Source of the DNA: a virus
Lineage: Duplodnaviria > Heunggongvirae > Uroviricota > Caudoviricetes
Strand: one strand, 5' to 3'
Length of the DNA: 64,000 nucleotides
IMG/VR virus record: IMGVR_UViG_3300044568_003085
The notes under the pieces: model-generated
The model's input: only the letters and a program-made list of their open reading frames with translations
The model's database searches: none
What the model was told of the DNA's origin: nothing
Part shown: in pieces, positions 1-64,000 of the stretch
Layout of the letters: each line of letters starts with the position of its first letter
How positions within the stretch are numbered: position 1 is the stretch's first letter
Made by a program: the position numbers and the translations under genes

Positions 1-1
1 T

Positions 2-1048
2 AATGAAGGATATGATACTGAAGAAGAAGCAGTTGCAGCAGCACAAATTGAAACTAATACTTCTGTTGAACCTGTTCATGTAGTACCTGAAACAACTCCA
101 GGTCAAGATTTAGCAGGATTATCTGATAGAGAATTACAACACAGACTTGAAGCAAACATTGAGGATTATGCTCTTGCTTCAGAAACCGATGGTACTCAAG
201 AAGATTTAGATGAATTACTTTCTGAAAGAAGTTTAATACTTGCTGCAATAAATAAAACTGCAATTGCAACACCTGCATCTAATGCACCAGAAATAGCACC
301 AATTGTTTCAACACCAGAAGTTGTTACTGCAGTTGAACCAGTTACGCCAACAGTTACAATTATAACTGGTGATGCAGAAGACATGGGTGGTCCTGATGAT
401 TCAGATCAAATCACTGCATATTTAAATGGTATTGGTAAATTTGTTGTTGAGTCAAACACAACTGAAGGATTTGATGTAAAAGACAGTGCTGATAATATTG
501 TTGAAACTGTATCTACTGAAGATGAAGCAATTAAAATTGCCACTAGTGCAATGCTGACTAGAGAAAATATTGATTTTGTTTATGACTTCATGAAAGAAGG
601 TGCTAAATTATTTAATATTTCTCAATCAACTTTGCAAAATCAAAACATGCAATCGCGTGGAGAACGCGCAATGAAATTGTATAATACTAAAAAAGGAACT
701 GAATTTAAAACTTTAAAAGAATTTTACAATACTATTGATGGTAAAAATAGTTTAGATGGAATACGTGAGTCAGTTATTACAGGTAAAGCAATAAAATATA
801 AAAATAAAAAAATTACAATTGAAAAACCTGTTGAAGAAGTTCAAACAAATTTATTTGATGTAGTTAAAATACCTAATGTTTTATCTATTAATCTTGCATC
901 TTTAGAATTATTAAATTCAGAACTTGATGATTTTAAAACAAAAACAGAAGAAAGTTCAAAAGAAATTAGTAAATTTGTAAAGGAAGGTGCTGTTACAGAG
1001 TCTTCTATTATCGAACAATTAAAAGATGCAGTTGCTTGTTTCAAGTAA
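2..1048 (+). CDS. hypothetical protein, 5'-partial. The reading frame is open from the window edge; the annotated ATG at 383 is probably internal.
   Basis: Frame 2 is stop-free from nt 2 through 1048 (about 127 extra codons upstream of the ATG at 383 in AT-rich DNA). The N-part is acidic and Ala/Thr/Pro-rich with A/T-biased third positions. The antisense ORFs 54..278 and 196..384 overlap it and are likely spurious. Confidence 0.5.
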   Translation, partial: NEGYDTEEEAVAAAQIETNTSVEPVHVVPETTPGQDLAGLSDRELQHRLEANIEDYALASETDGTQEDLDELLSERSLILAAINKTAIATPASNAPEIAPIVSTPEVVTAVEPVTPTVTIITGDAEDMGGPDDSDQITAYLNGIGKFVVESNTTEGFDVKDSADNIVETVSTEDEAIKIATSAMLTRENIDFVYDFMKEGAKLFNISQSTLQNQNMQSRGERAMKLYNTKKGTEFKTLKEFYNTIDGKNSLDGIRESVITGKAIKYKNKKITIEKPVEEVQTNLFDVVKIPNVLSINLASLELLNSELDDFKTKTEESSKEISKFVKEGAVTESSIIEQLKDAVACFK

Positions 1049-1065
1049 TTTAAAAAATCATTCTT

Positions 1066-4000
1066 ATGGCAAAATGTGAATTATCAACTGATAAATATAT
1101 TTCAGTTGTAAAAAATTTAATTAAACTTAACCCTAGTGAATATAGAAACTTTGATAAAACTGCAGAGTTTATTTTAAAAAGTGGTCTTTCTAATTATGAA
1201 AAATCACTTTCTTTATATTCTATTGCTGAGATATATATTGGTTTACATGGTTTAGATAAACGTTTTTATGAGTTAGGTAAAGCAGATAGGATTGCTGATG
1301 CAAGAGTTTTATTAGATGACACTGATCAGTTTATATCTTCAGTATCTGAATTGTATTCTGTTAAAAAAGCTCCAACTGCAAAAATTGAAACTATTGAAAG
1401 AATGATTAATGATTTGTCAAAAAAGACAGTTGTTACTCGTAAAGATTTAACAAGTTCAAACGGTATATTAAATGCTATTAAAAATTATTTTAATACAATT
1501 GAATTTGAAGATGAAACAATAAGAGAAGGATACATTGATAATGTTAATCATCAATTAAAATCTATGTTACGTGAGTTAAACACATCTGACTCACATAAAG
1601 ATTTGTTATTAAAAGCTGTTGATACAACTATAAGTGCTTTAAAAAAGACTTCACAATTTATTTCATTACGTGACATTGCATCACTTGCAGAATTAAATAA
1701 TGAACTGGTTACTCTTGTCAATGGTCAAATGATTGAAGCAATACCTAGACCTGATGGATTATACGTATATGATCAAATGGGTAATGAACAAAAAATTAAT
1801 GAAAAAGACATTGTTGCAAGAAAAGATGCACGTAATGATGATTATTCTAATAGCAATACTGGTAAGCAAGAATTTTTTGAAGATACAATATTATCTAATT
1901 TTAAAATCAAACCTCTTGAAAATGAGGTATTTAAAAAAGAACAGATAATAACAAAACTTAAAAAAATGGGTGATGCTGTTACTGCTGGTATAAAGATTCA
2001 TGCAGTTAAGATTAGTACAGTAGGTGATGATAGATTAAAAAGAATACATGATGTAGCAGTTGATCCAAAATATAAAGGATTAGCAAATAGAACTTATGAA
2101 ACATTTGAAAATGATACACAAGTTGAATATTTAAAATCTACATCTAAAGGTACAGTTATTACCGTAGCAAGACCAAAACAATCTGAAAATCAATATGTAC
2201 TTGTAGGTGAGATAATTGGTTCTGGTGAAAAGTTTTACTTGTATCCATTAGACAATTATGTATTTTTAAATAGTGATAACACAACACAAAAAATAGATTT
2301 TTCAAATCCAGTTCATCTTGAAATGGTTAAGGAACATTCTATTAAAAGAACAGCTGAAGGAGTTACTGATTTGACTCAAAATGATTTAGAAACATTAAAA
2401 AATACATACAGTTTGCATAACATGTTTAAAGCAAACATGACTGATTTTTTATCAACTAAATTTAATGATGCAATATCTTCTGTTGATGTATCAGAACAAT
2501 TCTTTTTTCAATACAGTATCAATTCTCAAAAAGTTGGAAAAACAACTATACAAAATTTAGCAGATTTAATTGATACAGATAAATCATTATCAAGAAAATT
2601 AACTATAGTAACATTAGATACTTTTGGTAAAACTATAAAAGAAGAAGAAAGAAATCTTATTTTTATGTTTACTAAGTTTAATGATTATAAAGATGCTTCT
2701 GGAAATTATAAACCAAAAGATCAACAAAATAAATTTCAATTAGTAAATTTATTAAACGGTAATGAAAGAATAAAAATAACAAATGCTGAAGGTGAAGAAG
2801 TAGATACTGTAACTCAACAAGCATATTTAGATAATCATTTTGATTCATCTATAAAAATGAATGATACTTACATTAAAGAAAAAATATTTAATGGCAAGTA
2901 TTATGAAAATCAAAATCATATTATTATTAGATTTAATAATAATAAAACATATGGTTACAAAATTGTTAAACCAATTTATGCATTAGAACAAACACAAGGT
3001 TTTGCTACATTTTTAAATACATTGTCTGATGTTTTACAAGCACCAGATAAATCTAGTCAATTAAGAAGTTTCAATTCAAGAGTATATAAATTTGCAGGTT
3101 TTACAGCTTCCAGTGGAAAAGTAGAACTATATGCAAACTTTGCAAATGATGCTAAAGGTAATTTACAAGTAGAAATTAGACCACCTTCAAACGCAAAAGC
3201 AGATAGTAAGTATGGATTTATTTTACAATCACAACCAAACAAAGGTGCATTTAATTTTTCACTTGCTGAAAATGAAAAAGATTTAATCAAAGACAATGCA
3301 AGAACTAAAGATTTAATATCTAAAGTTGTTGGTGAAAATATTATATTTTCTAATTTAGATTTAAATAAATTAAAAGATGTAACTAGATTTTACTCTTTAC
3401 TTAATAAACTTTCAAAAGATAGTAATCCTTCTGAGAATGTACTTAACTTAATTGAAGCAATAGAAACTCAACAAAATAATTTTTCTAAAATACTAAATGA
3501 AAAAGTAATTGAAAAGTTATTAAAAGTTGGTGAATTCTTTCCTGGATTTTTAGATAACTTTAATAAAGATTATCCAAATCCAAAACACTTAATACTTGAT
3601 ATAAAAGCAAATGGCAAAGAAGTACCACGTGTTATTTTTGCAGACAAAAATGAATCTCAAGCAAAAAAAGATTTTATTGCAAGTGCAAGTAGTTTAGAAT
3701 TACATGACATACCACAAAAGAAATTGGTTATTACTTCTAAATCTCCTGTTAGTACAGTTACAAAAATTGCTAATGTTCCATTAACTGAAGTTACAGAGCA
3801 CCCTATAGAAAATATACCAGTATCTAAACCTACTTTGTTTGAACAAATGTTTGGTAATGAAGTTACTGAAGAAACTACTACTAAAGAAGAAATAGATTTG
3901 TCAGATGATATTCCTGAAATAGATTTATTTTCAATATCTAATAGTGAAGTTCAAACAGAAACAGAAGCGCAAAGAGAAAATTCAATTCAATGGTTACAAA

Positions 4001-7000
4001 ATAGTTTACCACAATTTGACATTAGTCAAGAAGAATTATCAACAGTAGTTGACTTATCTAAAATTGATGGCAATGTACTTGGTATGTTTAAAGACAGAGT
4101 AATTCATTTAAATAATGAAATACTTTCTAAAGGAGTTGTGTATCATGAATCATTTCATGGTGTATTTCGTTACCTAATGACACCAGAGCAACGATCTAAA
4201 TTAATTGAACAGGTAACTTCAAATGTAAAAAATAAGAAGTTATTTACACCTTCTGCATTAAAAGCATTTGCAAGTGAAAGAAACTATATTTATGATTATG
4301 AAAAAATGATGAATTTACAAGCAGAAGAAATTCTTGCTGATGGTTTTCAAAATTACATGATTAAAAATACTAAACCTAAAGGTTTACTTGAACAACTATT
4401 TTCATTACTAAAAAAATTAATTGACATGTTTATTAAACGTGGCGATGTAATTGATGGTACATATAAAGATATAAAAAGAGGTTACTATTCAACAGCGCAA
4501 ATTCAATCAGGTATGTATGATGGACAAGCTGCTTATGCATTAATTCCTGGATTAAAAACCATTGTTAAAAATAATAAAAATGCATCTGGTGTAAGTCAAA
4601 AACAATCATCATTACAAAAAGCTGATCAAAATCAATTAGTATATATGGTATCAAAATATATTATTGAAGATACTTCAGGTAAAACTTTTGATGAAAAATT
4701 TGAAACATCAAGACAATTGATTTTAAACAATGTATATAATTTAGACAGAATTATTGAAAAAAATCCTGAGTATACAAGAGAAGAAGTTGTTAAAGCATAT
4801 GGTGATTTGTATTCAAACTATAGATTTATGCTTGGTGCAAGAGCATTAGGTGAAACTATTAATGATGTAAATAATTCTGGTAATGATAAATTTAACAAAA
4901 GAACATTACCAAATAAAATTAAACAATATAAAGATAAGTCACTTGATAATGACTTAGGTCAAGTATCACTTGATGTACTTAAAAAACTTGTTAAAGAAAA
5001 AACAAGAGAGTTATATTCAATGTTGGATGGTGTAGGAAATGCGATAAGCAAAGATGTATTAGCAAAAGAATTATCTGGAGAAAATGAATTTAAATCTCAA
5101 CTAGACGAAGATGCAGAAGATAATGAAGAATTATCTGATGATGTAAATACTGAGGAAGAATTTGGTCAACATAATAGATTGGATTCTGCACCAAGACAAA
5201 TAAGAAGATTTCTTGCAATCATTGATTATGACAAGAAAGACTCTAAAACTGGTATGATTATTCCTCGTGTTATAGATGGCGAATCTCTTTATGGTACTTT
5301 ATTAAAAATTACTTCTGATATTTCTGTTGATAATATAATAAATCACATTAGAGTAATAGCAAATACATATAAAGAAGATGGTAATGTAGAAGCAGCTGGT
5401 GATTTACAAGCAGTATATGATAAACTTGCTTCGTATACATCTATGGATGAAAATGGTAATCCAGCAACTAACAAACAATTATATAATATGTTTAAAGATG
5501 TGCTACATGGTACTGAAACAAATTATATGATTATGTATGCTACTTTAAAAACAGGTATTTTTGAAGAAGAAGGAAATAATATTTCTAGTTTTACCATGTC
5601 AGATAGAGTAATGCAAGCTGATATAGTAAATAGAAGACGTAACTTAGTGTCTTCTATGATTACAACTCATGCAAAAAAACGTACTGATCCAGAATATATT
5701 CAATCAGTAAAAAATCTTATTGCAATTTCTGATAAAATTATTAATGAAAAAATATTAATGGGTAGTAGTAAAGAAGCAAATACTACTTTAGAAACTTATA
5801 CATTTGATTTGTACAATGCATTTAATGCAGTTGGTATTAGTTTACCAAAGTCATTAATTAGAATGTCTTTACTTGCTATTGATAAAATTGATAATAACAA
5901 CAATGCATTAACTCAAGTAAATAAAAATACACTTGAACATTATGATACAAATAAATCTTTAATATTAGAAAGTGCTTATTTACAAAAAGATTACTTTAGA
6001 GATATTAAAGCAATTTACAAAAATGTAATAGATGAATCAATAACATCTAATGCGTTTGGAAAAATGCTTGATGATAAAAATGATAATTTAAATAGATTTT
6101 TTAGTGTAACAAATAAATTTGCAAAATACATTATTAAATATGATGCAACAGATTTACCAAGTGTATTTAGAAATGCTGCAGGTAAACCTGTATATCGATA
6201 TACTAAGTATACACCATTACATACTATTTCACAATCTATAAGACAAGAAGGATTACTAGACACATTAAAAAAAGATCCATACTACAATGATTTCTTAGAA
6301 GATTTTTATTCTGACAATCCATTGTTTAATGACTTACTAAAAGGTGATAATACTAAAAAATCAAAAGTAGCTAAATTATTAATGGACAATATGAATATAT
6401 CATTATTTGGTGGTATTGCTCAGTTTAATAATAAAACTTATAAAGATGGTAAAACTTTTGGTAAATTAGATGATCAATCACTTCATATTATGAGTATCTT
6501 ATCTTTCTTACAAAGAAGTAATATATCATCATATGAAACTGTAATAGATGAAGATGGTAACGTAACAACTCCAAAAACTACTATACAAACTTATGCACGT
6601 TCATTTGACACATTAGAAGCATCACAAACAAACTTTTTAATTACAGCATTATATCAACAATATGCTGATACTAAAGGTGTTACAAAAAATAAAAATAATC
6701 ATCTTAAAATTGTTGATGATCTTGAAGCAAAAGTAAAACAAGAGTTTAACAGAATTAAAAAAGAATGGAATAGAAGAAGTGAAAATAAAACTAATTTTGA
6801 TTCTGGTACTTCTAACTTACTTGTAAATAAATATAATGGTGTATTAGACAGTGTTGATAAAACAAAAGCAAATGTTGAACAAGAAAATTTAAGAGCATAT
6901 AATTTTAATGTGTTTCCGTATTTTTTCAGTGCACCAGAAAATGAATTATTTACAAACAATTTAACTCAATTAGCAAAAGATAATACAGTTCAATTTGAAG

Positions 7001-10000
7001 ATCTTGATGAAAGTACTTTGTCAGAATTACGTGATGGTTTAAATACTTTTGCACAAAAAGAATTAACTATGTATATAGATGAGTTAAAAAATCTTGGAGT
7101 AGTAAAAGAAAATGAAGAAACTGTAAAAGCAATTAAAAAAAATACTACTACTGGTGAAATTATACTAGAAGATGGTATGCCTATTATAACAGAAACTAGA
7201 CAACCTAATATTAAATATTTAACATCTAATTTAATTGCAGATACATTAAAAATAGATTTTAATAAACCAGTTAGTCTTTTAGATGTATATTCAAAAACAA
7301 AAGAAAATTATGATATTAGAGGTGAAAAAGTACAACAAGGAAATTTAGAAGGATTACTTGCAGATCACTTTTTTAATAACTGGTATAACTCATTAAATGT
7401 TAATGAAATATTTACAGGTGATAGAGCATTAAATGTAAAAGATGGTATTGATGCTACTAAACGTAATAAAAAATTCCTTGCTTCTGGTAGCACAATGAAA
7501 GAAGGATTCCATAGAGTTGCGTATTTAAATACAATTGAAGGGTATGTAAATAATAAATATCCTGAATATGGTCCATATTATTCTGCAGTAGAAGTTTTAA
7601 ATGATTTTAAAATAACTGATCCTTCTATAAAGAAATACATATATGAAAATTATAGAGTAGATAAAAATGATGTATATGAAATATTTGATGGACAAAGTAT
7701 TTCATCATTGTTTCATCAAGCAGATATGAATGATTCTTTAGGAAGAGTAACTCCTGAAATTTTAAATTCAATTATTGCAAAACATTACCGTGAACTTACT
7801 GAAGAAGAAGTACGCGAAATGGAAAAAAACAAAATTGTAAATAATCCAAAGAAAACAGTTACTGCTTCTCGTAATATTTATCATAAACAATCAGAAACAT
7901 ATATTGATAGAAATAGTGTTAGTAGATTAATTATACCAGAAGGTTCAACAAAAGAACAAGCATATAGTCGTTTACATTTTTATTATACTGATATATATTC
8001 TTCCAGAAAACAAATTCAAGAATATGATAAAATTAATAAAGAAACAAAATCAAATGAATTAGATACAGCAATTGCTGATTTAGAAAAAGACATTCAAGAT
8101 ACATATACTATTATTCATAAATTTTATGAACCATTACCGCATAGAGTAAAATTACATAATATTTTGAACTCGATGGAGTATCATAATATTGATCAATTAA
8201 TGGATACATCTGCATCTAAAAATGCAACAAAACTTCCTGTTGATTATTTTGCAAATGCAAATTTAAATGAATATTTACCATTAAATTTATCATCATTAAA
8301 TGTAAACAATGAAGATAAGTATCTTCAAGTGGAAACTTCTGGTGTACATGATACTGCTAGATTCTCTGTACAAGGTAAAATATTAATTGCTGCAGATTTA
8401 CAATATGTAGAACAACTTGCTAATAAAAGACATGAGGAAGAAGGTACAATTATGTCATCTACTGAAAGAAAAGCAATGAATGATATTGGTAATGTGCTAG
8501 TAAAATATCAAGAAACATTGTTTGATATTGCAGATTCCAATTTGCAATCTCTAAAACACTTTTTAAGAAAAGATAAAAACTTTGAGTTAGGAAAAATATT
8601 TAATTTAATTAGAGAAAATCTTGAGTCACAAAATGCTCCTGCTTCTATGTTAAAGTTATTTGATGTTGATAATTCTGGTAAACCAGTTCACAATGCTAAC
8701 TTACCTGGAATAAGAAGTATGCTTGAGTATTATTTCTTTTCATTATATAGCAAACATGTAACAGATGAAAGAGGTTCTGGATTTAAAAATATTCACGTGT
8801 CATCATTTGGATACAACGTATTAGAAAATGAAGATGGTACTATTGTAACAACTGAAGAATATCAAAATAATCCAAGTGCATATCCTAATGTAAAAGATAG
8901 ACCACTTACTGTTAGTATTGAAAATATATATAATGATGCAGGTGAAATAATTAATAAAAGATATCTAGTTGAATGTATTTTACCAAAACAATTTTTTAAA
9001 AATAAACAGCAAGAACAATTCTTTTTAGATAATCTTACAGAAATGTTTGCTCTTCGTATTCCTACTGAAGATAAACGTTCTATGATTGCTTTAAAAGTAG
9101 TTGACTATGTTGATAGTTCTAATTTAAATACAATCATAGTACCACAGTTTATTCATTTACTTGCTGGTTCTGATTTTGATATTGATTCATTATATGGTCA
9201 AACATATGCACATTATGTAAATGTTATTGGTAACTATAATAAATTTGGTGAATATGATACATACGCATCTGCTAACCAAGGAAAGTTTATTGAGTTTTTA
9301 CAATACAAAATGGAAGATGAAGATTATAAATCTTTAGTAAAAGCAAAAAGAACTGCAATAATAAATTCAAAAGCATTTGATCCAAGTGCAAATACACTTG
9401 AAGTAATGTATGGATTTGGATTTAATCAAGCAGATTATTTATATTGTGTAAGTCAAAATTATTTTCAAAATATAAATTCTGATGATGATGTTTTATCTGA
9501 AGAAATTGATCAATTGAAAAAAGACAAAGAAGTATCTAGATTAGCTTTTGTTCAAGCAAAAGAAGATAACGATAATAATCCATCTGATTATACTGCAGAA
9601 AACAATAGAAGAATATTTGGTAAACAACACGCAGATATAAAAGTTAATTTACAAGAAAAATTCTGGTTACAAAAATTTGTTAAAGGTGCTTTACGTATTG
9701 AAGCTGCATTACAAGTATTTGAAAAATATGGATTACCTGTTGATCAAAAAAACTTTGATAAAAATATTGTAAATCATTTGTCAGTACTACCAATACATCA
9801 GAACAAAAACTTACAAGCAAAAATAGATATATTATCTAATGAAGCAGTATTTAAGAATTTGTATATACATGAAAGATCATCTGTTGAAGCATTTGAAAAT
9901 ATTAGTACTGAGTATGGTATAGATTTAAATAACTTTGGAACTAAATCAGATCCAAATACTATTACATCATTAGTTAAATCAAAATCATTAGGTTCATCTT

Positions 10001-13000
10001 ACAAAGATGGTATTGGTATTACAGCATCTCTTCAAAAGTTTTTAGCACTTGCTAGTCAATATGGATTAGAATTAAATAATGAAAACATTATTTGGAAATA
10101 TAAAAGTAATAAAACTGATTCTTTAGGTAATCAAAAAACTGTTGACAATTTGTTTTCAAAATTTGGTTCAATCAATGTAGATGGTGAACGTGTAATTGCA
10201 ATTAATGGTAATATTCTTGGAATGTTTGCTGATGGTATGAAAAAACCTATACCAGCGGCATTACAAATGAATGAAGTAAATGCTGGTATTACTCTTGCAA
10301 TGATTGGTGTAGGATTAGATCCTGCATTTGCATTTGGATTTAACTTTATACCAGAAATAAAACAAGCAGTAAATAATATTCAAGCATCTCGTTTTGCAAT
10401 TAGTGAATCTACATCAAGTGAATATAAGTTTTTAAATAATGAAATAACTAATACCATGAAATCTTTTGTTGAAGACAACGGTGGTAGAATGTTACTTAAA
10501 GAGTTAGTTGATGCAAATTTAATTACTCCAGAATCTAATGTATTTAAAGTTGTTATTAATAAAGAAAATTTATTAATTGATTTCAAAGCAAAAAAACTTG
10601 ATGAATATAGATTAGAAAATAATTTATTGACTGTCAATGACATAGGATATGAAGTTACATCTCTTGTTGGAGATGTTGAGACTAGTTTATCTAGTGAAGC
10701 TCAAAAACTTATATTATTACAATTATATAAAGAACAATCACAACAAGCATGGAGTTTAAGAAATGCTGGTTCTATAGTTGATTTGTATAAAAAACTTAAT
10801 CCTTCATTAGTATCTTTTGACAAGTTAATGAAAAACATTAATGAACTTAGAGATGGTAATTCGATATTTACTGTTGAATCAACTGATAAATTGTTTAGAG
10901 ATAAACAAGTATGGGTTCCATTAAAAAGTGCTATTGATGATTTAAATGAACAATCAGTAATATTTTTAGAAAGAACATCATTTTTTAGACCTATTGCAAA
11001 TACATTTGGTACAGTATTTACAGATCCATCTAACATTGCTAAAACTATTACAAGTTTTATTGGTATTCGTAAGTATCAAATGAACCAACATAAAAATCAT
11101 GAAGGTACAGATCCTGTAGCACAAGCAAATTTTGATTTAGATAACGCACTTCTTAAAGAAGTATTTACTGCAGATTATTGGTTCAATAACAAGTTAGAAG
11201 AAAAACTTGATGTAATGAAAATTAAATATCCAGATAATAAGTTTTTACAATTTCTTAAACCATCTAATAATACTGCTAATGCATTAAATGAAAATGGTAA
11301 ACCAATTGTAGAAAAAACTTTAGAAATGGTTAATAAAGCAAAAATATCTGGAAGTTTGGCAGATGATGTTGCTGATGATGCAAACAAATTATACATGGAT
11401 GAAAACTTGTTCATGAAAGAATTATTTTATCATGAACTTGCAAGAACAGCATTACAATATAAATCAGGTTCATTCTTACAATATTTACCATCTGAGTTAC
11501 AAATACCAATTTCAGAAAACATAACTGAATTTATTACAGAAATTGAAAATACTAAAGGTGATAAAAAAGAATTAATAAATGTTATTAGAGATTACATTAG
11601 CACAGATGATATTAAAACAAATGAAGATGTATATAATTTATTTGATGAATTATTTGTATTAATGGCGTATGGTGCATCTAAAGAAGTAGGTAATAAAAAA
11701 ATAAAACAAGTATCTAAAATATCATTTAGTCAAAAAGAAGGTTTTGAATCTGGGTTAATGAAAAAACTTAACTTTGGTACAAGTAAGTTAGATGAAAGAA
11801 TAGCTATTGCTAAAGAAGCAGTTGGAAATATACTTGGTATAAATATAATAAGCAAAGGAAATAGTTTTACTTTATCTGACAAACTTGGTACAGAACCATT
11901 AGAGGAATTTGTTATTAATATGAAAGGTGCTGATGCAATGCCAGAAATGTCTAAAGAAGCAGTGATAGAAATTGGTAACAAGTTAAATGTGTTTAAAGAT
12001 AAAGATGATAAGAATAAATACAAGTTTCCATTACTTTTAAAAATTAGTAACACTACTTATTTATTGCAAGGTATTGATGATGAAATAGATAATAAAAACT
12101 TTGGTAAATCTATTATCAATTCTATTGCAGGTGTTGGTGAATATAAAACTGTAGGTAATGCTGCAAAGTATATGGCTTTACCAAAAGAACTTACAAATGG
12201 TACATTAAATCCAATAGGATTTAGTACTGCAGAATCTAAAAGATATATTAATTTAATAAATAGAAAAATTAAATTACCTGTTGTAGAAGAATTTGATCTT
12301 GGAGAAGCAATGTCTGAAGGTTTAACTGCAGATATGTTTGAAGACTATTCTATTAAACCTGAAACTAAAACGTCTGGCATTTTAACTTTAGAAAAAGTTC
12401 TTAAAGAATACACAATAGAACAATTAAAACAAGGGGTTTCTTTAAAAAGTCTTCAAGAAAAAATTGAACAAAAAGATTTGGATACTATTCAAAAAGCGTA
12501 TAACTATTTAAAAGCTGAAGAAAAATTTAATACTATTAAATCTAATAATGAAAAAATTAATAGAGAACTTGAATCATTAAGACAAAAACTTACAGAAACA
12601 AATGAGACAACTGTGGGCAGTATTCTTACAATTTATAATGATGATAATGATTCTCAGTATAAAATTAAAGTTTTAGAAATTGATAGATATGCTGATTACG
12701 CAATTGTAAAAGGCAGAACAACTAAGAATAAAGAATACACTATTAGAATAGACAAATATGGTGATACAAAAACAGGTTCTGTAGATAATTTTATTTTTGA
12801 AGCTGTTAATCCTGATCAAAAAGAAGATATTAAAAATAGAATAAATAACTTAAAAGCATCATTAGAAACTTTAAAAAGTGATCCTGCTGACTATTATATT
12901 GATTATTTTGAAACAAGTGCTCTATCAAAATTAGATCTTGATATTCAAAATATTAATGTTACCTTTGATATGGTAAAACACTTTTATGACCAAAGTAGTA

Positions 13001-13110
13001 AAACTAAATCATTTGATAGTTATGCAACAGAGTTTGCAACATACGCTGCAAATTTGAAAACAACAGGAATGACAAACAATGAAATTATTGAAAAACTTAA
13101 ATGTTTATAA
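1066..13110 (+). CDS. giant virion-associated protein (4014 aa), a candidate crAss-like virion RNA polymerase with a fused N-terminal region. It carries an HExxH motif (aa 1027-1031) and a DFDID (DxDxD) motif (aa 2703-2707).
   Basis: Uninterrupted 12-kb ORF. HESFH is encoded at nt 4144-4158 and DFDID at nt 9172-9186. The gene sits in the structural module next to another giant ORF and the tail fibre. Confidence that it is a CDS is high; the functional assignment is about 0.35. Confidence 0.85.
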   Translation: MAKCELSTDKYISVVKNLIKLNPSEYRNFDKTAEFILKSGLSNYEKSLSLYSIAEIYIGLHGLDKRFYELGKADRIADARVLLDDTDQFISSVSELYSVKKAPTAKIETIERMINDLSKKTVVTRKDLTSSNGILNAIKNYFNTIEFEDETIREGYIDNVNHQLKSMLRELNTSDSHKDLLLKAVDTTISALKKTSQFISLRDIASLAELNNELVTLVNGQMIEAIPRPDGLYVYDQMGNEQKINEKDIVARKDARNDDYSNSNTGKQEFFEDTILSNFKIKPLENEVFKKEQIITKLKKMGDAVTAGIKIHAVKISTVGDDRLKRIHDVAVDPKYKGLANRTYETFENDTQVEYLKSTSKGTVITVARPKQSENQYVLVGEIIGSGEKFYLYPLDNYVFLNSDNTTQKIDFSNPVHLEMVKEHSIKRTAEGVTDLTQNDLETLKNTYSLHNMFKANMTDFLSTKFNDAISSVDVSEQFFFQYSINSQKVGKTTIQNLADLIDTDKSLSRKLTIVTLDTFGKTIKEEERNLIFMFTKFNDYKDASGNYKPKDQQNKFQLVNLLNGNERIKITNAEGEEVDTVTQQAYLDNHFDSSIKMNDTYIKEKIFNGKYYENQNHIIIRFNNNKTYGYKIVKPIYALEQTQGFATFLNTLSDVLQAPDKSSQLRSFNSRVYKFAGFTASSGKVELYANFANDAKGNLQVEIRPPSNAKADSKYGFILQSQPNKGAFNFSLAENEKDLIKDNARTKDLISKVVGENIIFSNLDLNKLKDVTRFYSLLNKLSKDSNPSENVLNLIEAIETQQNNFSKILNEKVIEKLLKVGEFFPGFLDNFNKDYPNPKHLILDIKANGKEVPRVIFADKNESQAKKDFIASASSLELHDIPQKKLVITSKSPVSTVTKIANVPLTEVTEHPIENIPVSKPTLFEQMFGNEVTEETTTKEEIDLSDDIPEIDLFSISNSEVQTETEAQRENSIQWLQNSLPQFDISQEELSTVVDLSKIDGNVLGMFKDRVIHLNNEILSKGVVYHESFHGVFRYLMTPEQRSKLIEQVTSNVKNKKLFTPSALKAFASERNYIYDYEKMMNLQAEEILADGFQNYMIKNTKPKGLLEQLFSLLKKLIDMFIKRGDVIDGTYKDIKRGYYSTAQIQSGMYDGQAAYALIPGLKTIVKNNKNASGVSQKQSSLQKADQNQLVYMVSKYIIEDTSGKTFDEKFETSRQLILNNVYNLDRIIEKNPEYTREEVVKAYGDLYSNYRFMLGARALGETINDVNNSGNDKFNKRTLPNKIKQYKDKSLDNDLGQVSLDVLKKLVKEKTRELYSMLDGVGNAISKDVLAKELSGENEFKSQLDEDAEDNEELSDDVNTEEEFGQHNRLDSAPRQIRRFLAIIDYDKKDSKTGMIIPRVIDGESLYGTLLKITSDISVDNIINHIRVIANTYKEDGNVEAAGDLQAVYDKLASYTSMDENGNPATNKQLYNMFKDVLHGTETNYMIMYATLKTGIFEEEGNNISSFTMSDRVMQADIVNRRRNLVSSMITTHAKKRTDPEYIQSVKNLIAISDKIINEKILMGSSKEANTTLETYTFDLYNAFNAVGISLPKSLIRMSLLAIDKIDNNNNALTQVNKNTLEHYDTNKSLILESAYLQKDYFRDIKAIYKNVIDESITSNAFGKMLDDKNDNLNRFFSVTNKFAKYIIKYDATDLPSVFRNAAGKPVYRYTKYTPLHTISQSIRQEGLLDTLKKDPYYNDFLEDFYSDNPLFNDLLKGDNTKKSKVAKLLMDNMNISLFGGIAQFNNKTYKDGKTFGKLDDQSLHIMSILSFLQRSNISSYETVIDEDGNVTTPKTTIQTYARSFDTLEASQTNFLITALYQQYADTKGVTKNKNNHLKIVDDLEAKVKQEFNRIKKEWNRRSENKTNFDSGTSNLLVNKYNGVLDSVDKTKANVEQENLRAYNFNVFPYFFSAPENELFTNNLTQLAKDNTVQFEDLDESTLSELRDGLNTFAQKELTMYIDELKNLGVVKENEETVKAIKKNTTTGEIILEDGMPIITETRQPNIKYLTSNLIADTLKIDFNKPVSLLDVYSKTKENYDIRGEKVQQGNLEGLLADHFFNNWYNSLNVNEIFTGDRALNVKDGIDATKRNKKFLASGSTMKEGFHRVAYLNTIEGYVNNKYPEYGPYYSAVEVLNDFKITDPSIKKYIYENYRVDKNDVYEIFDGQSISSLFHQADMNDSLGRVTPEILNSIIAKHYRELTEEEVREMEKNKIVNNPKKTVTASRNIYHKQSETYIDRNSVSRLIIPEGSTKEQAYSRLHFYYTDIYSSRKQIQEYDKINKETKSNELDTAIADLEKDIQDTYTIIHKFYEPLPHRVKLHNILNSMEYHNIDQLMDTSASKNATKLPVDYFANANLNEYLPLNLSSLNVNNEDKYLQVETSGVHDTARFSVQGKILIAADLQYVEQLANKRHEEEGTIMSSTERKAMNDIGNVLVKYQETLFDIADSNLQSLKHFLRKDKNFELGKIFNLIRENLESQNAPASMLKLFDVDNSGKPVHNANLPGIRSMLEYYFFSLYSKHVTDERGSGFKNIHVSSFGYNVLENEDGTIVTTEEYQNNPSAYPNVKDRPLTVSIENIYNDAGEIINKRYLVECILPKQFFKNKQQEQFFLDNLTEMFALRIPTEDKRSMIALKVVDYVDSSNLNTIIVPQFIHLLAGSDFDIDSLYGQTYAHYVNVIGNYNKFGEYDTYASANQGKFIEFLQYKMEDEDYKSLVKAKRTAIINSKAFDPSANTLEVMYGFGFNQADYLYCVSQNYFQNINSDDDVLSEEIDQLKKDKEVSRLAFVQAKEDNDNNPSDYTAENNRRIFGKQHADIKVNLQEKFWLQKFVKGALRIEAALQVFEKYGLPVDQKNFDKNIVNHLSVLPIHQNKNLQAKIDILSNEAVFKNLYIHERSSVEAFENISTEYGIDLNNFGTKSDPNTITSLVKSKSLGSSYKDGIGITASLQKFLALASQYGLELNNENIIWKYKSNKTDSLGNQKTVDNLFSKFGSINVDGERVIAINGNILGMFADGMKKPIPAALQMNEVNAGITLAMIGVGLDPAFAFGFNFIPEIKQAVNNIQASRFAISESTSSEYKFLNNEITNTMKSFVEDNGGRMLLKELVDANLITPESNVFKVVINKENLLIDFKAKKLDEYRLENNLLTVNDIGYEVTSLVGDVETSLSSEAQKLILLQLYKEQSQQAWSLRNAGSIVDLYKKLNPSLVSFDKLMKNINELRDGNSIFTVESTDKLFRDKQVWVPLKSAIDDLNEQSVIFLERTSFFRPIANTFGTVFTDPSNIAKTITSFIGIRKYQMNQHKNHEGTDPVAQANFDLDNALLKEVFTADYWFNNKLEEKLDVMKIKYPDNKFLQFLKPSNNTANALNENGKPIVEKTLEMVNKAKISGSLADDVADDANKLYMDENLFMKELFYHELARTALQYKSGSFLQYLPSELQIPISENITEFITEIENTKGDKKELINVIRDYISTDDIKTNEDVYNLFDELFVLMAYGASKEVGNKKIKQVSKISFSQKEGFESGLMKKLNFGTSKLDERIAIAKEAVGNILGINIISKGNSFTLSDKLGTEPLEEFVINMKGADAMPEMSKEAVIEIGNKLNVFKDKDDKNKYKFPLLLKISNTTYLLQGIDDEIDNKNFGKSIINSIAGVGEYKTVGNAAKYMALPKELTNGTLNPIGFSTAESKRYINLINRKIKLPVVEEFDLGEAMSEGLTADMFEDYSIKPETKTSGILTLEKVLKEYTIEQLKQGVSLKSLQEKIEQKDLDTIQKAYNYLKAEEKFNTIKSNNEKINRELESLRQKLTETNETTVGSILTIYNDDNDSQYKIKVLEIDRYADYAIVKGRTTKNKEYTIRIDKYGDTKTGSVDNFIFEAVNPDQKEDIKNRINNLKASLETLKSDPADYYIDYFETSALSKLDLDIQNINVTFDMVKHFYDQSSKTKSFDSYATEFATYAANLKTTGMTNNEIIEKLKCL

Positions 13111-13113
13111 GAC

Positions 13114-16100
13114 ATGATAAATTGCATAAATATTAATGATCCGTTATTTAAAGAATTAGTTGCTGCATTTGGTGGTAATGAGGCACTTGCTAGAACTGCT
13201 TGTACATTAAACGAAGATGTTATACCATCAGTTGATGAAGCAAAAACTCTTATTGCTAATATGAAAATTGAAGAAACTGATGAACGACATGTTCGTCATT
13301 CAGATCACTTTAAATTAGAAAGAACAAAAGATCAATATGCAGTTTTACAAAACATAAGTATTTTTGCTAATGATTCTCAACGTGCAGCAATAGCAAAACT
13401 TGTTAAAAATAATCAAGAGTATCAAGAATTTTTACAAAACAATATAGAATTAAGAGACGCTGGTAAAAATGCATTACCTTCATATTCTGTAACATCTTTT
13501 ATTGGTTCATCTGATTTTAAAGGTGATCAGACAAAGTATGAAGCATTTAAACTATTTGGTACATTCATGCATGATGTTTTAGAAAAAGCACAAATAGAAG
13601 CATTGAAAACTAGTTCATCAATTGATGTCATATTATCTGAAGAATTTTTTAATAAAACTTATGAAAAGTATTTAGAAAAGAATCCATTTTACATAGAAGA
13701 ACTTTCTAAAGAAAAGATATTTGATATGGCACAACGTGTTGCAAAACATGTATCTATAAATAGAGATGAAGGATATTTAATATTACCAGAAATTACGTTA
13801 GCTGGAAAAGATACTAATGGTAATTTTATTGTTGGTAGATTAGATTTACTTTTAATAAGTAATACAGGTAAAGTAAAAGTATTTGATTTTAAAACAAAAA
13901 AGGTTCATAATATGGTTTACAATAATGCTTTCAATCAACAAGTAGTTGATAAAGATAGAGCATTTGTAAATCTAGCACAAACAAGTTATGAAGTAAAAGA
14001 TAAACCAGGAATGGCAGATTCTTTAAAACAAACAAATTTACTTAGAACAGCATACGATAACTGGACATTGCAATTAAAAGCATATGAAAATATGCTAGGT
14101 CAGATTGGTTTAGTTGCAGAAGATTCTAAAATTGTTGCATTACTATACCAAACAGATGCAAACAGTAAGTTTTTAGGAGATGTTTTACATATATTTCAAG
14201 GTAATAATTATTTTGATTACGCAACACATGCTGCTGTACCAGGAGATGATGGTTGGTGGAAAAATGATCCAATATATTCATCGCAAAGAATTGAACAATA
14301 TCGCAAGGCAATTGATATAGAAATACCAATTGGTGATAAAAAAATTGAAGAAGAACTTGAAAAGAACTTTCAAAACTTAGAGTTTACCCCTAGTGAAGAA
14401 GAAAATAAAAAATTAATTGCTGCAATTAAAAGTGAATATGATAAACAAATTAAAGAAGTTTATGATAGAATAAATGAATTAAAATCTCAAGGTAAAAATA
14501 CAGATGCATTTTATCAATTACTTGATGTTAGAAAAAATACGTTAGCAACTTTTAATACGTATATTCAAAAAGCATCTAATACTGATATTGCATATGAACA
14601 AAACTTTTTTAATATACTTGCTGCTACTGAAGAAGACTTAAAAAAGATGTCTGATTTGTCAGAAAATGCAATACAATCATTTAGACAAGGTAACTTACAA
14701 TTTTCTAATGCAGATGTAACGCAAATAAACGAATCATTCTCAAGATCAAAAGGTCTTAACGAAGTTATTGATGCATTAAAAAGTATTATTAATGATGCAG
14801 AAAAAAATCCAGAAAATAATATATCACCTAGTAGTCCTGTTAGACAAAAGTTATATGAGTTAGAAATGAGTCATTTAACTATTGAAGCAAACTTTAGAGA
14901 AGCATCAGTATTAGCATTAGTAAAAATTGCAATGACTCCAGGTGAGTATGTATATACAAAAGTAAACGAACAAACTCGTGAAGCATTAGAACCTAAAATT
15001 GCAAAACTTGAAAAACAACTTGCAGATATGAGATTAGGTAAAGCTGCAAATTTATTTCAAAGTGTCAGAGGAAGTCTTATATCATTTATGTCAAAAGATT
15101 TTAAACAAAAACTTGCAGACAGAGCTGGTGGAGGAGAACTTGGTGCTCAATTATTAGAAAATATACAACGTGCTGAACTTGAGTTAATTAGATTAAAAGA
15201 ATACGCATCTACTGGATTAGAGTATAATATAGATTCTTTAAAAAAATATGTTACTGCTGTAACAAATCCTGAATCTCAAGTGTACATTGGTTCACAAGAT
15301 ATTTATAATAGTACTTCTATATTTTCTGGATTATTATTAGATAAAGGTATTGCAACTGCATCTAATAGTGATTTATTTTTGTCATCAATGGTTCAAATGT
15401 ATAAAAATGGAAGTGCAAAAGCTGTTCATACAATACAAAATAATCTTATTGCACTTCAATTTGATAAATCAAGAGATTCATTATTAAAAAGATTTACTGT
15501 TGATCAACTAAATGATGAAATATCTGAATGGAGAGAGCACACTGTTATCAATAAAAAAACTGGAGAAAAAGAAACTAAAAGAAGTTTAAATTTTGTTAAA
15601 CCATTTAGTGAAGAATATCAGAATACTTTTAAAGAACATAGTAATAAATTAAAAGAATACAATACTGAATTACGTGAGTTAGAAGCTGACGCCAATAAAA
15701 AATTTAATACACCAGAATATCAAAGTGCTAAACAAACTTTACTTGACAAACGTAAAGAAAAAGAAAATTATAATACAGAACATATTAAATGGTTGATTGA
15801 AAACTCTTCATTACCATTTAATGAGTCTTTCTATAAATTACAAGCATTAATGCCTGAAGAAATCAGAAATGAACTTCAGGAAAAGTATTTTGAAATACAA
15901 CAAATTACTTATGATGTAGGTAAAGGTAATGAAGTATTACTTGAAGATTATGACTTTGAAAGACTTAAAGATTTAGAAGATGATATAAGAGTATTAAGAG
16001 AAAAAGCAAAAAAAATTAATCCAGATTATGCTACATATATGGAAGAATTTAATAACCTTTTTGAATTTGATACAAACTATGCGTTTTATGAAAGAAGAGA

Positions 16101-19002
16101 GAAAAATGCTATTGCTAGATTTCAAGAACATCCAGAACTATTAAAAAAATGGTATCAAGATAATACAGTAACAAAACCTAAACCAGAATGGTATGAAGAA
16201 CTTTCTGACTTGTATGAGCAACGTGCTGCATTATTTGGTGAAGACTTAGCTGTTACTGATTTAATTAAAGAACGTTCAGCAATACTTAGACCACACAAGG
16301 TAGCTGGTATATTACAATCTCAACATGTATCATCTGAAGAAATTATAGAACTTGAAGCAATTGATGCACAATTAGAATCTATATTTGAAGGAAAAGCAAA
16401 AGTTGATTTAAGTCCTGATCAATTGCAACAAAATGCAATTATCAAAGATCAGATAAATAGAATTTCTGCACCACAATTAACTGCATCATATCTTAGAACA
16501 AGAGATGGTAAAATTAAATCATTATACAATGCTAAAAAATTATTAGTTGCAGCAGAAATTGCATTAGAAAAAGCAGAAACAGCTAAAGATGCAGCATTAA
16601 TAAAAATTGCTACAGATACTGTAGTATTTTATAGTGGACAGTTTTCAAATGAAGAAACAATATTTGAAAAATGGTATAATGATTTTCATCAATTTGCATA
16701 TGAAAGTATTTTAGATAGTGAAGAAGACATTCATAAAAAAATGATTGCAAAGTCATTTAATTATCAAAAACTTCCAGCACCATCGGTTGCTGCACAGTAT
16801 AATGAAACAGTACCTCATCCAAAATATAAAATTAAAAAACTAAAAGAAAGTTCATATAATCCAGACTTTTTAAAATCACCAGATGGTATACCAATGCCAA
16901 AAGGAGTTTATCAAGATTCTGAGAAAGTTTATAAGATAGATCCATTAGTTGTTAAAACAAGTAATATAAATTCAAAATATCTTGGTCTAATGCGTGATCA
17001 AGAACTATTTGATTTTTATAATAAACTAACAACAATGTTTTTTGATTTGCAAACAAAAACTGATGGTAAAAAAATTGGATACAAAGTACCAGGTTTTTCT
17101 TCTACACTTATGCAAAACTTTTCAAGAGAAGGCGTAGTAGCAGGTTCTAAAAATAGATGGGATCAATATGTAGATAAAGCATGGGCAGAAGAAGGTGTAC
17201 AAGATAAAGTTGCAAATACATTTGGTGATAATGGTGCAAGAATTAGACAAAGATTTAATGATCAGTTACCAGAAAACATGCAATCTAAAGATGCAATTGG
17301 TTGTTTAATTAAATGGACAACTGAAGCACATTATAATATAGCAATGCAAGAAGTTGCACCTGTTGCAGATATCGCAATAAAAAGTATTGAACTTATGTCT
17401 GAAGATTTAAAAAAATCTATTCAGAATAAAGCAGTTGTAACAGATGCAGAAGGAAGACCTATCGATATGAACAAACGTCTTGCTGAAACTGAAAATGTAA
17501 TTTCTATTTTAAAGTTTGAAAGAAGAAAATTTATTAATGGTCAAGATCAGTCATTAACATATTTAAATAGAAAACTTACTAAAATAGTAAACAATGTTAT
17601 GTCATATACCAGTTTTATTAGAATTGGATTTGATGTTGTCAATCAAACTAAAAACTACGTTTCTGGTAATGTTCAAGCATTTATTGCAGCAGGTGGTTTA
17701 GTTGGTGATCACTATAGTCAAGAAGATTATATGTGGGCAAAAGGTCAAGTATATGGACTTGGTGAAAATGGATTTATAAAAAACTATTTTGGTGATTGGG
17801 GTAAAGTAAGTGACATAAGTAAATCTACTATGTTATATAGATTATTTAATCCAATGCAAAAAGATTATTTAAAATATGTAGATGAAATTACTGGTACATC
17901 TGGAAGAAGATTGTTATCAAAAGCAATGAATGTGCAAGAACTTGGTTACATGCTTCAAGATAAAGGTGATACAGAAATTGGTGTTACGGTTATGTACGCC
18001 ATTCTTAATCATTATAAATTTAAAACATTTGATATTGATGCAACTACAGGTGATAAAGTATATAGAAAAAATGCAGATGGAACTGATGAACTAGTTTCTG
18101 GTCACGAAGTTTACATTAAAGATACAGATGGTATTATAACCAAAAGAAATGATGTAGAATATACTCAAGAAGATGAAAACAGATTGCGTAATACAATCTA
18201 TTCAGAAATGCGTAAAGCTCAAGGTAACTACGCTAAAGCAGATGAAACAGCTTTTGAAGAAAATGTGGTTGGTAAACTTGTATTTTTCTTTAGAAAATAT
18301 GTAGTACCACAATTTTTAAATAGATTTGGTTATCTTAGACCAAACTATGAAGCAGGTGAAGTTGCTGTTGGTTATTGGCGTGCGTTTTTTACAGCATTAA
18401 AATATTATGGTCCACAAGAAGTTACAAAACATATGGTTCTTGGAAGCAAATATATGTTAAGAACAAATAAAAGTAAAATGAATGACTTTTATAGTAGAAA
18501 AGTTAATCAAACAAAACGTGATGCGTTAATGATGGCATTAACTACTATACTTGGCATGATGGCATTGATGTATGTAAGAAAAAAAGATGATGACGATGAA
18601 GAATTATCTTTATTAGAAGGTAACGCCATTAGATTATTATGGAGTGTTCAAGGTGAAACAACGTCAATGTTTCCTATTGGAGGTGGTTCTGCAGAATATA
18701 TCAAAAACTTTACAACTTTTACTGCATATGCAAGAGAGTTTCAAATGCTTACTAAAACAAGTGGTCACATGTTAAATACACTTTTAGCGTATACACTTAA
18801 TAGTGCTGAAGAACCAGATGACGATGACAGCAATTTTTATCATGAAATATGGAAAAATGCTTTTTATATGAGAAAAGCTGGTAGTTATGAGAAAGGTGAT
18901 CCAAAATTAATGAAGGATTTTTACGACTTAACAGGTATTAAAAACTTTAGAGATATGGCAGATCCTAACTGGAGAATTGATATTATGAAACGTAATCAAT
19001 AA
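13114..19002 (+). CDS. giant virion/cargo protein (1962 aa), function unknown. It has long coiled-coil-like stretches and a C-terminal hydrophobic segment flanked by poly-Asp.
   Basis: 5.9-kb ORF starting 4 nt after the 4014-aa ORF, co-oriented with it. No catalytic motif was recognised. Confidence 0.8.
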   Translation: MINCININDPLFKELVAAFGGNEALARTACTLNEDVIPSVDEAKTLIANMKIEETDERHVRHSDHFKLERTKDQYAVLQNISIFANDSQRAAIAKLVKNNQEYQEFLQNNIELRDAGKNALPSYSVTSFIGSSDFKGDQTKYEAFKLFGTFMHDVLEKAQIEALKTSSSIDVILSEEFFNKTYEKYLEKNPFYIEELSKEKIFDMAQRVAKHVSINRDEGYLILPEITLAGKDTNGNFIVGRLDLLLISNTGKVKVFDFKTKKVHNMVYNNAFNQQVVDKDRAFVNLAQTSYEVKDKPGMADSLKQTNLLRTAYDNWTLQLKAYENMLGQIGLVAEDSKIVALLYQTDANSKFLGDVLHIFQGNNYFDYATHAAVPGDDGWWKNDPIYSSQRIEQYRKAIDIEIPIGDKKIEEELEKNFQNLEFTPSEEENKKLIAAIKSEYDKQIKEVYDRINELKSQGKNTDAFYQLLDVRKNTLATFNTYIQKASNTDIAYEQNFFNILAATEEDLKKMSDLSENAIQSFRQGNLQFSNADVTQINESFSRSKGLNEVIDALKSIINDAEKNPENNISPSSPVRQKLYELEMSHLTIEANFREASVLALVKIAMTPGEYVYTKVNEQTREALEPKIAKLEKQLADMRLGKAANLFQSVRGSLISFMSKDFKQKLADRAGGGELGAQLLENIQRAELELIRLKEYASTGLEYNIDSLKKYVTAVTNPESQVYIGSQDIYNSTSIFSGLLLDKGIATASNSDLFLSSMVQMYKNGSAKAVHTIQNNLIALQFDKSRDSLLKRFTVDQLNDEISEWREHTVINKKTGEKETKRSLNFVKPFSEEYQNTFKEHSNKLKEYNTELRELEADANKKFNTPEYQSAKQTLLDKRKEKENYNTEHIKWLIENSSLPFNESFYKLQALMPEEIRNELQEKYFEIQQITYDVGKGNEVLLEDYDFERLKDLEDDIRVLREKAKKINPDYATYMEEFNNLFEFDTNYAFYERREKNAIARFQEHPELLKKWYQDNTVTKPKPEWYEELSDLYEQRAALFGEDLAVTDLIKERSAILRPHKVAGILQSQHVSSEEIIELEAIDAQLESIFEGKAKVDLSPDQLQQNAIIKDQINRISAPQLTASYLRTRDGKIKSLYNAKKLLVAAEIALEKAETAKDAALIKIATDTVVFYSGQFSNEETIFEKWYNDFHQFAYESILDSEEDIHKKMIAKSFNYQKLPAPSVAAQYNETVPHPKYKIKKLKESSYNPDFLKSPDGIPMPKGVYQDSEKVYKIDPLVVKTSNINSKYLGLMRDQELFDFYNKLTTMFFDLQTKTDGKKIGYKVPGFSSTLMQNFSREGVVAGSKNRWDQYVDKAWAEEGVQDKVANTFGDNGARIRQRFNDQLPENMQSKDAIGCLIKWTTEAHYNIAMQEVAPVADIAIKSIELMSEDLKKSIQNKAVVTDAEGRPIDMNKRLAETENVISILKFERRKFINGQDQSLTYLNRKLTKIVNNVMSYTSFIRIGFDVVNQTKNYVSGNVQAFIAAGGLVGDHYSQEDYMWAKGQVYGLGENGFIKNYFGDWGKVSDISKSTMLYRLFNPMQKDYLKYVDEITGTSGRRLLSKAMNVQELGYMLQDKGDTEIGVTVMYAILNHYKFKTFDIDATTGDKVYRKNADGTDELVSGHEVYIKDTDGIITKRNDVEYTQEDENRLRNTIYSEMRKAQGNYAKADETAFEENVVGKLVFFFRKYVVPQFLNRFGYLRPNYEAGEVAVGYWRAFFTALKYYGPQEVTKHMVLGSKYMLRTNKSKMNDFYSRKVNQTKRDALMMALTTILGMMALMYVRKKDDDDEELSLLEGNAIRLLWSVQGETTSMFPIGGGSAEYIKNFTTFTAYAREFQMLTKTSGHMLNTLLAYTLNSAEEPDDDDSNFYHEIWKNAFYMRKAGSYEKGDPKLMKDFYDLTGIKNFRDMADPNWRIDIMKRNQ

Positions 19003-19012
19003 TATTTACTAT

Positions 19013-19020
19013 TATTTTTG
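19013..19020 (+). promoter_or_regulatory. candidate Bacteroidota-type -7 promoter element (TAnnTTTG, here TATTTTTG) upstream of the tail-fibre gene
   Basis: Motif match 27 nt upstream of the ATG at 19047 in the 44-nt gap after the giant ORFs. No clear -33 TTTG partner was found. Confidence 0.2.
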
Positions 19021-19046
19021 TATATTACTATATATGATAAAATGTT

Positions 19047-22000
19047 ATGTCTAAGATACTTGTTCCATTCCATATTACAGATTACGCAGGATCGCCAGGT
19101 TCTGTGCAACCTGGTTTTAAAAAGTTTTATTTAAAAAATGGATATTTTAAACTTTTTGATGGTGCTGCTGTATCAGATGTAGTTTTAGATAGACCATTAG
19201 ATGGATTTGTACCATTAATTGGTACTATTACTCCTAGTGATACTGTATTAACAGCAATTGAAAAACTTCAATACATAATTACAAGTATTAGTGCAGGGAT
19301 GGTAGGTCCTGGTACACCAAATCGTGTAACCAAATTTGTCACACCTTCTACAATTGGTGATTCAATAATAGAAGACGATGGTGTTTCAGTTATAATAAAT
19401 AGAACTAGTGGTGCAACTTCAATGTATACACTAGATGTTAATGGAACTATATATTGTGATTTTGGTGCAAGAAATGTAATAAATGTTCCTTCTGCTATTA
19501 ACATTAATATGCCATATTATAATTTACCAGGAGGCGTACCAGATGCCTCAATTATAAATATAAATGGCAAAGGTCCACTTGCAAATGGATTTATGACAGG
19601 ATATCTTGTTAGTGTAAATGGTCCTGATAATATTGCATTTTTTGCAGATTTAAATGATTCATCTCTTACATCTAGAGGAGCAGAAATGACTAGTCATTTA
19701 TTACACACAGGATACTATATAAGATTAAAAAAAGAAATTGCATCTACTGTTTATAATGATGTATTTACTGTTAGTCATTTAGGAGACACAACAGCTAAAT
19801 CATTTATTAAAATTGGTGGTACATCTGTTCAATATTTAATGGCTGATGGTTCTACAAGTTCAGGTCCTTCACTAACAGGTTACGTTCCTTATACAGGAGC
19901 AACTACTACAGTTAATCTTGGTACTCAAAATTTTTATGCAGATGGTAGTACTGGATTTGGAACAACAACACCAATTGCAAAAGTACATATTGCAGGATCT
20001 ACTGGATTAGCATTTTCTACAAATACAAGTAATCATGGAATGGCATACATTAAAACTGTTGTCATGGACTCGCTTATTGCGCCTTATGAAGGTGATTTAA
20101 CATTTTCTGCTCCATATTGGGATGGTGTGTTGTATTCATTTCCAGAAAGAGTTCGTATTGCTGCACATACAGGATATCTTGGTATTAATCAAACACTTCC
20201 TACACAACATTTACATGTTGAAGGTAATTCAAGAATTACAGGTGCTGTATATGATTCTAATAATTTACCTGGTACAGTTGGACAATACTTATCTTCAACT
20301 ATAACAGGTACATCTTGGACATCTCTTCCTTCATTAACTGGTTTTGTTCCTACTTCAAGAACTTTATCTATAAATGGAACATTGTATGATCTTACGGCAG
20401 ATAGATCTTGGAGTGTTGGAACGGTTACATCAGTAGGAATTACTGTTCCTTCTGCCTTCAATGTTACGCCTAGTACAATAACTACATCAGGTACATTTGC
20501 AATAACTGGTGCAGGAACTGCCTCTCAATATGTTAGAGGAGATGGACAATTAGCAACTTTCCCAAGTGGTGGTGGTGGCGGTTCTTCTGTTAATTATTAT
20601 TTAAATGGTTCAATTGCTGCATCAGTTGCAACTTATAAGCAGATGTCAAACACTGCAATAATTGGAGCAGGTACTGATTTTAGTTTAACAGGTAATGGAT
20701 TAATTGCACAATTTTTAACAGACGCAGGTAATCCAAATAGACTTGAGATACCCGGAGGTGCTTGGAACTTTGAGATGTTTTTTTCAATGTCATCAAGCGG
20801 AGGGACTCCTAAATTTTACGTTGAACTTTTAAAATATGATGGTACTGTATTTACAAGTATTGCATCAAGCTCTCTAATACCTGAGACAATAAGTGGAGGA
20901 ACAATTATTGATTTATATTTAACATCTTTAGCAGTACCTACAACACCGTTATTAGTTACCGATAGACTTGCTATTAGAGTTTATATCATTAATAATTCAG
21001 GAGGCAGAACAGCAACATTACATACAGAGGATAGTCATTTATGTGAAATTATAACTACATTTTCAGGTGGCGTAACTTCATTAAATGGATTGACTACAAA
21101 TACACAATATTTAGCAGTAGGAACAAGCGGAACAGACTTTAATATTAATAGTTTAGTTGATACACATACATTCAATTTACCTAACGCAAGTACAACAGCA
21201 AGAGGAGTTGTTACAGTAAATAACCAATCTTTTTCAGGATTAAAAAACTTTACAGATAATATTATAGTAAACACAATTAGAATATGGAGAGGTAGTAACA
21301 ATAGCCTTACTAATATAGGAATTGGTTTAGATACATTAATTGATAACACAGGAAATCAAAATACAATACTCGGGTATCAATCTGTATCTTCTTTGCTATC
21401 AACTAGTAGTTTTACCACAGCTATTGGGCATCAATCTTTAAAAGATGTTACAGGAAACAACAATACTGCAGTTGGAAATACCTCGGGATTACTTATTACA
21501 ACAGGGTTTCAAAATACGTTTATTGGGGCACAAGCAGGTGGTATTGTTGGACAAAAAATTGATGCATCTAATAGTACAGCTATAGGCTATCAGGCAATTA
21601 CGACTAAAAATAATCAAATTGTTTTAGGTACTTCAAATACCGTTGAAACTATATTGCATGGTAATACATATATAGGAACACCATTACCTGTATTAGATGC
21701 AAAATTAACAGTGATCGGTAACGGATCTGATCCTTCTTTTAGAGTGTATAAAAACCCAACTGATGTTGTATCAGGTCTTCCAATATTCTCTGTTAGAGAA
21801 ACTGGTAGAGTAGGTATAGGTCAGACAGTAAGTCCTGACTTTAAAGTGGAGATTAGAGACTTTGAAGCAACTGATTATGCAGTTTCAAGTGCTACTTTAT
21901 TCACGCCTGTAAATGAAAATTCTGTAGCATTGTCTCTCCAAAACGCAGAACAAAATAGCGGTGGTGCTTGTTATCTTCAATTAGGACCAAGAAATTCTCA

Positions 22001-22331
22001 AAACTTTACAAATTATTGTTATATAGGAGCAGTATCTGTAGCAAGTGTTTATGCCCCAAGAATGGTGTTTGGTATGAGGCAAGGTTCTACTTCTTATGCT
22101 GAAAAAATGAGAATCAATACAGATGGTATTGGAATGTTTACAAATGGAAATCCTAACAGTAGTGCTGCTCTTGAAATAGCATCTACTATAAAAGGTTTTT
22201 TACCCCCTAGAATGACCAATGCTCAAAGAATTGCAATAGCAACACCTGCAATAGGATTAATGGTTTATTGCACAGATGCAACAGAAGGTTTATATATTAA
22301 CAAGTCCACAGGGTGGACATTTATAATTTAA
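19047..22331 (+). CDS. tail fibre / receptor-binding protein (1094 aa)
   Basis: Very Gly/Ser/Thr/Asn-rich with a poly-Gly run (GGGGGSS). It has repeated SLTG[YF]VP(Y/T) segments and a beta-rich composition typical of phage fibres. It lies directly downstream of the virion giants. Confidence 0.7.
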   Translation: MSKILVPFHITDYAGSPGSVQPGFKKFYLKNGYFKLFDGAAVSDVVLDRPLDGFVPLIGTITPSDTVLTAIEKLQYIITSISAGMVGPGTPNRVTKFVTPSTIGDSIIEDDGVSVIINRTSGATSMYTLDVNGTIYCDFGARNVINVPSAININMPYYNLPGGVPDASIININGKGPLANGFMTGYLVSVNGPDNIAFFADLNDSSLTSRGAEMTSHLLHTGYYIRLKKEIASTVYNDVFTVSHLGDTTAKSFIKIGGTSVQYLMADGSTSSGPSLTGYVPYTGATTTVNLGTQNFYADGSTGFGTTTPIAKVHIAGSTGLAFSTNTSNHGMAYIKTVVMDSLIAPYEGDLTFSAPYWDGVLYSFPERVRIAAHTGYLGINQTLPTQHLHVEGNSRITGAVYDSNNLPGTVGQYLSSTITGTSWTSLPSLTGFVPTSRTLSINGTLYDLTADRSWSVGTVTSVGITVPSAFNVTPSTITTSGTFAITGAGTASQYVRGDGQLATFPSGGGGGSSVNYYLNGSIAASVATYKQMSNTAIIGAGTDFSLTGNGLIAQFLTDAGNPNRLEIPGGAWNFEMFFSMSSSGGTPKFYVELLKYDGTVFTSIASSSLIPETISGGTIIDLYLTSLAVPTTPLLVTDRLAIRVYIINNSGGRTATLHTEDSHLCEIITTFSGGVTSLNGLTTNTQYLAVGTSGTDFNINSLVDTHTFNLPNASTTARGVVTVNNQSFSGLKNFTDNIIVNTIRIWRGSNNSLTNIGIGLDTLIDNTGNQNTILGYQSVSSLLSTSSFTTAIGHQSLKDVTGNNNTAVGNTSGLLITTGFQNTFIGAQAGGIVGQKIDASNSTAIGYQAITTKNNQIVLGTSNTVETILHGNTYIGTPLPVLDAKLTVIGNGSDPSFRVYKNPTDVVSGLPIFSVRETGRVGIGQTVSPDFKVEIRDFEATDYAVSSATLFTPVNENSVALSLQNAEQNSGGACYLQLGPRNSQNFTNYCYIGAVSVASVYAPRMVFGMRQGSTSYAEKMRINTDGIGMFTNGNPNSSAALEIASTIKGFLPPRMTNAQRIAIATPAIGLMVYCTDATEGLYINKSTGWTFII

Positions 22332-22334
22332 CAA

Positions 22335-22643
22335 ATGGGATTATTATTAAGTGCTACGGCAGAAAAAAAGATTTTGATTAAAGGTACAGAAATTGAATTA
22401 CCAAGTGTTTATGTTCGTTTAGAATATGGAGCAAGAGCAAACGGTGTGAGGTTAGAAATAGCAGCTGCCACTTATAATTCATTAGCAACATATAAAGCAG
22501 GTGAAAGTACTTTAAGTACGGATGTACCGCAGTCAAATATAGGTGTAGAATTAGTAGAAGGGCAATTGCAAGATTTGTCAAGCGCGGAGTTTTATGCTAA
22601 AGCAGGCTATGAAGAACTAGGCTATGCCGTAGAGGTATTATAG
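22335..22643 (+). CDS. hypothetical protein (102 aa), possibly fibre-associated (chaperone or assembly)
   Basis: Starts 4 nt after the tail-fibre stop on the same strand. Confidence 0.5.
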   Translation: MGLLLSATAEKKILIKGTEIELPSVYVRLEYGARANGVRLEIAAATYNSLATYKAGESTLSTDVPQSNIGVELVEGQLQDLSSAEFYAKAGYEELGYAVEVL

Positions 22644-22712
22644 TAAAAAATACAATTTAATCAAATTTAAGAAGTCAACAAGAAATAATTAACAAAAATT
22701 AAATAACTAACA

Positions 22713-22856
22713 ATGGCAGCAAAAGTAAAAGCAAACAGCACAACATTTACACCAAAACCTAAAGTAAAAAGACCAGGTAGACATAGTAAATGTAAATCAT
22801 CAAAATTAAAGGGTAGTAAAAACTATCTTAAAGTGTATAGTGCACAAGGTAAATAG
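22713..22856 (+). CDS. small, highly basic 47-aa ORF (MAAKVKANSTTFTPKPKVKRPGRHSKCKSSKLKGSKNYLKVYSAQGK), below the 60-aa ORF-track cutoff
   Basis: ATG at 22713 and stop at 22854-22856, immediately followed by the hairpin terminator at 22861-22881. Lys/Arg-rich like nucleic-acid-binding or ribosomal-type small proteins. Confidence 0.25.
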   Translation: MAAKVKANSTTFTPKPKVKRPGRHSKCKSSKLKGSKNYLKVYSAQGK

Positions 22857-22860
22857 AAAA

Positions 22861-22881
22861 AGGGAGCCATTACAGCTCCCT
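22861..22881. terminator. bidirectional intrinsic terminator: stem GGGAGC, loop CATTACA, stem GCTCCC, with T-runs on both strands
   Basis: 6-7 bp GC-rich stem at 22862-22867 / 22875-22880. It is followed by TTCTCTATT on the + strand and by TTTTCTATTT on the - strand, between convergent genes. Confidence 0.55.
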
Positions 22882-22905
22882 TCTCTATTAATGGAAATGA
22901 TAGTA

Positions 22906-23526
22906 TTAATCTCCAAAGTATTTATATCCATCTGAAACTTCATCTAAGTTACCTTCTGCTAAATTGTAACACATAGAACCAAGTGTAGAGGTTGTATTTT
23001 TATTTTTATCATCTTTTCTAATAAAATATTTTGATGTTTGCATGTACATATAATCTGATGTTTCATCAAACGGTTTAACATACAATTCAGTTGCTTTCAT
23101 AACAAAATCCCAATCATAATCAGGATATTCTGCAAAAAACCATTTAAACTTGTCATATAGTTCTTTTGGATTAGTTCTAAAACTTACTGATGAACCTTCT
23201 TTTTTTCCTTTTGGAAATAAATTATTATATGCAATGATTTTAGATTCCCAATCTGCAAAAGGAACATCATTCTTTTTAACTTGTTTTTTATTAATCAATA
23301 CATCTTCAGATTCTTTAAGTAAATGAAGACCTTTTGGTGTAATTACATATGAATTACCAAATTCATTTGTATTTTTTACAACATATTTTGTCATTTCTAA
23401 TCTGTACAATTCTGTTGCTGTATTTACATAATTTACATAACTATATTTTTTGTAAATACAATGTAAAATAAATAATCCATTTGGAGTTATTTCATTTTTT
23501 ACAAGATGGTCATAAAAATCTTTCAT
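22906..23526 (-). CDS. hypothetical protein (206 aa)
   Basis: ORF on the opposite strand, embedded in the structural block. No motif recognised. Confidence 0.6.
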   Translation of the reverse strand: MKDFYDHLVKNEITPNGLFILHCIYKKYSYVNYVNTATELYRLEMTKYVVKNTNEFGNSYVITPKGLHLLKESEDVLINKKQVKKNDVPFADWESKIIAYNNLFPKGKKEGSSVSFRTNPKELYDKFKWFFAEYPDYDWDFVMKATELYVKPFDETSDYMYMQTSKYFIRKDDKNKNTTSTLGSMCYNLAEGNLDEVSDGYKYFGD

Positions 23527-23810
23527 AGTTTATTTTTTGGGTTATTCATTTTTGATTCATAAATATAATAAGTAATTATTACAGGTTCTACATTGTAATT
23601 ATGTAATAAATCAGTAAGTACTTTATTACCAGTTATTGCATTAAATTGCTCTTGTGTATATAAAGCATTTCCTTTTGGACCAACAGTCCTGTGTTTTCTA
23701 AGACCTAATTTTGATATTTTATTTATTGTAGATTTATTTTTTATACCTAGTTTAATTGATATTTCTTCAATTGTATAATACTTTGTTTTATTTTCTATCT
23801 CCATTTGCAT
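23523..23810 (-). CDS. small helix-turn-helix DNA-binding protein (95 aa)
   Basis: The segment YTIEEISIKLGIKNKSTINKISKLGL has a classic HTH pattern. It overlaps the downstream gene by 4 nt. Confidence 0.5.
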   Translation of the reverse strand: MQMEIENKTKYYTIEEISIKLGIKNKSTINKISKLGLRKHRTVGPKGNALYTQEQFNAITGNKVLTDLLHNYNVEPVIITYYIYESKMNNPKNKL

Positions 23811-24030
23811 ATTGTTTTATAAGTTCTCTTTCATCTTCAAATACATATCTGTATTTTACATCTTTATATTCTTCCATAATGTATGGATTTTGCATTTTTC
23901 TAAAAAAGTTTTTATCATCTTTAGTTTCTACTGCTAGAATTAGATGTGAATCTGTATAACCACATACAATTCCTTGGTATTTATCATGTTTAATTAACAT
24001 GTTTTTAAATTGATTGAATACTTGTTCCAT
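23788..24030 (-). CDS. hypothetical protein (80 aa)
   Basis: ORF with a 23-nt overlap with the HTH gene. It sits in the divergent region opposite the 24197 gene. Confidence 0.45.
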   Translation of the reverse strand: MEQVFNQFKNMLIKHDKYQGIVCGYTDSHLILAVETKDDKNFFRKMQNPYIMEEYKDVKYRYVFEDERELIKQYANGDRK

Positions 24031-24106
24031 ATTTGTATTGTTTAAAAGGATTGATTTTTTAATAAGCGGACTACAAAGATCAAAAAAATAATTGCATTTA
24101 GTTGCA

Positions 24107-24114
24107 TATTTTTG
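24107..24114 (+). promoter_or_regulatory. candidate -7 promoter element TATTTTTG (TAnnTTTG) in the divergent intergenic region
   Basis: Lies in the 166-nt AT-rich gap between divergent genes (24030 leftward, 24197 rightward), about 83 nt upstream of the 24197 ATG. Confidence 0.2.
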
Positions 24115-24196
24115 ATATTTATTTTAAAGTTTTTTAGTATATTAATAATGAAGCCATTGTATAGTAAATACTAACTTTTTTATTCTTTTTTTTATA

Positions 24197-25246
24197 ATGA
24201 AAACATACGCAATTAACATTTTAACAGGATTAGTCTTGTTTTTTACACCTATTCAGGGTTTATTATTAGGAGTAGGAGCAATTATTATTCTTGATACATT
24301 CACAGGAATATTTAAATCTGTAAAAAGAGGAGGATGGAGTTCTATAAAAAGTAGGATATTATCAAATATAATTAGCAAAATGTTATTATATGAAATATGT
24401 ATAATTTTATTATATCCAATAGATTATTATTTACTAAACGAATTATTAATACGTTTAATTTCAATTCAGTTTTTTGCAACAAAATTGACATGTGTAATTT
24501 TAATATTTATTGAAGGAGTTTCAATTAAAGAAAACATAGAAGAAGCATTAAAAATAAATATTTGGCAACTATTAAGAAATGCAATTAAAAGAGCAAAAGA
24601 AGTAAAACAAGATCTTAAAACAATGCAAAAAATTAAACCATACATTACTACAATATTAATAGGAATACTACTTCTAATTATACTATTACAAAGATCCTGC
24701 ACAGGAACTAAAATAATAGATAATAAACCAGAGGTTACTGTAAAAATAGATACAGTATATAAACATATTACTCACACAGTAGTTAAGAATGTACCAGTAA
24801 AAACATTTGTTTATTTAAAACCAGATGGTCCACAATATACTTCAGGTGAAAATATTGACACATGTAGAGCTAGATTTGACTATCTTTTAAAACAACATGC
24901 AACTAGAAGAGTCTATCAAGATACATTAAAAATTGATAGTCTTGGTACAATTACAATAATTGATACTATTTGGTTAAATAAATTACATAAAAGAACATAT
25001 TTACAAGATATAAAAATACCTTTAGTTACAAAAACAGTTACAATTATAAAAGAAAAAGATCCTGTGCGTCAATTATACATAGGAGGTAATTTATTTGGTG
25101 ATCAGACTAGTTTACAACTAATTACACCTGGAATTTTATATAAAACAAAAAAAGATCATATATATCAAGTTAATGCAGGTATAAATTTTAATGGTACTAT
25201 CACATATGGTGTTGGTGCTTATTGGAAAATATCATTTAAAAAATAA
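24197..25246 (+). CDS. multi-pass membrane protein (349 aa), possibly a lysis-associated holin-like component
   Basis: Four or more predicted TM helices in the first ~120 aa, another TM near aa 150, then a soluble C-terminal domain. It sits directly upstream of the endolysin. Confidence 0.6.
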   Translation: MKTYAINILTGLVLFFTPIQGLLLGVGAIIILDTFTGIFKSVKRGGWSSIKSRILSNIISKMLLYEICIILLYPIDYYLLNELLIRLISIQFFATKLTCVILIFIEGVSIKENIEEALKINIWQLLRNAIKRAKEVKQDLKTMQKIKPYITTILIGILLLIILLQRSCTGTKIIDNKPEVTVKIDTVYKHITHTVVKNVPVKTFVYLKPDGPQYTSGENIDTCRARFDYLLKQHATRRVYQDTLKIDSLGTITIIDTIWLNKLHKRTYLQDIKIPLVTKTVTIIKEKDPVRQLYIGGNLFGDQTSLQLITPGILYKTKKDHIYQVNAGINFNGTITYGVGAYWKISFKK

Positions 25247-25252
25247 TAAACT

Positions 25253-25669
25253 ATGGTAACAAGTGCACAATGTTTAAAAAAATATGGTGATCCAACATTA
25301 GAACGTAGTATGAATGTTTGGGATGTTCCTACTGAATTAGAAATAGGAGTTATACCTAAAAAAATATATTGCAACAAAGACATAGTCAAGCCTCTTGAAC
25401 AAGCATTTAAAAACTTGATTCAACGTAACCATGTAAAAGAATTAAAAACTTGGGATGGATGTTTTAACATTAGACAAAAAAGAGGTTTGATAAGTATGTC
25501 ATTACATTCATGGGGTATTGCAATTGATGTTAATGCTGCATGGAATGGTCTTGGTAAAATACCAGTGTTATCTGCAGAATTTGTAAAATGTTTTACAGAT
25601 GCAGGTTTTGAATGGGGTGGTACATGGACTCGCAAAGATGGAATGCATTTTCAACTTGCTAAAGTATAA
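25253..25669 (+). CDS. endolysin, peptidase M15 family (L-alanyl-D-glutamate / D-Ala-D-Ala peptidase type, T5-Lys-like size)
   Basis: The SLHSWGIAIDV segment matches the SxHxxGxAxD zinc-ligand motif, and DGMHFQ matches the C-terminal His motif of VanY/M15 peptidases. It is 138 aa. Confidence 0.8.
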   Translation: MVTSAQCLKKYGDPTLERSMNVWDVPTELEIGVIPKKIYCNKDIVKPLEQAFKNLIQRNHVKELKTWDGCFNIRQKRGLISMSLHSWGIAIDVNAAWNGLGKIPVLSAEFVKCFTDAGFEWGGTWTRKDGMHFQLAKV

Positions 25670-25690
25670 AATAATTTAATATATATAATC

Positions 25691-26086
25691 ATGATAAATT
25701 TTGATATTACACCTTCAGATTTACAAGTACTTGTAAATGAAGTAAGACAATTAAAATTATTAATTTTAAATCAGTTACCACAAGTAGTATTAACTACTAG
25801 TACTAATATTTCAGCAAGTAATTTGGATTCAAATGGTAATACACAAATAGGTAAAAATGTTGTTATAAATAATGGCGCATCAAACATTAATTATATTCTT
25901 GATGTTAATAGTGGATTTGTTGCAACTTATTTAAAAATTGGCACAGGAGCAGTTGCGTTTATTGCACAATCTGGAAGAACTTTAGTTTTAATTAATGGAA
26001 TAAGTTCTATGATTGGTGATATTGGTAGTTCAGCAACAGTTTCAAGTGTGGGAACTGTAGATTATTTAAGAATAACAAATATATAA
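25691..26086 (+). CDS. hypothetical protein (131 aa), fibre-like and Ser/Asn/Thr-rich
   Basis: Immediately precedes the DUF285 repeat protein with a 1-nt gap. Composition is typical of tail-fibre accessory proteins. Confidence 0.5.
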   Translation: MINFDITPSDLQVLVNEVRQLKLLILNQLPQVVLTTSTNISASNLDSNGNTQIGKNVVINNGASNINYILDVNSGFVATYLKIGTGAVAFIAQSGRTLVLINGISSMIGDIGSSATVSSVGTVDYLRITNI

Positions 26087-26087
26087 A

Positions 26088-28115
26088 ATGATGAATCCAG
26101 TAATATATTATGATTTATCTGATGCAAATACACCAATTAGCACATTTATTTCTATATGGGATACCAGATTAGTATCTTCTGGTTCTTTCGAGGAAAATAA
26201 AATTTGTTTACCTTTAATATCTACTGGAATTTATGATTTTATAGTTGATTGGGGTGATGGTACTAATAACACAATTGTCACATGGGATGACGTTAATGTT
26301 ATTCATAGTTATGCAGTAGAAGGTGTTTATAAAATATTAATTACTGGTACAATTAATGGGTGGCAATTTGCTAATACAGGTGATAGATTAAAGTTGCTTA
26401 ATATATTACAATGGGGACCATTACAATTAGGTAGGGAAGGTGATTATTTTTATGGGTGTGAAAATTTAGTATTATCAAATGTTTCTGATGTATTAAACTT
26501 ATCAGAAACTACTTCTTTATATAGAGCATTTTATCAATGTATAAGTATTACAACAATTAACAACATTAATAAATGGAATACATCTACAATAACAACTTTA
26601 AACAGAACATTTGATAGATGTATTAATTTTAATGATAATATTGGTAATTGGGATACAAGTAATGTTACCATTATGGAAAATGTATTTACGTCTGCATCAA
26701 AATTTAATAATGGTGACAATGTTTCAATAGGAGAATGGAATACTTCTAAAGTTACTACATTTAAAAATATGTTTGGTAGTGATTCTTTTACAGGATACAT
26801 GATATTTAATCAATACATAGGTGATTGGGATACATCACTATGTAATGATATGTCATTTATGTTTTTTAGAAATCCAAAATTTAATCAAGATATTGGTACT
26901 AAAAAAGTTACTAAAAATGGAGTACCTTATCTTGCGTGGGATACAAAAAATGTGACAACCATGTTGTCAATGTTTTCGTCACAACCAACAGCTGGAATTA
27001 TGCCAATTGGTGAATTTAACAATGGAGGTTCAAATAGTATTGGTAATTGGAATACAATTTCATTAACAACTACTCGATTTATGTTTCATTCTCAATGCAA
27101 GTTTGATCAAAATATTGGAACAAAAGAAGTTACTTTTTCTGGATTTCCAACTTACAATGCATGGGATACACAAAATATAATTGATATGGCTGCAATGTTT
27201 TATGGTCATATTAGCTCAGATATTACAGGTATATTTAATAATAAAGGTAGCGGAAAAATAGCAAATTGGAATACTTCAAAAGTTACTACAATGTCTTCAA
27301 TGTTTTCTAGACAAAAATTATTTAATCAACCTATAGGTACTTCACAAGTTACAGTTGGAGCATCTACTTATTTAGCATGGGATACCATATTAGTAAACAG
27401 TATGAGTTTTATGTTTTTTAATAATTTAGATGCTATATTTAATAATGGAAATAGTTCTTCTATAGGTTTATGGGACACATCAAAAGTTACTACAATGGTG
27501 CAAATGTTTACAGGTGCTCCATTTTTTGATCAAAATATAGGACCACGTACAGTTACTGGATTACGAATAACTCCATATACATCATGGGATGTTGGTTTAG
27601 TAACAGATTTTAGTTTTATGTTTTATGCTTTTTCTTTTCCAAAAAACATGTCAATTTTTAATAATGGTGGAGGAACACCTCAAGGTGGATCTAATTCTAT
27701 TCAAAATTGGAATACTGTTTCTGCATTAAATATGAGATATATGTTTTATAATAACTTATCATTTAATAGACCAATTTCATGGAATACTTCTACAGTAACA
27801 AACATGACATCAATGTTTAGAAATGCAATTGGATTTAATAGACATTTGGGTACATTAAATGTTTCTGCTGTTACAACTTTTGGAAGTAGTACAGATTTAA
27901 CAGATCAATTTATGGCATTTAAAACTTTTAATAATTATTCATATGATAATTATGATAAAACGTTAATTGAATGGGCAACTAGACCAGTTTTACCAAATAA
28001 AATAATTTCTTTTGGCACAGCAAAATATTCTGCAGCAGCAATTGCAGCAAGATCAATACTAACATCTTCACCTAATAATTGGACAATTATTGACGGTGGA
28101 CAAATAATTTTATAA
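26088..28115 (+). CDS. DUF285 / BspA-like 26-residue-repeat protein (675 aa), a putative receptor-binding or host-adhesion protein
   Basis: At least 10 tandem copies of the ~26-aa repeat with consensus I.NW[DN]TS.VT.M..MF....FNQ.I (for example IGNWDTSNVTIMENVF, IGEWNTSKVTTFKNMF, IGLWDTSKVTTMVQMF). Confidence 0.75.
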   Translation: MMNPVIYYDLSDANTPISTFISIWDTRLVSSGSFEENKICLPLISTGIYDFIVDWGDGTNNTIVTWDDVNVIHSYAVEGVYKILITGTINGWQFANTGDRLKLLNILQWGPLQLGREGDYFYGCENLVLSNVSDVLNLSETTSLYRAFYQCISITTINNINKWNTSTITTLNRTFDRCINFNDNIGNWDTSNVTIMENVFTSASKFNNGDNVSIGEWNTSKVTTFKNMFGSDSFTGYMIFNQYIGDWDTSLCNDMSFMFFRNPKFNQDIGTKKVTKNGVPYLAWDTKNVTTMLSMFSSQPTAGIMPIGEFNNGGSNSIGNWNTISLTTTRFMFHSQCKFDQNIGTKEVTFSGFPTYNAWDTQNIIDMAAMFYGHISSDITGIFNNKGSGKIANWNTSKVTTMSSMFSRQKLFNQPIGTSQVTVGASTYLAWDTILVNSMSFMFFNNLDAIFNNGNSSSIGLWDTSKVTTMVQMFTGAPFFDQNIGPRTVTGLRITPYTSWDVGLVTDFSFMFYAFSFPKNMSIFNNGGGTPQGGSNSIQNWNTVSALNMRYMFYNNLSFNRPISWNTSTVTNMTSMFRNAIGFNRHLGTLNVSAVTTFGSSTDLTDQFMAFKTFNNYSYDNYDKTLIEWATRPVLPNKIISFGTAKYSAAAIAARSILTSSPNNWTIIDGGQIIL

Positions 28116-28381
28116 TGACAACAACAGACATTAATTACCCAAAAGTAAAAACTTATTTCATTAATTATAATAATGAAACAGATGTTGTATACGGTTTTGT
28201 ATTACCATCTCAATGCATGAGTACTGGTATGAATAATACATTTCAAACACCTTCATTAAATGCACTTATAGAAAAATTAAAAGTTGATTTTAACATTAAT
28301 TATGTTGAGAATATACCAGTAGATATTGAACCTTTTGAGAACATTGATAATGATCCAGGATATATTTCAAATGAACAATAA
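28115..28381 (+). CDS. hypothetical protein (88 aa)
   Basis: Start overlaps the stop of the DUF285 gene. Last gene of the + block. Confidence 0.45.
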   Translation: MTTTDINYPKVKTYFINYNNETDVVYGFVLPSQCMSTGMNNTFQTPSLNALIEKLKVDFNINYVENIPVDIEPFENIDNDPGYISNEQ

Positions 28382-28429
28382 AATAGCTGTACTTTTTAGT
28401 TAGTTAGTTTTCTTTCTCTTCTGTTGAAA

Positions 28430-28456
28430 GACCCCCATTACTGGGGGTTTTTCTAT
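28430..28456 (+). terminator. intrinsic terminator: GACCCCC, loop ATTACT, GGGGGT, then TTTTTCT
   Basis: 5-6 bp G/C stem (28432-28436 / 28443-28447) followed by T5. It lies 50 nt after the last + strand gene, in the convergent zone. Confidence 0.6.
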
Positions 28457-28560
28457 TTACTTCCTTTTTTAATTAAATAATACCATAACCAAATAATATG
28501 TGGTCTGATAAACTCGTATGCAATAAATATTAATAAGTATTTCATTAAATTTTTATTTAA

Positions 28561-28986
28561 TTAAATTATTTTTTGTTCAACAAGTAATTGTTCAACTTTT
28601 ACCCAATCAACAAAAGGTCTATGTGATATACTTGTATCATATTTTAATGGACATCCTAATGCAGAATCATCTATCATTAAATCAGCATAACTTTTAGGAC
28701 TTTCTGTCCAATTATGTTGATCAGGATTAGATTGTACTCCGTGTAAAGGAATATCATTGTCTATGAACCATTGTATTGCATCATTTAAAAATGTGCCTTT
28801 TACATCTGGTGTTATATGTTCTCCTATACTTTTAAAAGTAATTCTATTACTTCTCATTGTAAAAAGAATCAAGTGATGTCCAGCATGAACTAATTTCTTT
28901 AGTACTGGTACAGCACCAATACTTTTCCCTATTTGTGGAAAACTGTGAGTAACACAAGTTCCATCAAAATCAATGTTTATTGTCAT
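28561..28986 (-). CDS. HAD-superfamily phosphatase (141 aa), a possible nucleotidase
   Basis: Motif I DFDGT (INIDFDGTC), motif II Thr (LFTMRS), a conserved Lys, and motif IV DD (LMIDDSALG). Confidence 0.6.
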   Translation of the reverse strand: MTINIDFDGTCVTHSFPQIGKSIGAVPVLKKLVHAGHHLILFTMRSNRITFKSIGEHITPDVKGTFLNDAIQWFIDNDIPLHGVQSNPDQHNWTESPKSYADLMIDDSALGCPLKYDTSISHRPFVDWVKVEQLLVEQKII

Positions 28987-29696
28987 ATAAGTTTTTCTGT
29001 TATTAATATTTCTCTTACTTTTTCTACAAGTTCTTCCATAGTACCGTCATTGAAAATTTCATAATCAAACTTAGCATCATCAAGAGCTGTTTCTGAAGGA
29101 TGTTCTGTAAAAGCTTCTCTACTTAATAAATGAGTTTTACCTGTTTTAGAATGTTTAATAGGAAGTTTTTCTCTAACCACTCTAATAGTAATACCTTTTC
29201 TTTCTACAACAGCTTCCAATTCATTAGGAAATCTAACATCTGTAATAATCCAATTAGGATATACATGTTGGTCAATAAATCCTGCAGCTCTTGTAGGAAC
29301 TTCTGATCTATGAATTTCATACTTATAATCAGCAAATAAAGCATTTACCCATACATTTGTATGTAATCCATCACGCATTGCTTCTGTACCAAGTTTTTGA
29401 AGAAGTTCTCTTACAGACATTAATTCATTAAACAAAAATTTTGCAAATGGTTCAATGTTGTTTAAAGGATTATGTCTTACAGTTCCCCATTCTTCACCAA
29501 GAATAACTTTCTTAAACTCTTGATCTTCAAACTTTTCTACAGGAATACCTGTAAGTATTGATGCAATTGTTTTTAATTTGCCAGCAAACTTTTTGATTTC
29601 ACATGTTTGATCTTTATTTGTATAAAGCAATTTTTGAATTATTGTACCTACTGTATCTTTGCCAGCACCTATTTTACCGTTTATACCTATTATCAT
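28983..29696 (-). CDS. deoxynucleoside monophosphate kinase, T4 gp1-like
   Basis: P-loop GINGKIGAGKDT matches the T4 gp1 pattern GxxxSGKDT. Further matches: RELLQKLGTEAMRD, VWVNALFADY, ITDVR...VVREK and NDGTMEELVEKV line up with T4 gp1 blocks (RRLMQALGTD, YWVKLFALDY, VIHVVR, NDGSLEELFSKI). Confidence 0.8.
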   Translation of the reverse strand: MIIGINGKIGAGKDTVGTIIQKLLYTNKDQTCEIKKFAGKLKTIASILTGIPVEKFEDQEFKKVILGEEWGTVRHNPLNNIEPFAKFLFNELMSVRELLQKLGTEAMRDGLHTNVWVNALFADYKYEIHRSEVPTRAAGFIDQHVYPNWIITDVRFPNELEAVVERKGITIRVVREKLPIKHSKTGKTHLLSREAFTEHPSETALDDAKFDYEIFNDGTMEELVEKVREILITEKLI

Positions 29697-29796
29697 TTTA
29701 TTGGTTTGTTTTTAGTGTTACACGTTTTACATTCAAGTGTTTCAGTATCAAAGTTTTTCTCTGTCTTACACTTATCACAATATTTATATAATGCTA

Positions 29797-30054
29797 TCAT
29801 TTCAAACCATCCATGATGGTTAATAATCTAGATTTTATAACTTTTGAGTCAATGTCAATATTATAAAATCTTCTAAGATACCTTTTTGTCAATTTAACAG
29901 TATCAAGTTTTGTATTTTTACCAGCAACTTTTACTAATGCTTTTAAAATAATATCAATCATAGGTTCGTTATTTAATAATTCAACTTTCTTTTTTAATAC
30001 TTTTAATCTTATTTCAAGATTTAATACATCTTGCATGTGATCATTTATTTTCAT
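29797..30054 (-). CDS. hypothetical protein (85 aa)
   Basis: ORF in the leftward operon. The antisense ORFs 29603..29791 and 29607..29816 are likely spurious. Confidence 0.4.
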   Translation of the reverse strand: MKINDHMQDVLNLEIRLKVLKKKVELLNNEPMIDIILKALVKVAGKNTKLDTVKLTKRYLRRFYNIDIDSKVIKSRLLTIMDGLK

Positions 30055-30065
30055 ATTTATAATAT

Positions 30066-30090
30066 TTAAAAAGGGGTATTTCTACCCCTC
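30066..30090 (-). terminator. intrinsic terminator on the - strand: GAGGGGTA, loop GAAA, TACCCCTT, then TTTTAAATATT
   Basis: 6-bp stem at 30073-30078 / 30083-30088 with a T-run on the - strand, immediately downstream of the 30100..30912 stop. Confidence 0.55.
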
Positions 30091-30099
30091 TTATAATTA

Positions 30100-30912
30100 C
30101 TAAAATGGAAGTTCTACATAAATTTCTTCATCAATTGTTTCTGGTTCTTCAACTGGATAAGTTGCTTCTTCTGTTTCAACAGCAGGATCAAAATTAAATG
30201 CATCTGAAAATACTTGATGCATTTTAATATGATCATCCATCCAGGTAGAAGGATGCGCATCTTTTAATGCAAGAGAAATATGATTATACAAAACCCACGC
30301 GCTTCCTTCATGAGCATCATAATTAAAACTTGGTTTTTCCATTTCTTTTTTAATCATGTTTAACTGCATAGTAGTTAAAATTTGTTCTTCAAAAAATAGT
30401 TTACCAAGAATAGTATACATTAAACTATCAGAAATTAATATATCTTTTAATTTATGTTTATGTTCTACAAGTGTAGACCAGTATTCTTCTGAATCTTTTA
30501 TAAATTCAGATATTTTACCAGCAGCAAGTAAATCTGCAGCACCTTTGTGAACGCGTTTATATGCACCAAATTTAGAATTTGATAACATCATACCGTTCAT
30601 ACATACTTTTACCAATCCTCCAAGCGAGAATCTAAATGCATATTGTTTATTATACGAATTCATAAAGTTTGCAGATAATTCAATATCTGGATCACTTTTA
30701 TAATTCAATTTAAAATTTCCAATTGCTACAGTACCATCTTGTGTACATCTGTAATCTTCGCCAGTTATAATATACCCTGCTGCAGTTATTTCAGTTCTCA
30801 CACGATTGACAACATCTTTGTGAGAAATAGGTGTATAAGTTTTTGTTTTTTCTGGTAATGGTGCACTTAGCATTTTTCCATAGGCAACCATGCCATTTAT
30901 TGTTCTTTTCAT
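30100..30912 (-). CDS. hypothetical protein (270 aa), possibly a ssDNA-binding protein given its acidic C-terminal tail (...IDEEIYVELPF)
   Basis: The C-terminus resembles the acidic DDDIPF-type tails of SSBs. It sits directly downstream of the DNA polymerase. No OB-fold signature was verified. Confidence 0.55.
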   Translation of the reverse strand: MKRTINGMVAYGKMLSAPLPEKTKTYTPISHKDVVNRVRTEITAAGYIITGEDYRCTQDGTVAIGNFKLNYKSDPDIELSANFMNSYNKQYAFRFSLGGLVKVCMNGMMLSNSKFGAYKRVHKGAADLLAAGKISEFIKDSEEYWSTLVEHKHKLKDILISDSLMYTILGKLFFEEQILTTMQLNMIKKEMEKPSFNYDAHEGSAWVLYNHISLALKDAHPSTWMDDHIKMHQVFSDAFNFDPAVETEEATYPVEEPETIDEEIYVELPF

Positions 30913-30913
30913 T

Positions 30914-32890
30914 TTAAAAGAGACTTAATTGTTGATTCATTTTTTCTTGAGGTAATATTGTAGAAGAATTTTCTACTTTTTTTATCTCGTCATATATTTT
31001 ATCTAAATAATATTTTTCATTTACATCATAATCTAACCATTCTTTTTCTTCAAACTTATTAAATATAGTTTGCATATGCTTACCACTTTCAAGTTGAATT
31101 TCGCGATGGTCTGGATTACATTTAATTAGTTTTACACCATTGTTTGAAATATAATATCTGATTAACTTTTGAAGTTTTTTAACTTCGTATACACCATCTT
31201 TTACTGCTCTTTGCTCAAAGTACCAATCACCTTTTAATTTTGCTCCTGCACAATAATCATAGATTTCTCTATTTTCTTCTAAGAACACTTTAGGATCAAT
31301 TCCTTTAATAAAATATGCATACAAAGCTTTAGGTATTATCAAGTGTGATTTATTTTTATGAAGTGCCAATTCTTCATATTCAAAACGACCTTTGCACTTT
31401 GTTTTGCCATCAGTATAAACTGCAATGTAATTGTTTACATCACCAATAATCATTTTGTCATATTCTACAGTTTCAAGTTGTAAAGATGTCAAATCTTCCC
31501 ACTCTTTGCAGATTTCATAAAATAATTTTTCATCTTGTTCATCAACCAAAAATTCCAAACCATCAGTATTTTGCATAAGTGGTTGAGCACTAGGTATTCT
31601 AGTGGCAATCATTTCATACAGCATAGATAGTTGTAATTGACCATTGATAGTAATCCTAAAAGTAAATTCAGGATCGTACAAAAATGAATATTTATTTTTA
31701 CTTAATCCATAAGTAGAATTTAGTATAATTTTAAATAGATAATTCAAAGGAGATGTTTTTGGATATTTCTTTCTTTCTTCAAAAAACCATTCATATAATT
31801 CACAAAAATCTTTTTTAGGTATATGAGCTGGAGACCATTCATTTTTAATTGCAAGATTTGGATAAAAAGAGGTAACATCTGCAGAAAGAATTTTCTTACC
31901 GTTACCTGCTTTATATATACCAGATCTAATACAACCATGGAGACCACCTAGTCCATAATCTGTAGGAACTCCTTTGTACATCATTCTATACTTAGGACCT
32001 TTTGTTTGTGTTTGTTCAATATCAATTGTTGTGTTTACAATTTGACTTTTAAACCAGTTAAAAACACCTGTAAATTCTGGTGTAGTAAAACTAATCATAG
32101 GAAGAAGAATATTTCTGACAACTACGCTATCGCGTTCTGTTCGCATTACTCTAATTGCTTTCTTGTCTTTTTGTAATTTTTCAGATAAAAAGTGTAAAAA
32201 TATCTCTTTACTGATTCTTGGCTCACTAGCAGAAAGTAAATTCAAATTATATGTTGCACTTAACTCTGCTCTTAAATTGATTTGACTTGCCATTACTCGT
32301 TCTCCTTTAGAATTACGAAGAACAAATATTTGTTTTGTTGACCTAACATCATTTATACAATAACTAATAATAGAATCTAATGATTCATCATTTAAAACTG
32401 GCTGTGTATGATGATGTGGCATTTCTTCCACACTAAACCAATCCATAGAAAATTGTATCCACTTTAAAGAACATCTTTTTGCCATACCATCCCAATGATT
32501 CAACTTAAATATGTCTACACATTGAATAGTAAGTTTAAATTCTGGATAATCTAGCCATTGACCAGTGTTGGATTTTTTAATTACTTCTCCAGCATATTGA
32601 GCAATTGTACCAGAAATATCATTAGATGATAAGCGTGACATTTCTTCTCTGTTTTCAAGTATGAATTCAGTTATTTGAGCATCAAATGCTAAATTATTAT
32701 AACCAAGATGCCAATCTTTATGATCTATGTTGTCATCTAAAAAAGCAAGAAACTTTTTAAAATCATTTTTGTCTCTATTGATGACAAAAGTATGAGTTTC
32801 ATCAGAATCATATGCTCTAAATACAGCAACAAAACAATTGACAATTGTTTCATAATCCATTACCCAAAATATTCTATTACGCTTTTCCAT
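30914..32890 (-). CDS. DNA polymerase, family B (compact, 658 aa, phi29-sized)
   Basis: Exo I VMDYETI, Exo II YNNLAFDAQI, Exo III YCINDV, motif A DVTSFYPNLAI (DxxSLYPS), motif B KIILNSTYG (KxxxNSxYG), motif C-like QNTDGLEF. Confidence 0.85.
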   Translation of the reverse strand: MEKRNRIFWVMDYETIVNCFVAVFRAYDSDETHTFVINRDKNDFKKFLAFLDDNIDHKDWHLGYNNLAFDAQITEFILENREEMSRLSSNDISGTIAQYAGEVIKKSNTGQWLDYPEFKLTIQCVDIFKLNHWDGMAKRCSLKWIQFSMDWFSVEEMPHHHTQPVLNDESLDSIISYCINDVRSTKQIFVLRNSKGERVMASQINLRAELSATYNLNLLSASEPRISKEIFLHFLSEKLQKDKKAIRVMRTERDSVVVRNILLPMISFTTPEFTGVFNWFKSQIVNTTIDIEQTQTKGPKYRMMYKGVPTDYGLGGLHGCIRSGIYKAGNGKKILSADVTSFYPNLAIKNEWSPAHIPKKDFCELYEWFFEERKKYPKTSPLNYLFKIILNSTYGLSKNKYSFLYDPEFTFRITINGQLQLSMLYEMIATRIPSAQPLMQNTDGLEFLVDEQDEKLFYEICKEWEDLTSLQLETVEYDKMIIGDVNNYIAVYTDGKTKCKGRFEYEELALHKNKSHLIIPKALYAYFIKGIDPKVFLEENREIYDYCAGAKLKGDWYFEQRAVKDGVYEVKKLQKLIRYYISNNGVKLIKCNPDHREIQLESGKHMQTIFNKFEEKEWLDYDVNEKYYLDKIYDEIKKVENSSTILPQEKMNQQLSLF

Positions 32891-32921
32891 TAACTTTTAA
32901 TATATATCCAGAATTACATTC

Positions 32922-33308
32922 TTATTTTATTACTTCATCAATAATTTTTAATGAGTCATGATCAGGGTTAATTGCAAAAGCATTAATGAAATCTTTTATA
33001 TCTTCAATTTTGTCAAGATAATATTCATAATACGTTTCCATCATTTTTCTTTCCTGGATGTATTCTGGTTCAACACCAGTTGAAGAAGTTCCTGTTTTTT
33101 TAATTACAACTTCACCTCTATCATTTAGTTTTGGAAACATGTTTGGTTTCTCTTTAAATTCTTTACTAATAATAGCAAGAACTTTTGTAGTAGGATCATA
33201 AATAACCTCATTAAAAGGACATTCTTTTACTACTGGTAACATTCTAAATGTTTGATTGCCATACCAGTCAGTTGAATAGACAATCATGTTTTTAAATTCT
33301 GTAATCAT
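32922..33308 (-). CDS. hypothetical protein (128 aa)
   Basis: ORF in the operon, no motif. Confidence 0.5.
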   Translation of the reverse strand: MITEFKNMIVYSTDWYGNQTFRMLPVVKECPFNEVIYDPTTKVLAIISKEFKEKPNMFPKLNDRGEVVIKKTGTSSTGVEPEYIQERKMMETYYEYYLDKIEDIKDFINAFAINPDHDSLKIIDEVIK

Positions 33309-33331
33309 ATTTATTTATATTTGGTTTTAAA

Positions 33332-33880
33332 TTATAATTGTACTTCTGGTTGAACAACTTTACAAGTCTCTTTGTCTAAATCATATTTCTCACAAAGTTC
33401 TCCAACTGCTTTTAAGTCATCTATGTCAACTTTTAGTATCTCAGCATAAATTTTGAAATACTTTTCTGGATACAAATAAGACTCCATAAATACCCATTCA
33501 GGTGTATGAACACCATAATAAGTACTTAAAATCTTTTTGGAATTTTGTGATATTTTTGAATATTTTGCATTGCAAAATGAATCAAAATCTTCTGCAATTG
33601 TATTAAAATCAAATACATATGCAATTAGATTGTCATCAAGTGGCAAACAAGATTCAAGCATTCTATGACATATTAAATAATCTTGTTCAAAACGTATCCA
33701 TTCTTCTGTATCTAATCTTTTGAATATGCAGATTAATTTACGCGATGACACATCACAAATTCCTTCCCATTCAACATATGTTTGTAAAGGTTTGTGAGTT
33801 TTGTGTTTTTTAAATCCTAATAATGGATATAAAAAGTTATAAGACTTTTGAAAATATTTACGATATATATCTGTTATCAT
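33332..33880 (-). CDS. hypothetical protein (182 aa)
   Basis: ORF in the operon. Its start overlaps the upstream gene by 4 nt. Confidence 0.55.
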   Translation of the reverse strand: MITDIYRKYFQKSYNFLYPLLGFKKHKTHKPLQTYVEWEGICDVSSRKLICIFKRLDTEEWIRFEQDYLICHRMLESCLPLDDNLIAYVFDFNTIAEDFDSFCNAKYSKISQNSKKILSTYYGVHTPEWVFMESYLYPEKYFKIYAEILKVDIDDLKAVGELCEKYDLDKETCKVVQPEVQL

Positions 33881-34920
33881 AAAACAAGCTCGTTATTAAT
33901 TAAAAATTGGTATGGTAAATCAAAACTTCTATTGACAAAATGATAATCTGCTTGATTTAATAGTGTTTCAGTTTTTACAACCCATTCTTTTAGAGTTTTA
34001 TCTGAAACTCTAATTGGTGCAATTTGCAAATAGTTATCAATTACAATAAATCTAAATTCAAATTTGTAATCTTTATATTCTGGTTTAGATAAATAAACAT
34101 TATCTACTAACATATAGTACATAGATGCTTGCATCCAGTATCTGTAATATTCTATTGAGTCTACAAATGAACCAATATCTTTGCTTGATTTTTTTAAATC
34201 ATTTACAAATATTGTTTTATTAGTATAATCAATAACTAAATTGTCAACAAATCCTCTTAATCCAAACATTGGATATTTTTCATCAATTGCAGCAAGTTCT
34301 ACTTCATTTTGTATTTTAAGATCTTGACCATAATCTGGTCTATATCCCATTACTTTCATGACAACATCATTTGCTTTTATTTCTTCTACTACTGCAACAC
34401 ATTGTTCATATACAGTTGGATCAACAATTTGTTTTCCTTCTGCATTTTTTAAATATTCCCAGTAACTAACATGTTTTTCAATGATAATTTTTTCAATTCT
34501 TTGTGCATCAGTTTTTAATGACTGATACAAATTCATATCTTTTAAAATATCAAGTATAGCGTGCTCAAAATGTTCAAGATGAACTCGTGGATCACCAGCA
34601 GTATTTAGTTCTTTATAGTGGTTGTATAGTCGTTGCAGAACCTCTTTTGGATTGTCACTTGGAATATCATTAACACTTAATACAAATTCTTTGTCAAAAT
34701 CATCAGGATTTAAAAATAAACAATGAATTAACTTACCTTCAATAGCAAATTTATCACTTGAATCATCTCTTTGTCCCATTATGTAATGTAAATAAAATAA
34801 CCTTGGACTATATAATAACTTATTCAATCCTGAATAAGACATCATAAAATTTTTGTCAAAAAACTCTTCTTCTTTTTGAATCTTTGTTCCCGTAGTGGGA
34901 AATAATTGTAATCCTTTCAT
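33877..34920 (-). CDS. putative PD-(D/E)XK-family nuclease (347 aa; lambda-Exo/YqaJ-like?)
   Basis: Candidate catalytic triad: E in NEVELAAIDE, D in GFVDNLVID, then VNDLKKS (D-x-K). The N-terminal SYSGLNKL resembles the YqaJ-type S-A-S motif. Functional confidence is about 0.4. Confidence 0.6.
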   Translation of the reverse strand: MKGLQLFPTTGTKIQKEEEFFDKNFMMSYSGLNKLLYSPRLFYLHYIMGQRDDSSDKFAIEGKLIHCLFLNPDDFDKEFVLSVNDIPSDNPKEVLQRLYNHYKELNTAGDPRVHLEHFEHAILDILKDMNLYQSLKTDAQRIEKIIIEKHVSYWEYLKNAEGKQIVDPTVYEQCVAVVEEIKANDVVMKVMGYRPDYGQDLKIQNEVELAAIDEKYPMFGLRGFVDNLVIDYTNKTIFVNDLKKSSKDIGSFVDSIEYYRYWMQASMYYMLVDNVYLSKPEYKDYKFEFRFIVIDNYLQIAPIRVSDKTLKEWVVKTETLLNQADYHFVNRSFDLPYQFLINNELVL

Positions 34921-35394
34921 TTACTTACAGTTTAGTAAATCTTTTGCGAAATATTTTCCTAGTATATTACCATTATAACTATTACTAGTTAACACATCAT
35001 TTTTTATTTGAAGTGAAAACTCACAATAATTCAAGTATTTTTTAGTACAACATAACTCAATGATTTCTCGTTTATACATTGATTTTCCTTCAATCTTGAT
35101 TTCTGCAGTTAGTTCTTTACAACTACCCCAGTAAGATAACCAATCTGAAGATTTAGAAACTAATTTAGTTTTTTTTCTAGTACCAGTTTCTAATTTTTCT
35201 TTTTTTGTAATTGCTGTTTTTCTAGTAAACTGCAAACTTTTTTTGCCAATATAAAACTTACCTGTCTTTAAGTGAGTTATTTTGTAAACAAAACCTATAA
35301 GGTTTTCATAGTTTGGTAAATCTTCAATTTTTGTAATTACTTTGTACTTACTTGAAGGTAATATCCAATTTTCCATAGTGTTGATTTTTGACAA
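34921..35394 (-). CDS. GIY-YIG endonuclease (157 aa, free-standing homing-endonuclease-like)
   Basis: GFVYKITHLKTGKFYIGKKS matches the GIY-(x10)-YIG pattern. Confidence 0.7.
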   Translation of the reverse strand: MSKINTMENWILPSSKYKVITKIEDLPNYENLIGFVYKITHLKTGKFYIGKKSLQFTRKTAITKKEKLETGTRKKTKLVSKSSDWLSYWGSCKELTAEIKIEGKSMYKREIIELCCTKKYLNYCEFSLQIKNDVLTSNSYNGNILGKYFAKDLLNCK

Positions 35395-35396
35395 AT

Positions 35397-36428
35397 TTAG
35401 TAAACTAAATCACTATTATCAAAAAATTCTTTGTTTAACTCTTTATATTTTGCAATTGCTTTATCTAAAACTGGTATTAAAGTATACGCAGCTCTAGTAA
35501 TACCATGCACTTTTACAATATCACTAAAATCTTTTTCAAGTGAAATATAACAGAATGGAAGATTATGTGTATCCAAGTAGTAATTCATACTTGTAATACC
35601 TGCAGTGTCACTATCCATATAGGTTACAACTGCTTCGTAGTCATTTTTTAATGTGTCAATAAGTTCATAAGAAAGTTTTGTGTTCTCACTATCTGGTGCA
35701 ATAACATCAACATCTAATCCAGGTATACTTTTAATTGACATGCAATCTTTCAATGAAGAAGCAATAACTAAAAATCTTTTTCCTTCAAGTTGATCATAAC
35801 CTTGTACATAATCTAACAATTTTAGAAACTTTTTGTTACCGTTTTTAGGTTGGTAAATTTTGTACATCTCGTTGTACTTTGTAGCGTACAAATAAACATG
35901 CTTTTTTTGTACAACAAACTCTTCTTCAGTATTAATATTACCTACTTGCTTAGTCATAATATAACTTCGCAAAGGTATTACATTGTACTGCTCAAGCAAT
36001 TTACTACTAATATTGAACTGTAACCAAAAATCTGCATCATCTTTAGTCCAATCTCTGATAAAATAATCAGAAACTATCCATTTTGTTTCTACAAATTCTT
36101 TTTGTTCAACTTTGTTACCAGTTTTCAAAAACTTTTGATAATCATCAATAATTTTAAATACTGCAGTTGTATAATCAACATTCCAAATCTTTGCCATCAA
36201 ATCTGTTGCATTACCAGATTTACCAGTAGAAAAACATTTATATCTATACTTGCAAAGATCTTTGACATAATATAAATACATAGAAGGATCTCTATCATCT
36301 GGATTAAATAAACTTTTCATTCTAAAATTCTGACCTGTTAATTTTACAGGTAGATTTAAATAGTTTTCTAAAATCCAATCAGAAGGAACATCTTCCACAC
36401 TTCCAATAAAGTTGTTTAAACTAAACAT
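35397..36428 (-). CDS. DnaG-like primase (TOPRIM domain; degenerate N-terminal zinc-binding region)
   Basis: YMDSDTAGITS gives the DxDxxG TOPRIM motif, preceded by a candidate first TOPRIM strand (FLVIASSLKD). The N-terminal region KSLFNPDDRDPSMYLYY...YKCFSTGKSGNATDLM resembles the CHC2 zinc-finger layout with the Cys residues replaced. Confidence 0.6.
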   Translation of the reverse strand: MFSLNNFIGSVEDVPSDWILENYLNLPVKLTGQNFRMKSLFNPDDRDPSMYLYYVKDLCKYRYKCFSTGKSGNATDLMAKIWNVDYTTAVFKIIDDYQKFLKTGNKVEQKEFVETKWIVSDYFIRDWTKDDADFWLQFNISSKLLEQYNVIPLRSYIMTKQVGNINTEEEFVVQKKHVYLYATKYNEMYKIYQPKNGNKKFLKLLDYVQGYDQLEGKRFLVIASSLKDCMSIKSIPGLDVDVIAPDSENTKLSYELIDTLKNDYEAVVTYMDSDTAGITSMNYYLDTHNLPFCYISLEKDFSDIVKVHGITRAAYTLIPVLDKAIAKYKELNKEFFDNSDLVY

Positions 36429-36449
36429 ATTACTAAGAATTAAATTAAT

Positions 36450-36477
36450 AAAAAAGGGTAAACATTAAATCTACCCT
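36450..36477 (-). terminator. intrinsic terminator on the - strand: AGGGTA, 11-nt loop, TACCCT, then TTTTTT
   Basis: Stem 36455-36460 / 36472-36477. The - strand reads AGGGTAGATTTAATGTTTACCCTTTTTT downstream of the 36503 stop. Confidence 0.5.
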
Positions 36478-36502
36478 AATTTATTAACTATTGAATTAAT
36501 AA

Positions 36503-37240
36503 TTATGGAAGTTGTAAATCACTTACATTATCTTCAAAAACAGGTGAACTGTTTGCAGGATTGAAGATGTCTTCAGAAACAGGTGCTGGTGAAAACTCAC
36601 TCACTGTTTCAGATGCGTCTTCAGAAACTTTTTTCTCATAAATGTGAACAGCTTCGTTAAACGTAAAGAAATTAGGATTATCTTGAGTCATTGCATACGC
36701 ATATTTCCCTTCAACTCTTTTTGGTAAATATAAAGAATAGTTTGGAAAGTCAGAACCATCTTTAAAATACTTTTGTCCACCAATTGTGAAATACATCCAG
36801 AAATCAGGTTTGCAAACAAAACTTTTTACTGCTGCAACCAAGTCTTCAATTGTAAGACATTCAATTTTAAGCGATTGAAACTTGTCTAAAATACCCATTT
36901 GAGTTAAGAAACTACCTAGATAAGTTTGAATAGATTCATCTCTTAAGATGTTTTTACCTTTGTAAACCCAGTCTTTGAAACCAAATTGACCACTTCTTAC
37001 TGAGGCAATTTGACCTTTATAGTTTCCTCTTGCAGGATTATTTCTATCAACTTGGATACCGTCAAATCCATCACCTATTTCTTCACCTTCTAATACAAAT
37101 ATTAAATTGTATTGGTCCTTGTCATAAGGAGGTCTTTCTAATTTTAAATCTATAATTCTACACTTGTGTGTACCTGGTAATAAGATTTTTGATACATAAT
37201 TACCTTCTGCTGGATTGAAATCATTTAAACTAAACGCCAT
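36503..37240 (-). CDS. hypothetical protein (245 aa)
   Basis: ORF between the ATPase and the primase. The C-terminus is acidic and Ser/Pro-rich. Confidence 0.6.
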   Translation of the reverse strand: MAFSLNDFNPAEGNYVSKILLPGTHKCRIIDLKLERPPYDKDQYNLIFVLEGEEIGDGFDGIQVDRNNPARGNYKGQIASVRSGQFGFKDWVYKGKNILRDESIQTYLGSFLTQMGILDKFQSLKIECLTIEDLVAAVKSFVCKPDFWMYFTIGGQKYFKDGSDFPNYSLYLPKRVEGKYAYAMTQDNPNFFTFNEAVHIYEKKVSEDASETVSEFSPAPVSEDIFNPANSSPVFEDNVSDLQLP

Positions 37241-37271
37241 TTTTTCTAATTTTTAATTGTTACTTTTTTAA

Positions 37272-38039
37272 TTAATCTATAAATATTTGATCCCAGTGTG
37301 TTACAATAGTACCATCTTCAAGAGTTTCAGAGATAACAATCTCTTTATTTCTCAAGTGTTCTGGTCTTGCACCACATAGAATATCATCTTGTGTTTTAAA
37401 ACTCAAGATATTTTTGTCTCCTTTTCGCACTAGATATCCAATTGCATCAGATTTTGATGTTGTTATATCTTTTAATTTACCTGTAAGATTTAGATCTAAA
37501 GAACTAAAATCATTACCATTTTTAGATAACAAAGTATCTTTTACGTGTCCTAATAAAATAATATGAGGTGCTAGATTTTTAATTCTTGCAGTCATTTCAT
37601 TAAATGCTTGACGTAACCATGGATACCCTGCACCATTAGCAAGATTTAATATGTTACCATATTTTGCTTTACCAGTTGTTTTCCATGTTGAACCCATAGG
37701 TGACAAAGAATACAAATGTTCTGCGTATGGAATACACATATCTTCTAAAGCAGTAATGGTATCTAAAGCAATGTACTTGTAAGGTTTACCAGCTTTAATA
37801 ATAGCAGCTTCTATGTCCATTAATTCTCTAACATTGTTTGCTTTGATTTTCATTGCATCAACATAATCAGAACCACCTTCTAAATCTATTAATAAACAAT
37901 TTGGTAATTGTGACAATAATGTTGTCTTACCAGTTTTTGGTTTACTAAATATGATTAAATTTTTAGGACTTTTAACTACTGATTTTACAGTTGTTGTAGG
38001 TAATACTAAACCTTCTTTTACTTCTGTTGTACTTGCCAT
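37272..38039 (-). CDS. AAA_24-type (Sak4-like / RecA-fold) phage ATPase
   Basis: Walker A IFSKPKTGKTTLL, Walker B-like IALDTITALED, size 255 aa. Confidence 0.7.
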   Translation of the reverse strand: MASTTEVKEGLVLPTTTVKSVVKSPKNLIIFSKPKTGKTTLLSQLPNCLLIDLEGGSDYVDAMKIKANNVRELMDIEAAIIKAGKPYKYIALDTITALEDMCIPYAEHLYSLSPMGSTWKTTGKAKYGNILNLANGAGYPWLRQAFNEMTARIKNLAPHIILLGHVKDTLLSKNGNDFSSLDLNLTGKLKDITTSKSDAIGYLVRKGDKNILSFKTQDDILCGARPEHLRNKEIVISETLEDGTIVTHWDQIFID

Positions 38040-38665
38040 TGTTTACCTTCTTTTATTAGATTATTTAACCATTTTTTGTTTGACATTGGAGTATTTTGTA
38101 CAATACAATAAATATCTCTAATAGTCATTTGTGCATAATGATTGTCATCTTTTTCAACATAATTGTCATCAAAAATGTCATTATCAATTTCACCAAACTT
38201 TGGAAGTTCCAAATCTGATTCATTTGATATTTTTGTGTTTAATTCTGGTGCAATGTACTTTAAATCTGTTTCATTCACCTTTTCCAAAGTTGATAGTTTA
38301 AAAGCATAAGAAGGATAAGGAAGTAGTGATCCATCTTTTTTTCTTGTTACCTCAACGTAATCTTGTGGATTTTCTCTCCAATCAAGATTGTTTTTGAATT
38401 TGTAAAGAGTTCTTTTGCCATCTGGATAAGACTTATCATCCCAATCAAATAGTTCGACATAAACATCTTGATTTTTAGAAAGTTGTTCACCATAAAATCT
38501 CAAAGTTTCTACTTGAGTTGGTCCAAATTCATTACTATTGTAACATAATTTTGCAAAAAATAATGGATTTTCAATACCCATTTCGCTAAACAGTGGTTCC
38601 CAATAAACTGCAAACTCTGCAGTCAATTCATTAATGTGTTTTTTCTTTACTGTTGTTGTTGACAT
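38018..38665 (-). CDS. hypothetical protein (215 aa)
   Basis: ORF overlapping the ATPase start by 22 nt. Confidence 0.55.
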   Translation of the reverse strand: MSTTTVKKKHINELTAEFAVYWEPLFSEMGIENPLFFAKLCYNSNEFGPTQVETLRFYGEQLSKNQDVYVELFDWDDKSYPDGKRTLYKFKNNLDWRENPQDYVEVTRKKDGSLLPYPSYAFKLSTLEKVNETDLKYIAPELNTKISNESDLELPKFGEIDNDIFDDNYVEKDDNHYAQMTIRDIYCIVQNTPMSNKKWLNNLIKEGKQWQVQQK

Positions 38666-38706
38666 ACTAATTTAATTTTACATTTTTAATTTTACATTTT
38701 TTACAT

Positions 38707-39705
38707 TTAACTTAAACTACCTAGTATTCGAGTTGTTGGAGTAGGTGCTTCAATAATAGTCATTTTAGCGTATTCTGCTTTATACCATTGAATACCAACT
38801 TCACCAAATCTATTTTTTAATATGTGCATTGCTAATAAAAATTTATCATCAATAACATATTTGTTTGGACCATAAAAACCTAAGTTATATTTTGCTGGTC
38901 GATTGAAAGCAATCATCACATCAGCACACTGGTTCAAAAAGTCGCTTCCATAAACATCAGATTCTGTAGGGTAATGACCTTCGCCTTTACCTGTAGTTTT
39001 CTGCCTCTCAGGATCATCAATTTCTCGATTTAATTGTGTCAATATAATAAATGTAACAGGTAACATATTTTTCATTTCTGTCATCATAATAGCAAGATTT
39101 TGTAATGTTGCTTGCTTATTATTCTCACTACCAGATTGTTTTACTAAAAGAGTATGGTCTAAAGTAATTACAAATGGTTTTTTCATTGTGTTGTAAAAAT
39201 TAAATATTGCACTACGCATCTCATTCACTGTAAGTGCTTTATCAATTATATACTCTTTTCTTGCATGCTGTTTACTTGCATATTCTTTTAACTTATTAAA
39301 GTCAGCACTAGTTAATGGTGGCATACCATCATCCATTGCAGATTGCAAATATCTAATATTTAATCCACTGGTTGCAGATAATTCACGCAACGCCATGTTT
39401 CTTCCTAGCATTTCAAATTGAAAATGCAATACAGCAAAATCCTGTTCAGGATTCAAACGCTGTAATTCTCGTGTTAAAGAGGCAGCAATAAGAGTTTTAC
39501 CAACTCCTGGTCTTGCAGCAATAACGTATAATGATTGCCACTCAATACCATTTAATCCAATTTTATTGAATTGTTTCCATTGAGTTTTTAAAGATTTTAT
39601 ATTTCCACTAGCTCGTGAGTGAATATATTTTAAACCTTCATTCATAACATCACCATACTGTTTCCATTCTATTTTTTTTGGTTCTTCACCAGATGGTTTA
39701 AACAT
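38707..39705 (-). CDS. DnaB-family replicative helicase (C-terminal RecA-like domain)
   Basis: Walker A VIAARPGVGKT, Walker B region FVITLDHTLLV, H3-like ILTQLNREID, and a DnaB-like terminal block SDFLNQCADVMIAFNR. Confidence 0.8.
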   Translation of the reverse strand: MFKPSGEEPKKIEWKQYGDVMNEGLKYIHSRASGNIKSLKTQWKQFNKIGLNGIEWQSLYVIAARPGVGKTLIAASLTRELQRLNPEQDFAVLHFQFEMLGRNMALRELSATSGLNIRYLQSAMDDGMPPLTSADFNKLKEYASKQHARKEYIIDKALTVNEMRSAIFNFYNTMKKPFVITLDHTLLVKQSGSENNKQATLQNLAIMMTEMKNMLPVTFIILTQLNREIDDPERQKTTGKGEGHYPTESDVYGSDFLNQCADVMIAFNRPAKYNLGFYGPNKYVIDDKFLLAMHILKNRFGEVGIQWYKAEYAKMTIIEAPTPTTRILGSLS

Positions 39706-39763
39706 ATGAAGTTTAAGTTAATTGATTACAAATATAATAAACTTTTAAAAGTTAAACAAGTAT

Positions 39764-40501
39764 TTACCAAATAATTTTTGGTTTTTTATCATATACTAAT
39801 GCATTATTTACTTGGTTAAAAATATCATTACAATTCCAATCTTCATCTTGTTTGTATGCTGCAGATGCAGGATGTGAACATTTTAAAATTTGTGTGTTTC
39901 TTAAAATATTATCAATAAGATCTTCATTTTGTTGTGCTTGTTTGCCAATAAGTACCCATACATAATCTTTATCTTTAGAATTAAGCATGTCAATCAGGTA
40001 CTTAATAAAAGGATCCCATATAGGAATATGTTTACCAATTTTGTTAATTTCTGTTGTCAATGATGTATTTAACATTAGTACACCTTGGTTTGACCATCTA
40101 GTTAAATCTGGATCAAATGTAGTTATATCTTTTTTGTCAGAATAAACAGTTTTGTTTACTGCCTTAAATATAAATTTTAATGATGGTTGTTGTTTTTTAG
40201 TATTACCACAAGAAAAAGCAATACCATCAGCTACTCCAATAGTAGGATACGGATCTTGTCCAACCATAATAACTTTTAAAGTATCTAATGGACATTCCAT
40301 AAATGCTCTAAATACTTGTTTTAATGGTGGAGTAAATCTATTACCTTCATCGACACAATTTTCTAATACTCTTATAATATGAAAAAAATCTTCAGATAAT
40401 AAGAAACCTTTTAATATATCATGCCAACCAGATGGTTTAAGCATTTCGTATAACTTTTTTGCATACTCTTCTGGAGTAAGTTTATTTGGTACATTTGACA
40501 T
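39764..40501 (-). CDS. ung: uracil-DNA glycosylase (family 1)
   Basis: VIMVGQDPYPTIGVADGIAFS matches the water-activating loop GQDPY...G(L/I)AFS. The C-terminal SHPASAAY matches the HPSPLS motif. Confidence 0.85.
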   Translation of the reverse strand: MSNVPNKLTPEEYAKKLYEMLKPSGWHDILKGFLLSEDFFHIIRVLENCVDEGNRFTPPLKQVFRAFMECPLDTLKVIMVGQDPYPTIGVADGIAFSCGNTKKQQPSLKFIFKAVNKTVYSDKKDITTFDPDLTRWSNQGVLMLNTSLTTEINKIGKHIPIWDPFIKYLIDMLNSKDKDYVWVLIGKQAQQNEDLIDNILRNTQILKCSHPASAAYKQDEDWNCNDIFNQVNNALVYDKKPKIIW

Positions 40502-40544
40502 TTATATATATATTTGTATATTAATTAATTAAAAATTATTTTTT

Positions 40545-40901
40545 ATGGCAAAGAAAACAAAAGCAGTAGAAGAAGTTACATCTTCTGAAATTAAATTACC
40601 AGACAACATGCAGATAATTAATCCTAATGCAGTTGTTAATGTAAGGATTAGTGCAAGTTTTTTTAATCGACTTGGTATTATTTTTCAAAGAATGATTGAA
40701 GATAAAACACAAGAAGAATTAGCAAATGCGTATCAACAAATAGAAAAAAAGAATATTTCTGAAATGTGGATACAAGATTTAGAAACCATGGTTATTTTAA
40801 TTAACGAGTTTCAAAAAAATGCAAAAGCAGAAAACCAATTGAAAACCATAACAAAAGAAGAATATTCTAAAATGATGGCTGAAAGTCTTGGTGTAAACTA
40901 A
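40545..40901 (+). CDS. hypothetical protein (118 aa), the only rightward gene inside the leftward operon
   Basis: Divergent from ung (43-nt AT-rich gap); overlaps the convergent gene 40898..41275 by 4 nt. Confidence 0.5.
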   Translation: MAKKTKAVEEVTSSEIKLPDNMQIINPNAVVNVRISASFFNRLGIIFQRMIEDKTQEELANAYQQIEKKNISEMWIQDLETMVILINEFQKNAKAENQLKTITKEEYSKMMAESLGVN

Positions 40902-41275
40902 AAGTAATAACCAATAAAATTACCAATTTCTATACAGATTTGTATAGCATCTGATAATTCTTTTTTATTACATTCAGAAAAACTTTTATATTGATGAGAA
41001 GCAGGATTGACAAGTCCTGCTTTTTCTTTTACTGTTTCTTTCATTTCTTCAAATGTAGCACCAGTTTCTCGTGCAAGTTCTCTTATACAAGCATGAACTT
41101 TTGCAAGTTGACCTGAAGTTTTTTCATCTTCGTCAACTATTTTTGTAATATATAATTCAATTACTTCTCCTTCAGATAATTCTTTTCTAAATTCAAAGTA
41201 TTTTGCAGCATCTTCTGTGGTTAATGGTTTAAGTTCACCATCATGTTTACCAAATCTAACTGTTATGTTTTGCAT
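40898..41275 (-). CDS. hypothetical protein (125 aa)
   Basis: ORF, no motif. Confidence 0.55.
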   Translation of the reverse strand: MQNITVRFGKHDGELKPLTTEDAAKYFEFRKELSEGEVIELYITKIVDEDEKTSGQLAKVHACIRELARETGATFEEMKETVKEKAGLVNPASHQYKSFSECNKKELSDAIQICIEIGNFIGYYF

Positions 41276-41825
41276 CTTGATTTTTTATACATTTTAATAA
41301 TACTTTTACTGTTTTTACGTCATCGTCAGAAGGATTTTTTACAACAAAACTATTTAATTTTGTTTTTACACGTTTTAGAACTGCTTGTTGTTTTTCACTA
41401 TATGAACGATATTTATGTACTTTATGATAAAAATCATATTCCCATTTATTAATAACATTTAAATCATAACTTTTTTGAACAATTTTTAATAAATGCTCAT
41501 CAAATATTTGTTTTTCAAGAGTTGTATTTATTAAATCATTTTGACTTTTTAAATATTTTTGGCGTTTCAGTAAAGTTTTTGCTGAACTTGACATACTATG
41601 ATCTTTAAAATGATCAATACATGATGAACCAATTTTTAATTGTTTATTATTAATTTTATTTTGAATAAGAAATACATTTAATATGTCATGTCCACAAGTA
41701 CAATTATCTTCACTTATATAACAATATTTTAATTCCCATTCATCTTTAGCATTTTCCCAAGATTTTGCTTTTGAATTTTTTAAAAGTGTTTCTTTTAATC
41801 TGTTAAAATTAGAAGTTTCTCTCAT
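41256..41825 (-). CDS. hypothetical Cys/His-containing protein (189 aa), with a possible zinc-binding segment (CTCGHD...CIDH)
   Basis: ORF with a C-x-C-x-H ... C-x-x-H pattern. Confidence 0.5.
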   Translation of the reverse strand: MRETSNFNRLKETLLKNSKAKSWENAKDEWELKYCYISEDNCTCGHDILNVFLIQNKINNKQLKIGSSCIDHFKDHSMSSSAKTLLKRQKYLKSQNDLINTTLEKQIFDEHLLKIVQKSYDLNVINKWEYDFYHKVHKYRSYSEKQQAVLKRVKTKLNSFVVKNPSDDDVKTVKVLLKCIKNQDAKHNS

Positions 41826-41841
41826 TATTGTTATTTTTTAA

Positions 41842-42939
41842 TTAAACAATCTTCCAAGTAATTTTTTCTTGATCTAAATCACTTAGTGCGCTAGTTACCC
41901 AATCTACATCTACAGTATTATCATATGCCAAAATATGTATAACTGATTGTTGATCAGGATTTAATCTTAGTAATCTTCCAATTCTTTGACTACTTTTTCT
42001 TTCGTTACCATACGCGTGTAGTATTACACCGTATTTTAAATTTGGTATATTAACACCTTCATTCAATTGTTGAACAGATGCTAAACACATTGATTTACCA
42101 GATTTAAAATCTTCTAGATTTTGTGCACTATCAGGATTTTTAGAATGATAGCTTTTATCACAAACTCGATCAGCTTGTTCAGTAGTATTGCAAAATATTA
42201 TGCATTTATCATTAAGAGTCTCAAGTATATTTTTTACGTGGTTCTCTTTAGTTTTATATTGCATTAATCCTTGCATACGCATGATTCTCATTTTTTGCTT
42301 TGCTGTAATAGAGAACTCTTTATCAATTCTAGATGTCCAGTATTGATAATGATCTCTTTCTGAAGTCATGAATCCTCCACCATTTTTAGTAGAAACCTTA
42401 AATGTTTTATATGATGATAATGGTAATAAATGTACTATAATGCGATAATCATTAAGTATATGATCATCAATAGCATCATCTGTCAAATAAGTATATACTA
42501 TCGGACAATACTTTTGTACCATCTCACCTTTTTCTGAATTCTTATATCTAGGTGGAGTACCAGATAAACCAAGTATTTTACCTGCAAAAAATAATAAATG
42601 CATGTCATGCGAGTTTAACAAGTTATGACATTCATCTAAATAAATACAATCAAAATCTACTCCTTGATTTTTTAAAGATATATAAGTTGAAAACTTAATA
42701 TGAATCAATAAATGTTCAAGTCCAAATTTGTATGCATCATCTTTCCAAGACTCAAAAATTGATAATTTAGGTGCAACAACAAGAAACTTTCTAGCTCCTT
42801 TGTCAAATTCTTTTGACATGTGTTGTAAACCTATAAATGTTTTACCAACACCCATTGATACACCTAAACCACAACGATGAACATTTTCAACAGCATCTAG
42901 TGCTTCTTTTTGAATTTGTTCTCGTTTATTTTGTTTCAT
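41842..42939 (-). CDS. superfamily-2 DNA/RNA helicase (DEAH-like, 365 aa)
   Basis: Motif I GLGVSMGVGKT, motif II YLDECHNL, motif III LSGTPPR, motif VI QRIGRLLR. Confidence 0.75.
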   Translation of the reverse strand: MKQNKREQIQKEALDAVENVHRCGLGVSMGVGKTFIGLQHMSKEFDKGARKFLVVAPKLSIFESWKDDAYKFGLEHLLIHIKFSTYISLKNQGVDFDCIYLDECHNLLNSHDMHLLFFAGKILGLSGTPPRYKNSEKGEMVQKYCPIVYTYLTDDAIDDHILNDYRIIVHLLPLSSYKTFKVSTKNGGGFMTSERDHYQYWTSRIDKEFSITAKQKMRIMRMQGLMQYKTKENHVKNILETLNDKCIIFCNTTEQADRVCDKSYHSKNPDSAQNLEDFKSGKSMCLASVQQLNEGVNIPNLKYGVILHAYGNERKSSQRIGRLLRLNPDQQSVIHILAYDNTVDVDWVTSALSDLDQEKITWKIV

Positions 42940-43210
42940 CTACTTTTTTCTTTTTGTAAGTTCTGTGTTTTGGAAACTGAACTTTAGTAGTTTCAACAAT
43001 TTTTTCTAATTGTTCTTTCTTTGCAAAAAGTTTTTCAAATTCATAATCTTGTTTGTCAACCCATCTAATACCAAGTACAAATAAATTAAACATTCTATGA
43101 AACCAAGATGGTTTTTCTTGCATCCATAAAATTAATCCTTTGCCTTTTATTGCTTCTTCTTGTGTTTTTGTACCAATTACGTAACACCCTGTAAATTTAC
43201 TGTTATCCAT
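42926..43210 (-). CDS. hypothetical protein (94 aa)
   Basis: ORF overlapping the helicase start. Confidence 0.45.
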   Translation of the reverse strand: MDNSKFTGCYVIGTKTQEEAIKGKGLILWMQEKPSWFHRMFNLFVLGIRWVDKQDYEFEKLFAKKEQLEKIVETTKVQFPKHRTYKKKKVDETK

Positions 43211-43211
43211 T

Positions 43212-43616
43212 TTATAATCTATTTGTTGAAAAATTAAGTTCTTTTGCTTTTACTGGATTTAATTCAATCCATGTGTGACATGATCTACATACTGATAACC
43301 ATGTTGTTTTGTCAAGGTAATATAAATTTCTACCTTTTTTATGATGAACATCAGTACTTTGTAAAGTACAATCAGATAATCTTGCTTGACATCCAGAATG
43401 TAAAGATAAGAAATCTTTTCGCATTATTGAATATAACTTATCAAGAGGATCTTGTTTATCTGCTTTTGGTTTTATAGGTTTAGGAAGTTTTTTTGGAAGT
43501 GGAGTCAAGTTTTCCTTTAACCAACATTGTTTGCAATATCTATTGCCATTGTGGTTTTTCCAAATGACTTGTTCAGTTTCACAACTGTCACAAATCTTTT
43601 TCTTTGTTTGAATCAT
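43212..43616 (-). CDS. HNH endonuclease with an N-terminal zinc ribbon (134 aa)
   Basis: N-terminal CDSC...CKQC. The C-terminal region CQARLSDC...HHKKGRN...CRSCHTWIELN has the HNH pattern (C-x-x-C, HH, N, C-x-x-C-H). Confidence 0.6.
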   Translation of the reverse strand: MIQTKKKICDSCETEQVIWKNHNGNRYCKQCWLKENLTPLPKKLPKPIKPKADKQDPLDKLYSIMRKDFLSLHSGCQARLSDCTLQSTDVHHKKGRNLYYLDKTTWLSVCRSCHTWIELNPVKAKELNFSTNRL

Positions 43617-43904
43617 TTATTGTTCTATATTATCGTAATCGATAAAGTCGTCATCAAGCAATTTTTCTTCTGGTAAAATAGTAGTTAAATCTTCTAAATC
43701 TTCTTCAGTAAAATCTTCATCATCAATTGATTCAAATTCATCTGGAGTTGATGGTCCGTGTTTTAAAACACTAAAAATAAAAGGATCATTATACTCTTCA
43801 CCATGATTATATGCAACAAGTCCTTTAAGTTCTTCATCAGACATTCTTAAGTACTGTTCTATTGACATTTCGACACTTTTACCATTTGGTAACTGATATA
43901 TCAT
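43617..43904 (-). CDS. small acidic protein (95 aa)
   Basis: ORF; Asp/Glu-rich C-terminal half. Confidence 0.45.
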   Translation of the reverse strand: MIYQLPNGKSVEMSIEQYLRMSDEELKGLVAYNHGEEYNDPFIFSVLKHGPSTPDEFESIDDEDFTEEDLEDLTTILPEEKLLDDDFIDYDNIEQ

Positions 43905-43999
43905 TATATTATTTTTTAAATATAGTACTAAAGTAATACATATTTTTGCAGCATAATGACTAAACTAATTAACAATGATAAATATTTTCTACTATAACG

Positions 44000-44380
44000 C
44001 TATAATTCAGCGTCATCTGCAAAGTTTTTTATAAAATGTGTAAAAGAACTTATTTTTCCATGAATAAGTTGTTTATCATGGTATGATGAAATATTAATTG
44101 TTTGATGAACTGTGTCAATTGAAACTAATATATTTACATCTCTATAAAGTTGAGTTCCAATACCATAACCTAGATCACTATCCCATTCATCAAATGGTAT
44201 CATTTTGCAAAAAATCATTCGTGCAAGGTAATCAGGATCATCCCATCTTAACTTTTTACTAAGTACTTGGTGCATAATATTAATCAAATCTTTACTATTG
44301 TAATGCGTATATAAATACACTCTTCCATAAGGACCGATGATTTCTACTTGTCCACTATTTAAATTTGTCTCCATACGCAA
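44000..44380 (-). CDS. hypothetical protein (126 aa)
   Basis: ORF preceded by a 137-nt AT-rich gap. Confidence 0.55.
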   Translation of the reverse strand: MRMETNLNSGQVEIIGPYGRVYLYTHYNSKDLINIMHQVLSKKLRWDDPDYLARMIFCKMIPFDEWDSDLGYGIGTQLYRDVNILVSIDTVHQTINISSYHDKQLIHGKISSFTHFIKNFADDAEL

Positions 44381-44517
44381 TTTTTAATCCAATTTTAAAC
44401 CAAAAAATATGAATATAAAACATATGATTAAACTTTGAAACAATTGATTCTTTTTTGATAAAGATGCCTAAACCAAATTCTCTATTATTTATTCTAAAAA
44501 CACGTTCAAATTTCATA

Positions 44518-44934
44518 TTATTTTGTTGTTGAACCAAAACCACCTTCACCTCTTTCAGTAGATGACAATTCATCAACTTCTTCAAAAGTTACTTGTGGAT
44601 AAGGTAGTATTACTAATTGACCAATTTTATCACCAATCTGATATACATTTTCTCCAGCATATCCAAATTTAAATAATATTTCTCCTCTGTAACCACTATC
44701 AATTACACCAACACTATTGCGTAAATGTAAATCATATTTTGAAATACTACTTCTAGGAAATACTAATCCTACAAATCCTTCTGGAATTTCAACTGCTAAT
44801 CCTGTACTATATACAATATTATCAAATTCATCAAATTCATAATTGATACATGTAATATCCATACCAGCATCTCCTGGTTTAGCGTAAGAAGGAACTATTG
44901 CATCTTTGTGCAATTTTTTAATTTTAACTTGCAT
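44518..44934 (-). CDS. dut: dUTP pyrophosphatase (dUTPase)
   Basis: All five homotrimeric dUTPase motifs are present: AGMDI (motif I), PRSS (II), GVIDSGYRGEI (III), GDKIGQLVI (IV), RGEGGFGSTTK (V). Confidence 0.9.
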   Translation of the reverse strand: MQVKIKKLHKDAIVPSYAKPGDAGMDITCINYEFDEFDNIVYSTGLAVEIPEGFVGLVFPRSSISKYDLHLRNSVGVIDSGYRGEILFKFGYAGENVYQIGDKIGQLVILPYPQVTFEEVDELSSTERGEGGFGSTTK

Positions 44935-45175
44935 AATTGTTATTATTGTGATTATTAATTGTAGTTTCCCAAGTAAATGTAAATGATAACATCCATATTA
45001 AAACTTGAAATGTGTGTTCTGTTATATTTTCTTCAGGATAATCATCTGCATTGTATAATACACCGATCATAATTCCTTTAATAATAGTAAAATAAAACAT
45101 ATAATTACCCCATGCTGCAAATAAAATAAATGCAAAAAGAAGTATTATTACGAGTATAATTGTAATTGTCATCAT
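44924..45175 (-). CDS. small membrane protein (83 aa, two predicted TM helices)
   Basis: Hydrophobic stretches ITIILVIILLFAFILFAAW and IIKGIMIGVLY. Confidence 0.45.
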   Translation of the reverse strand: MMTITIILVIILLFAFILFAAWGNYMFYFTIIKGIMIGVLYNADDYPEENITEHTFQVLIWMLSFTFTWETTINNHNNNNYAS

Positions 45176-45197
45176 AAGATTTTTTTTACAATATTAC

Positions 45198-45244
45198 TCA
45201 ATAAAATAATACAAACCAAGAACTGTCATAAATTCTTGGTTTGT
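45198..45244 (-). terminator. intrinsic terminator on the - strand: 11-bp stem CAAACCAAGAA / TTCTTGGTTTG, 10-nt loop, then an A/T-rich tail
   Basis: Perfect 11-bp inverted repeat at 45212-45222 / 45233-45243. The - strand continues ATTATTTTATTGAG, between 45259..45513 and 44924..45175. Confidence 0.5.
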
Positions 45245-45258
45245 AAAATTTAAATTAT

Positions 45259-45513
45259 TTAATCATAAACAAAAGAAACTGTTTGATTAAAGGGGTTAAA
45301 CTCTACTTGGTTAAACTTGTAATAGTTACCTGCTGGAAGTTTAATAATATCATGTTCTTCATGAGTAATAGTAGCATCTTTTGCAACATTGAATTTAATA
45401 ACACTATTTTCCAAGTGTTCATAAACCATTTGTTTGTCTGAAACTACTGCGTGAGTATTAGCAAAGTCACCTGTTGCCAATACAATTCTGTTTGATTTTA
45501 ATTCTTTTGACAT
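45259..45513 (-). CDS. hypothetical protein (84 aa)
   Basis: ORF. Confidence 0.5.
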   Translation of the reverse strand: MSKELKSNRIVLATGDFANTHAVVSDKQMVYEHLENSVIKFNVAKDATITHEEHDIIKLPAGNYYKFNQVEFNPFNQTVSFVYD

Positions 45514-46211
45514 TACGTTTGAGATTTAATTAATGAGCTGTATATTGCATAATCTAAATGATAAGGTGTACATACTTCTGAATCAGCATTTGCTTCTACA
45601 ATAAATATATCACCTTGTCGATAAATTGCTTTTGGATTTGTAATACCAATTCTACATGTCCAAGCAATTGCTTCTAATGCAGATTCTTTTAATGCAATTT
45701 CTGTTGGCACATACAACCAATAATTTCTACCTGTTGTAGTACAAGAACATTTAACAGCATAAACACTACTGTTATTACGTTGCCATTCACTAATAGTACT
45801 ACCAAATAATTCAGTACCGTTAATTTTATACAACGTGTATTTATCAACACCTGTTTGAAGATACGGTGTACCATCTTTTTCCCAACGTTGATTGTTTAAT
45901 ACGACTTCCTTCATATCAATTAATTCAGGATCTGCTTGTTTAAACACTTCATCTACTCCAATAACGTCAAAATACAATCTGCGTTTTTCTACATTATCTT
46001 GTTCAAATGCTTCAGATGCTGTAATTGGTTCAACATCAGACCACACAGTTGACACATAATCTCCAAATTCTTCAAGTGATTCATAAATAATCACATTTTT
46101 GAGAAATTCTTTAAATGTAGAATAACTGGTTTTCCATAATCTAAGTGCCTCATCTAATGAAACACCTCTTACATTCCTCACTGTGAATGTATATTTTTTA
46201 AATTTATTCAT
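45513..46211 (-). CDS. hypothetical protein (232 aa)
   Basis: ORF. The antisense ORF 45689..45874 is likely spurious. Confidence 0.6.
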   Translation of the reverse strand: MNKFKKYTFTVRNVRGVSLDEALRLWKTSYSTFKEFLKNVIIYESLEEFGDYVSTVWSDVEPITASEAFEQDNVEKRRLYFDVIGVDEVFKQADPELIDMKEVVLNNQRWEKDGTPYLQTGVDKYTLYKINGTELFGSTISEWQRNNSSVYAVKCSCTTTGRNYWLYVPTEIALKESALEAIAWTCRIGITNPKAIYRQGDIFIVEANADSEVCTPYHLDYAIYSSLIKSQT

Positions 46212-46884
46212 TGTTTTCGTTTTCTAATCGTTCTTGTAAATCTATGCATATGTCATTTTCTGAAGTTTCATATGTTGAATATTCAATTAATTCAATTTTA
46301 AAAATAATACTATCATTGACAGTTTTCATTTCAAGTCTTTCAACAAGTTTATGTTCATTGAAATAATTTACATCAATTTTACTGAATGCGTCAGTCATCT
46401 TAGATTTTATATGTTCAGACATTTCTTCTTCTAATACACGTAATTCTGGAGTTATAAATCCATTTACAATGTTAAAAGAAACATCAACAGTAAAATCATC
46501 TTCAAAATTACCACTAATCTGGTATTCTATACTGTCAAATCCAAATGCTTTTGGAATAAACATCTCAATTGGTTCTTTTAAAGTCATTGTACCCCAATCA
46601 TCTTCTGAATAATAATCAACACCATCAAAACATTTTGTTACTGTATTATATTCAGCTCTACCATTTGCAGAGAATTCACCTGCCCAAGAACCATAATCAA
46701 GTTCTGTGTACATCATGTCTACTAAAGCAGATATTTCTTCTCCATCAGCACTTTCACCGTCTAATTCAAAGAATACCCATCCAGAGTCTCCTCCACCTTC
46801 CCAGCAAAGTTCAAGTAATTTTCCTTCTTCAACTTGTTTGTCACACCATGCAATAATATCTTGTATACTAATAATTTCACTCAT
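46204..46884 (-). CDS. hypothetical acidic protein (226 aa)
   Basis: ORF. The + strand ORFs 46569..46856 and 46706..46894 are antisense shadows. Confidence 0.6.
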   Translation of the reverse strand: MSEIISIQDIIAWCDKQVEEGKLLELCWEGGGDSGWVFFELDGESADGEEISALVDMMYTELDYGSWAGEFSANGRAEYNTVTKCFDGVDYYSEDDWGTMTLKEPIEMFIPKAFGFDSIEYQISGNFEDDFTVDVSFNIVNGFITPELRVLEEEMSEHIKSKMTDAFSKIDVNYFNEHKLVERLEMKTVNDSIIFKIELIEYSTYETSENDICIDLQERLENENNE

Positions 46885-47287
46885 GATTTTCTAAATTTAC
46901 TGTTTCTTTTTTAAATACATAATCTGATTTTTCATCTTGTATTGCTTTCAATACTTTACGACCCTCACCTGGTTTATACATCCAGTTTACTTGAGTCATG
47001 TTGTCAAGGTAATCTTTGATAGTTGGAATAAATCCAATATCTTCTATAACGTGTTGTTCACCAATTGCTCTAACAGGAACCATTTTTCCTTCTGAATTGA
47101 TAATATACGTACCAAACTTTTCTTCGCACCAGAATATACCTTCTGAGTGATGTCTTAGTGCTCTATGACGCATGTCTGGATAGTGCATTTTTGTTTCGTC
47201 AAACCAATTATGTATAGCGAGGTAGTCATCAACATGACCACCCCACTTCTTTTTACTACTAATACTATGATGCAATGGATGTGACAT
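46877..47287 (-). CDS. hypothetical protein (136 aa)
   Basis: ORF. Confidence 0.55.
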   Translation of the reverse strand: MSHPLHHSISSKKKWGGHVDDYLAIHNWFDETKMHYPDMRHRALRHHSEGIFWCEEKFGTYIINSEGKMVPVRAIGEQHVIEDIGFIPTIKDYLDNMTQVNWMYKPGEGRKVLKAIQDEKSDYVFKKETVNLENHE

Positions 47288-47289
47288 AA

Positions 47290-47481
47290 TTAAAGTATTT
47301 TAAATTCATCAATTTCTGGCACTAAACTCAATGTGCTGCCAGTTTCCCAGTTCACATGAATTTGTCCAATACCATCAATTGATTTGATAACACCTTTTGT
47401 ACCAGGTTCTGGTGATTGTGTGTCATCCATGTAAATTAATTCAACAGTTTTACCAATGATATCATTATTATATTTCTCCAT
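47290..47481 (-). CDS. hypothetical protein (63 aa)
   Basis: Short ORF tightly packed between neighbours. Confidence 0.4.
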   Translation of the reverse strand: MEKYNNDIIGKTVELIYMDDTQSPEPGTKGVIKSIDGIGQIHVNWETGSTLSLVPEIDEFKIL

Positions 47482-48079
47482 TTTGTTTCATTTTAAAATA
47501 TTCTTCAAATATATTTGTAAATCTACCTTCCATTTTACTAACATTTTCATTACCAAATGGATGTGGTTTTAATGAAATTGCATCAATTAATTCACCAACA
47601 TCATTTGCAATTTTACCTTCTCGAACCATCTCATGTACATCCATAACAGATTCATTCTGAGATTCATACGTTGAAATTAAACATTCAATTTTAGGTAATT
47701 TTTTCCAATTTTTTGGAAGTTCTTTTACACCTTCTGGTGCTTTACGTAACCATGCTTCTGATGACCAAGAAAAACATATTGGTTCTTGTCCTTCTTTTAC
47801 CAAGTGAGCAAATAATGATGGAATTTGTTGTGCTAATTTGTCTTTAGAATTATCATCTTCAAGAAATTCATTTGGAACAGGTATTGCTAAAACATTATGT
47901 TCACCATCTTTGTTTTTTGCAAGAACTGTTATCATTGGTCCTAAACCACCTTCTTTACTTAACAAATACAACATTAATTCTGTATTTGCTTTTTTAAATT
48001 GTTTAATATGTTCCTCGTTGCTCATAACTAATAAAATTTTGAATTTTGATATTTGAATTAAAAAAATCTTGTGTGACAT
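47468..48079 (-). CDS. hypothetical protein (203 aa; the real start may be the internal Met at about nt 48025)
   Basis: ORF. Using the Met at codon 19 would remove most of the overlap with 48003..48278. Confidence 0.55.
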   Translation of the reverse strand: MSHKIFLIQISKFKILLVMSNEEHIKQFKKANTELMLYLLSKEGGLGPMITVLAKNKDGEHNVLAIPVPNEFLEDDNSKDKLAQQIPSLFAHLVKEGQEPICFSWSSEAWLRKAPEGVKELPKNWKKLPKIECLISTYESQNESVMDVHEMVREGKIANDVGELIDAISLKPHPFGNENVSKMEGRFTNIFEEYFKMKQNGEI

Positions 48080-48278
48080 GTTTTTTTACATGTTCTGCAT
48101 CATCATTATTGATGAGGATTTTGCCATTTTCTTTTACGTATTCTACCAGTTTTTTACCTGGTTTTATTATACCCCTGTCAACATTGTATCTTAATGCAGA
48201 TTCAAAGTATCTTTGAGTAATTGAAGTAGGTTTTCTACTTAATCTAGTTTGTCGAATTCTTTTACGCATTGAAATCAA
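48003..48278 (-). CDS. hypothetical basic protein (91 aa)
   Basis: ORF. Confidence 0.45.
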   Translation of the reverse strand: MISMRKRIRQTRLSRKPTSITQRYFESALRYNVDRGIIKPGKKLVEYVKENGKILINNDDAEHVKKHVTQDFFNSNIKIQNFISYEQRGTY

Positions 48279-48741
48279 ATAAATCAGTAATTAACTTTGG
48301 TTTATAATCTATAACTTCAGCACATACATTTATATATCTCTTATCATCAAGAGAATTTTCATGTACATGACCATGAATATTATGAGAATATCTAAATTCC
48401 AGTTGAGATGGATGCACAGGACAATGAGTTAAAATAACCTTGTTCTTGTAATCAATCATACCAGAAACACTATTAACGTATTTTAGTAATTCTTTTACAT
48501 GTTGTCTTTCATCATGATTACCGAGAACAACATTAATAACGCCTTGTAATCTACTTACTATTTCATAGTTTTTCTTTTCCATAGTAATATCACCAAGAAG
48601 ATAAACTGCATCTTTTTTTGATACAATATTATTCCAGTTTTTTACAATAAGTTCATTCATCTCTTCTTCGCAAGAAAATCCACGTTTAATCGCCATATTT
48701 TTATGATGAAAATGTGGATCACTAAATACATAAGCACTCAT
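48262..48741 (-). CDS. calcineurin-like metallophosphoesterase (159 aa)
   Basis: Motifs DPHFHH (I), GDIT (II), GNHD (III), GHVHE (V). Confidence 0.8.
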   Translation of the reverse strand: MSAYVFSDPHFHHKNMAIKRGFSCEEEMNELIVKNWNNIVSKKDAVYLLGDITMEKKNYEIVSRLQGVINVVLGNHDERQHVKELLKYVNSVSGMIDYKNKVILTHCPVHPSQLEFRYSHNIHGHVHENSLDDKRYINVCAEVIDYKPKLITDLFDFNA

Positions 48742-48959
48742 TACGCTACTCTTTTAATTTCTGTATTAACAGTACTATCAAAACGTTTTTCAGGTAATAG
48801 TTTTTTTGTATTACAAAGAACTACATCAAAAGAACGTTGAGTAAAATAATCATTTGAATGCCAATTAGCAATAATAAATTCTTTTTTGTTAATTGACTCA
48901 CCTATTTCCAATTTGTCTAATTCTAATTTTAATAATTGAATTTTAGTTATTTTTTTCAT
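48741..48959 (-). CDS. hypothetical protein (72 aa)
   Basis: ORF. Confidence 0.4.
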   Translation of the reverse strand: MKKITKIQLLKLELDKLEIGESINKKEFIIANWHSNDYFTQRSFDVVLCNTKKLLPEKRFDSTVNTEIKRVA

Positions 48960-49246
48960 AACTTTTTCTGTTTAAATTTTGGACTACATCCAAGTGAAAC
49001 ATTAATAGAAATTCTTATTCTATCTGCAGCTTTTACATTATGTTTACCTAGTATATCAGATAAAATTTTGTCATATACTTCAATATCAATTTCATGACTC
49101 ATAAAAGGTATTACTTTTTTACCCTGGTCATCTAAAGTTGCATCAGCAACTAATTTGTCAAAATCTGCAGGTGGTTGTGATTGCAAATACATTTCACGAT
49201 AAATTTCATAAATAATATCATTTAATATTTTAGTTTTTTTTGTCAT
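48956..49246 (-). CDS. hypothetical protein (96 aa)
   Basis: ORF. Confidence 0.45.
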   Translation of the reverse strand: MTKKTKILNDIIYEIYREMYLQSQPPADFDKLVADATLDDQGKKVIPFMSHEIDIEVYDKILSDILGKHNVKAADRIRISINVSLGCSPKFKQKKL

Positions 49247-49521
49247 TTTAAAAATATTTTAAGTGTTTTGCCATTATCTTGGTATTGTAATTCAACATCT
49301 TTAACATTGTAGTTTGTGTATGCTCTACCATTATGTGGTGGAGAATGCTGTATTACTTCTACTCTTGTTACTTTTGGTAAAACAAATGTATTATCAGTCA
49401 GTTCACAAGATTTATTAAAATCATCTTGCTCATCTAGCATTTCCTGCGGTGTACCAAATATTGTCATATATTTTTTATTATAAATATAAAAGATGCTGTC
49501 AAAATAATAACACATATCCAT
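49243..49521 (-). CDS. hypothetical protein (92 aa)
   Basis: ORF. Confidence 0.45.
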   Translation of the reverse strand: MDMCYYFDSIFYIYNKKYMTIFGTPQEMLDEQDDFNKSCELTDNTFVLPKVTRVEVIQHSPPHNGRAYTNYNVKDVELQYQDNGKTLKIFLK

Positions 49522-49563
49522 GCTGCAACTTCAACTATGATTCTTTCACGTTTTGGCGTCATA

Positions 49564-50361
49564 TCATTTCTTTTTAAATTGTTCAAACCATTTATTTAAT
49601 ATTTTAGTTCCAAATTCTGTAGATGTCAAAGCAGAATAGTCTAACTGTCCGCCATTACAAAATGCTCTTTTCATATCTTCTTCGCTATATCCTTGTTGTT
49701 GCTGTTTAATTATTTCTTTACAAACAGCAATCATTAACATTCCATTTGGAGTATTAGTTTCAAATAATTTTGTATCTGCTCTTGTTTCATAACCAAAACT
49801 TGGAGCTAACTTCTCATAAGTATTATGAAATAAAATAGCTAATTGAACTTCTTCAAGTGTTTCTTGTTTACCAACGTGAGTAATTGTAATACCTCTTTCA
49901 CGTTCTTCTTGTGGAATGATTATGTTATAAAGTATAATATGACCATTTTCAGTAGAATGTATATAATTATCCACATCAACATTCTCACAACTTGGATTCT
50001 TAACAAACCATTCTAAAAACTCATCATCAATAGCTTGTACATTATCTAATGATTGGTCTGTTGTTAGGATTATTTTTTTGTTCCTGTCTAAAGTTTGATA
50101 GGTTTTTTGAGTAAAACTTCCTTTACCATCTTTGGATTCTATGTGAAAACATAATTCTCCATCAATAAATATGTTTTTACCTACACCAAATGGAGGGTAA
50201 AAACTATAATCCCCTTCTTTAATTTCTTCATCAGAAGTGATGTAGATGTTTCTACCCAATCTCCATTGTAAAGGTTCTTTTGATAAACCCATTGGAGATA
50301 GAAAATCGTATTCGTGTAACCTGCTCGGTTTATCTGTTGGTAATACGTGTATGTTTTTCAT
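49564..50361 (-). CDS. hypothetical protein (265 aa)
   Basis: ORF. Confidence 0.6.
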   Translation of the reverse strand: MKNIHVLPTDKPSRLHEYDFLSPMGLSKEPLQWRLGRNIYITSDEEIKEGDYSFYPPFGVGKNIFIDGELCFHIESKDGKGSFTQKTYQTLDRNKKIILTTDQSLDNVQAIDDEFLEWFVKNPSCENVDVDNYIHSTENGHIILYNIIIPQEERERGITITHVGKQETLEEVQLAILFHNTYEKLAPSFGYETRADTKLFETNTPNGMLMIAVCKEIIKQQQQGYSEEDMKRAFCNGGQLDYSALTSTEFGTKILNKWFEQFKKK

Positions 50362-50492
50362 TTTGTTTCTTGTTTAGGTTTACATTTCTCACAATACAAC
50401 TCTTTAGTTGCAGGACCTGTAGATATGATACTTCTACATTTGTTACAGAGCATGGCTCCTCTACCATTGTTAAACTTATGAATTGGTTTCAT
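50361..50492 (-). CDS. small zinc-ribbon protein, 43 aa (MKPIHKFNNGRGAMLCNKCRSIISTGPATKELYCEKCKPKQETK), below the ORF-track cutoff
   Basis: ATG at 50492 (- strand). Two CxxC pairs (CNKC...CEKC). It fits exactly between flanking genes with short overlaps. Confidence 0.3.
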
Positions 50493-50721
50493 CTTCTTTT
50501 ATTTTTTTCCATTCTTCATCAAGAGCTTGATCTGGTGTAAATACTTTATCACAATTTGCACAAATAAAAAATTCACCATCTTCAGTGTATTTAACTATTG
50601 GTTCTCCTTCTGTAATATATTTACTACAAGTTGTACAATTGCAAGCATTTTTAGTTTTGCAATATGGACATGTAAATGCACCCATCATAAGAATGCTATT
50701 GTATTTGTTTCTGGACTCCAA
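50476..50721 (-). CDS. zinc-ribbon protein (81 aa)
   Basis: CPYCKTKNACNCTTC ... CANCDKV gives four or more Cys pairs. Confidence 0.45.
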   Translation of the reverse strand: MESRNKYNSILMMGAFTCPYCKTKNACNCTTCSKYITEGEPIVKYTEDGEFFICANCDKVFTPDQALDEEWKKIKEDETNS

Positions 50722-51383
50722 TCAAAAGTGAATGGTCTTTGTGCATATGCGTATTGCTCATTAAGAACAGCAGCATTAAAAAAGTGTGTATCACCATCAA
50801 AATAGTAACCATATCCTGTATGAATATGACCACATAAGTGTATTTTAGGTTTTATTGCTTTTATTCTTGCAAGTAAATCTTGACAACCTAAGTTCTCAGA
50901 ACGTCTACCTTCAACACTATCTAATATACCATAAGCAGGTCCATGAGACATAAGAATATCTACATCATCTGGTATTGCATTAAGTACTGCAAGCATTTCT
51001 TCACTACCTCTGTGCACATTGAATGCCCAGTTATGAAACCATGGTGTATGTGGAAAACCATATATTTTAATAATGTCTTCAGTATCATTTTTGTCACTTA
51101 TTTTTACCCATTCTTGATTAAGACAAGTTATATTTTTATAAGAACTGACAAATTCAAATGCTTTTTCTGGATCTTCTTCAAATAACCAATCATGATTTCC
51201 AGGTATAAATACTTTATTGTCATATTGATCTTGGTCATTTAACCATTTGCAAAATTGTTTTACTTCATGATCATATCCCATTGATGAAATATCTCCTGAA
51301 TGTAATAATAAATCACCTCCTACTAAATCATTAGTAATTTGATTGTGTTTATTATGCGTATCACTTATTAATGTTATTCTCAT
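50685..51383 (-). CDS. calcineurin-like metallophosphoesterase (232 aa)
   Basis: Motifs ISDTHN (D-x-H), GDLLLHSGDI (GD), PGNHDW (GNHD), MSHGP, GHIHTG. Confidence 0.8.
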   Translation of the reverse strand: MRITLISDTHNKHNQITNDLVGGDLLLHSGDISSMGYDHEVKQFCKWLNDQDQYDNKVFIPGNHDWLFEEDPEKAFEFVSSYKNITCLNQEWVKISDKNDTEDIIKIYGFPHTPWFHNWAFNVHRGSEEMLAVLNAIPDDVDILMSHGPAYGILDSVEGRRSENLGCQDLLARIKAIKPKIHLCGHIHTGYGYYFDGDTHFFNAAVLNEQYAYAQRPFTFDWSPETNTIAFL

Positions 51384-51412
51384 TTTATTTGATTTTATAA
51401 ATTATTAAAACT

Positions 51413-51480
51413 TGATCAGGAATTGAACCTGATATCTGTCCTTATTGTCCCGCGCTCTGATAGATCTAACGTTCATAAAA
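51413..51480 (-). other. tRNA-like element with a T-arm-like hairpin (ATCAGG-TTCAATT-CCTGAT) on the - strand; no complete cloverleaf could be built
   Basis: The - strand reads ...GGACAGATATCAGGTTCAATTCCTGATCAAGTTTT. The 7-nt loop TTCAATT matches the T54-Psi-C-R-A pattern. An imperfect direct repeat GGACA(A)GAT(G/A)TCAG(A/G)G occurs about 55 nt upstream on the same strand. The element lies in a 186-bp gap. Confidence 0.25.
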
Positions 51481-51569
51481 TATAATTTTATTACTAAGTT
51501 GTTACTACTCTGACATCTTGTCCTAAAGTTGTTTTACCTCTTAAACCACAAGATTTAATAATTTTACTG

Positions 51570-52082
51570 TTAATTAATATTCAAAGTTTTTTTAAACTTT
51601 CTAATAACTGCTTTACCTTTAGGTGTTGCCCATAAGTTAGCATAATGCAAATTTGATTTTGCTTTACTTTTTTTGTCATTACAACATGATTCTCTTCCTT
51701 GTTCAGGTTTTAATCCAGCATCATGCAACATGCACTTGTCATCTTTAGTAAGAAGTTTACAAGTACCAATAGGTAAAAAAGGTGCTCTATAGTTTTCTTT
51801 ATCACCACTAGTTCCACCACTTAAAAATTCTACATCTTCTCTATGAGGATTTGGATTTTCTTGTTGATATTTATACAATTGTCTTCTTAATTCAACAAAT
51901 GGTCCATCACCTTGTGTTTCTTCAAAAGTAATACGTGAACTTTCAGAACCACCTGTCCAATAATCTATTCTTAATTTATCTGCATATCCTGCATCAATGA
52001 TTTTGTCAAATTCTTCTGGTGTTCCAGCACATGGTCTATTGTGACACATGTTAATTCCATTTACACATCCTGTACAATCCAT
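51570..52082 (-). CDS. cysteine-rich hypothetical protein (170 aa)
   Basis: N-terminal CTGCVNGINMCHNRPC cluster plus C-terminal CC...C, suggesting a possible metal-binding protein. Confidence 0.6.
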   Translation of the reverse strand: MDCTGCVNGINMCHNRPCAGTPEEFDKIIDAGYADKLRIDYWTGGSESSRITFEETQGDGPFVELRRQLYKYQQENPNPHREDVEFLSGGTSGDKENYRAPFLPIGTCKLLTKDDKCMLHDAGLKPEQGRESCCNDKKSKAKSNLHYANLWATPKGKAVIRKFKKTLNIN

Positions 52083-52083
52083 G

Positions 52084-52401
52084 TTATTTTTTTAAATTTT
52101 TAAGATTTTCAATTTCAACTAATTTATGTTTTTCTTCTTCAGTTTCTTCAGGAAGTAAATGTTCAAGTACTTCTGGATAAGGATATTGCCAAGTATCTTT
52201 ACCACGAAAACTATCTGGATTGTCAAATTGAATTGAACATGCTTTTGCATAACAACCAGTAATTGTACCCACAACACCAATATATTTAGTCATTGTATTT
52301 TCAATAAATGCAGGAAATCCATCAAATTTAAAACCTTTTACTTTTATTCCTACAAGACCTGTATGAAATTCATCTTTTGTATCTTCAATTACAAAACTCA
52401 T
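52084..52401 (-). CDS. hypothetical protein (105 aa)
   Basis: ORF. Confidence 0.5.
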   Translation of the reverse strand: MSFVIEDTKDEFHTGLVGIKVKGFKFDGFPAFIENTMTKYIGVVGTITGCYAKACSIQFDNPDSFRGKDTWQYPYPEVLEHLLPEETEEEKHKLVEIENLKNLKK

Positions 52402-52403
52402 AA

Positions 52404-52619
52404 TTATTTTATATTTGATAAACGATAAGCACTAAATATAGAACCTTTAGACACTGTTGGTTCATCATCAACTGACACATATGATGACGCATTTTCAGCA
52501 GCTGCTTTCAAAGCTGCTTCTACATGTAGTTTTGCAAATTCAATCAACGCTAAGTGATGATTAACAGGACTATGTGTATGTTTGAATTTCATAAAAAATT
52601 CTTCTGCTGTTGGTATCAT
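52404..52619 (-). CDS. hypothetical protein (71 aa)
   Basis: ORF. Confidence 0.4.
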   Translation of the reverse strand: MIPTAEEFFMKFKHTHSPVNHHLALIEFAKLHVEAALKAAAENASSYVSVDDEPTVSKGSIFSAYRLSNIK

Positions 52620-52624
52620 AATTT

Positions 52625-52864
52625 CTAATCTTTTTGGTAATCAAGTACAATATCTATAATTTCATCATATATAGAATTACTGATAAGTTCAATAATTTCT
52701 ATATCTCCAGCTTTTACTGATTCTAATTCAAATTCAGCATTACTTCCTGGAGTACCAGTCATATTATCATCATAACGTTCTTCTTTTTCTTCTGGATGAT
52801 ATGTTCCACTTACTGTTAAAAGAACTCCTTCAACAGCAATAGTTTGTTCAATTTTTTTACTCAT
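52625..52864 (-). CDS. hypothetical acidic protein (79 aa)
   Basis: ORF. Confidence 0.4.
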   Translation of the reverse strand: MSKKIEQTIAVEGVLLTVSGTYHPEEKEERYDDNMTGTPGSNAEFELESVKAGDIEIIELISNSIYDEIIDIVLDYQKD

Positions 52865-53213
52865 TGCTTTTTACTATTTCTATTAATTTTAATAAACATT
52901 CAAGTTCTGCTTCTTCGTAGGTTTTAAAATTACTTCCATAAGATTTACCAAAATTGTCGTTTTCAGTTTGTATAAAACCTCCCCAAAAAACACCTAAATC
53001 TTTTTGTTTTTTTAAAGGTAAAGAAAATTCAATATTTGAATACTTCTCTCTAAACCATCTAAATGCTTGTTGGTAAAGTGGTGCTGAAAGATATAAAGAA
53101 TGGTCATTTTGATTTAGTAATCCATCATCTCCATAACTTTTTAAACAAAATTCATCAAATCCTAATTCTTTTAAAGCTAATGCTTGTTCATAAGGTATAA
53201 ATTCTTTAGTCAT
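52857..53213 (-). CDS. hypothetical protein (118 aa)
   Basis: ORF. Confidence 0.5.
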   Translation of the reverse strand: MTKEFIPYEQALALKELGFDEFCLKSYGDDGLLNQNDHSLYLSAPLYQQAFRWFREKYSNIEFSLPLKKQKDLGVFWGGFIQTENDNFGKSYGSNFKTYEEAELECLLKLIEIVKSNE

Positions 53214-53580
53214 GGTATTCTATAAAATTTAAACCTGTGAATATTCTTGTACAATGCATAAATAATTGTAAATATATTTCAGTACCATCAGATGAATCTA
53301 TACAATAAACTCCTTGATACTCTTCGCCACTTTTAGTTTTACCCTCTTCAAGATTACCTTTTCTGTATAAAGTAATACTAGAACTAGGAAAATAAATAAT
53401 AATATTGGTTGTATTTCCAGAATTAAATACAATAGTTGCATTACCATCTTGCCATTCGCTTAGTTTGCCATTTTTTTCAGTAATAAATGAGTGATACTGT
53501 TTAACAAAAGTCTTTCTATCTTGTGAGAAAGATGTTAATGATATTATCATCACTAACATTAATAATAATAGTTTTTTCAT
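53206..53580 (-). CDS. secreted/periplasmic protein with an N-terminal signal peptide (124 aa)
   Basis: MKKLLLLMLVMIISLTSFSQ is a typical signal peptide. It is the first gene downstream of the ORF-free region. Confidence 0.55.
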   Translation of the reverse strand: MKKLLLLMLVMIISLTSFSQDRKTFVKQYHSFITEKNGKLSEWQDGNATIVFNSGNTTNIIIYFPSSSITLYRKGNLEEGKTKSGEEYQGVYCIDSSDGTEIYLQLFMHCTRIFTGLNFIEYHD

Positions 53581-53599
53581 TTTAATAAATTTATGATTA

Positions 53600-54057
53600 A
53601 TATTTTAGCACCCTCTTTCTTATAGTCTGTTCTTATGTACTATTGTTTCTGCAAATCAATTACGATTGTTAGATATAAGAGTAGGGTCACGTAGTTATTT
53701 GACGTGTTGAACTTATCAGTGTTGATCCTTTCACATAACTACTTGCTGAGAACTCATTTGTGTTGTGCAGTCCGCATCTTTATCTGCAGTTCTGATAGCT
53801 TATTTCATCTACCCACCTGTATTCCTTTCTCAAGGGAACAACACATCTACCATTACTGATAGTATCTTTAGAGGTGCTTGGCATCTCAAGGTATTCAATG
53901 TTTAACCTTTAGCTTCACACAGTTTATCAGATCTGGTGCTTTACACAGCTTAGCTATTGTTTGAGAGTTTATATCTTGCAACTCACAAGTGTTCCCTAAC
54001 ATCAGAGACCAATCTTACAAGTTTAAAGTGGATGTAAGACCACTATTAATTTTAAAG
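53600..54057. ncRNA. candidate structured non-coding RNA; ORF-free, GC-richer island of unknown class and strand
   Basis: About 460 bp with no ORF of 60 aa or more on any strand. Base composition is visibly GC-richer than the flanking genes. Long-range complementary segments exist, for example AGGGAACAACAC (53833-53844) with GTGTTCCCT (53989-53997), and a local hairpin CTTACA...TGTAAG (54014-54038). Confidence 0.3.
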
Positions 54058-54231
54058 AATGGTTTTTTCTATGTTCTTCAATTCATACTTTTGAATCGAT
54101 TGTAACACAAAAGTTTTCTTTCTTTCTTTGTCACATAATCTTGCTGCTTCTGCTTCTGCTTCTTCTAAAGTTTCCCATCTTTTTGATGGAGAACTCATAT
54201 TTTCAACATGAACCATAAAAAACTTATCCAT
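54058..54231 (-). CDS. small acidic ORF, 57 aa (MDKFFMVHVENMSSPSKRWETLEEAEAEAARLCDKERKK...), below the ORF-track cutoff
   Basis: ATG at 54231 overlaps the stop of the SPFH gene (ATGA-type junction). Confidence 0.3.
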
Positions 54232-54233
54232 AA

Positions 54234-55085
54234 TTATCTATTTAATAATATACCAGTTGTTCCAAATACATTATGTGAACCATATTCAGATGTACCATTA
54301 GTAGCTCTTATTCTAGCAGTTTCTGCTTTGTATAACTCTAACAATTTAGGTTGAGATAATATTTCTTTTGTTTTAGCATCATATTGTGCTGCTTCATAAT
54401 TACCTTTTGCTAATGCTACTTTCTTTAATGCGGTTTGTTCAGCTTGTTTAGTTTGAGATATAATAGTTGCTGTTTCCTGTAATACTGCAATTTTTCTCTC
54501 AATAGCTGCTTTATATGATTTAGGCAATTGCATTTTAAGTATAGCAATATTATTTAATGTAAATCCTTCCTTCTCTAAAGAAGCTGTTAAAGATCTTGTT
54601 ACATTACCTTCATAAATATTTCTATGTTGTAATAAACTATCTGATGCAAATGATACTGCATTATCTAATAATTCTTTTCTAACAATAGTTCTTACTCTTG
54701 AATTAATTAAATCTTCCATATCCACTCTATACTTAATAAATAACTCAGCTGCTCTTGCTCTTTGCAACTGTAAGTTAATAGATACATCTAATCCAAATGT
54801 GGCTCCATCCGCTGATGTTACATCAATATGTTCATCTGTTGGTGATTCTTCATTTGAATCTGCTGTCCATACCTTATGTTGTACTGATGTTGGATACATA
54901 AATACATCCTGTGTTGGTGGGAAGTAGAAAATAAATCCACTTGCCATTTCAATGTTGGGGACACCTTTATTGGTTCCAATCTGATCTACTACTAATGCTA
55001 CTTCTGCTGAATCTGCAATTTTACATGATCCTGCTAATCCTAGTACAACTAAAATTATTACTGCTGCTGTTAAAATTTTGTTCAT
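54234..55085 (-). CDS. SPFH / band-7 (stomatin-prohibitin-HflC-like) membrane-anchored protein
   Basis: N-terminal signal anchor (ILTAAVIILVVLGLAGS) followed by an SPFH-like core (EVALVVDQ..., AAELFIKYRVDMEDLINSRVRTIVRKEL, C-terminal coiled coil). 283 aa. Confidence 0.7.
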   Translation of the reverse strand: MNKILTAAVIILVVLGLAGSCKIADSAEVALVVDQIGTNKGVPNIEMASGFIFYFPPTQDVFMYPTSVQHKVWTADSNEESPTDEHIDVTSADGATFGLDVSINLQLQRARAAELFIKYRVDMEDLINSRVRTIVRKELLDNAVSFASDSLLQHRNIYEGNVTRSLTASLEKEGFTLNNIAILKMQLPKSYKAAIERKIAVLQETATIISQTKQAEQTALKKVALAKGNYEAAQYDAKTKEILSQPKLLELYKAETARIRATNGTSEYGSHNVFGTTGILLNR

Positions 55086-55088
55086 AAT

Positions 55089-55325
55089 CTAATTTTTGTT
55101 TAATTTGTTTTTAAAATAATTTATTGCACATTCTAATATTATCACACTATAATAGGATGATGAAAAAATTGTCAAAAGTAGTATTAATAAACCCAATACA
55201 AAGGTAAGTGTTGATGGTTGACTCATTAAATGCAAAGATACCATAACCATTCCTATTGCAGAAACAGTTATGATAAATATGCAAATTAACAATAACCAAA
55301 TGTTATTTTTAATTTTTGTAAACAT
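55089..55325 (-). CDS. small two-TM membrane protein (78 aa), possibly an NfeD-like partner of the SPFH protein
   Basis: Two hydrophobic helices. It sits immediately upstream of the SPFH gene on the same strand. Confidence 0.45.
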   Translation of the reverse strand: MFTKIKNNIWLLLICIFIITVSAIGMVMVSLHLMSQPSTLTFVLGLLILLLTIFSSSYYSVIILECAINYFKNKLNKN

Positions 55326-57181
55326 TAGAAAATCATTTTTTCTTTAATTAATTTATCTACTTTTTTTGATACATATGAAATCATATCATTAGGTAAATTT
55401 TCTATGTTTGTCATTTTAATAAAATAATCAAACATTTCTTCTGAAGGTACTTCTTCGTCAATTGCAATTTGAATCACTTGGAATCCTAATGCTTGTGCCA
55501 TAGTAACCTTTTTTCTAGTGTCATTGATAGACGCTTGACCATTATAACCATATGCAGCTGGTTGACCATCTGAAATAACAAATAACAATCCTGGATCAGC
55601 AGTTCTGTTTCTAACACGTTTGGCAACTGCATAAATTGCATCACCATCTCTGTTATTACTTCTTGCAGTAGCAGAACCTAACGCATAAGGATCCATGTTT
55701 GCACCTGGTTCACGATAAATTCTAATAGTACAATCACGTGTATTCTTTTCATCTGCAGTATGACCATAAATATACAGTTGAACATCAGGTTGCTTTTTGA
55801 ATACTTCATTGATAAAAATAGCAGCTTGACGTGCTTTTTTCATTCTATCTCCACAACCCATAGAACCAGATTCATCAATCAACACTGTTATGTTGATTTT
55901 ATTTGTGGTTACTTGACCAAATCTTTCGTAAATAGTTGGTACTCTTTGAATTGCTTCAGCAAGTTTATTAGTATCTAGTCTACCTGAACGCATAGATTTC
56001 ATAGAAAACTGATAATCTTTTGATTTACGTGAAAATAACTTTGCAAGAACTTGAGCTTTTGTACTATTGATTTTTGTCAAATCTTTTAAATACTTATCTT
56101 TATCAGAATCAGATTTCTTAAATACAACATTTCCATCAATAGATTCACCTTCTTTACTAAAATCATGACCTGGAGGCAAAGCTCTTTTTTCTTCCATATC
56201 ATCAGTAAAGTCATCAAAATCATCAGAAAACTCATCTGAATCATCACCATCAGGAGCATTCATCATTTTTTTCATCATCTCCTGTGCAAGATCATTCATT
56301 TCAGATTTAGTTGGCATTGGTGCTTTTCCACCTTTACCTTCTTCATCTCCTTCTTCATCTCCATCACCTTCACCATCTCCTTTTTCTTCTTCTTTTTTGT
56401 CTTCTGCAATTATGAACTTATTAATTACACCAGAAAGATATTGAGCTTGTTTATCACAATCCATTGATGTAAGTGGAAATCCATGTTTTTTCATATAACT
56501 TTCAATTTGAGAAAGAGGTTTTGCAAACTCATCTACTTCTTCTTCAGTTACATGTGCAGGGTATCTAAGAAATTTAGTAATAGTTTCAGTAAGTCTTTTA
56601 CCAGCATGTTCTTCTTCACCCAATGGTTCATATGTTTTATCATATTTATATTGTTTAAATTTTTGAACAAACTTGGAATAACCTGGAAATCTATCTGCTA
56701 ATCTTTTGTCAATTCTTTCAGTATTTAATATTGTAAACATTAAATCTCTGATAGTTGTTGTTGTTTGTGAACTACGAGCATTCATGGTACGCATGTACTC
56801 ACTTTTTGTCTGCAAGGTTGCAAGAGCTGCATTTTGAATTGCAGCACCGTAAAACGCATCTAAAAGCTCTACATCATGATTCATATAAGTACCATCTTCT
56901 GCACGTAACATACTCAAAGGAACTGGAACAGTTGTTTTATCATTTACTGCTCTAAGTTTATTTGAATGATCATATTTCACATCTTTTGGTACACCAATAA
57001 CTCTAAACATAGAACCAATCATTTTAGCTGCAGATCTTAAGTTTTGATTATCTCTTACAAAATAAGAAGAGTAACCTGTTCTACCAGAATCCCAGTCAAA
57101 TAACTTTTTACTTGGATCATAAAAAGAATAAGCATCTTCTTCTTTTCTTTTCCACCAGTCTTTTTTAAATTTTATACTCAT
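55325..57181 (-). CDS. von Willebrand factor A (vWA) domain protein with a central acidic low-complexity region; CobT-like
   Basis: MIDAS motif VLIDESGSMG (DxSxS) in the C-terminal domain. Acidic tract EEKGDGEGDGDEEGDEEG. Length 618 aa and domain order match phage/bacterial CobT-type proteins paired with MoxR/CobS ATPases. Confidence 0.8.
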   Translation of the reverse strand: MSIKFKKDWWKRKEEDAYSFYDPSKKLFDWDSGRTGYSSYFVRDNQNLRSAAKMIGSMFRVIGVPKDVKYDHSNKLRAVNDKTTVPVPLSMLRAEDGTYMNHDVELLDAFYGAAIQNAALATLQTKSEYMRTMNARSSQTTTTIRDLMFTILNTERIDKRLADRFPGYSKFVQKFKQYKYDKTYEPLGEEEHAGKRLTETITKFLRYPAHVTEEEVDEFAKPLSQIESYMKKHGFPLTSMDCDKQAQYLSGVINKFIIAEDKKEEEKGDGEGDGDEEGDEEGKGGKAPMPTKSEMNDLAQEMMKKMMNAPDGDDSDEFSDDFDDFTDDMEEKRALPPGHDFSKEGESIDGNVVFKKSDSDKDKYLKDLTKINSTKAQVLAKLFSRKSKDYQFSMKSMRSGRLDTNKLAEAIQRVPTIYERFGQVTTNKINITVLIDESGSMGCGDRMKKARQAAIFINEVFKKQPDVQLYIYGHTADEKNTRDCTIRIYREPGANMDPYALGSATARSNNRDGDAIYAVAKRVRNRTADPGLLFVISDGQPAAYGYNGQASINDTRKKVTMAQALGFQVIQIAIDEEVPSEEMFDYFIKMTNIENLPNDMISYVSKKVDKLIKEKMIF

Positions 57182-57393
57182 AATTTCTTATTTAACTTGT
57201 CAATAATTTTTTCAGTAATTTGTTTTTTCTTTGCACGTAACTCTCCCCAATCATTATTATGTCTATTCCACATGTTATATACATATTCAGGAATATCTTT
57301 TATTGAAATAAGTCTTTGTTTGAATTTTGCATTGAATGTATGCTTAAAAGTTTTACCCATAATATTTGAGTTAATGCATGAGTTTCCCATCAC
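57178..57393 (-). CDS. hypothetical basic protein (71 aa)
   Basis: ORF between the ATPase and the vWA gene, overlapping the vWA start by 4 nt. Confidence 0.4.
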   Translation of the reverse strand: MMGNSCINSNIMGKTFKHTFNAKFKQRLISIKDIPEYVYNMWNRHNNDWGELRAKKKQITEKIIDKLNKKL

Positions 57394-57449
57394 TAAGTGT
57401 CATTTGTATACTTAATGACGGGTTTCTCATACAAGATTGCTTGATCCTA

Positions 57450-58724
57450 TTAAAACGCAGCAATAATTGATAATACTTTACTACGTTCAGATGTACCAAT
57501 ACCATCTTCAAAAAGAGGCATGATAACACTTTGAATCGCACTAGTAAGTTCGAATCCATCTACAATTAATCCAGCAGTTTGTAAAGTATGTCTTACTGAA
57601 ACTGGAGTAGATAATTCTTGGTCTTTATATTGTTTTCTAATTTCATTAGAAACTTTAACAATTGCTTCTGCAGATTTTTCATCAACACCTGTACGAATCA
57701 TTAAGATATTAATCTCATCTGCTTCTTGAGGATATCCTAATTCAATAGGAAAGAATCTATCTAACAATGCTCTATCTATAGCGTTAGTACCAGAGTACTC
57801 AGAACCTAGATTAGCAGTTGCAAAAAACACAGTTTCAGGATTAACCTGAACTTGTCTATCGCATTCTTCACACGCAACATCTACTGGTAAATATCTTCTA
57901 CTATCCAAACAAGGAAACAAGATATTATTTGCAGCTAAAGGTGCTCTGTTTAACTCGTCAAGAAGTACAATACCTCCTGATTTAATATGTCCAACAAAAG
58001 GTGCAAATTCAAATTCTGAATGACCTTCTTTACCAATTCTGTGAACACCTAGTAATGCTGACTGTGCATCTTGAACAGTACCCATGTCTTGTATATACAA
58101 TGGTTTTGCCATTGCTTTAGCAAGGTGATTTAATAATTCTGTTTTACCAGAACCAGTTGGTCCCATAAGTAAAGTATTTTCACCTCTCAACACATTTCTC
58201 ACAAGTAAGTACCAGATATCTGGTTCAATGTGAAAACCACAGTCTTCTTTGGTAGGCACTGGATAATTTGCAGCAATAGTACGCTTCAAGTTAGTTCCAG
58301 CAGGTAATACTTCACCAGCAACAGGTAATGCAAATTTTGCATCCCAGTCAAATGTGTAACCATATGGTTCATACTTAGTTGCCATTTCTTTGGCTTTATC
58401 TACACCATAAGAAGAATTGTCAATCATGTAATCAATTAAGTGATCTACCATTGGAATTCCAGATGGATCACTTATTGGAAACACGTCATTTTCATAATAC
58501 ATGGCAGTGATACCATCTTTACGAATATGTAAATGATCAGTTTCAGGAAAATCATAACCACTTGCACAAAATACAGTACCTAATGGGTACTTTACAATGT
58601 CTGCAATTGGTGCTGTTATTTTTATATCTTTTACATTAATAGGCAAACCTTTTTCAAAAGATTGACCAGCTAATGTTTCTACTGCAAAGGATGTACCTTC
58701 TAATAATGCTTTAAATAGGATCAT
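57450..58724 (-). CDS. MoxR-family AAA+ ATPase (AAA_5; CobS-like) with a ~170-aa N-terminal extension
   Basis: Walker A LLMGPTGSGKTEL, Walker B plus the MoxR signature VLLDELNRAPLAANNILFPCLD (DE[IL]NRA), sensor and arginine-finger region ATANLG...AIDRALLDRF. Confidence 0.8.
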   Translation of the reverse strand: MILFKALLEGTSFAVETLAGQSFEKGLPINVKDIKITAPIADIVKYPLGTVFCASGYDFPETDHLHIRKDGITAMYYENDVFPISDPSGIPMVDHLIDYMIDNSSYGVDKAKEMATKYEPYGYTFDWDAKFALPVAGEVLPAGTNLKRTIAANYPVPTKEDCGFHIEPDIWYLLVRNVLRGENTLLMGPTGSGKTELLNHLAKAMAKPLYIQDMGTVQDAQSALLGVHRIGKEGHSEFEFAPFVGHIKSGGIVLLDELNRAPLAANNILFPCLDSRRYLPVDVACEECDRQVQVNPETVFFATANLGSEYSGTNAIDRALLDRFFPIELGYPQEADEINILMIRTGVDEKSAEAIVKVSNEIRKQYKDQELSTPVSVRHTLQTAGLIVDGFELTSAIQSVIMPLFEDGIGTSERSKVLSIIAAF

Positions 58725-58742
58725 AATTCAAGTTTTTAATAT

Positions 58743-59297
58743 TTAATATTTATTTAAGTTGGTCATAAACCCACCACAGGTTTCTAAAAAAGAGTGAAAT
58801 CTTTTTAAATCGTCAAGTTTTAAGCTGCATTCTGGATGATATTCTACTACTCCTTTGCCTATTACAGGTAACATAACAAAAAAAGTAGGTGTTAATGTGT
58901 TTAATTCTTCAATCAGATCATTATTGCTGATTGGATTGTTGTCAAATGTGTACCAGTTACCAGTTTTCATATATATTCTGTCGTAATTATACGCTTCTAA
59001 GAAATTTATATGTCTTGATAAATGTTTTGATAATTCTTCACAATCATCAGGGTTTTCAACTCCTAAAAATACATCACCTAAATCAAGTTGTTTTATAACT
59101 TGAATTTGATTTAACAATGTTGTTAGTAATTTCCAATCTGATTCTGGTAAAGTTAAATGAGCACCTGGTAATGTTTGTACATAATCATGCAAAACATGCA
59201 TGTAATTACCTAGATCTTCTGATGTTGTATTTTCTGGTATATCAGGTAAAATATAATCACCTGACATTGGACATAAACCTATTAAATCTACTGACAT
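58743..59297 (-). CDS. hypothetical protein (184 aa)
   Basis: ORF. Confidence 0.55.
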   Translation of the reverse strand: MSVDLIGLCPMSGDYILPDIPENTTSEDLGNYMHVLHDYVQTLPGAHLTLPESDWKLLTTLLNQIQVIKQLDLGDVFLGVENPDDCEELSKHLSRHINFLEAYNYDRIYMKTGNWYTFDNNPISNNDLIEELNTLTPTFFVMLPVIGKGVVEYHPECSLKLDDLKRFHSFLETCGGFMTNLNKY

Positions 59298-59367
59298 ATC
59301 TATAATGTTTATAAAAGTAACACAGATTCGCTATAAAAAATAATTGAATCTGCGTTACTATGTTACT

Positions 59368-59913
59368 TTATGCCATTCCTCCTTTAAAGTCATTGATGTT
59401 AAAACCAGGTGTTTCATCATCATCATCGTTATTTGATGCACTAAATGGATTTTTCATTTTTTTGATTTCTTCTTTAAGTGCTTTAAGTTTTTCATCATCT
59501 TGACTTTCAACTGCATCATCCATTCTTTTTTTGAAATCTCTAATTTGTTCAGCAATACCTGATGGTAAATTATCTACCATTTTTTCAAATTGAGTATTAC
59601 TTAATTTTGATGTTGTTTTTTTTGACATTTTTGAAGGAACTGTAATACTTTTTATAATATCTTTTTTGATTCCTTTCAATTGATCAATTAACACATCAAC
59701 CATACCTATTATTTCCATTGGTTTACCAGTAGACATGGTTACAGAGGCTTCTGGAAATCCATTTTCATCTTGAGATGCACCAATAATTAAATGACTATTG
59801 TAATCCTGTGAATCATTTTTAATATTTTCTTGAATTTTTCTTAACTCATTGACTGCACATTTTTTTTCTTGATTTTTCATCTTAATTTGTATTTGGTTAT
59901 TTAAATTCTTCAA
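59368..59913 (-). CDS. hypothetical protein with an acidic C-terminus (181 aa)
   Basis: ORF. Confidence 0.5.
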   Translation of the reverse strand: MKNLNNQIQIKMKNQEKKCAVNELRKIQENIKNDSQDYNSHLIIGASQDENGFPEASVTMSTGKPMEIIGMVDVLIDQLKGIKKDIIKSITVPSKMSKKTTSKLSNTQFEKMVDNLPSGIAEQIRDFKKRMDDAVESQDDEKLKALKEEIKKMKNPFSASNNDDDDETPGFNINDFKGGMA

Positions 59914-60214
59914 TTAACTTTTTTAAAGAGTCATCACATTCTTCAATCAATTCTGCAATTGGTTTAAGTTTTGTAACTACTCCACATAGTGTACTGTAAA
60001 AAGTTGTTTCTTTAAACATTTCTACATGTTCAGGTTTAACTTCTCTCATTGCTGTTGCAACTCCCATTGGTGTATCCACTTGTTTAGTAATTACATTTTT
60101 GTCAAGATTCTTATTCATTACATTTAAATAGTTTTCTAGTCTATAATAAACAAGAATTAATTCTTGATTTGTTAAACCAGCATACTTTTCTTCTTCTTTT
60201 TTCTTTGTTGCCAT
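59897..60214 (-). CDS. hypothetical protein (105 aa)
   Basis: ORF. Confidence 0.45.
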   Translation of the reverse strand: MATKKKEEEKYAGLTNQELILVYYRLENYLNVMNKNLDKNVITKQVDTPMGVATAMREVKPEHVEMFKETTFYSTLCGVVTKLKPIAELIEECDDSLKKLIEEFK

Positions 60215-60765
60215 TATAGTTCAATGTTTTCAGTTGATAGTGTATAAAAATTCCTAGGTAATAATCTTCTTTTAACAAACTCATCAATTATTTCACGAGT
60301 TGAGATACCTAATTTCTTTAAAGTTGCACTTTTGGGCAACTCTAACAACCAATCAAAATCTTTTTCACCTATATTAACGTGAGAAAAAATACTATTGACA
60401 AGATTTGTTTCGTTCTTGTACAACTTTTTTGCTTTCATAACATGCAATGCTCTACTTGCTTTATTGTAATCATTTACAATTCTACTAATAGATACTGGTG
60501 ATAATGCAGCAATTTGTTCTGGACCATATTCTGATAGTCCATACATTAATCTTCTATACATTTGACGCTGAACTAAATTCAAATGAATTCGATCTTGTGT
60601 TTCTTGTATATGTTTTGGTTTGATTTCTGTTTTTGCTTGATATGTATCAACATATTTTTGCAAAATCACTTTGCCATTTTTGTCAATTGCAACTGTTCCT
60701 TGAGCAGTCGCTGTGATGGAGTTAAATTTTTCCTTCATTTTTGAGGATTTTAGATTGTTCGACAT
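60214..60765 (-). CDS. hypothetical protein (183 aa), a possible DNA-binding or regulatory protein (C-terminal HTH-like LKKLGISTREIIDEFVKRRL)
   Basis: ORF with a weak helix-turn-helix pattern near the C-terminus. Confidence 0.5.
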   Translation of the reverse strand: MSNNLKSSKMKEKFNSITATAQGTVAIDKNGKVILQKYVDTYQAKTEIKPKHIQETQDRIHLNLVQRQMYRRLMYGLSEYGPEQIAALSPVSISRIVNDYNKASRALHVMKAKKLYKNETNLVNSIFSHVNIGEKDFDWLLELPKSATLKKLGISTREIIDEFVKRRLLPRNFYTLSTENIEL

Positions 60766-60820
60766 AAAGTTTAAATTAAACAGAGTTAAATCTCTGTTGT
60801 TTTGTCAATTGTAAATAATC

Positions 60821-61066
60821 TTATCTTTTAGAGATGACTGTTTCAATATCAATAAAATGTGAAACAGTTTTTATTATGATTAGATTTGTCATACTTATTG
60901 GTGATAACAAAAACATAATGAGATCAATGATTTGCAAAACACCACTTGTTTTATAGGTGTCATACGTCATTAAGTATCCTATTATGTATGTGAATAATAT
61001 ATATAATTCTAACATATTACTTGTTGTAAATATATTTATGTGGAATAAATACTTCCAATCCTTCAA
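60821..61066 (-). CDS. small membrane protein (81 aa; the start may be the internal Met at about 61015)
   Basis: Two hydrophobic helices. It overlaps 61017..61283 unless the internal start is used. Confidence 0.35.
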   Translation of the reverse strand: MKDWKYLFHINIFTTSNMLELYILFTYIIGYLMTYDTYKTSGVLQIIDLIMFLLSPISMTNLIIIKTVSHFIDIETVISKR

Positions 61067-61283
61067 GCACGCTATTTTCTTTTGCTAACTTGTACACTTC
61101 TTTAGGACTATCTCCAGTTATAACACAGTTAAAACCATCAATATCCTTACCTATTGCAATTACCTTTGGTGATTTAATATTATTAATTGCATCTTCAATT
61201 GTATATTCTGAATCTAAATCACCACTACAAGAAAACATATTTTCTTCTTGCATTTTCAAAAACATTTCTCCTGATTTACTCAT
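61017..61283 (-). CDS. hypothetical protein (88 aa)
   Basis: ORF. Confidence 0.5.
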   Translation of the reverse strand: MSKSGEMFLKMQEENMFSCSGDLDSEYTIEDAINNIKSPKVIAIGKDIDGFNCVITGDSPKEVYKLAKENSVLEGLEVFIPHKYIYNK

Positions 61284-61662
61284 TATCTGCAGGTTTTACT
61301 TCTTTAATGTGAATTCCTTTATGCACAGTAAATGTTACATTCAGTTTTTCAGTTTCTTCAGGAATGTTGTGTTTTTCGTAAAATTCTTCTTTGGATGTAT
61401 GAGCACCTCCAATAGATTTTGACCATTCCATAAATTCTTCAAATCCTTCTTCTGGAAGTGCATTGATAAGATCAACCATTTCCATCACTTTTAATACACT
61501 ATCAAGATCTTCTTGAGTAAGCACATTTTCACCACATTTTGGACAAGGTGTGTTTAACCATTCTTTGTAGTTTTCAACTTTGATAGTTTCATCTGTCCAA
61601 TCACAAGAAGGACTGTCACATTGCAGTCCTCCTGATTTACGTTCAATTCTTTGTGTCTCCAT
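61276..61662 (-). CDS. zinc-binding hypothetical protein (128 aa)
   Basis: CDSPSCDW ... CPKCGEN gives a four-Cys ribbon. Confidence 0.55.
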   Translation of the reverse strand: METQRIERKSGGLQCDSPSCDWTDETIKVENYKEWLNTPCPKCGENVLTQEDLDSVLKVMEMVDLINALPEEGFEEFMEWSKSIGGAHTSKEEFYEKHNIPEETEKLNVTFTVHKGIHIKEVKPADNE

Positions 61663-61663
61663 G

Positions 61664-61975
61664 TTAAATTTCTACTGTTTTAGTATATACTTCTGAATCA
61701 AGGTCTTGTAAAACATTTAAAAACACTTTAATATTTTCAATTGTTTCTGGTGCAAATAACATTGTCGCAACAAAAACTCTACCACGAAGAACAAATTGAG
61801 TTCCTTCATTTGGTGCATCTTTTAATTTGATTTGTTCCTCTTTTGATAAATATCTTACAAATTCAATTAAAATATTACCATCATCTTGTTTTGTATAATT
61901 AATTCTCTTATTATAAGATCTTGCTACAAATGCATTTGAATATGCAGTTATTTTGGTTATATCTGATTTTGCCAT
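61664..61975 (-). CDS. hypothetical protein (103 aa)
   Basis: ORF. Confidence 0.5.
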   Translation of the reverse strand: MAKSDITKITAYSNAFVARSYNKRINYTKQDDGNILIEFVRYLSKEEQIKLKDAPNEGTQFVLRGRVFVATMLFAPETIENIKVFLNVLQDLDSEVYTKTVEI

Positions 61976-61976
61976 T

Positions 61977-62149
61977 TACTTGTTATTTAAGTTTAATCTG
62001 TCTAATTCATTTAATACATTTGTAATTAATGCATCAATTTTCTTTGCTACTGGATGTACACTTTTACGTGGAAATAAATCCTGAAGTTGTGACAACATAA
62101 CATATTGAGATTTTAACTCAATAGTTCTAATAGTTTCTATTGGAGTCAT
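61977..62149 (-). CDS. small ORF, 56 aa (MTPIETIRTIELKSQYVMLSQLQDLFPRKSVHPVAKKIDALITNVLNELDRLNLNNK), below the ORF-track cutoff
   Basis: Fills the 170-nt gap exactly. Its start overlaps the upstream stop (ATGA) and its stop abuts the downstream start. Confidence 0.35.
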
Positions 62150-62337
62150 AATCCTTTTTCTTTTTTATAGATTTCTAATAGTTCTTCAAGAATGTAATTT
62201 TGTTTATGTTCAATATAAACATCTAATACCCACTCTGCAAATCCAATAGCAAATTCATCTGCTATAACTTCTGCATTTTGAATATCAAATCTTTTACCTG
62301 ATTTAAATGCATCTATAAATTTTTCTTTTAGTGTCAT
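62146..62337 (-). CDS. hypothetical protein (63 aa)
   Basis: ORF. Confidence 0.4.
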   Translation of the reverse strand: MTLKEKFIDAFKSGKRFDIQNAEVIADEFAIGFAEWVLDVYIEHKQNYILEELLEIYKKEKGL

Positions 62338-62339
62338 AA

Positions 62340-62648
62340 TTAAATAATTTCAGGATAATCATCACATTCTTTATCAATATGCAATTGTTTTACATCTAAA
62401 TATTCTTTCAAAATCTTTTTGTCCATGTCAATATCATAATCTATGACATCATTAAAAAACTCAAGATCTTGTAAATATATTTCGTCATCTGTATCCACAT
62501 TTATAATTTTTACAGATAGTTTTTCTTGATTGTACTCTATCATAAGATATTTTACAATTGAACCGTCAATCTTTATCCTTTTATCTAAAGAATAATACTT
62601 TTGTATTATATTACCAAGTACAATTACTTCGTATAATGTTGCATCCAT
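62340..62648 (-). CDS. hypothetical acidic protein (102 aa)
   Basis: ORF. Confidence 0.5.
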   Translation of the reverse strand: MDATLYEVIVLGNIIQKYYSLDKRIKIDGSIVKYLMIEYNQEKLSVKIINVDTDDEIYLQDLEFFNDVIDYDIDMDKKILKEYLDVKQLHIDKECDDYPEII

Positions 62649-62650
62649 AA

Positions 62651-62953
62651 TTAGTATGCAAATTTAGAGTTTAGACTTATAGTATCTTCTTGTAAGATTC
62701 TAAAATCATTTTCCATTTTACGCATGTCTTGTTCACGTAATTCAGATAGTTTTTTACCAACAGCTATTAACACGTTGTTTTGAGTTTTAGTATCAAAATC
62801 ACGTCTTAATAAATAGACAACTTTGTCTATGTAATCATTTTCAATTTCAGGTTCTGGTGACAATAGCATAGACATTTTTGTCTTTAATGCAATCCATTTT
62901 TGTTTAAACTTTTTCATATATTTATTTTTTGTTTTTGTGTACTTTTTTTGCAA
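62651..62953 (-). CDS. hypothetical protein (100 aa)
   Basis: ORF. Confidence 0.5.
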   Translation of the reverse strand: MQKKYTKTKNKYMKKFKQKWIALKTKMSMLLSPEPEIENDYIDKVVYLLRRDFDTKTQNNVLIAVGKKLSELREQDMRKMENDFRILQEDTISLNSKFAY

Positions 62954-63272
62954 TTCCTGTCATTGATGCTGGATCAATCAGATATGCGTCAATTAGATCT
63001 TTAATGTTTTTCATTTCCCATAATGGAACTTTTGATACTGTTTTTAAATACTCATCATAAGTTTCATATAGTGCTATTGTGTCTTCTTCTTTATATTCAA
63101 AATATATGTCAAAGAATTTCGTTTCTAACTTTTTAAATTGTTCTAAAAAGTTATTTACAAAGTTTTTAAAAACTCCTGTAAACCAGTTTTGTGCTTTCAT
63201 CTCAACTATGTAGTTTTGAAGCACTTGCGCTGCTATAGCTGTGTGTAATACTTTTAGTTCTTGTGGTATCAT
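62922..63272 (-). CDS. hypothetical protein (116 aa)
   Basis: ORF. Confidence 0.5.
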   Translation of the reverse strand: MIPQELKVLHTAIAAQVLQNYIVEMKAQNWFTGVFKNFVNNFLEQFKKLETKFFDIYFEYKEEDTIALYETYDEYLKTVSKVPLWEMKNIKDLIDAYLIDPASMTGIAKKVHKNKK

Positions 63273-63577
63273 TTTCTAATTTTTTGTTTAGAAGTGTGTA
63301 ATATTTCAAAACAAGATGGATCTATATTACAACCAAATATATTTCTTTCAATATGCACACTAGAAACATCAAGTGATATTTCTTTAGTACTTCTGTCATA
63401 TAAATTGTGTCTTGATACCCATGTTATATCACCAACATTTGGTATTTTACCTTTTAATGATAACGGTAGTGTATCTTTTACAAAATCGCCTTCACAATTC
63501 CACACAAGTTCTGAGACGACTAATAAGTATACAATATCCATGTCATCTGGTGGTGTACTATATTTATAGTTATTCAT
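63269..63577 (-). CDS. hypothetical protein (102 aa), the first gene of the long leftward operon within this window
   Basis: ORF preceded (on the - strand) by a 267-bp ORF-free region. Confidence 0.5.
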   Translation of the reverse strand: MNNYKYSTPPDDMDIVYLLVVSELVWNCEGDFVKDTLPLSLKGKIPNVGDITWVSRHNLYDRSTKEISLDVSSVHIERNIFGCNIDPSCFEILHTSKQKIRK

Positions 63578-63605
63578 AATTATAAGTATTTATTAAAAAA
63601 TCAAA

Positions 63606-63882
63606 GTGTCCAACATATGGGTGTTATTTTCCCTCTAACATTATTGTAAAGGGAATAACACCACTATAGTTGTGTTGTTGGTATTCTTACCGCAGTTTAC
63701 CAACAAAAAGTTTTACTGTCTTTCCAGTTGTCACTCATATACAAATTTGTTACCTGAAAACTTCACAAAGTGCAAAGCACCATGATTACACACACATATC
63801 AGTAACAGTCGAAACGATCATTTGTACGACCAACATTGCAGAGTTTACAAGGAGTTATTAGATACGTGTGTGTCCAATATAT
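63606..63882. repeat. 13-bp imperfect direct repeats GTGTCCAA(C/T)ATAT (63606-63618 and 63870-63882) bracketing the ORF-free region
   Basis: 12 of 13 positions are identical and the copies are about 264 bp apart. The enclosed segment is GC-richer. The second copy lies inside the 3' end of the partial ORF 63845..64000. Confidence 0.5.
63620..63662. promoter_or_regulatory. strong imperfect hairpin (9 bp, 2-nt bulge, 4 bp; 15-nt loop) about 45 nt upstream of the 63577 start codon on the - strand
   Basis: GGTGTTATT(TT)CCCT pairs with AGGG-AATAACACC. No directly adjacent T-run, so it looks more like an operator or attenuator or RNA element than a canonical terminator. Confidence 0.4.
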
Positions 63883-64000
63883 TTTCTATAGTAGTAGAGT
63901 TGTATTTCAAAAGAAGTATTCTTTCTTTCTTACCAAATCTAACTTTAATTGCTTCACCAGGAATAACATTAATAATTTCTCCTGTACCGAATGAAGTGTG
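63845..64000 (-). CDS. hypothetical protein, 3'-terminal fragment (C-terminal 51 aa: ...GTGEIINVIPGEAIKVRFGKKERILLLKYNSTTIENILDTHVSNNSL); the gene continues beyond the window end
   Basis: Frame open from nt 64000 down to the stop at 63845-63847. Confidence 0.4.
   Translation of the reverse strand, partial: HTSFGTGEIINVIPGEAIKVRFGKKERILLLKYNSTTIENILDTHVSNNSL

Follow-up and report, generated by a model that had tools for sequence, protein, structure and literature searches.

The virion RNA polymerase (RNAP) of crAss-like phages is known from phi14:2 gp66, a stand-alone protein of 2180 aa whose structure is available (PDB: 6VR4, Drobysheva et al.). Drobysheva et al. also described a neighbouring protein with a Zincin-like domain, and reported that some crAss-like phages fuse these proteins into a polyprotein. 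Presence in the virion has been published for phi14:2 gp65, gp66 and gp67, and for crAss001 gp47, gp49 and gp50. In crAssphage (Carjivirus communis), gp45 is annotated as 'RNAP associated protein fused to zincin protease', and the 4070-aa gp44 as 'RNAP catalytic subunit fused to unknown RNAP subunit'.

We analysed a 64,000-nt stretch of viral DNA (IMG/VR record IMGVR_UViG_3300044568_003085, referred to here as the window), in which a single 4014-aa ORF, here called g1, carries both a DFDID and an HESFH motif. The original prediction proposed from these motifs that g1 is a virion RNAP fused to a zincin-like region. Inspection of the translation confirmed both, DFDID being the sole DxDxD (aa 2703–2707, nt 9172–9186) and HESFH the sole HExxH (aa 1027–1031, nt 4144–4158) of g1. 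On the basis of homology, motif conservation, predicted core fold and gene context, we conclude with a probability of about 0.88 that g1 is a crAss-like phage virion RNAP of the phi14:2 gp66 type, with an upstream HExxH (zincin-like) cargo module. Features of the locus are listed in Table 1.

Table 1. Positions of g1, its parts and its neighbours in the window.
Feature	Position (nt)	Strand	Description
Upstream cargo protein, C-terminal 349 aa	2..1048	+	Truncated by window start; frame 2 open from nt 2 to stop at 1048
g1 (giant ORF)	1066..13110	+	ATG start, 4014 aa; read as one chain made of an N-terminal region, then the HExxH module, then a two-barrel virion RNAP of crAss type
Cys4 of g1	1075..1077	+	Conserved N-terminal Cys, M-x(1-3)-C
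Variable acidic/Thr-rich linker	3766..3915	+	aa 901-950, precedes HExxH module; alignment occupancy 0.49, identity 0.09
HExxH (zincin-like, 'group A') module	3973..4710	+	aa ~970-1215; HESFH at nt 4144-4158; E1087-E1088 at nt 4324-4329
Acidic low-complexity linker	5071..5163	+	aa 1336-1366; conservation dip
Candidate first barrel (beta-like DPBB)	7843..8373	+	aa ~2260-2436; putative DPBB1; AF2 beta strands
Second barrel (beta-prime-like DPBB)	8770..9252	+	aa ~2569-2729, with catalytic GSDFDID; profile aligns with gp66 aa 1134-1369
Bridge-helix-like and trigger-loop-like elements	9961..10305	+	aa ~2966-2996 (KDGIGITAS...); aa ~3043-3080 (GNILGMFADGMKKPIP...)
Variable linker and C-terminal module	12316..13107	+	aa 3751-4014, end ...EKLKCL; low occupancy at aa 3751-3950
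Cys4013 of g1	13102-13104	+	In ...EKLKCL C-terminus
g2	13114..19002	+	1962 aa; orthologue of second RNAP-associated cargo protein (gp65 C-terminal part, crAss001 gp49, cr4_1 gp27)
Tail-spike-like protein	19047..22331	+	PHROG 4636, tail spike, E 1.2e-8; context only

The original prediction estimated that about one DxDxD and 0.1 HExxH would occur by chance, and cautioned that each motif is weak alone. Calculation from the composition of g1 gave 1.4 and 0.045, respectively; the caution thus stands for the motifs taken singly, yet they are not chance occurrences, because they are conserved across relatives. Both are kept in more than 110 giant relatives at identities down to ~27%, and the pair recurs, ~1350–1700 residues apart, both in 31 IMG/VR loci, all distinct, and in 116 cluster representatives of giant size. 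In an alignment of 43 relatives (27–72% identity), G2701, S2702, D2703, D2705 and D2707 are invariant, as are H1027, E1028, H1031 and E1088, and conservation along the whole of g1 peaks twice, at the two motif regions. The clade comprises 645 cluster representatives at 50% identity, mostly giants of 3500–5200 aa. A search of 5.8 billion proteins with g1 fragments returned seven relatives for the core and one for the HExxH region, and searches of Pfam and PHROGs with g1 and g2 gave no match.

For the polymerase part, a tblastn search with aa 2001–3200 matched 72 records, from crAss-like phages only; all the matches cover aa ~2504–2713 and lie under genes annotated as RNAP catalytic subunit. BLASTP placed the g1 DFDID on 1361-DFDID-1365 of phi14:2 gp66, with 36% identity over 47 aa, and on aa 1483–1487 of crAss001 gp50, with an E-value of 5e-10 for the catalytic-site alignment. 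The statement in the original prediction that gp66 has ~2180 aa and a catalytic DFDID was verified in Drobysheva et al., and the ~1300 extra N-terminal residues expected for g1 correspond to an alignment offset of 1342. A family profile matched gp66 (E 5e-14) in two collinear blocks covering the connector, DPBB2, bridge helix and trigger loop, and also matched gp50 (7e-24), crAssphage gp44 (1e-22), the Rudgehvirus RNAP (5e-35) and cr4_1 gp26 (1e-16). The block at profile positions 621–855 aligns to gp66 aa 1427–1665 (E 1.1e-10), a range containing the published bridge helix (1529–1559) and trigger loop (1598–1636). Of 50 distant representatives, 49 have the Asp triad in the corresponding alignment columns. 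Searches of PDB sequences with the single g1 protein or with the core profile returned nothing useful.

An AF2 model of aa 2230–3120 was obtained with a pLDDT of 83 and a pTM of 0.81. Comparison of this core with the PDB by Foldseek, as the original prediction had suggested for the polymerase region, identified 6vr4_A (E 1.7e-10, probability 1.00, 941 columns, query-normalised TM 0.48), with all matches other than 6VR4 at E > 0.2. In the model, DFDID lies in a loop between a short helix and a beta strand, in beta-rich surroundings. The candidate first barrel sits upstream of the segment aligning with the gp66 Connector, and contains residues K2263, K2274, E2277, R2282, E2371, D2380, K2385, Q2421 and T2424, invariant in 43 sequences. 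Of these, K2263, K2274 and K2385 lie on or close to strands predicted ahead of the connector, and are candidate counterparts of the catalytic lysines in gp66, QDE-1 or the beta subunit.

The region from aa ~1370 to ~3750 is accordingly best read as a single-chain two-barrel RNAP, in which a lysine-bearing barrel is followed by the connector and by a second barrel whose GSDFDID loop would bind the catalytic Mg2+, and then by the bridge helix and trigger loop. [quoted passage not shown]

The HExxH module is homologous to crAss001 gp47 aa 2100–2296 (BLASTP 4e-11; HMM 1.7e-16), and matches the module of cr4_1 gp26 with an HMM E-value of 2.3e-7. HE[AGS]FH is found in nearly all giants of at least 3000 aa. 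A candidate third ligand, E1087-E1088 (AEEILADGF), lies 56 residues past H1031; it is invariant or nearly so, and is located on a confidently predicted helix. AF2 modelling gave core helices with pLDDT 79–97, with HExxH on a predicted helix. HExxH modules form two sequence groups, group A (g1, crAss001 gp47 and the cr4_1 giant) and group B (the published Zincin-like modules), the latter with an equivalent EF..E motif. Alignment of the two groups with hhalign gave a probability of 63% and an E-value of 6.8e-5, with the HExxH and Glu motifs in register, suggesting a probable relationship between the g1 module and the 'Zincin-like' module published for phi14:2 gp65 and crAssphage gp45. The HExxH...EE module is most likely a zinc-binding hydrolase of the gluzincin type, and its candidate substrates or roles would be the activation or processing of cargo proteins, or the cell envelope. 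While the RNAP half of the original prediction is strongly supported by alignment and by the 6VR4 fold, the zincin half is supported at the level of motif and homology only.

The module may instead be no protease at all, but a structural metal site, another hydrolase (such as a peptidoglycan peptidase that lets the ejected proteins through the cell wall) or, as with the C1 subdomain of the N4 polymerase, a domain that docks on the RNAP and regulates it. We regard this as a serious alternative, though with distinctly less than an even chance. Fold searches with the module model recovered no zincin fold, a search of PDB sequences with the HExxH profile gave zero matches, and Pfam searches over 24 module members gave no match at cut-off, the only peptidase hit being a sub-threshold Astacin (E 0.096) in 2 of 24, with the rest noise. 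Drobysheva et al. list peptidoglycan digestion as an option. The C1 domain of the N4 virion RNAP (vRNAP) also bears an HExxH, has no assigned function and packs against the polymerase, and its local context G..G...I.L...HExxH is similar. A link between the two domains was nevertheless rejected: they have no significant sequence match, which leaves the likeness anecdotal. Against the non-protease alternative, E1028 and the downstream Glu-Glu, at gluzincin-like spacing, do not vary among more than 110 relatives; together they would make up the full catalytic signature, more than metal binding alone would require.

The original prediction considered a polymerase-protease fusion unusual, a view that did not survive comparison. 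The layout is published, it is present in most of the 150 best metagenomic representatives, and the RefSeq Suoliviridae giants cr4_1 gp26 and cr60_1 gp27 contain HEAFH and DFDID within one ORF. The HExxH-RNAP fusion is thus already known and common among these phages, to which g1 adds another member; the fused layout is the majority state and no oddity. The first ~1300 residues of g1 probably represent the C-terminal portion of the upstream cargo protein associated with the RNAP; in crAss001 this is a protein of its own (gp47). DxDxD is located at residues 1361–1483 in the unfused RNAPs (gp66, gp50, P0147 and P0155), which would place the start of the RNAP at aa ~1220–1370 of g1, and the linker at aa 1336–1366 is likely the junction between the upstream-cargo-derived part and the RNAP part. 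At the other end, the last 149–744 aa form a separate ORF in 10 related loci.

Both other large RNAP-associated cargo genes flank g1, with the ~1100-aa partner upstream (978–1189 aa in 22 of 22 related loci) and g2 downstream. BLASTP aligned g2 aa 1488–1831 with phi14:2 gp65 aa 972–1319 (3e-7), and g2 aa 1490–1755 with crAss001 gp49 aa 921–1173 (6e-7), while cr4_1 gp27 matched g2 at 1.5e-6 and 2.4e-4. The g2 sequence contains neither an HExxH nor a C-terminal Cys. The adjacent second giant ORF and tail fibre invoked as context by the original prediction were thus both recovered, the latter as a match to a tail-spike PHROG. The cargo block converges on a replication module, as in phi14:2. The transcription block is the only basis for a tentative placement in Crassvirales; the genes for the major capsid protein, portal and large terminase fall outside the window. 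Contigs of related IMG/VR records are up to 120–136 kb long. The DNA polymerase was discarded as a taxonomic marker, as it is a widespread PolA with best matches of ~35% to Vibrio and Nitrincola phages and is uninformative.

The cargo proteins are nearly free of cysteine, yet one terminal Cys is present on either side of every chain break. This pattern is directly observed, and holds across nine reference Crassvirales and 31 related loci. A Cys occupies position 3–4 in 22 of 22 complete N-termini of related loci, and 114 of 116 giants have a Cys within the last 10 residues. The ATG-to-stop part of the upstream ORF (221 aa) contains a single Cys, three residues from its end (nt 1037–1039, ...AVACFK), and its orthologues mostly contain one Cys (two in locus L016), within the last four residues. 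The N-terminal Cys4 of g2 is encoded by nt 13123–13125. In loci with separate genes, the gene ends carry a Cys pair.

A nucleotide-level cause of the terminal Cys codons, such as translational coupling or a ribosome binding site, was rejected because the Cys position varies, from the last to the eighth-from-last residue at the C-terminus and from 3 to 6 at the N-terminus, and because the pattern persists with genes on opposite strands (crAss001 and DAC15). Homotypic dimerisation via the terminal Cys is disfavoured, since fissions yield one Cys per side and the outer chain ends have none.

We tentatively suggest, at somewhat under even odds, that disulfides between the single cysteines at their ends link the ejected RNAP-associated cargo proteins of Crassvirales head to tail. 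Together, the upstream protein (...C), RNAP (C...C) and second subunit (C...) would then make up one thread of ~7000 residues, functionally equivalent to a fused polyprotein, which would fix their order and 1:1:1 stoichiometry while crossing the tail and fall apart in the reducing cytoplasm. Evolution would, by the same token, swap peptide bonds for Cys pairs, a fission gaining a pair and a fusion losing one. No mention of a terminal-Cys linkage turned up in the preprint on the vRNAP, in the structural atlas of crAss001 or in wider literature searches.

The Cys pairs also bear on whether g1, about 455 kDa when intact, is a true polyprotein that is cleaved, perhaps by the HExxH module it contains, within the variable linkers around aa ~901–950, ~1336–1366 and ~3751–3950, giving separate virion proteins, one of them the ~2400-aa polymerase. 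Cleavage of this kind was proposed by Drobysheva et al., and low-occupancy, low-complexity linkers occur exactly at the module boundaries, which are gene boundaries in other lineages. However, no cleavage-site motif was found in g1, and the presence of a Cys pair at the ends of separate genes suggests selection to hold the pieces joined, not apart. We consider such processing less likely than not.

Two further explanations retain almost no probability. That both motifs occur by chance in a large structural protein of tape-measure-like or internal-body type, with no enzymatic role, could appeal to the DxDxD expectation and the lack of Pfam and PHROG matches, but is refuted by both motifs being invariant among hundreds of relatives, the significant 6VR4 fold match, and a gp66 profile match spanning the bridge helix and trigger loop. 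Similarly, the size (~3500–4000 aa), virion context and HExxH domain recall N4 gp50, but a T7-like, single-subunit, right-hand RNAP of the N4 type is refuted by the Foldseek match of the core to two-barrel 6VR4 and not to the N4 mini-vRNAP, the catalytic motif being the two-barrel DFDxD, and none of the PDB sequence searches with g1 or its core profile matched an N4 or T7-like polymerase.

Identification of g1 as a gp66-type RNAP with an upstream HExxH module takes the crAss virion RNAP, a protein characterised by experiment, into a large clade of uncultured environmental phages, a result of modest weight. Two by-products could outweigh g1 itself in importance. HExxH modules of two groups are located in different Crassvirales cargo proteins, and only one group has been discussed so far. 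The terminal-Cys rule bears on how three huge proteins keep their order and stoichiometry during ejection, and provides a practical aid for setting start codons and gene limits when these difficult genes are annotated.

Of the known systems, phi14:2 gp66 shares with g1 a GSDFDID aligned residue for residue, a collinear profile from the connector to the trigger loop, the core fold, a Cys at both extreme termini and two large flanking cargo genes. It differs in standing alone, g1 being longer by ~1340 residues N-terminally and ~490 C-terminally, and phi14:2 has its published Zincin-like module, a member of the other sequence group, downstream of the RNAP in gp65. The fusion seen in g1 recurs in cr4_1 gp26 (4491 aa) and cr60_1 gp27 (4494 aa), in which an HExxH module of the same group (HEAFH) lies upstream, DFDID follows ~1430–1520 residues further, and a C-terminal Cys is followed by a second subunit of the C... 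type. Unlike g1, these giants are ~1000 residues longer at the N-terminus, with the upstream protein fused in full, and lack the N-terminal Cys; they also use a recoded stop codon and come from human gut as opposed to environmental water. The protein downstream of the cr4_1 giant contains a second, group B HExxH module, whereas g2 has none.

In crAssphage, the zincin-bearing cargo protein, RNAP and second subunit occur in the same order as here, with a Cys pair at the sole unfused junction. Its RNAP is fused to the downstream subunit, whereas that of g1 is fused to the upstream module, and its zincin module is of group B, related to that of g1 at the profile level only (63% probability). The closest characterised relative of the g1 module is the C-terminal HEAFH module of crAss001 gp47. 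In crAss001, gp47, gp50 and gp49 follow the terminal Cys pattern described here and were all detected in virions (Bayfield et al. 2023), although each has a gene of its own, the three being spread over two strands, and only the last ~260 aa of the 2341-aa gp47 are recognisably shared with g1. For the module, gluzincin metallopeptidases (e.g. MtfA and anthrax-LF-like PPEP) are also among the closest known systems. The N4 gp50 vRNAP of Schitoviridae is, like g1, a giant (3500 aa) virion polymerase with a conserved HExxH subdomain, and is ejected, a process thought to resemble beads on a string; it differs from g1 in its T7-like fold, an HExxH C-terminal to the polymerase, zero cysteines and no detectable sequence relation.

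The giant ORF g1 of the window was found with both motifs of the original prediction, DFDID and HESFH, in place, in DNA of uniform base composition (GC 0.25-0.29). A protein composed like g1 would contain 1.4 DxDxD and 0.045 HExxH by chance, and the motifs by themselves are therefore no proof, as the prediction had itself cautioned. The features of the window are collected in the table below.

Features of g1 and its neighbours, with window coordinates and, where applicable, residue numbers
Feature	Position	Strand	Remark
Upstream cargo protein, C-terminal end	2-1048	+	frame 2 open from first window base
Upstream protein, terminal Cys codon	1037-1039
g1, giant ORF, 4014 aa	1066..13110	+	intact under code 11
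g1, terminal Cys codons	1075-1077, 13102-13104
HExxH module of g1	nt 3973-4710 (aa ~970-1215)	+	conservation, homology
HESFH, sole HExxH of g1	nt 4144-4158 (aa 1027-1031)	+	motif count in g1
DFDID, sole DxDxD of g1	nt 9172-9186 (aa 2703-2707)	+	motif count in g1
Separable C-terminal module of g1	12316-13107	+	last 150-750 residues, ends ...K[IL]KCL
g2, 1962 aa	13114..19002	+	starts 3 nt after g1
g2, terminal Cys codon	13123-13125

Searches of Pfam, PHROGs and PDB sequences gave no match to g1. A tblastn search with g1 aa 2001-3200 against 50,697 phage records matched 72, all crAss-like; every match spans g1 aa ~2504-2713, ending at DFDID, and those in annotated records lie mostly within genes named RNAP catalytic subunit. 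The phi14:2 protein gp66, named in the original prediction, is indeed described as a virion-packaged DNA-dependent RNAP of 2180 residues with catalytic 1361-DFDID-1365, two double-psi barrels linked through a Connector (1095-1238), plus a bridge helix (1529-1559) and trigger loop (1598-1636) (Drobysheva et al.). BLASTP aligned the Asp triads of gp66 (aa 1322-1368 with g1 aa 2664-2710) and crAss001 gp50 (aa 1435-1521 with g1 aa 2655-2742, E 5e-10) to that of g1. A profile of the RNAP core, built from g1 aa 2230-3120 and 42 relatives, matched gp66 (E 5e-14) in two collinear blocks, one covering the connector, second barrel and DFDID (gp66 aa 1134-1369) and the other the bridge helix and trigger loop (aa 1427-1665), and also matched the RNAPs of crAss001, crAssphage, Rudgehvirus and cr4_1 (1e-16 to 5e-35). 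The AlphaFold2 model of the same region (21 sequences; pLDDT 83, pTM 0.81) had one significant match in the PDB, to the phi14:2 virion RNAP (6VR4 chain A; E 1.7e-10, probability 1.00, 941 columns), followed by weaker matches to other phage two-barrel RNAPs. G-S-D-x-D-x-D is invariant in 43 relatives of g1 (27-72% identity), as are K2263, K2274, K2385 and further upstream residues. The model thus shows a barrel fold and the triad lies in a conserved segment, so that neither of the outcomes which the original prediction had named as refuting its polymerase part was seen. The assignment of a crAss-type virion RNAP to g1 is supported.

Conservation along g1 peaks twice, at aa 1001-1050 and aa 2651-2700, and low-occupancy variable linkers lie at aa 901-950, ~1336-1366, 2001-2050 and 3751-3950. 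Since the unfused RNAPs (gp66, gp50, P0147 and P0155) place their Asp triad at 1361-1483, the start of the RNAP part of g1 would fall around aa 1220-1370, with the acidic linker aa 1336-1366 as the junction. What precedes the RNAP part is the counterpart of the upstream cargo protein's C-terminal part, and for the first ~900 aa relatives are recognisable only within the clade. The C-terminal module of g1 is an independent ORF in about a third of related loci (L010-L015, L019, L020, L024, L026, L035).

Because frame 2 stays open up to 1048, the 221-aa ORF ahead of g1 (383..1048) is the C-terminal end of a longer protein reaching past the window start; its orthologues are ~1100 aa long. The downstream protein g2 is orthologous to phi14:2 gp65 (C-terminal part), crAss001 gp49 and cr4_1 gp27, and also matches the RNAP-fused part in Intestiviridae. 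The next ORF (1094 aa) has a tail-spike PHROG match. Further on, a 675-aa ORF (26088-28115) matches several very large PHROGs of unknown function (17273, E 5e-52; 22899, E 2e-40) in 3-4 repeated stretches, and is probably a repeat-containing fibre or surface protein. Beyond ~29 kb come minus-strand genes for DNA polymerase, exonuclease, primase and helicases, a replication module that faces the giant genes in convergent orientation, as in phi14:2. Within this replication-side block, a CobT/vWA-like protein (617 aa) adjoins an AAA+ 'porphyrin biosynthesis' ATPase-like protein (423 aa) at 55325-58724 (minus), a MoxR-vWA-like pair.

Within the HExxH module, H1027, E1028, H1031 and E1088 do not vary and E1087 hardly does, giving HExxH-(55)-EE, a gluzincin-like sequence signature. 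A match to the C-terminal domain of crAss001 gp47 (BLASTP 4e-11, HMM 1.7e-16) places HEAFH on HESFH, and a further match is to the cr4_1 giant. Pairwise comparison divided the Crassvirales HExxH modules into two sequence groups. Group A (HEAFH...EE.LAD) comprises the window, crAss001 gp47 and the Suoliviridae giants; group B (HExxH...EF..E, invariant), the published crAss Zincin-like module, comprises crAssphage gp45, Rudgehvirus ZnMc, the phi14:2 gp65 N-terminus and cr4_1 gp27. Both are present in cr4_1, and g2 of the window contains no HExxH at all. Alignment of the groups by hhalign gave 63% probability (E 6.8e-5), with both motifs in register. The module is therefore termed zincin-like on the grounds of motif and lineage, and not of fold; that it is a zincin is plausible. 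The N4 vRNAP likewise has a conserved HExxH subdomain, to which no function is assigned; it gave no significant alignment and no detectable sequence relation to the g1 module. Its local context (GNIYGW...KTIYL...LIHELVH) resembles that of the g1 motif.

Cysteine is nearly absent from g1, with four in 4014 residues (positions 4, 2637, 2794 and 4013). Internally, 116 giants have a Cys frequency of 0.00023, but 114/116 carry a Cys within the final 10 residues, where about 0.2-0.3% would be expected, and 69/116 within the first 11. Taken as a chain of upstream protein, RNAP and second subunit, the near-Cys-free cargo proteins follow a rule: every unfused junction has one Cys near each of its two termini, and the two outermost termini have none. 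In phi14:2, gp67 ends in its single Cys, gp66 (2180 residues) has no Cys besides those at 3 and 2179, and gp65 has a single one, at 3. The same holds in crAss001 (gp47, C2339 of 2341; gp50, C5 and C2404 of 2412; gp49, C5) and DAC15 (protein 61, C-terminal; protein 63, both ends; protein 62, N-terminal). Gene fusion removes a pair and fission adds one. Where RNAP and second subunit are fused (Intestiviridae), the zincin protein has Cys at its end, while the fused giant starts M-x-C and lacks a C-terminal Cys; where upstream protein and RNAP are fused (Suoliviridae), the giant lacks an N-terminal Cys but has a C-terminal one, and M-x-C opens the protein that follows. Giants split near the C-terminus show a new Cys pair at the break in 10/10 loci (...DENNC-stop, then MKC...), the resulting small ORF having exactly two Cys, one per end. 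In giants without an N-terminal Cys, the median HExxH position is 1657, against 1018 in the others, a shift of ~640 residues that fits a longer N-terminal part made of fused upstream sequence.

The rule holds in nine reference Crassvirales (three families), 31 distinct related loci (upstream protein, 22/22; giant ends, 22/22 and 27/27; downstream protein start, 27/27) and 114/116 giant representatives. The sole apparent exception is crAss002 gp33 (L042 11077-11180), with its first Cys at residue 35; since residues 33-35 are M-S-C, like other RNAP N-termini, its start codon is probably annotated 32 codons too early. Many structural disulfides are reported for crAss001 virions (crAss001 virion paper); the vRNAP preprint, that paper and a wider literature search contained no mention of terminal cysteines on cargo proteins. 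The simplest reading is that the cargo proteins would be joined as a head-to-tail disulfide chain, equivalent to the polyprotein. The N4 vRNAP (gp50, 3500 aa) and its two ejection partners (gp51, gp52) contain no Cys. By analogy with phi14:2 and crAss001, g1 would be packed in the capsid, ejected with the DNA and transcribe early genes; its HExxH module would probably act as a metal-dependent hydrolase on cargo proteins or the envelope.

The cysteine rule and the two HExxH lineages somewhat raise the interest of an otherwise known architecture. When 1.84 billion cluster representatives were searched exhaustively with HMMER, 645 relatives reached E <= 1e-3, of which 171 reached E <= 1e-30. Of the 150 best among the 645, most are 3500-5200 aa long and match at about residues 2100-3100; nearly all of those 150 that have at least 3000 aa carry HE[AGS]FH, with D[FLY]D[IV]D lying 1350-1700 residues downstream of it. 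In IMG/VR, 34 related loci on contigs of up to 136 kb have this layout (34-70% identity). According to Drobysheva et al., some phages fuse three cargo proteins, one bearing a Zincin-like domain, into one polyprotein. The HExxH-RNAP fusion, which had been considered unusual, is therefore known and widespread. The Suoliviridae cr4_1 (gp26, 4491 aa; HEAFH at 2002, DFDID at 3433) and cr60_1 (gp27, 4494 aa) carry it as in g1. Read under code 11, their cargo genes have 7-55 in-frame stop codons, against none in g1, which would fit the reassignment of stop codons that is described for some crAss-like phages. In the prototype crAssphage, gp45 is annotated 'RNAP associated protein fused to zincin protease' and is followed by gp44 (4070 aa), annotated 'RNAP catalytic subunit fused to unknown RNAP subunit'.

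Follow-up and report, generated by a model that had tools for sequence, protein, structure and literature searches.

An ORF-poor gap in a phage operon probably encodes a structured RNA of a family absent from Rfam

The window, a 64,000-nt stretch of DNA from a virus of the Caudoviricetes (IMG/VR record IMGVR_UViG_3300044568_003085), carries a leftward operon with an ORF-poor gap at 53581-54051, which extends from the stop codon of a 59-aa ORF to the ATG of a 124-aa ORF. The longest ORF in this gap, on either strand, is of 51 aa, and the claim of the original prediction that none reaches 60 aa therefore holds. The remainder of the operon had been described as densely coding throughout; its junctions do overlap or span a few bases, with the exception of a 186-nt gap at 51384-51569. 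The region had also been singled out as a GC-rich island. Its GC content (0.36-0.395) exceeds that of the immediate flanks (0.24-0.30), but the rise is modest, and coding stretches close by are equally GC-rich (0.385 at 54800-54999 and 0.38 at 55500-55699), so GC content by itself would not mark the region out.

The 124-aa ORF (53206-53580) lies on the same strand as the gap and begins with a signal peptide, which bears out the predicted position directly upstream of a secreted-protein gene. The 59-aa gene is present in one homologous locus (L015) and missing from two others (L016 and L039), where the RNA described below directly follows an SPFH gene; the slot of the 124-aa gene is filled in other loci by tmRNA, tRNA or unrelated genes. 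The tRNA-like element placed 2 kb away is represented by a T-arm-like hairpin at 51412-51440, but neither ARAGORN nor Rfam calls it, and ARAGORN found no tRNA or tmRNA gene within the whole window. Scanning for promoter and terminator consensus sequences returned counts equal to the shuffled expectation, with no convincing candidate on the minus strand, and neither a terminator nor a sequestering helix was found at the 3' end of the RNA.

The features of the locus are given below, with the RNA read in the direction of the operon (minus strand). The limits of conservation used to place its ends were taken from alignments A1 and A2 and from an alignment of the upstream region (up5).

54052..54231, minus strand: upstream flanking gene, 59 aa, from the ORF list; outside the RNA
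53603..54044, minus strand: whole RNA (5' accessory module, linker and core), about 440 nt, with ends inferred from conservation limits
53959..54044, minus strand: 5' accessory module, with the stem TCTTACA (54033-54039)/TGTAAGA (54013-54019) plus another hairpin, GAGTT..AACTC; in a subset of members only
53911..53958, minus strand: variable linker from module to core; missing in L016 and L128
53885..53910, minus strand: helix Ha, AAAGGT/ACCTT, closing the near-invariant loop YTAAACATTGA (53895-53904)
53871..53887, minus strand: optional helix Hb, here in a short form GAG..CTC (alignments A2 and A3)
53847..53862, minus strand: helix Hc, 6-bp stem CTATCA/TGGTAG with the GNRA tetraloop GTAA (53853-53856)
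53839..53845, minus strand: 5' strand of helix Hd, TGTGTTG, with its partner at 53759-53765; three-way junction around He and Hf
53822..53838, minus strand: helix He, TTCC/GGAA, closing the invariant 9-nt loop CTTGAGAAA (53826-53834)
53766..53821, minus strand: Hf, a variable region with one or two hairpins within the Hd junction, differing in every lineage
53759..53765, minus strand: 3' strand of helix Hd, CAACACA
53746..53758, minus strand: conserved single-stranded block AATGAGTTCTCAG, a candidate pseudoknot strand
53688..53745, minus strand: helix Hg, CA-A-GTAGTTA (53736-53745)/TAACTAC-G-TG (53688-53697); the 38 nt between the strands (53698-53735) are variable
53610..53687, minus strand: 3' domain, Hh ACCCT (53683-53687)/AGGGT (53610-53614) around Hi and a variable interior
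53675..53679 and 53619..53623, minus strand: helix Hi, CTTAT/ATAAG, inside Hh
53605..53609, minus strand: 3' tail GCTAA, invariant and the last conserved sequence (alignments A2 and A4)
53206..53580, minus strand: gene flanking the RNA downstream, 124 aa, with a signal peptide at the N terminus, from the ORF list; outside the RNA

The core of the window copy, 310 nt at about 53910-53601 on the minus strand, contains five near-invariant sequence blocks, and these were found in at least 136 loci representing at least 105 distinct core sequences. The loci come from viral or metagenome contigs of freshwater, marine and sludge origin and from the cultured crAss-like Cellulophaga phage phi14:2; the core measures 205-310 nt across the family and the total 240-520 nt. 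The ordered blocks are the TAAACATTGA loop, the GNRA hairpin with the CCTTGAGAAAGG hairpin, AATGAGTTCTCAGCAAGT, ACGTGACCCTACTC and AGAGGGTGCTAA, and the window copy carries all five, matching the consensus. Blocks B1 (TAAACATTGA), B2 (the CCTTGAGAAAGG context) and B5 (AGAGGGTGCTAA) lay outside the first search patterns. The cores of B3 and B4 served as search patterns and the second scan was only partly relaxed, so part of the invariance of these two blocks is ascertainment. The pattern CCTTGAGAAAG N{60,90} AGCAAGT lacked specificity: coding false positives stood among the matches listed, which were filtered before use. The blocks of the window copy share 97-100% identity with those of L016/L039, and the adjacent SPFH protein just 81-85%.

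The family appears to be phage-specific, bacterial genomes and prophages being essentially without it: a search of 185,579 species genomes returned one match, on a 5.7-kb MAG contig. The Cellulophaga phages phi4:1 and phi17:2 retain the 3' domain (Hh/Hi) only. An Infernal scan against Rfam, proposed with the original prediction, gave no family match even at permissive E-values. Rfam 15 matched nothing in the window at gathering scores, nothing in 53300-54400 at E<=10 and nothing in five homologous loci at E<=5, and at gathering scores no family fell on the element either in the window or in 16 loci; group I and II introns, GOLLD, ROOL, RNase P and tmRNA are among the families without a match to it. 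The tmRNA and tRNA matches of Rfam and ARAGORN in other loci adjoin the element and do not lie on it. Judged by these covariance-model searches, the RNA family is absent from the Rfam catalogue, and literature searches found no description of it. The view that the class could not be assigned by eye was well founded.

The secondary structure was examined by comparison of homologues. Alignment A4, of 72 distinct sequences, was anchored on sequence only and blind to structure, and pairs were counted directly, so that the alignment was not fitted to the structure. Of the cells at helix positions, 94.8% are paired, against 36.6-44.1% in slid controls, and 214 cells were changed on both sides, against 34-53. 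Compensatory change was seen at 23 pairs, and none of 500 shuffles reached any of the observed measures. Helices Hc, Hd, He and Hg have strong comparative backing from compensatory changes; RNAalifold recovers Hc, Hd and Hg on its own, and the minimum free energy (MFE) fold of the window copy includes all four. The folding energy of the single sequence gave no signal relative to shuffles (z = 0.03 and 0.25 on the two strands), so the case for structure stands on the comparative data and not on thermodynamics. The prediction of a large structured RNA is therefore substantiated, since the region belongs to a conserved family in which four helices or more show compensatory base-pair changes, and the relatives hold the same RNA at this place rather than a coding gene.

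The comparison also shows which strand is transcribed. The cells of Hc, Hd and He taken together include 59 G.U and 7 A.C combinations, and those of Hc alone include 39 G.U and no A.C, which fixes the strand.

The individual helices differ in how they vary. The 11-12-nt loop of Ha is found in nearly all members though it was not used as a search pattern, and its stem occurs in other versions (AGTGG/CCACT, ACTCGT/ACGAGT and AACC/GGTT) with a mean length of 4.98 bp, against 4.52+-0.09 bp with permuted partners. In other members Hb is a long variable hairpin closed by CTTTGTAAAT / ATTTACATAAAG. The Bacteroidota -7 promoter has the consensus TAnnTTTG, and the match to it of TACCTTTG (Ha/Hb) was judged a coincidence because no such word occurs in members without Hb and the segment covaries as RNA. 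All six pairs of Hc show compensatory double changes, with 97.7% of cells paired, as do six of the seven pairs of Hd (compensatory changes; 99.2% of cells paired), which exists in three wholly distinct versions (TGTGTTG/CAACACA, ACGTGAG/CTCACGT and CATGCAG/CTGCATG). Three of the four He pairs are compensatory (TTGC/GCAA, CAAC/GTTG, CTAC/GTAG, CGTC/GATG and CACC/GGTG) around an unchanged loop, and Hf, which MFE folding of the window copy resolves into two hairpins, is lineage-specific in length and sequence. Five of nine pairs are compensatory in Hg (e.g. GTGATTA/TAATCAC and GTGGTTA/CAACCAC). In Hi 77% of cells are paired and some of the changes are compensatory, and Hh is nearly invariant, with three compensatory and four wobble changes against six disruptions in 105 distinct sequences.

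A candidate pseudoknot is formed by TTCTCAG (53746-53752), which is complementary to the He loop TTGAGAA. It is paired in 99% of cells, with no compensatory change, three G-C to G.U changes and four mismatches, and UGAGA is kept in the alternative 5' domain of insertion-bearing members. As the candidate pseudoknot and Hh are both nearly invariant, covariation cannot confirm either. The nucleotides GAUA, AAUGAGUUCUCAGCAA, ACGUGA, AAAG and GCUAA at the junctions are strongly conserved. The comparison of sequences thus shows a predicted core fold that runs from Ha through the optional Hb, Hc, the Hd/He/Hf junction, a single strand and Hg to Hh/Hi and ends at GCUAA.

L016/L039, L122, L105, L128 and L110 carry the accessory module immediately 5' of the core, with no linker in between in L016 and L128, and L057/L134 and L074 have a piece related to the linker 5' of the core. 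The stem of the module has four covarying versions, and the local hairpin predicted at 54014-54038 is accordingly real, being that of TCTTACA with TGTAAGA. The predicted long-range pairing of 53833-53844 with 53989-53997 fared differently: the complementarity exists but forms no part of the conserved fold, and it was rejected as a conserved helix because 53833-53844 is taken up by the locally closed and strongly covarying Hd and He, with which it competes. Two other candidates were set aside, namely an RNAalifold helix GAGU/ACUC, whose variants in L113, L136, L072 and L088 are uncompensated, and hammerhead-like CUGAUG..GAAC words in the 5' module, which have no stem II and no Rfam match.

The surroundings of the element were compared between loci. 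Its flanks are unrelated, consisting of the end of a protein gene, a tRNA, a tmRNA or intergenic DNA, and its 5' boundary abuts the stop codons of different genes. Of 100 distinct loci, whose shorter flank has a median length of about 800 nt, 36 carry a tRNA or tmRNA gene within 2 kb, in every case on the strand of the RNA, and 111 of the 112 tRNA and tmRNA genes within 5 kb are co-oriented with the RNA. At least ten loci have a tmRNA after the RNA, on its downstream side without exception and at a distance of about 50-130 nt in several; tRNA or tmRNA genes begin about 10-130 nt downstream of GCUAA in several loci, and in L040 the RNA is inside an array of 17 tRNAs. The permuted-tmRNA calls made by ARAGORN in three loci (L087, L119 and L130) overlap only the last 30 nt or so of the element. 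In the window, Rfam and ARAGORN place no tRNA or tmRNA gene next to the RNA.

Clustering of the ORFs within 5 kb of 100 loci found no conserved protein partner. The recurrent neighbours are the MKNIHxLPTDKP protein, the g118 family, HNH endonucleases and SPFH, and none has an RNA-related Pfam or PHROG annotation. Comparison of the conserved loops and strands with ten adjacent phage tmRNAs yielded scattered 6-8-mers only and no consistent site. HNH homing-endonuclease ORFs occupy two separate sites within the element, one in L039/L104 and one in L015, and homing-endonuclease cassettes, with an HNH enzyme of 161 aa, are inserted at the AATGAGTTCTCAG block in L104, L080, L042 and L083. The homing-endonuclease ORF of some relatives is read as an insertion and not as an ancestral gene.

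The homologue in phi14:2 is a full member of the family, at about positions 2911-3360 of its record (KC821624), in a 685-nt gap between real genes; ARAGORN places a tmRNA in the next gap, at about 4031-4500. In the GenBank record three tiny ORFs are annotated over the RNA on the opposite strand. An RNA-seq study of phi14:2 described two "long non-coding RNAs", at the g004-g005 and g005-g006 junctions (Drobysheva et al., bioRxiv 10.1101/2020.03.07.982082). Both lie at the left end and are transcribed rightward, early, at levels above most genes and persistently, and the study gives no sequence family, structure or function for them (bioRxiv 10.1101/2020.03.07.982082). Rightward transcription of this region agrees with the orientation of the element, and the coordinates indicate that one of the two RNAs, presumably that of the g004-g005 junction, is most likely the family member.

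These observations make it very probable that the region is the gene of a real, uncatalogued structured RNA. A decayed protein gene or a site acting as DNA (an origin, or a packaging or recombination site), with no RNA involved, would agree with an ORF-free gap in a dense operon and with the ordinary folding energy. However, the compensatory changes keep base pairs and not codons, the variable parts differ by non-multiples of three and related loci hold no ancestral ORF, and the 59 to 7 asymmetry of G.U over A.C implies selection on one RNA strand, which is not expected of a DNA site; this reading is next to negligible. Nor is there much to recommend a cis-acting leader (riboswitch, attenuator or thermosensor) for the secreted-protein gene at 53206-53580, one of the options originally listed. 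The RNA does lie directly upstream of that gene on the same strand, but the downstream neighbour changes from locus to locus (tmRNA, tRNA, HNH endonuclease or unrelated proteins), a gene of the 124-aa family comes next in few loci only, the RNA sits mid-array among the tRNAs of L040, and its 3' end has no terminator or sequestering helix, all of which makes a leader very remote. An ORF-less group I intron, likewise listed, or another self-splicing or mobile intron with homing-endonuclease ORFs as passengers, could account for the HNH ORFs found in L039/L104 and L015, the GNRA tetraloop, the multi-helix junction and the possible pseudoknot. The unrelated flanks mean that there are no conserved exons and no host gene, and flanks that differ between loci argue against both an intron and a leader; Rfam 15 has no group I or II match at E<=10 in the window or the insertion-bearing L104, or at E<=5 in five homologues, and the neighbouring tRNA and tmRNA genes, often 10-130 nt away, are complete and intact. 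The intron is for these reasons highly improbable.

The third option listed, an ornate large RNA, is the nearest description of the element, but membership of GOLLD or ROOL is not detectable. A very divergent or reduced member of either class would occupy the same niche (phage-encoded, near tRNA islands and abundant in infection; PMC12286853), and the occurrence in lake and marine metagenomes is as for GOLLD. Against this stand a core of 205-310 nt, compared with roughly 580 nt in ROOL and over 800 nt in GOLLD, and the lack of any match at gathering scores (the window and 16 loci) or at E<=5-10 with permissive filters, which leave such membership a slim chance. Somewhat better placed, though still unlikely, is a ribozyme or processing scaffold that cleaves itself or guides cleavage and so defines its own ends, or those of tRNA or tmRNA, in a polycistronic precursor; such an RNA would not work by binding a factor in trans. 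Conserved junction nucleotides, a GNRA tetraloop and a candidate pseudoknot are typical of catalytic or ligand-binding cores, and conservation ends sharply at GCUAA, with tRNA or tmRNA starting about 10-130 nt downstream in several loci; yet the element matches no known family of self-cleaving ribozymes in Rfam, and the window and many other loci have no adjacent tRNA or tmRNA. The best explanation overall, to which we assign a probability of roughly 0.7, is that the region holds the gene of a stable, structured non-coding RNA from a large phage-specific family beyond Rfam, with a more tentative role in trans in the translation module.

On this explanation by a stable trans-acting RNA, the RNA would be made within a polycistronic transcript and, where tRNA or tmRNA genes flank it, might be released by host tRNA-processing nucleases. 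This route cannot apply as such in the window, which has no adjacent tRNA or tmRNA; there the 59-aa and 124-aa genes would flank it on the operon transcript from which it derives. Pairing of the invariant He loop with the invariant UUCUCAG would lock a compact pseudoknotted core. The RNA could then act in trans in a phage module that takes over translation and ribosome rescue, by binding of host or phage factors or by self-assembly, as for GOLLD and ROOL, rather than through pairing with an adjacent gene. Given that neither a conserved protein partner nor complementarity to tmRNA was found, it is the gene neighbourhood that suggests action in the translation module, and this part of the proposal is tentative, with a likelihood somewhat short of even. 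More speculative, and on balance doubtful, is the idea that the family represents a new functional class of RNA, either a ribozyme or an RNA or RNP particle, that might act on host translation or rescue together with phage tmRNA and tRNAs, with the homing endonucleases targeting the conserved single strand AAUGAGUUCUCAGCAAGU as its active site.

To our knowledge, large and intricately folded bacterial or phage RNAs without an assigned function are rare, the known ones being GOLLD, ROOL, OLE and raiA; well-studied large ornate RNAs have given unexpected biology, such as RNA nanocages. The present family offers practical assets in its compact core of 205-310 nt and its abundance in aquatic viromes, and a cultured, genetically accessible system in Cellulophaga baltica with the crAss-like phage phi14:2, for which RNA-seq exists (GEO GSE133609). 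Its recurrent place just upstream of phage tmRNA suggests the hypothesis of a link to trans-translation or to tRNA and tmRNA maturation, and the targeting of the most conserved strand by homing endonucleases likewise yields a concrete hypothesis. Annotation can also be corrected, since the RNA is now hidden under three spurious mini-ORFs in phi14:2 and left blank in metagenomic phage genomes.

Several known systems resemble the family in part. The stable RNAs C and D of T4 (species 1 and 2), of about 120-140 nt, come from the T4 tRNA gene cluster and are co-transcribed and co-processed with the phage tRNAs, with function unassigned; the analogy with the present family is one of context only. 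Group I introns share with it the size range, the GNRA tetraloop, the multi-way junction, the possible pseudoknot and the tolerance of peripheral homing-endonuclease ORFs, but its order of helices has no recognisable P7/G-binding or P3-P8 arrangement. GOLLD and ROOL are phage-encoded, often lie beside tRNA islands and are abundant during infection, and their function is not established (PMC12286853). Both fold into several helices with pseudoknots and conserved loops, and their niche is common to the present family, a context that is insufficient for membership. The present RNA differs from both in lacking covariance-model similarity, in being much smaller and in its preferential position just upstream of tmRNA genes, and the family would be a third, unrelated class of RNA in the phage tRNA-island niche.

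The original prediction rested on an ORF-free island of raised GC content inside a densely coding leftward operon. The island was borne out: 471 bases separate the stop of a 59-aa ORF from the ATG of a 124-aa ORF, and the longest ORF between them, on either strand, is 51 aa. The rise in GC (0.36-0.395, against 0.24-0.30 in the immediate flanks) is weak, as several nearby coding stretches have the same values, which leaves the absence of ORFs as the solid part of the observation. The single-sequence folding energy of the region was no better than that of shuffled sequences (z 0.03 and 0.25 for the two strands). The Rfam scan proposed as a check found no family: Rfam 15 gave no matches in the whole window at gathering scores and no relevant match in the gap region at E ≤ 10.

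Features of the locus in the window
54052-54231, minus: 59-aa ORF, whose stop borders the gap
54044-53959, minus: accessory module of the RNA, 86 nt, upstream of the core
53910-53601, minus: core of the RNA, 310 nt
53206-53580, minus: 124-aa ORF with a signal peptide, whose ATG borders the gap
51412-51440, minus: tRNA-like T-arm ATCAGGTTCAATTCCTGAT in a 186-nt gap (51384-51569), without a recognisable acceptor stem

ARAGORN found no tRNA or tmRNA in the window; such partners are absent, and there is only the T-arm-like hairpin, itself called by neither ARAGORN nor Rfam (E ≤ 10). If this hairpin derives from a tRNA or tmRNA gene, as is possible, the operon would be a decayed tRNA island. Elsewhere in the window (26573-27825), degenerate direct repeats of ~47 nt with irregular spacing (families D1, D2 and D4 of a repeat scan) all share one frame-like register, TGGGATACA…GTTACTA…ATGTTT, and look like a protein-coding repeat domain.

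No phage genome close to the window was found in GenBank. The adjacent SPFH/Band-7 gene (54234-55085), used as a query, retrieved 39 IMG/VR loci; few were syntenic with the window, and the element was recognisable in L016, L039, L015 and L030/L031 (L-numbers denote homologous loci in viral or metagenome contigs). Parts of it are 97-100% identical between the window and these relatives, against 81-85% for the adjacent protein, which gave the first indication that selection acts on the nucleotide sequence. Scans for exact patterns taken from two of the conserved blocks yielded 12 further loci in viral contigs, 91 in JGI/ENA/TARA metagenome contigs (lakes, sea water, activated sludge), and a single match, on a 5.7-kb MAG contig, among 185,579 bacterial and archaeal species genomes. 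A subsequent scan with another block as its anchor brought in at least 36 more distinct members, and the family totals at least 136 loci and at least 105 distinct core sequences. These counts indicate a large RNA family of aquatic origin, found almost exclusively in phage DNA. Its carriers are diverse aquatic phages; the host of the one cultured member is Cellulophaga (Bacteroidota).

The SPFH/Band-7 lipoprotein is 74-95% identical across the 39 viral contigs (L001-L039), most of which have none of the other neighbourhood genes in common with the window, as though this gene travelled between phage genomes by itself. In L016 and L039, the SPFH gene is preceded by a 60-aa membrane-protein ORF, and immediately upstream of that ORF (5760-5792) Rfam detects a DUF805b RNA motif (RF02914) that scores above the gathering threshold; the equivalent site in the window, upstream of the 78-aa ORF at 55089-55325, yielded no match.

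All members of the RNA family share five ordered blocks, on the strand equivalent to the minus strand of the window, spaced by variable hairpins.

Conserved blocks of the RNA, 5' to 3'
B1: AGGYTAAACATTGA
B2: GATAC, a GNRA-loop hairpin, then TGTGTTG-TTCC-CTTGAGAAA-GGAA
B3: CAACACAAATGAGTTCTCAGCAAGTAGTTA
B4: TAACTACGTGACCCTACTCTTAT
B5: ATAAGAAAGAGGGTGCTAA

The shortest members are ~205-260 nt and most are 260-450 nt. The accessory module also occurs in L016/L039, L122, L105, L128 and L110; because four covarying versions of its main stem exist and no linker separates it from the core in L016 and L128, it was counted as a peripheral domain of the same RNA. In another subfamily, to which Cellulophaga phage phi14:2 belongs, an extra domain of 100-130 nt is inserted into the GNRA hairpin, within its 5' strand.

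So that the alignment would not be fitted to structure, fixed-length blocks were cut at sequence anchors, N-joined and aligned with MAFFT (72 distinct sequences, 158 columns). Standard pairs filled 94.8% of helix cells, against 36.6-44.1% when helix partners were slid by 1-3 columns, and two-sided changes were present in 214 cells, against 34-53 in the slid controls. Compensatory change was seen at 23 pairs, and none of 500 column shuffles reached any observed measure. The signal came from four of the core helices (named Ha to Hi, 5' to 3').

Helices carrying the covariation signal
Hc: 6-bp stem with a GUAA tetraloop; compensatory change at 6/6 pairs
Hd: 7 bp, in three entirely different versions; 6/7 pairs
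He: 4 bp, closing the invariant loop CUUGAGAAA; 3/4 pairs
Hg: 5/9 pairs

RNAalifold, run on natural full-length sequences, independently recovered Hc, Hd and Hg, and all four helices are present in the MFE fold of the window copy. Ha is more weakly supported than these four, and Hh (ACCCU/AGGGU) is nearly invariant: the enlarged set contains three compensatory changes, four wobble changes and six disruptions. The He loop (UUGAGAA) can form seven pairs with the conserved single strand UUCUCAG; because both partners are invariant but for three changes from G-C to G.U and some mismatches, this pairing is kept as a hypothetical pseudoknot. Hc, Hd and He together contain 59 G.U cells and 7 A.C cells, where the opposite strand would give the reverse; the element's strand is also that of the operon and of the neighbouring tRNA genes. 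As read from sequence comparison, these observations demonstrate a conserved, strand-specific, multi-helix RNA fold outside every catalogued family.

In some relatives, the most conserved single strand is itself interrupted by an insertion of 230-830 nt (…AATGAGTTCTCA / insertion / GTTCTCAGCAAGT…).

Insertions in relatives
L104 ~3180-3880; also L080, L083, L042/L046: insertion inside the element
L039 6932-7888; also L089: 5' domain replaced
L015 2105-2416: 103-aa HNH endonuclease ORF inserted between B4 and B5

The insertion starts with a covarying hairpin (NNNNTT-ACCC…GGGT-GGANNNN) and in L104 and L039 contains a 161-aa HNH/NUMOD4-type homing endonuclease, the ORF of which is decayed in L080 and L042. 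Its end, comprising a GUAA hairpin, a helix AATGG..CCATT and a hairpin whose loop TGTATGAGATAT keeps UGAGA, resembles a second, divergent copy of the 5' domain of the RNA itself. Group I and group II models did not match the insertion, which represents an intron-like element or else an endonuclease cassette bringing along an alternative 5' domain. The endonuclease in L015 is different from the 161-aa protein, and this second site implies that insertion of endonuclease genes into the RNA, whether tolerated or attracted, is not limited to a single position.

Genomic context was surveyed at 100 distinct loci, many on short contigs (median shorter flank ~800 nt). ARAGORN placed a tRNA or tmRNA within 2 kb of the element in 36 of them, the nearest being on the element's strand in every case, and 111 of the 112 such genes within 5 kb were co-oriented with it. 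In L040 the element lies inside a 17-tRNA array. A tmRNA is downstream in at least 10 loci and upstream in none, in several starting ~50-130 nt past the element or touching its 3' end; in L016 and L039 the tmRNA gene (Rfam RF00023) begins 76 nt after it, and in L031 tRNA-Ile, a permuted tmRNA and tRNA-Met lie slightly beyond it. These observations show that the element lies within tRNA/tmRNA islands or descends from them. Flanking sequences are otherwise unrelated from locus to locus, which excludes both an intron interrupting a conserved host gene and a leader dedicated to a single gene. Recurrent neighbour proteins had no RNA-related annotation, and the conserved loops had no consistent complementarity to adjacent tmRNAs.

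In three loci (L087 6480-6834, L130 9733-10087, L119 323-711), ARAGORN called permuted (two-piece) tmRNAs that overlap the final ~30 nt of the element at their 5' end, reflecting either genuine abutment or a mis-set tmRNA start. A 265-308-aa protein beginning MKNIH(V/I)LPTDKP, with no Pfam match, was found at 24 of the 100 loci (window 49564-50361, minus), co-oriented with the RNA and ~1.4 kb downstream of it; the N-terminus MKNIHVLP also opens a group of HNH endonucleases (10 loci).

The sole match to the core in a BLAST search of GenBank phages was phi14:2, a crAss-like podovirus of a marine flavobacterium. Its complete family member (KC821624, ~2911-3360) occupies a 685-nt gap between real genes, overlain by gp007-gp009, three mini-ORFs of 34-39 aa on the opposite strand (2923-3248). 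The next gap holds an ARAGORN tmRNA (3848-4317, tag GSSVQKLAMVA), overlain by gp011-gp014 (3729-4336); both sets of ORFs are probably annotation artefacts. Two long intergenic regions at the left end of phi14:2, the g004-g005 and g005-g006 junctions, are reported to be transcribed rightward and more strongly than most genes, with RNAs from both present from the earliest time point and, unlike other early transcripts, not declining later (Drobysheva et al., bioRxiv 10.1101/2020.03.07.982082). No other long gaps exist there and the direction of transcription agrees, from which we infer that one of these RNAs belongs to this family and the other is the tmRNA.

The unrelated Cellulophaga myoviruses phi4:1 (KC821632, ~2520-2600) and phi17:2 keep the 3' hairpin domain alone (CATGACCCTACTCTTAT…ATAAGAAAGAGGGCGCTAA) at the equivalent place, in a 143-nt intergenic gap. 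The gene before it has a 3' end similar to that of phi14:2 gp006, and an OmpA-domain gene is likewise found upstream at both loci. These shared features suggest that a module may have been exchanged between unrelated Cellulophaga phages.

No description of the family was found in the searchable literature and Rfam 15 does not contain it; its only prior trace, we infer, is the unnamed 'long non-coding RNA' of phi14:2. The window locus is one more member, the novelty being the family itself, and present evidence offers no new principle. The RNA would be co-transcribed with its neighbours, released by tRNA/tmRNA processing enzymes where such genes flank it, and accumulate as a stable RNA, its compact core locked by the He-loop pseudoknot and a GNRA-receptor contact. 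It may act in trans within a phage translation-takeover module; the main rival is a catalytic role, in self-processing or guided processing. The tmRNA links are suggestive, and the family is an orphan RNA class that is well supported, widespread and amenable to experiment. In functional terms its nearest analogues are GOLLD and ROOL, large ornate phage RNAs that occupy the same niche and likewise have no known function; tested against their covariance models, the RNA gave no match to either. GOLLD and ROOL form RNA-only cages (PMC12286853). In kind, the present family is another of the phage tRNA-island structured RNAs.

Follow-up and report, generated by a model that had tools for sequence, protein, structure and literature searches.

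A phage MoxR-type ATPase–vWA gene pair and its adjoining SPFH cassette are probably two independent, side-by-side modules

The region analyzed here spans positions 54058-58724 of a 64,000-nucleotide stretch of tailed-virus DNA (hereinafter the window; IMG/VR record IMGVR_UViG_3300044568_003085) and belongs to a long, leftward operon that also contains genes for a DNA polymerase, a primase, DnaB, Sak4 and a helicase. An earlier note on this DNA had described a cluster of SPFH, small membrane protein, vWA and MoxR-type ATPase genes in a phage early/replication operon; an ORF check of the region recovered every one of its ORFs in place on the minus strand, and the replication genes in the same operon bear out the early placement. 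In the direction of the operon, the run comprises the genes for the AAA+ ATPase (57450..58724; 424 aa), a 71-aa ORF with a GTG start (57178..57393), a CobT-like vWA adaptor protein (55325..57181; 618 aa), a 78-aa protein with two hydrophobic segments (55089..55325), a membrane-anchored SPFH/Band-7 protein (54234..55085; 283 aa) and a terminal 59-aa ORF (54052..54231) followed by a 470-bp non-coding gap (53581-54051); these genes, and the features located within them below, are all on the minus strand. The 71-aa ORF, which has homologues only in the relatives L002 and L006 and no family match in Pfam, PHROG and NCBIfam searches, is a lineage-specific filler between the ATPase and vWA genes, which in the other relatives are separated by a median of 87 nt. 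The 59-aa ORF is kept only in a close-relative fragment (L089; 92%). As the 470-bp gap has no Rfam match and a folding z-score of 0.03 in a structured-RNA check, we treat it as ordinary intergenic DNA. Scans with promoter and terminator consensus sequences were not informative, with 40 promoter-like sites observed versus 50.6 expected. A megablast search of the region against GenBank phages returned no match, and the phage accordingly has no close cultured relative. A PADLOC search gave the ATPase only unspecific P-loop matches and the SPFH, two-TM and vWA proteins none, on which ground we reject a known defence system.

Profile searches bear out the reading of the ATPase as a MoxR-type enzyme with a DELNRA signature: its Pfam matches are AAA_5 (65.8 bits; cut-off 22) and CbbQ_C (37.6 bits; cut-off 20.6), both of which are found in all 30 family members examined, and its Walker B motif reads LLDELNRA. 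In an alignment of 30 sequences, G188, G191, G193, K194 and T195 of the Walker A motif (GPTGSGKT, G188-T195; 58140..58163) and D256-E257 of the Walker B motif (57954..57959) are invariant, as are T303-A304-N305, R318, R323 and R378, which by inspection would correspond to sensor 1, arginine fingers and sensor 2. Among solved structures, the closest to the ATPase in profile searches are the midasin AAA modules (2e-56), NorQ (4e-25) and CbbQ (1e-20), whereas CobS is recovered at 1.3e-7 with a partial match confined to profile positions 291-388. Similarly, no NCBIfam CobS model is matched, the best-scoring model being GvpN, whose 72.6 bits fall short of its cut-off (266.8), and the Pfam CobS_N domain is found in 0 of the 30 family members. 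By these affinities, we assign the ATPase to the NorQ/CbbQ/midasin type and not to that of CobS. The unusual N-terminal extension of ~170 aa that had been noticed in this protein is likewise present (aa 1-172; 58209..58724) and conserved across the family; it is β-rich over aa 1-77, followed by helices, and has no detectable relatives in PDB or Pfam, with an empty fold search.

The 618-aa protein has the acidic tract and the C-terminal vWA domain with a DESGSMG MIDAS motif that the earlier note had ascribed to it. The acidic low-complexity linker (~aa 262-345; 56147..56398), read off the sequence, can be aligned with its counterpart in CobT, and the vWA domain (aa 430-618; 55328..55894) has the MIDAS residues D436, S438, S440, T475 and D538, of which D436, S438, S440 and D538 do not vary among 27 homologues (DESGSMG corresponds to residues 436-442). 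Pfam CobT_C is matched by all 27 family members, the window protein itself with 21.7 bits (cut-off 21). A search with the family profile recovered solved CobT (9uka_G) as the best PDB relative (E=3.3e-13; residues 236-614, from the linker to the C-terminus and including the shaft region), with NorD second (E=2.8e-5). Between the linker and the vWA domain lies the most conserved segment of the protein, KSKDYQFSMKSMRSGRLDTNKLAEAIQRVPTIYER (aa 385-420; 55922..56029), with M397, R398, G400, L402, D403, K406, E409 and A410 invariant. It aligns with the shaft-bearing region of CobT (Q373-R413), for which both the definition of the shaft and the shaft-in-pore architecture come from a CobST cryo-EM preprint (bioRxiv 10.64898/2026.07.21.739949); we infer that this segment is a putative shaft that would enter the ATPase pore. 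The protein is thus CobT-like from the acidic linker to the C-terminus, with no match to the Pfam CobT N-domain or to any NCBIfam CobT model.

The N-terminal domain of the vWA protein (aa 1-258; 56408..57181) led in profile searches to 215 representatives. In an alignment of full-length distant relatives, 93 of 135 have an HExxH motif and, with it, an EDERIE motif; at these positions the window protein has I115-Q-N-A-A and NTERID, respectively, from which we conclude that the catalytic motif has been lost. The HExxH-bearing relatives retain the CobT_C architecture, and where the gene context was checked (L114 and the Bacteroides phage BS162P1) a 400-417-aa AAA_5 ATPase is encoded directly upstream. 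An AF2 model of the domain (pLDDT 80, pTM 0.81) found no fold match in PDB, and as the fold searches were empty, a peptidase ancestry is read from the sequence alignment only; by that alignment, the domain is predicted to be an inactivated copy of a zinc-metallopeptidase-like domain. Given the loss of HExxH, the domain in the window's clade could only bind, and not cleave, a target.

Pairs of this kind have been described before. Viral cobST clusters occur widely among tailed viruses (Liu et al. 2021, PMC8651126), and a pair of MoxR and metallopeptidase-vWA genes is described in jumbo phages (Iyer et al. 2021, PMC7824862). The window pair matches this known kind: it is phage-borne and made up of two genes, with an AAA+ ATPase immediately upstream of a ~600-700-aa protein in which a peptidase-like N-domain is joined through an acidic linker to a CobT_C-type vWA domain that occupies the C-terminus and has a MIDAS. 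The likeness to the jumbo-phage pair is one of description. Compared with these known pairs, the window's clade has IQNAA instead of HExxH in the homologous N-domain, and the window ATPase stands out by its N-terminal extension and its greater proximity to NorQ/CbbQ than to CobS. With the CobS-CobT complex (PDB 9uka and related), the window shares the layout of the adaptor, in which the N-domain is followed by a disordered, acidic linker, then by a shaft and finally by the MIDAS-bearing vWA domain; however, its ATPase resembles CobS only weakly, and no CobN partner was found among the window ORFs scanned. Conversely, the ATPase core and CbbQ_C lid strongly match those of the NorQ-NorD, CbbQ-CbbO and midasin systems, in which the same action is expected, i.e., remodeling by the ring of a client held at the MIDAS. 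The window pair differs from these systems in the N-terminal domains of both proteins, and its setting is the early operon of a phage, not one for nitric-oxide reductase or Rubisco.

Turning to the other two genes, the SPFH protein matches Pfam Band_7 (64.6 bits; cut-off 23.6) and phrog_200 (8e-39), has prohibitins 1 and 2 as its nearest solved relatives, and begins with a hydrophobic stretch (residues 1-19) followed by Cys21. Together with the two hydrophobic segments of the 78-aa protein, this upholds the view of a membrane-anchored SPFH protein with a small membrane partner. The label "NfeD-like" for that partner did not hold: gene order was its sole basis, Pfam NfeD is not matched, and with its two TM segments filling residues 1-51 the protein is too short to leave room for the C-terminal β-barrel domain of NfeD. 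The arrangement does recall the bacterial NfeD-SPFH operons (YbbJ-QmcA), where the SPFH gene is likewise directly preceded by a small membrane-protein gene, the two overlapping or abutting; these differ from the window in that its 78-aa partner has neither an NfeD match nor the β-barrel. A small two-TM ORF precedes the SPFH gene in all 10 SPFH-bearing relatives and at 28 of 45 loci with the SPFH type of the window. As accessory genes, SPFH genes are frequent in phages, with homologues in 353 GenBank phage records; those of Kayvirus (MbpS), crAss-like, Lak and Burkholderia phages are among the closest known counterparts of the window gene.

The comparison of loci tells how far the two gene sets belong together. 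The ATPase gene is next to the vWA gene in 58/58 related viral loci and likewise in L001, L114 and BS162P1, which have distant versions of the pair; the two are core genes of a large, uncultured phage group whose contigs measure ~120 kb. The conserved upstream genes g183, g105 and g181 were considered as further partners and set aside: they are syntenic within this phage group only and, being absent beside the pair in L001, L114 and BS162P1, are taken as a case of ordinary synteny. For SPFH we scored the 52 relatives with at least 1200 nt downstream of the vWA gene and found the two-TM and SPFH genes behind it in 10, with the cassette directly behind the vWA gene in each of these. SPFH is missing from every basal clade of the ATPase tree, and the gene content downstream of the vWA gene varies among the relatives. 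The SPFH-less relatives were examined over up to 10 kb on each side, and their contigs are absent from the matches of a non-exhaustive SPFH scan. The SPFH protein of the window is 74-95% identical to SPFH proteins at 44 other viral loci (on contigs of ~4 to 322 kb), where neither tblastn nor family profiles found an ATPase or vWA match in the available flanks (up to 10 kb on each side); this SPFH type is hence seen with a vWA gene at 1 of 45 loci, and nucleotide identity of 80-89% is limited to the SPFH ORF. The SPFH proteins of the relatives are of a different type, 29-33% identical to that of the window, and L058 carries this other type even though its ATPase and vWA protein are 91% and 77% identical to those of the window; the second type occurs with a vWA gene at 9 of 80 viral loci. 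Because the identity is 74-95% at pair-free loci and ~30% within the window's own relatives, we regard the SPFH gene as part of a mobile accessory cassette.

Weighing against an independence of the two gene sets, two unrelated SPFH types are found at exactly the same slot, directly behind the vWA gene. Chance or an insertion hot spot is a plausible, if unproven, explanation for this slot.

The region is thus best explained, and probably so, as two adjoining modules that are independent of each other: an ATPase-vWA machine and an SPFH cassette, with the following mechanism. The pair would be transcribed along with the early/replication genes and most likely works like CobS-CobT, NorQ-NorD, CbbQ-CbbO and midasin. 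By homology with these systems, the ATPase would form a hexameric ring on which the vWA protein docks, with the pre-vWA shaft (aa 385-420) going into the pore. The MIDAS site of the vWA protein would hold a client protein by one of its acidic residues, whereupon the ATPase, in hydrolyzing ATP, would pull on the adaptor such that the client is remodeled or matured; the N-domain of the adaptor would serve in binding only in the window's clade. The client is probably not the cobalt-insertion enzyme CobN. The two-TM and SPFH genes, for their part, would be a horizontally exchanged cassette that was inserted into the variable stretch immediately behind the vWA gene, and whose products may form a prohibitin-like scaffold in the host membrane.

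Among other readings of the pair, it could be a virion-assembly chaperone that assembles or processes structural proteins. Jumbo phages have been proposed to use such a chaperone, and in the Acidianus two-tailed virus a role in tail development has been shown (PMC7824862); further, the very large ORFs in the structural region of this phage might need chaperoning. However, these large, probably structural ORFs are on the opposite strand from the pair, which is part of the leftward early/replication operon and lies on the promoter side of the genes for DNA polymerase, primase and helicase; in BS162P1, the pair is found beside the DNA polymerase gene; moreover, the peptidase motif that processing would need is lost in the window's clade. 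We therefore think this role unlikely. Equally, it seems improbable that the pair is an early, phage-specific remodeler of a membrane-located or membrane-proximal host protein, acting in takeover or counter-defence and not as a cobalamin or virion factor, with the repeated capture of two unrelated SPFH cassettes behind the vWA gene reflecting a loose functional association. If so, the SPFH scaffold may concentrate the machine or its client, and the repeated capture may be more than a mere insertion hot spot.

The earlier note had gone further, reading the adjacency as one membrane-associated remodeling or anti-defence system in which the MoxR-vWA machine acts on or with an SPFH scaffold, and had named a lack of co-conservation in relatives as the outcome that would speak against it. 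In favor of such a system are the tight packing of the genes, with a 1-nt overlap between the vWA stop codon and the two-TM start codon in both the window and L058, the constant position of the cassette in the 10 SPFH-bearing relatives, and the sharing of one slot by SPFH types that are ~30% identical. Against it, the pair is without SPFH in 42 of the 52 relatives, and the vWA gene is missing at 44/45 loci of the first SPFH type and 71/80 of the second; no SPFH accompanies the distant pairs of L001, L114 and BS162P1, and PADLOC offers nothing beyond generic P-loop similarity. As the SPFH and MoxR-vWA genes are not co-conserved, which is the very outcome named beforehand, the four-gene system is largely refuted, and we hold it to be very unlikely.

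Least probable of all is that the genes are auxiliary metabolic genes, in which a viral CobS/CobT docks on the host CobN and so raises cobalamin synthesis, a hypothesis stated for the viral cobST clusters (PMC8651126) that would agree with the CobT_C matches in 27/27 vWA family members, solved CobT as their best PDB relative, the CobT layout and similar total length, and PHROG neighbors annotated as cobS/cobT. The earlier note had named a tight grouping with bona fide CobS/CobT as a second outcome that would speak against its own reading, and this grouping is not seen: in addition to the absence of matches to NCBIfam CobS/CobT models and to the Pfam CobS_N and CobT N-domains, the ATPase has much nearer relatives in NorQ, CbbQ and midasin than in CobS, and a non-exhaustive scan of the window ORFs found no cobN. 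Further, a homologous pair is present in a Bacteroides phage, and human-gut Bacteroides largely salvage corrinoids rather than make them by the aerobic CobN route.

Returning to the reading as two independent modules, it matters for the MoxR-vWA ("cobST-like") pairs, which are among the most widespread phage genes without an experimentally known role: the pair is now separated from a neighboring cassette that would otherwise mislead its annotation. For the scanning of genomes in general, the lesson is that adjacency says little in favor of a system when a variable region lies alongside. The decay of the catalytic motif in one large freshwater clade implies that the conserved role of the N-domain of the adaptor would be in binding and not in proteolysis. 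Finally, BS162P1, whose genes 76 and 77 encode the version of the pair with the active motif, is a cultured phage in which the function of the pair could be tested.

The cluster of genes in question lies on the minus strand of the window (~29% G+C) within a long leftward operon (~63.6 kb down to 28.5 kb) coding for a DNA polymerase, a primase, a DnaB-like helicase, a Sak4-like annealing protein, an exonuclease and a second helicase. The same early operon contains two metallophosphoesterase-family genes less than 3 kb apart (50685-51383 and 48262-48741, minus strand; phrog_1649 and phrog_547). The ORFs named in the earlier note are all present where it had placed them. The ATPase (57450-58724, minus strand; 424 aa) matches AAA_5 and CbbQ_C and displays the motifs GPTGSGKT and LLDELNRA. 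The vWA protein (55325-57181, minus strand; 618 aa) combines an acidic tract with a C-terminal vWA domain, whose MIDAS motif DESGS is invariant among homologues. Next come a small membrane protein with two hydrophobic segments (55089-55325, minus strand; 78 aa) and the SPFH protein (54234-55085, minus strand; 283 aa), which is recognized by Pfam Band_7 (64.6 bits against a cut-off of 23.6) and phrog_200 and starts with a hydrophobic stretch, after which comes Cys21. Pfam searches and homologue alignments bore out the acidic tract, the C-terminal vWA domain with its MIDAS, the AAA+ motifs and the ~170-aa N-terminal extension of the ATPase, which is conserved; Pfam lent no support to the label "NfeD-like" for the 78-aa protein.

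Downstream of the cluster is a 470-bp gap without genes (53581-54051), with a G+C content seemingly above its surroundings, no Rfam match and no excess of predicted RNA structure (z=0.03); it is probably a transcription-unit boundary. Elsewhere in the window, on the plus strand, three giant ORFs in a row (1066-13110, 13114-19002 and 19047-22331; 4014, 1962 and 1094 aa) show no Pfam match at E<=1e-4 and probably code for structural or tail-fibre proteins; a 4014-aa product is unusual in a ~120-kb phage. The same strand encodes a 349-aa protein with an N-terminal Phage_holin_4_1 domain, unusually long as a holin (24197-25246), and a 675-aa protein with seven DUF285 repeats (26088-28115; E=1.8e-85).

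We sampled relatives of the ATPase from 67 viral-contig loci (ATPase identity 53-94%), several of them on contigs of 110-136 kb; a contig of 120,137 bp carries a vWA homologue 100% identical to that of the window. In each of the 58 loci that could be scored for both genes, ATPase and vWA are immediate neighbours, separated by a median of 87 nt. The closest fragment-level relative (L002, ~2628-3765) has a gap of ~1.1 kb, compared with 268 nt for the window phage and ~87 nt elsewhere; therefore, the junction of the two genes also takes insertions, of which the 71-aa ORF of the window (57178-57393, minus strand) is one. In three loci the ATPase match extends over ~1600 nt instead of the usual ~1275 nt (L066 and L067, both 10001-11598, and L068), and P0068, a homologue from the database, measures 520 aa, suggesting a ~100-aa insertion within the gene, possibly an intein or inserted domain.

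A profile of 30 ATPase family members recovered midasin AAA modules (2e-56), NorQ (4e-25) and CbbQ (1e-20), as against a weak and partial match to solved CobS (1.3e-7); NCBIfam returned no CobS match, and CobS_N was found in no family member. The N-terminal extension is predicted to comprise a beta-rich part followed by helices (pLDDT 80), and a fold search with this model retrieved no convincing structural neighbour. All 27 vWA family members match Pfam CobT_C, and their profile aligns with solved CobT (9uka_G; 3.3e-13), starting at the acidic linker and running to the C-terminus, as well as with NorD (2.8e-5). Conservation peaks at residues 385-420, directly ahead of the first vWA strand, which align with the region of CobT holding the shaft that sits inside the CobS ring pore in cryo-EM (bioRxiv 10.64898/2026.07.21.739949). 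The phage vWA protein thus shares its layout with CobT. We saw no tight grouping of the pair with bona fide CobS/CobT, which the earlier note had named as grounds for refutation, and by these profile comparisons neither protein qualifies as either.

An exhaustive profile search with the N-domain of the vWA protein (aa 1-258) recovered 215 cluster representatives, nearly all of 570-790 aa with the domain at the N-terminus. An HExxH motif (mostly HEGCH or HEAAH) is present in 93 of the 135 full-length representatives, in the profile alignment exactly at IQNAA of the window (I115), and these display EDERIE at the position of its NTERID. The motif is kept in distant relatives and gone in the close relatives of the window. 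HExxH-bearing relatives retain the CobT_C vWA domain, with a 400-417-aa AAA_5 ATPase directly upstream in both cases whose context was checked. In one of these two, the cultured Bacteroides phage BS162P1, the HExxH version of the pair constitutes genes 76 and 77, placed downstream of the DNA polymerase gene at a distance of 2.5 kb and with no SPFH gene nearby. The window pair and its relatives fit the MoxR and metallopeptidase-vWA pair described in jumbo phages (PMC7824862), and the vWA family with its HExxH relatives fits the remark that viral cobT often carries a peptidase annotation (PMC8651126). That HExxH is gone from the window clade points to binding as the conserved role of the N-domain. 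Its CobT counterpart binds the small subdomain of the ATPase (bioRxiv 10.64898/2026.07.21.739949). A role of the pair in virion assembly is argued against, if not decisively, by the fact that window and BS162P1 alike have it in an early/replication operon. One in cobalt chelation is at odds with the affinity of the ATPase to NorQ/CbbQ rather than CobS, the failure of all NCBIfam CobS/CobT models to match, and the presence of a homologous pair in a Bacteroides phage.

The earlier note had taken the SPFH, small membrane protein, vWA and ATPase genes for a single system. Searching at most 10 kb to either side of the pair with tblastn and an iterated profile, we found SPFH in 10 of the 52 ATPase relatives with at least 1200 nt beyond the vWA gene. 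In a neighbour-joining ATPase tree, the nine carriers whose ATPase could be scored make up two sister subclades and the basal clades are all without SPFH; the tenth, L058, is unplaced but near the window phage by ATPase identity (91%), and its vWA protein is 77% identical. In carriers, the SPFH slot always immediately follows vWA, with a two-TM ORF of 80-85 aa preceding SPFH, so the two form a unit, though an accessory one. The window SPFH, whose closest solved relatives are prohibitins, is only 29-33% identical to that of the relatives, L058 included, and 74-95% identical to versions on many other viral contigs (~4 to 322 kb); nucleotide identity with the donor loci (80-89%) is restricted to the SPFH ORF. 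Searches with tblastn and family profiles found no ATPase/vWA genes in 44 of 45 such window-type loci (available sequence, up to 10 kb per side), the sole exception being a 4-kb fragment from a phage closely related to that of the window. These 45 loci have a small two-TM ORF before SPFH in 28 cases and another membrane protein in 14. The SPFH type of the relatives is equally promiscuous: it occurs on 80 viral contigs, with vWA within 4 kb in nine only, all of the window's phage group. Our collection scans relied on matching exact peptide patterns and so fall short of exhaustive. GenBank has 353 phage records with an SPFH homologue, among them Kayvirus MbpS and those of Burkholderia, crAss-like and Lak phages.

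With SPFH sparse in the relatives and its own loci mostly devoid of the pair, co-conservation is lacking and the single-system proposal, for which the earlier note had named this as refuting, largely falls: the SPFH cassette is an unrelated, common and mobile neighbour. A residual oddity is that two SPFH types occupy one slot and that the vWA stop and two-TM start overlap by 1 nt in two lineages; we tentatively attribute this to an insertion hot spot or to the replacement of one cassette by another. Because gene content downstream of vWA differs between relatives, the zone just 3' of it seems to be a region of accessory-gene flux. Many relatives encode, just 3' of vWA or a few genes beyond, a conserved protein of ~285 aa with a radical-SAM-like CxxxCxxC motif (CLFDCTYC; L019, 5429-6286; counterparts of 285-298 aa in, e.g., L026, L039-L043 and L046), of which tblastn detected no homologue in the window.

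By homology with the usual MoxR-vWA scheme, the ATPase would form a hexameric ring, the vWA adaptor would dock on it with its shaft placed in the pore, and a client held at the MIDAS would be remodelled by ATP-driven action. Together, ATPase and vWA make up a genuine gene pair of a known kind, in a variant whose peptidase-like domain is apparently inactivated and whose ATPase is extended.
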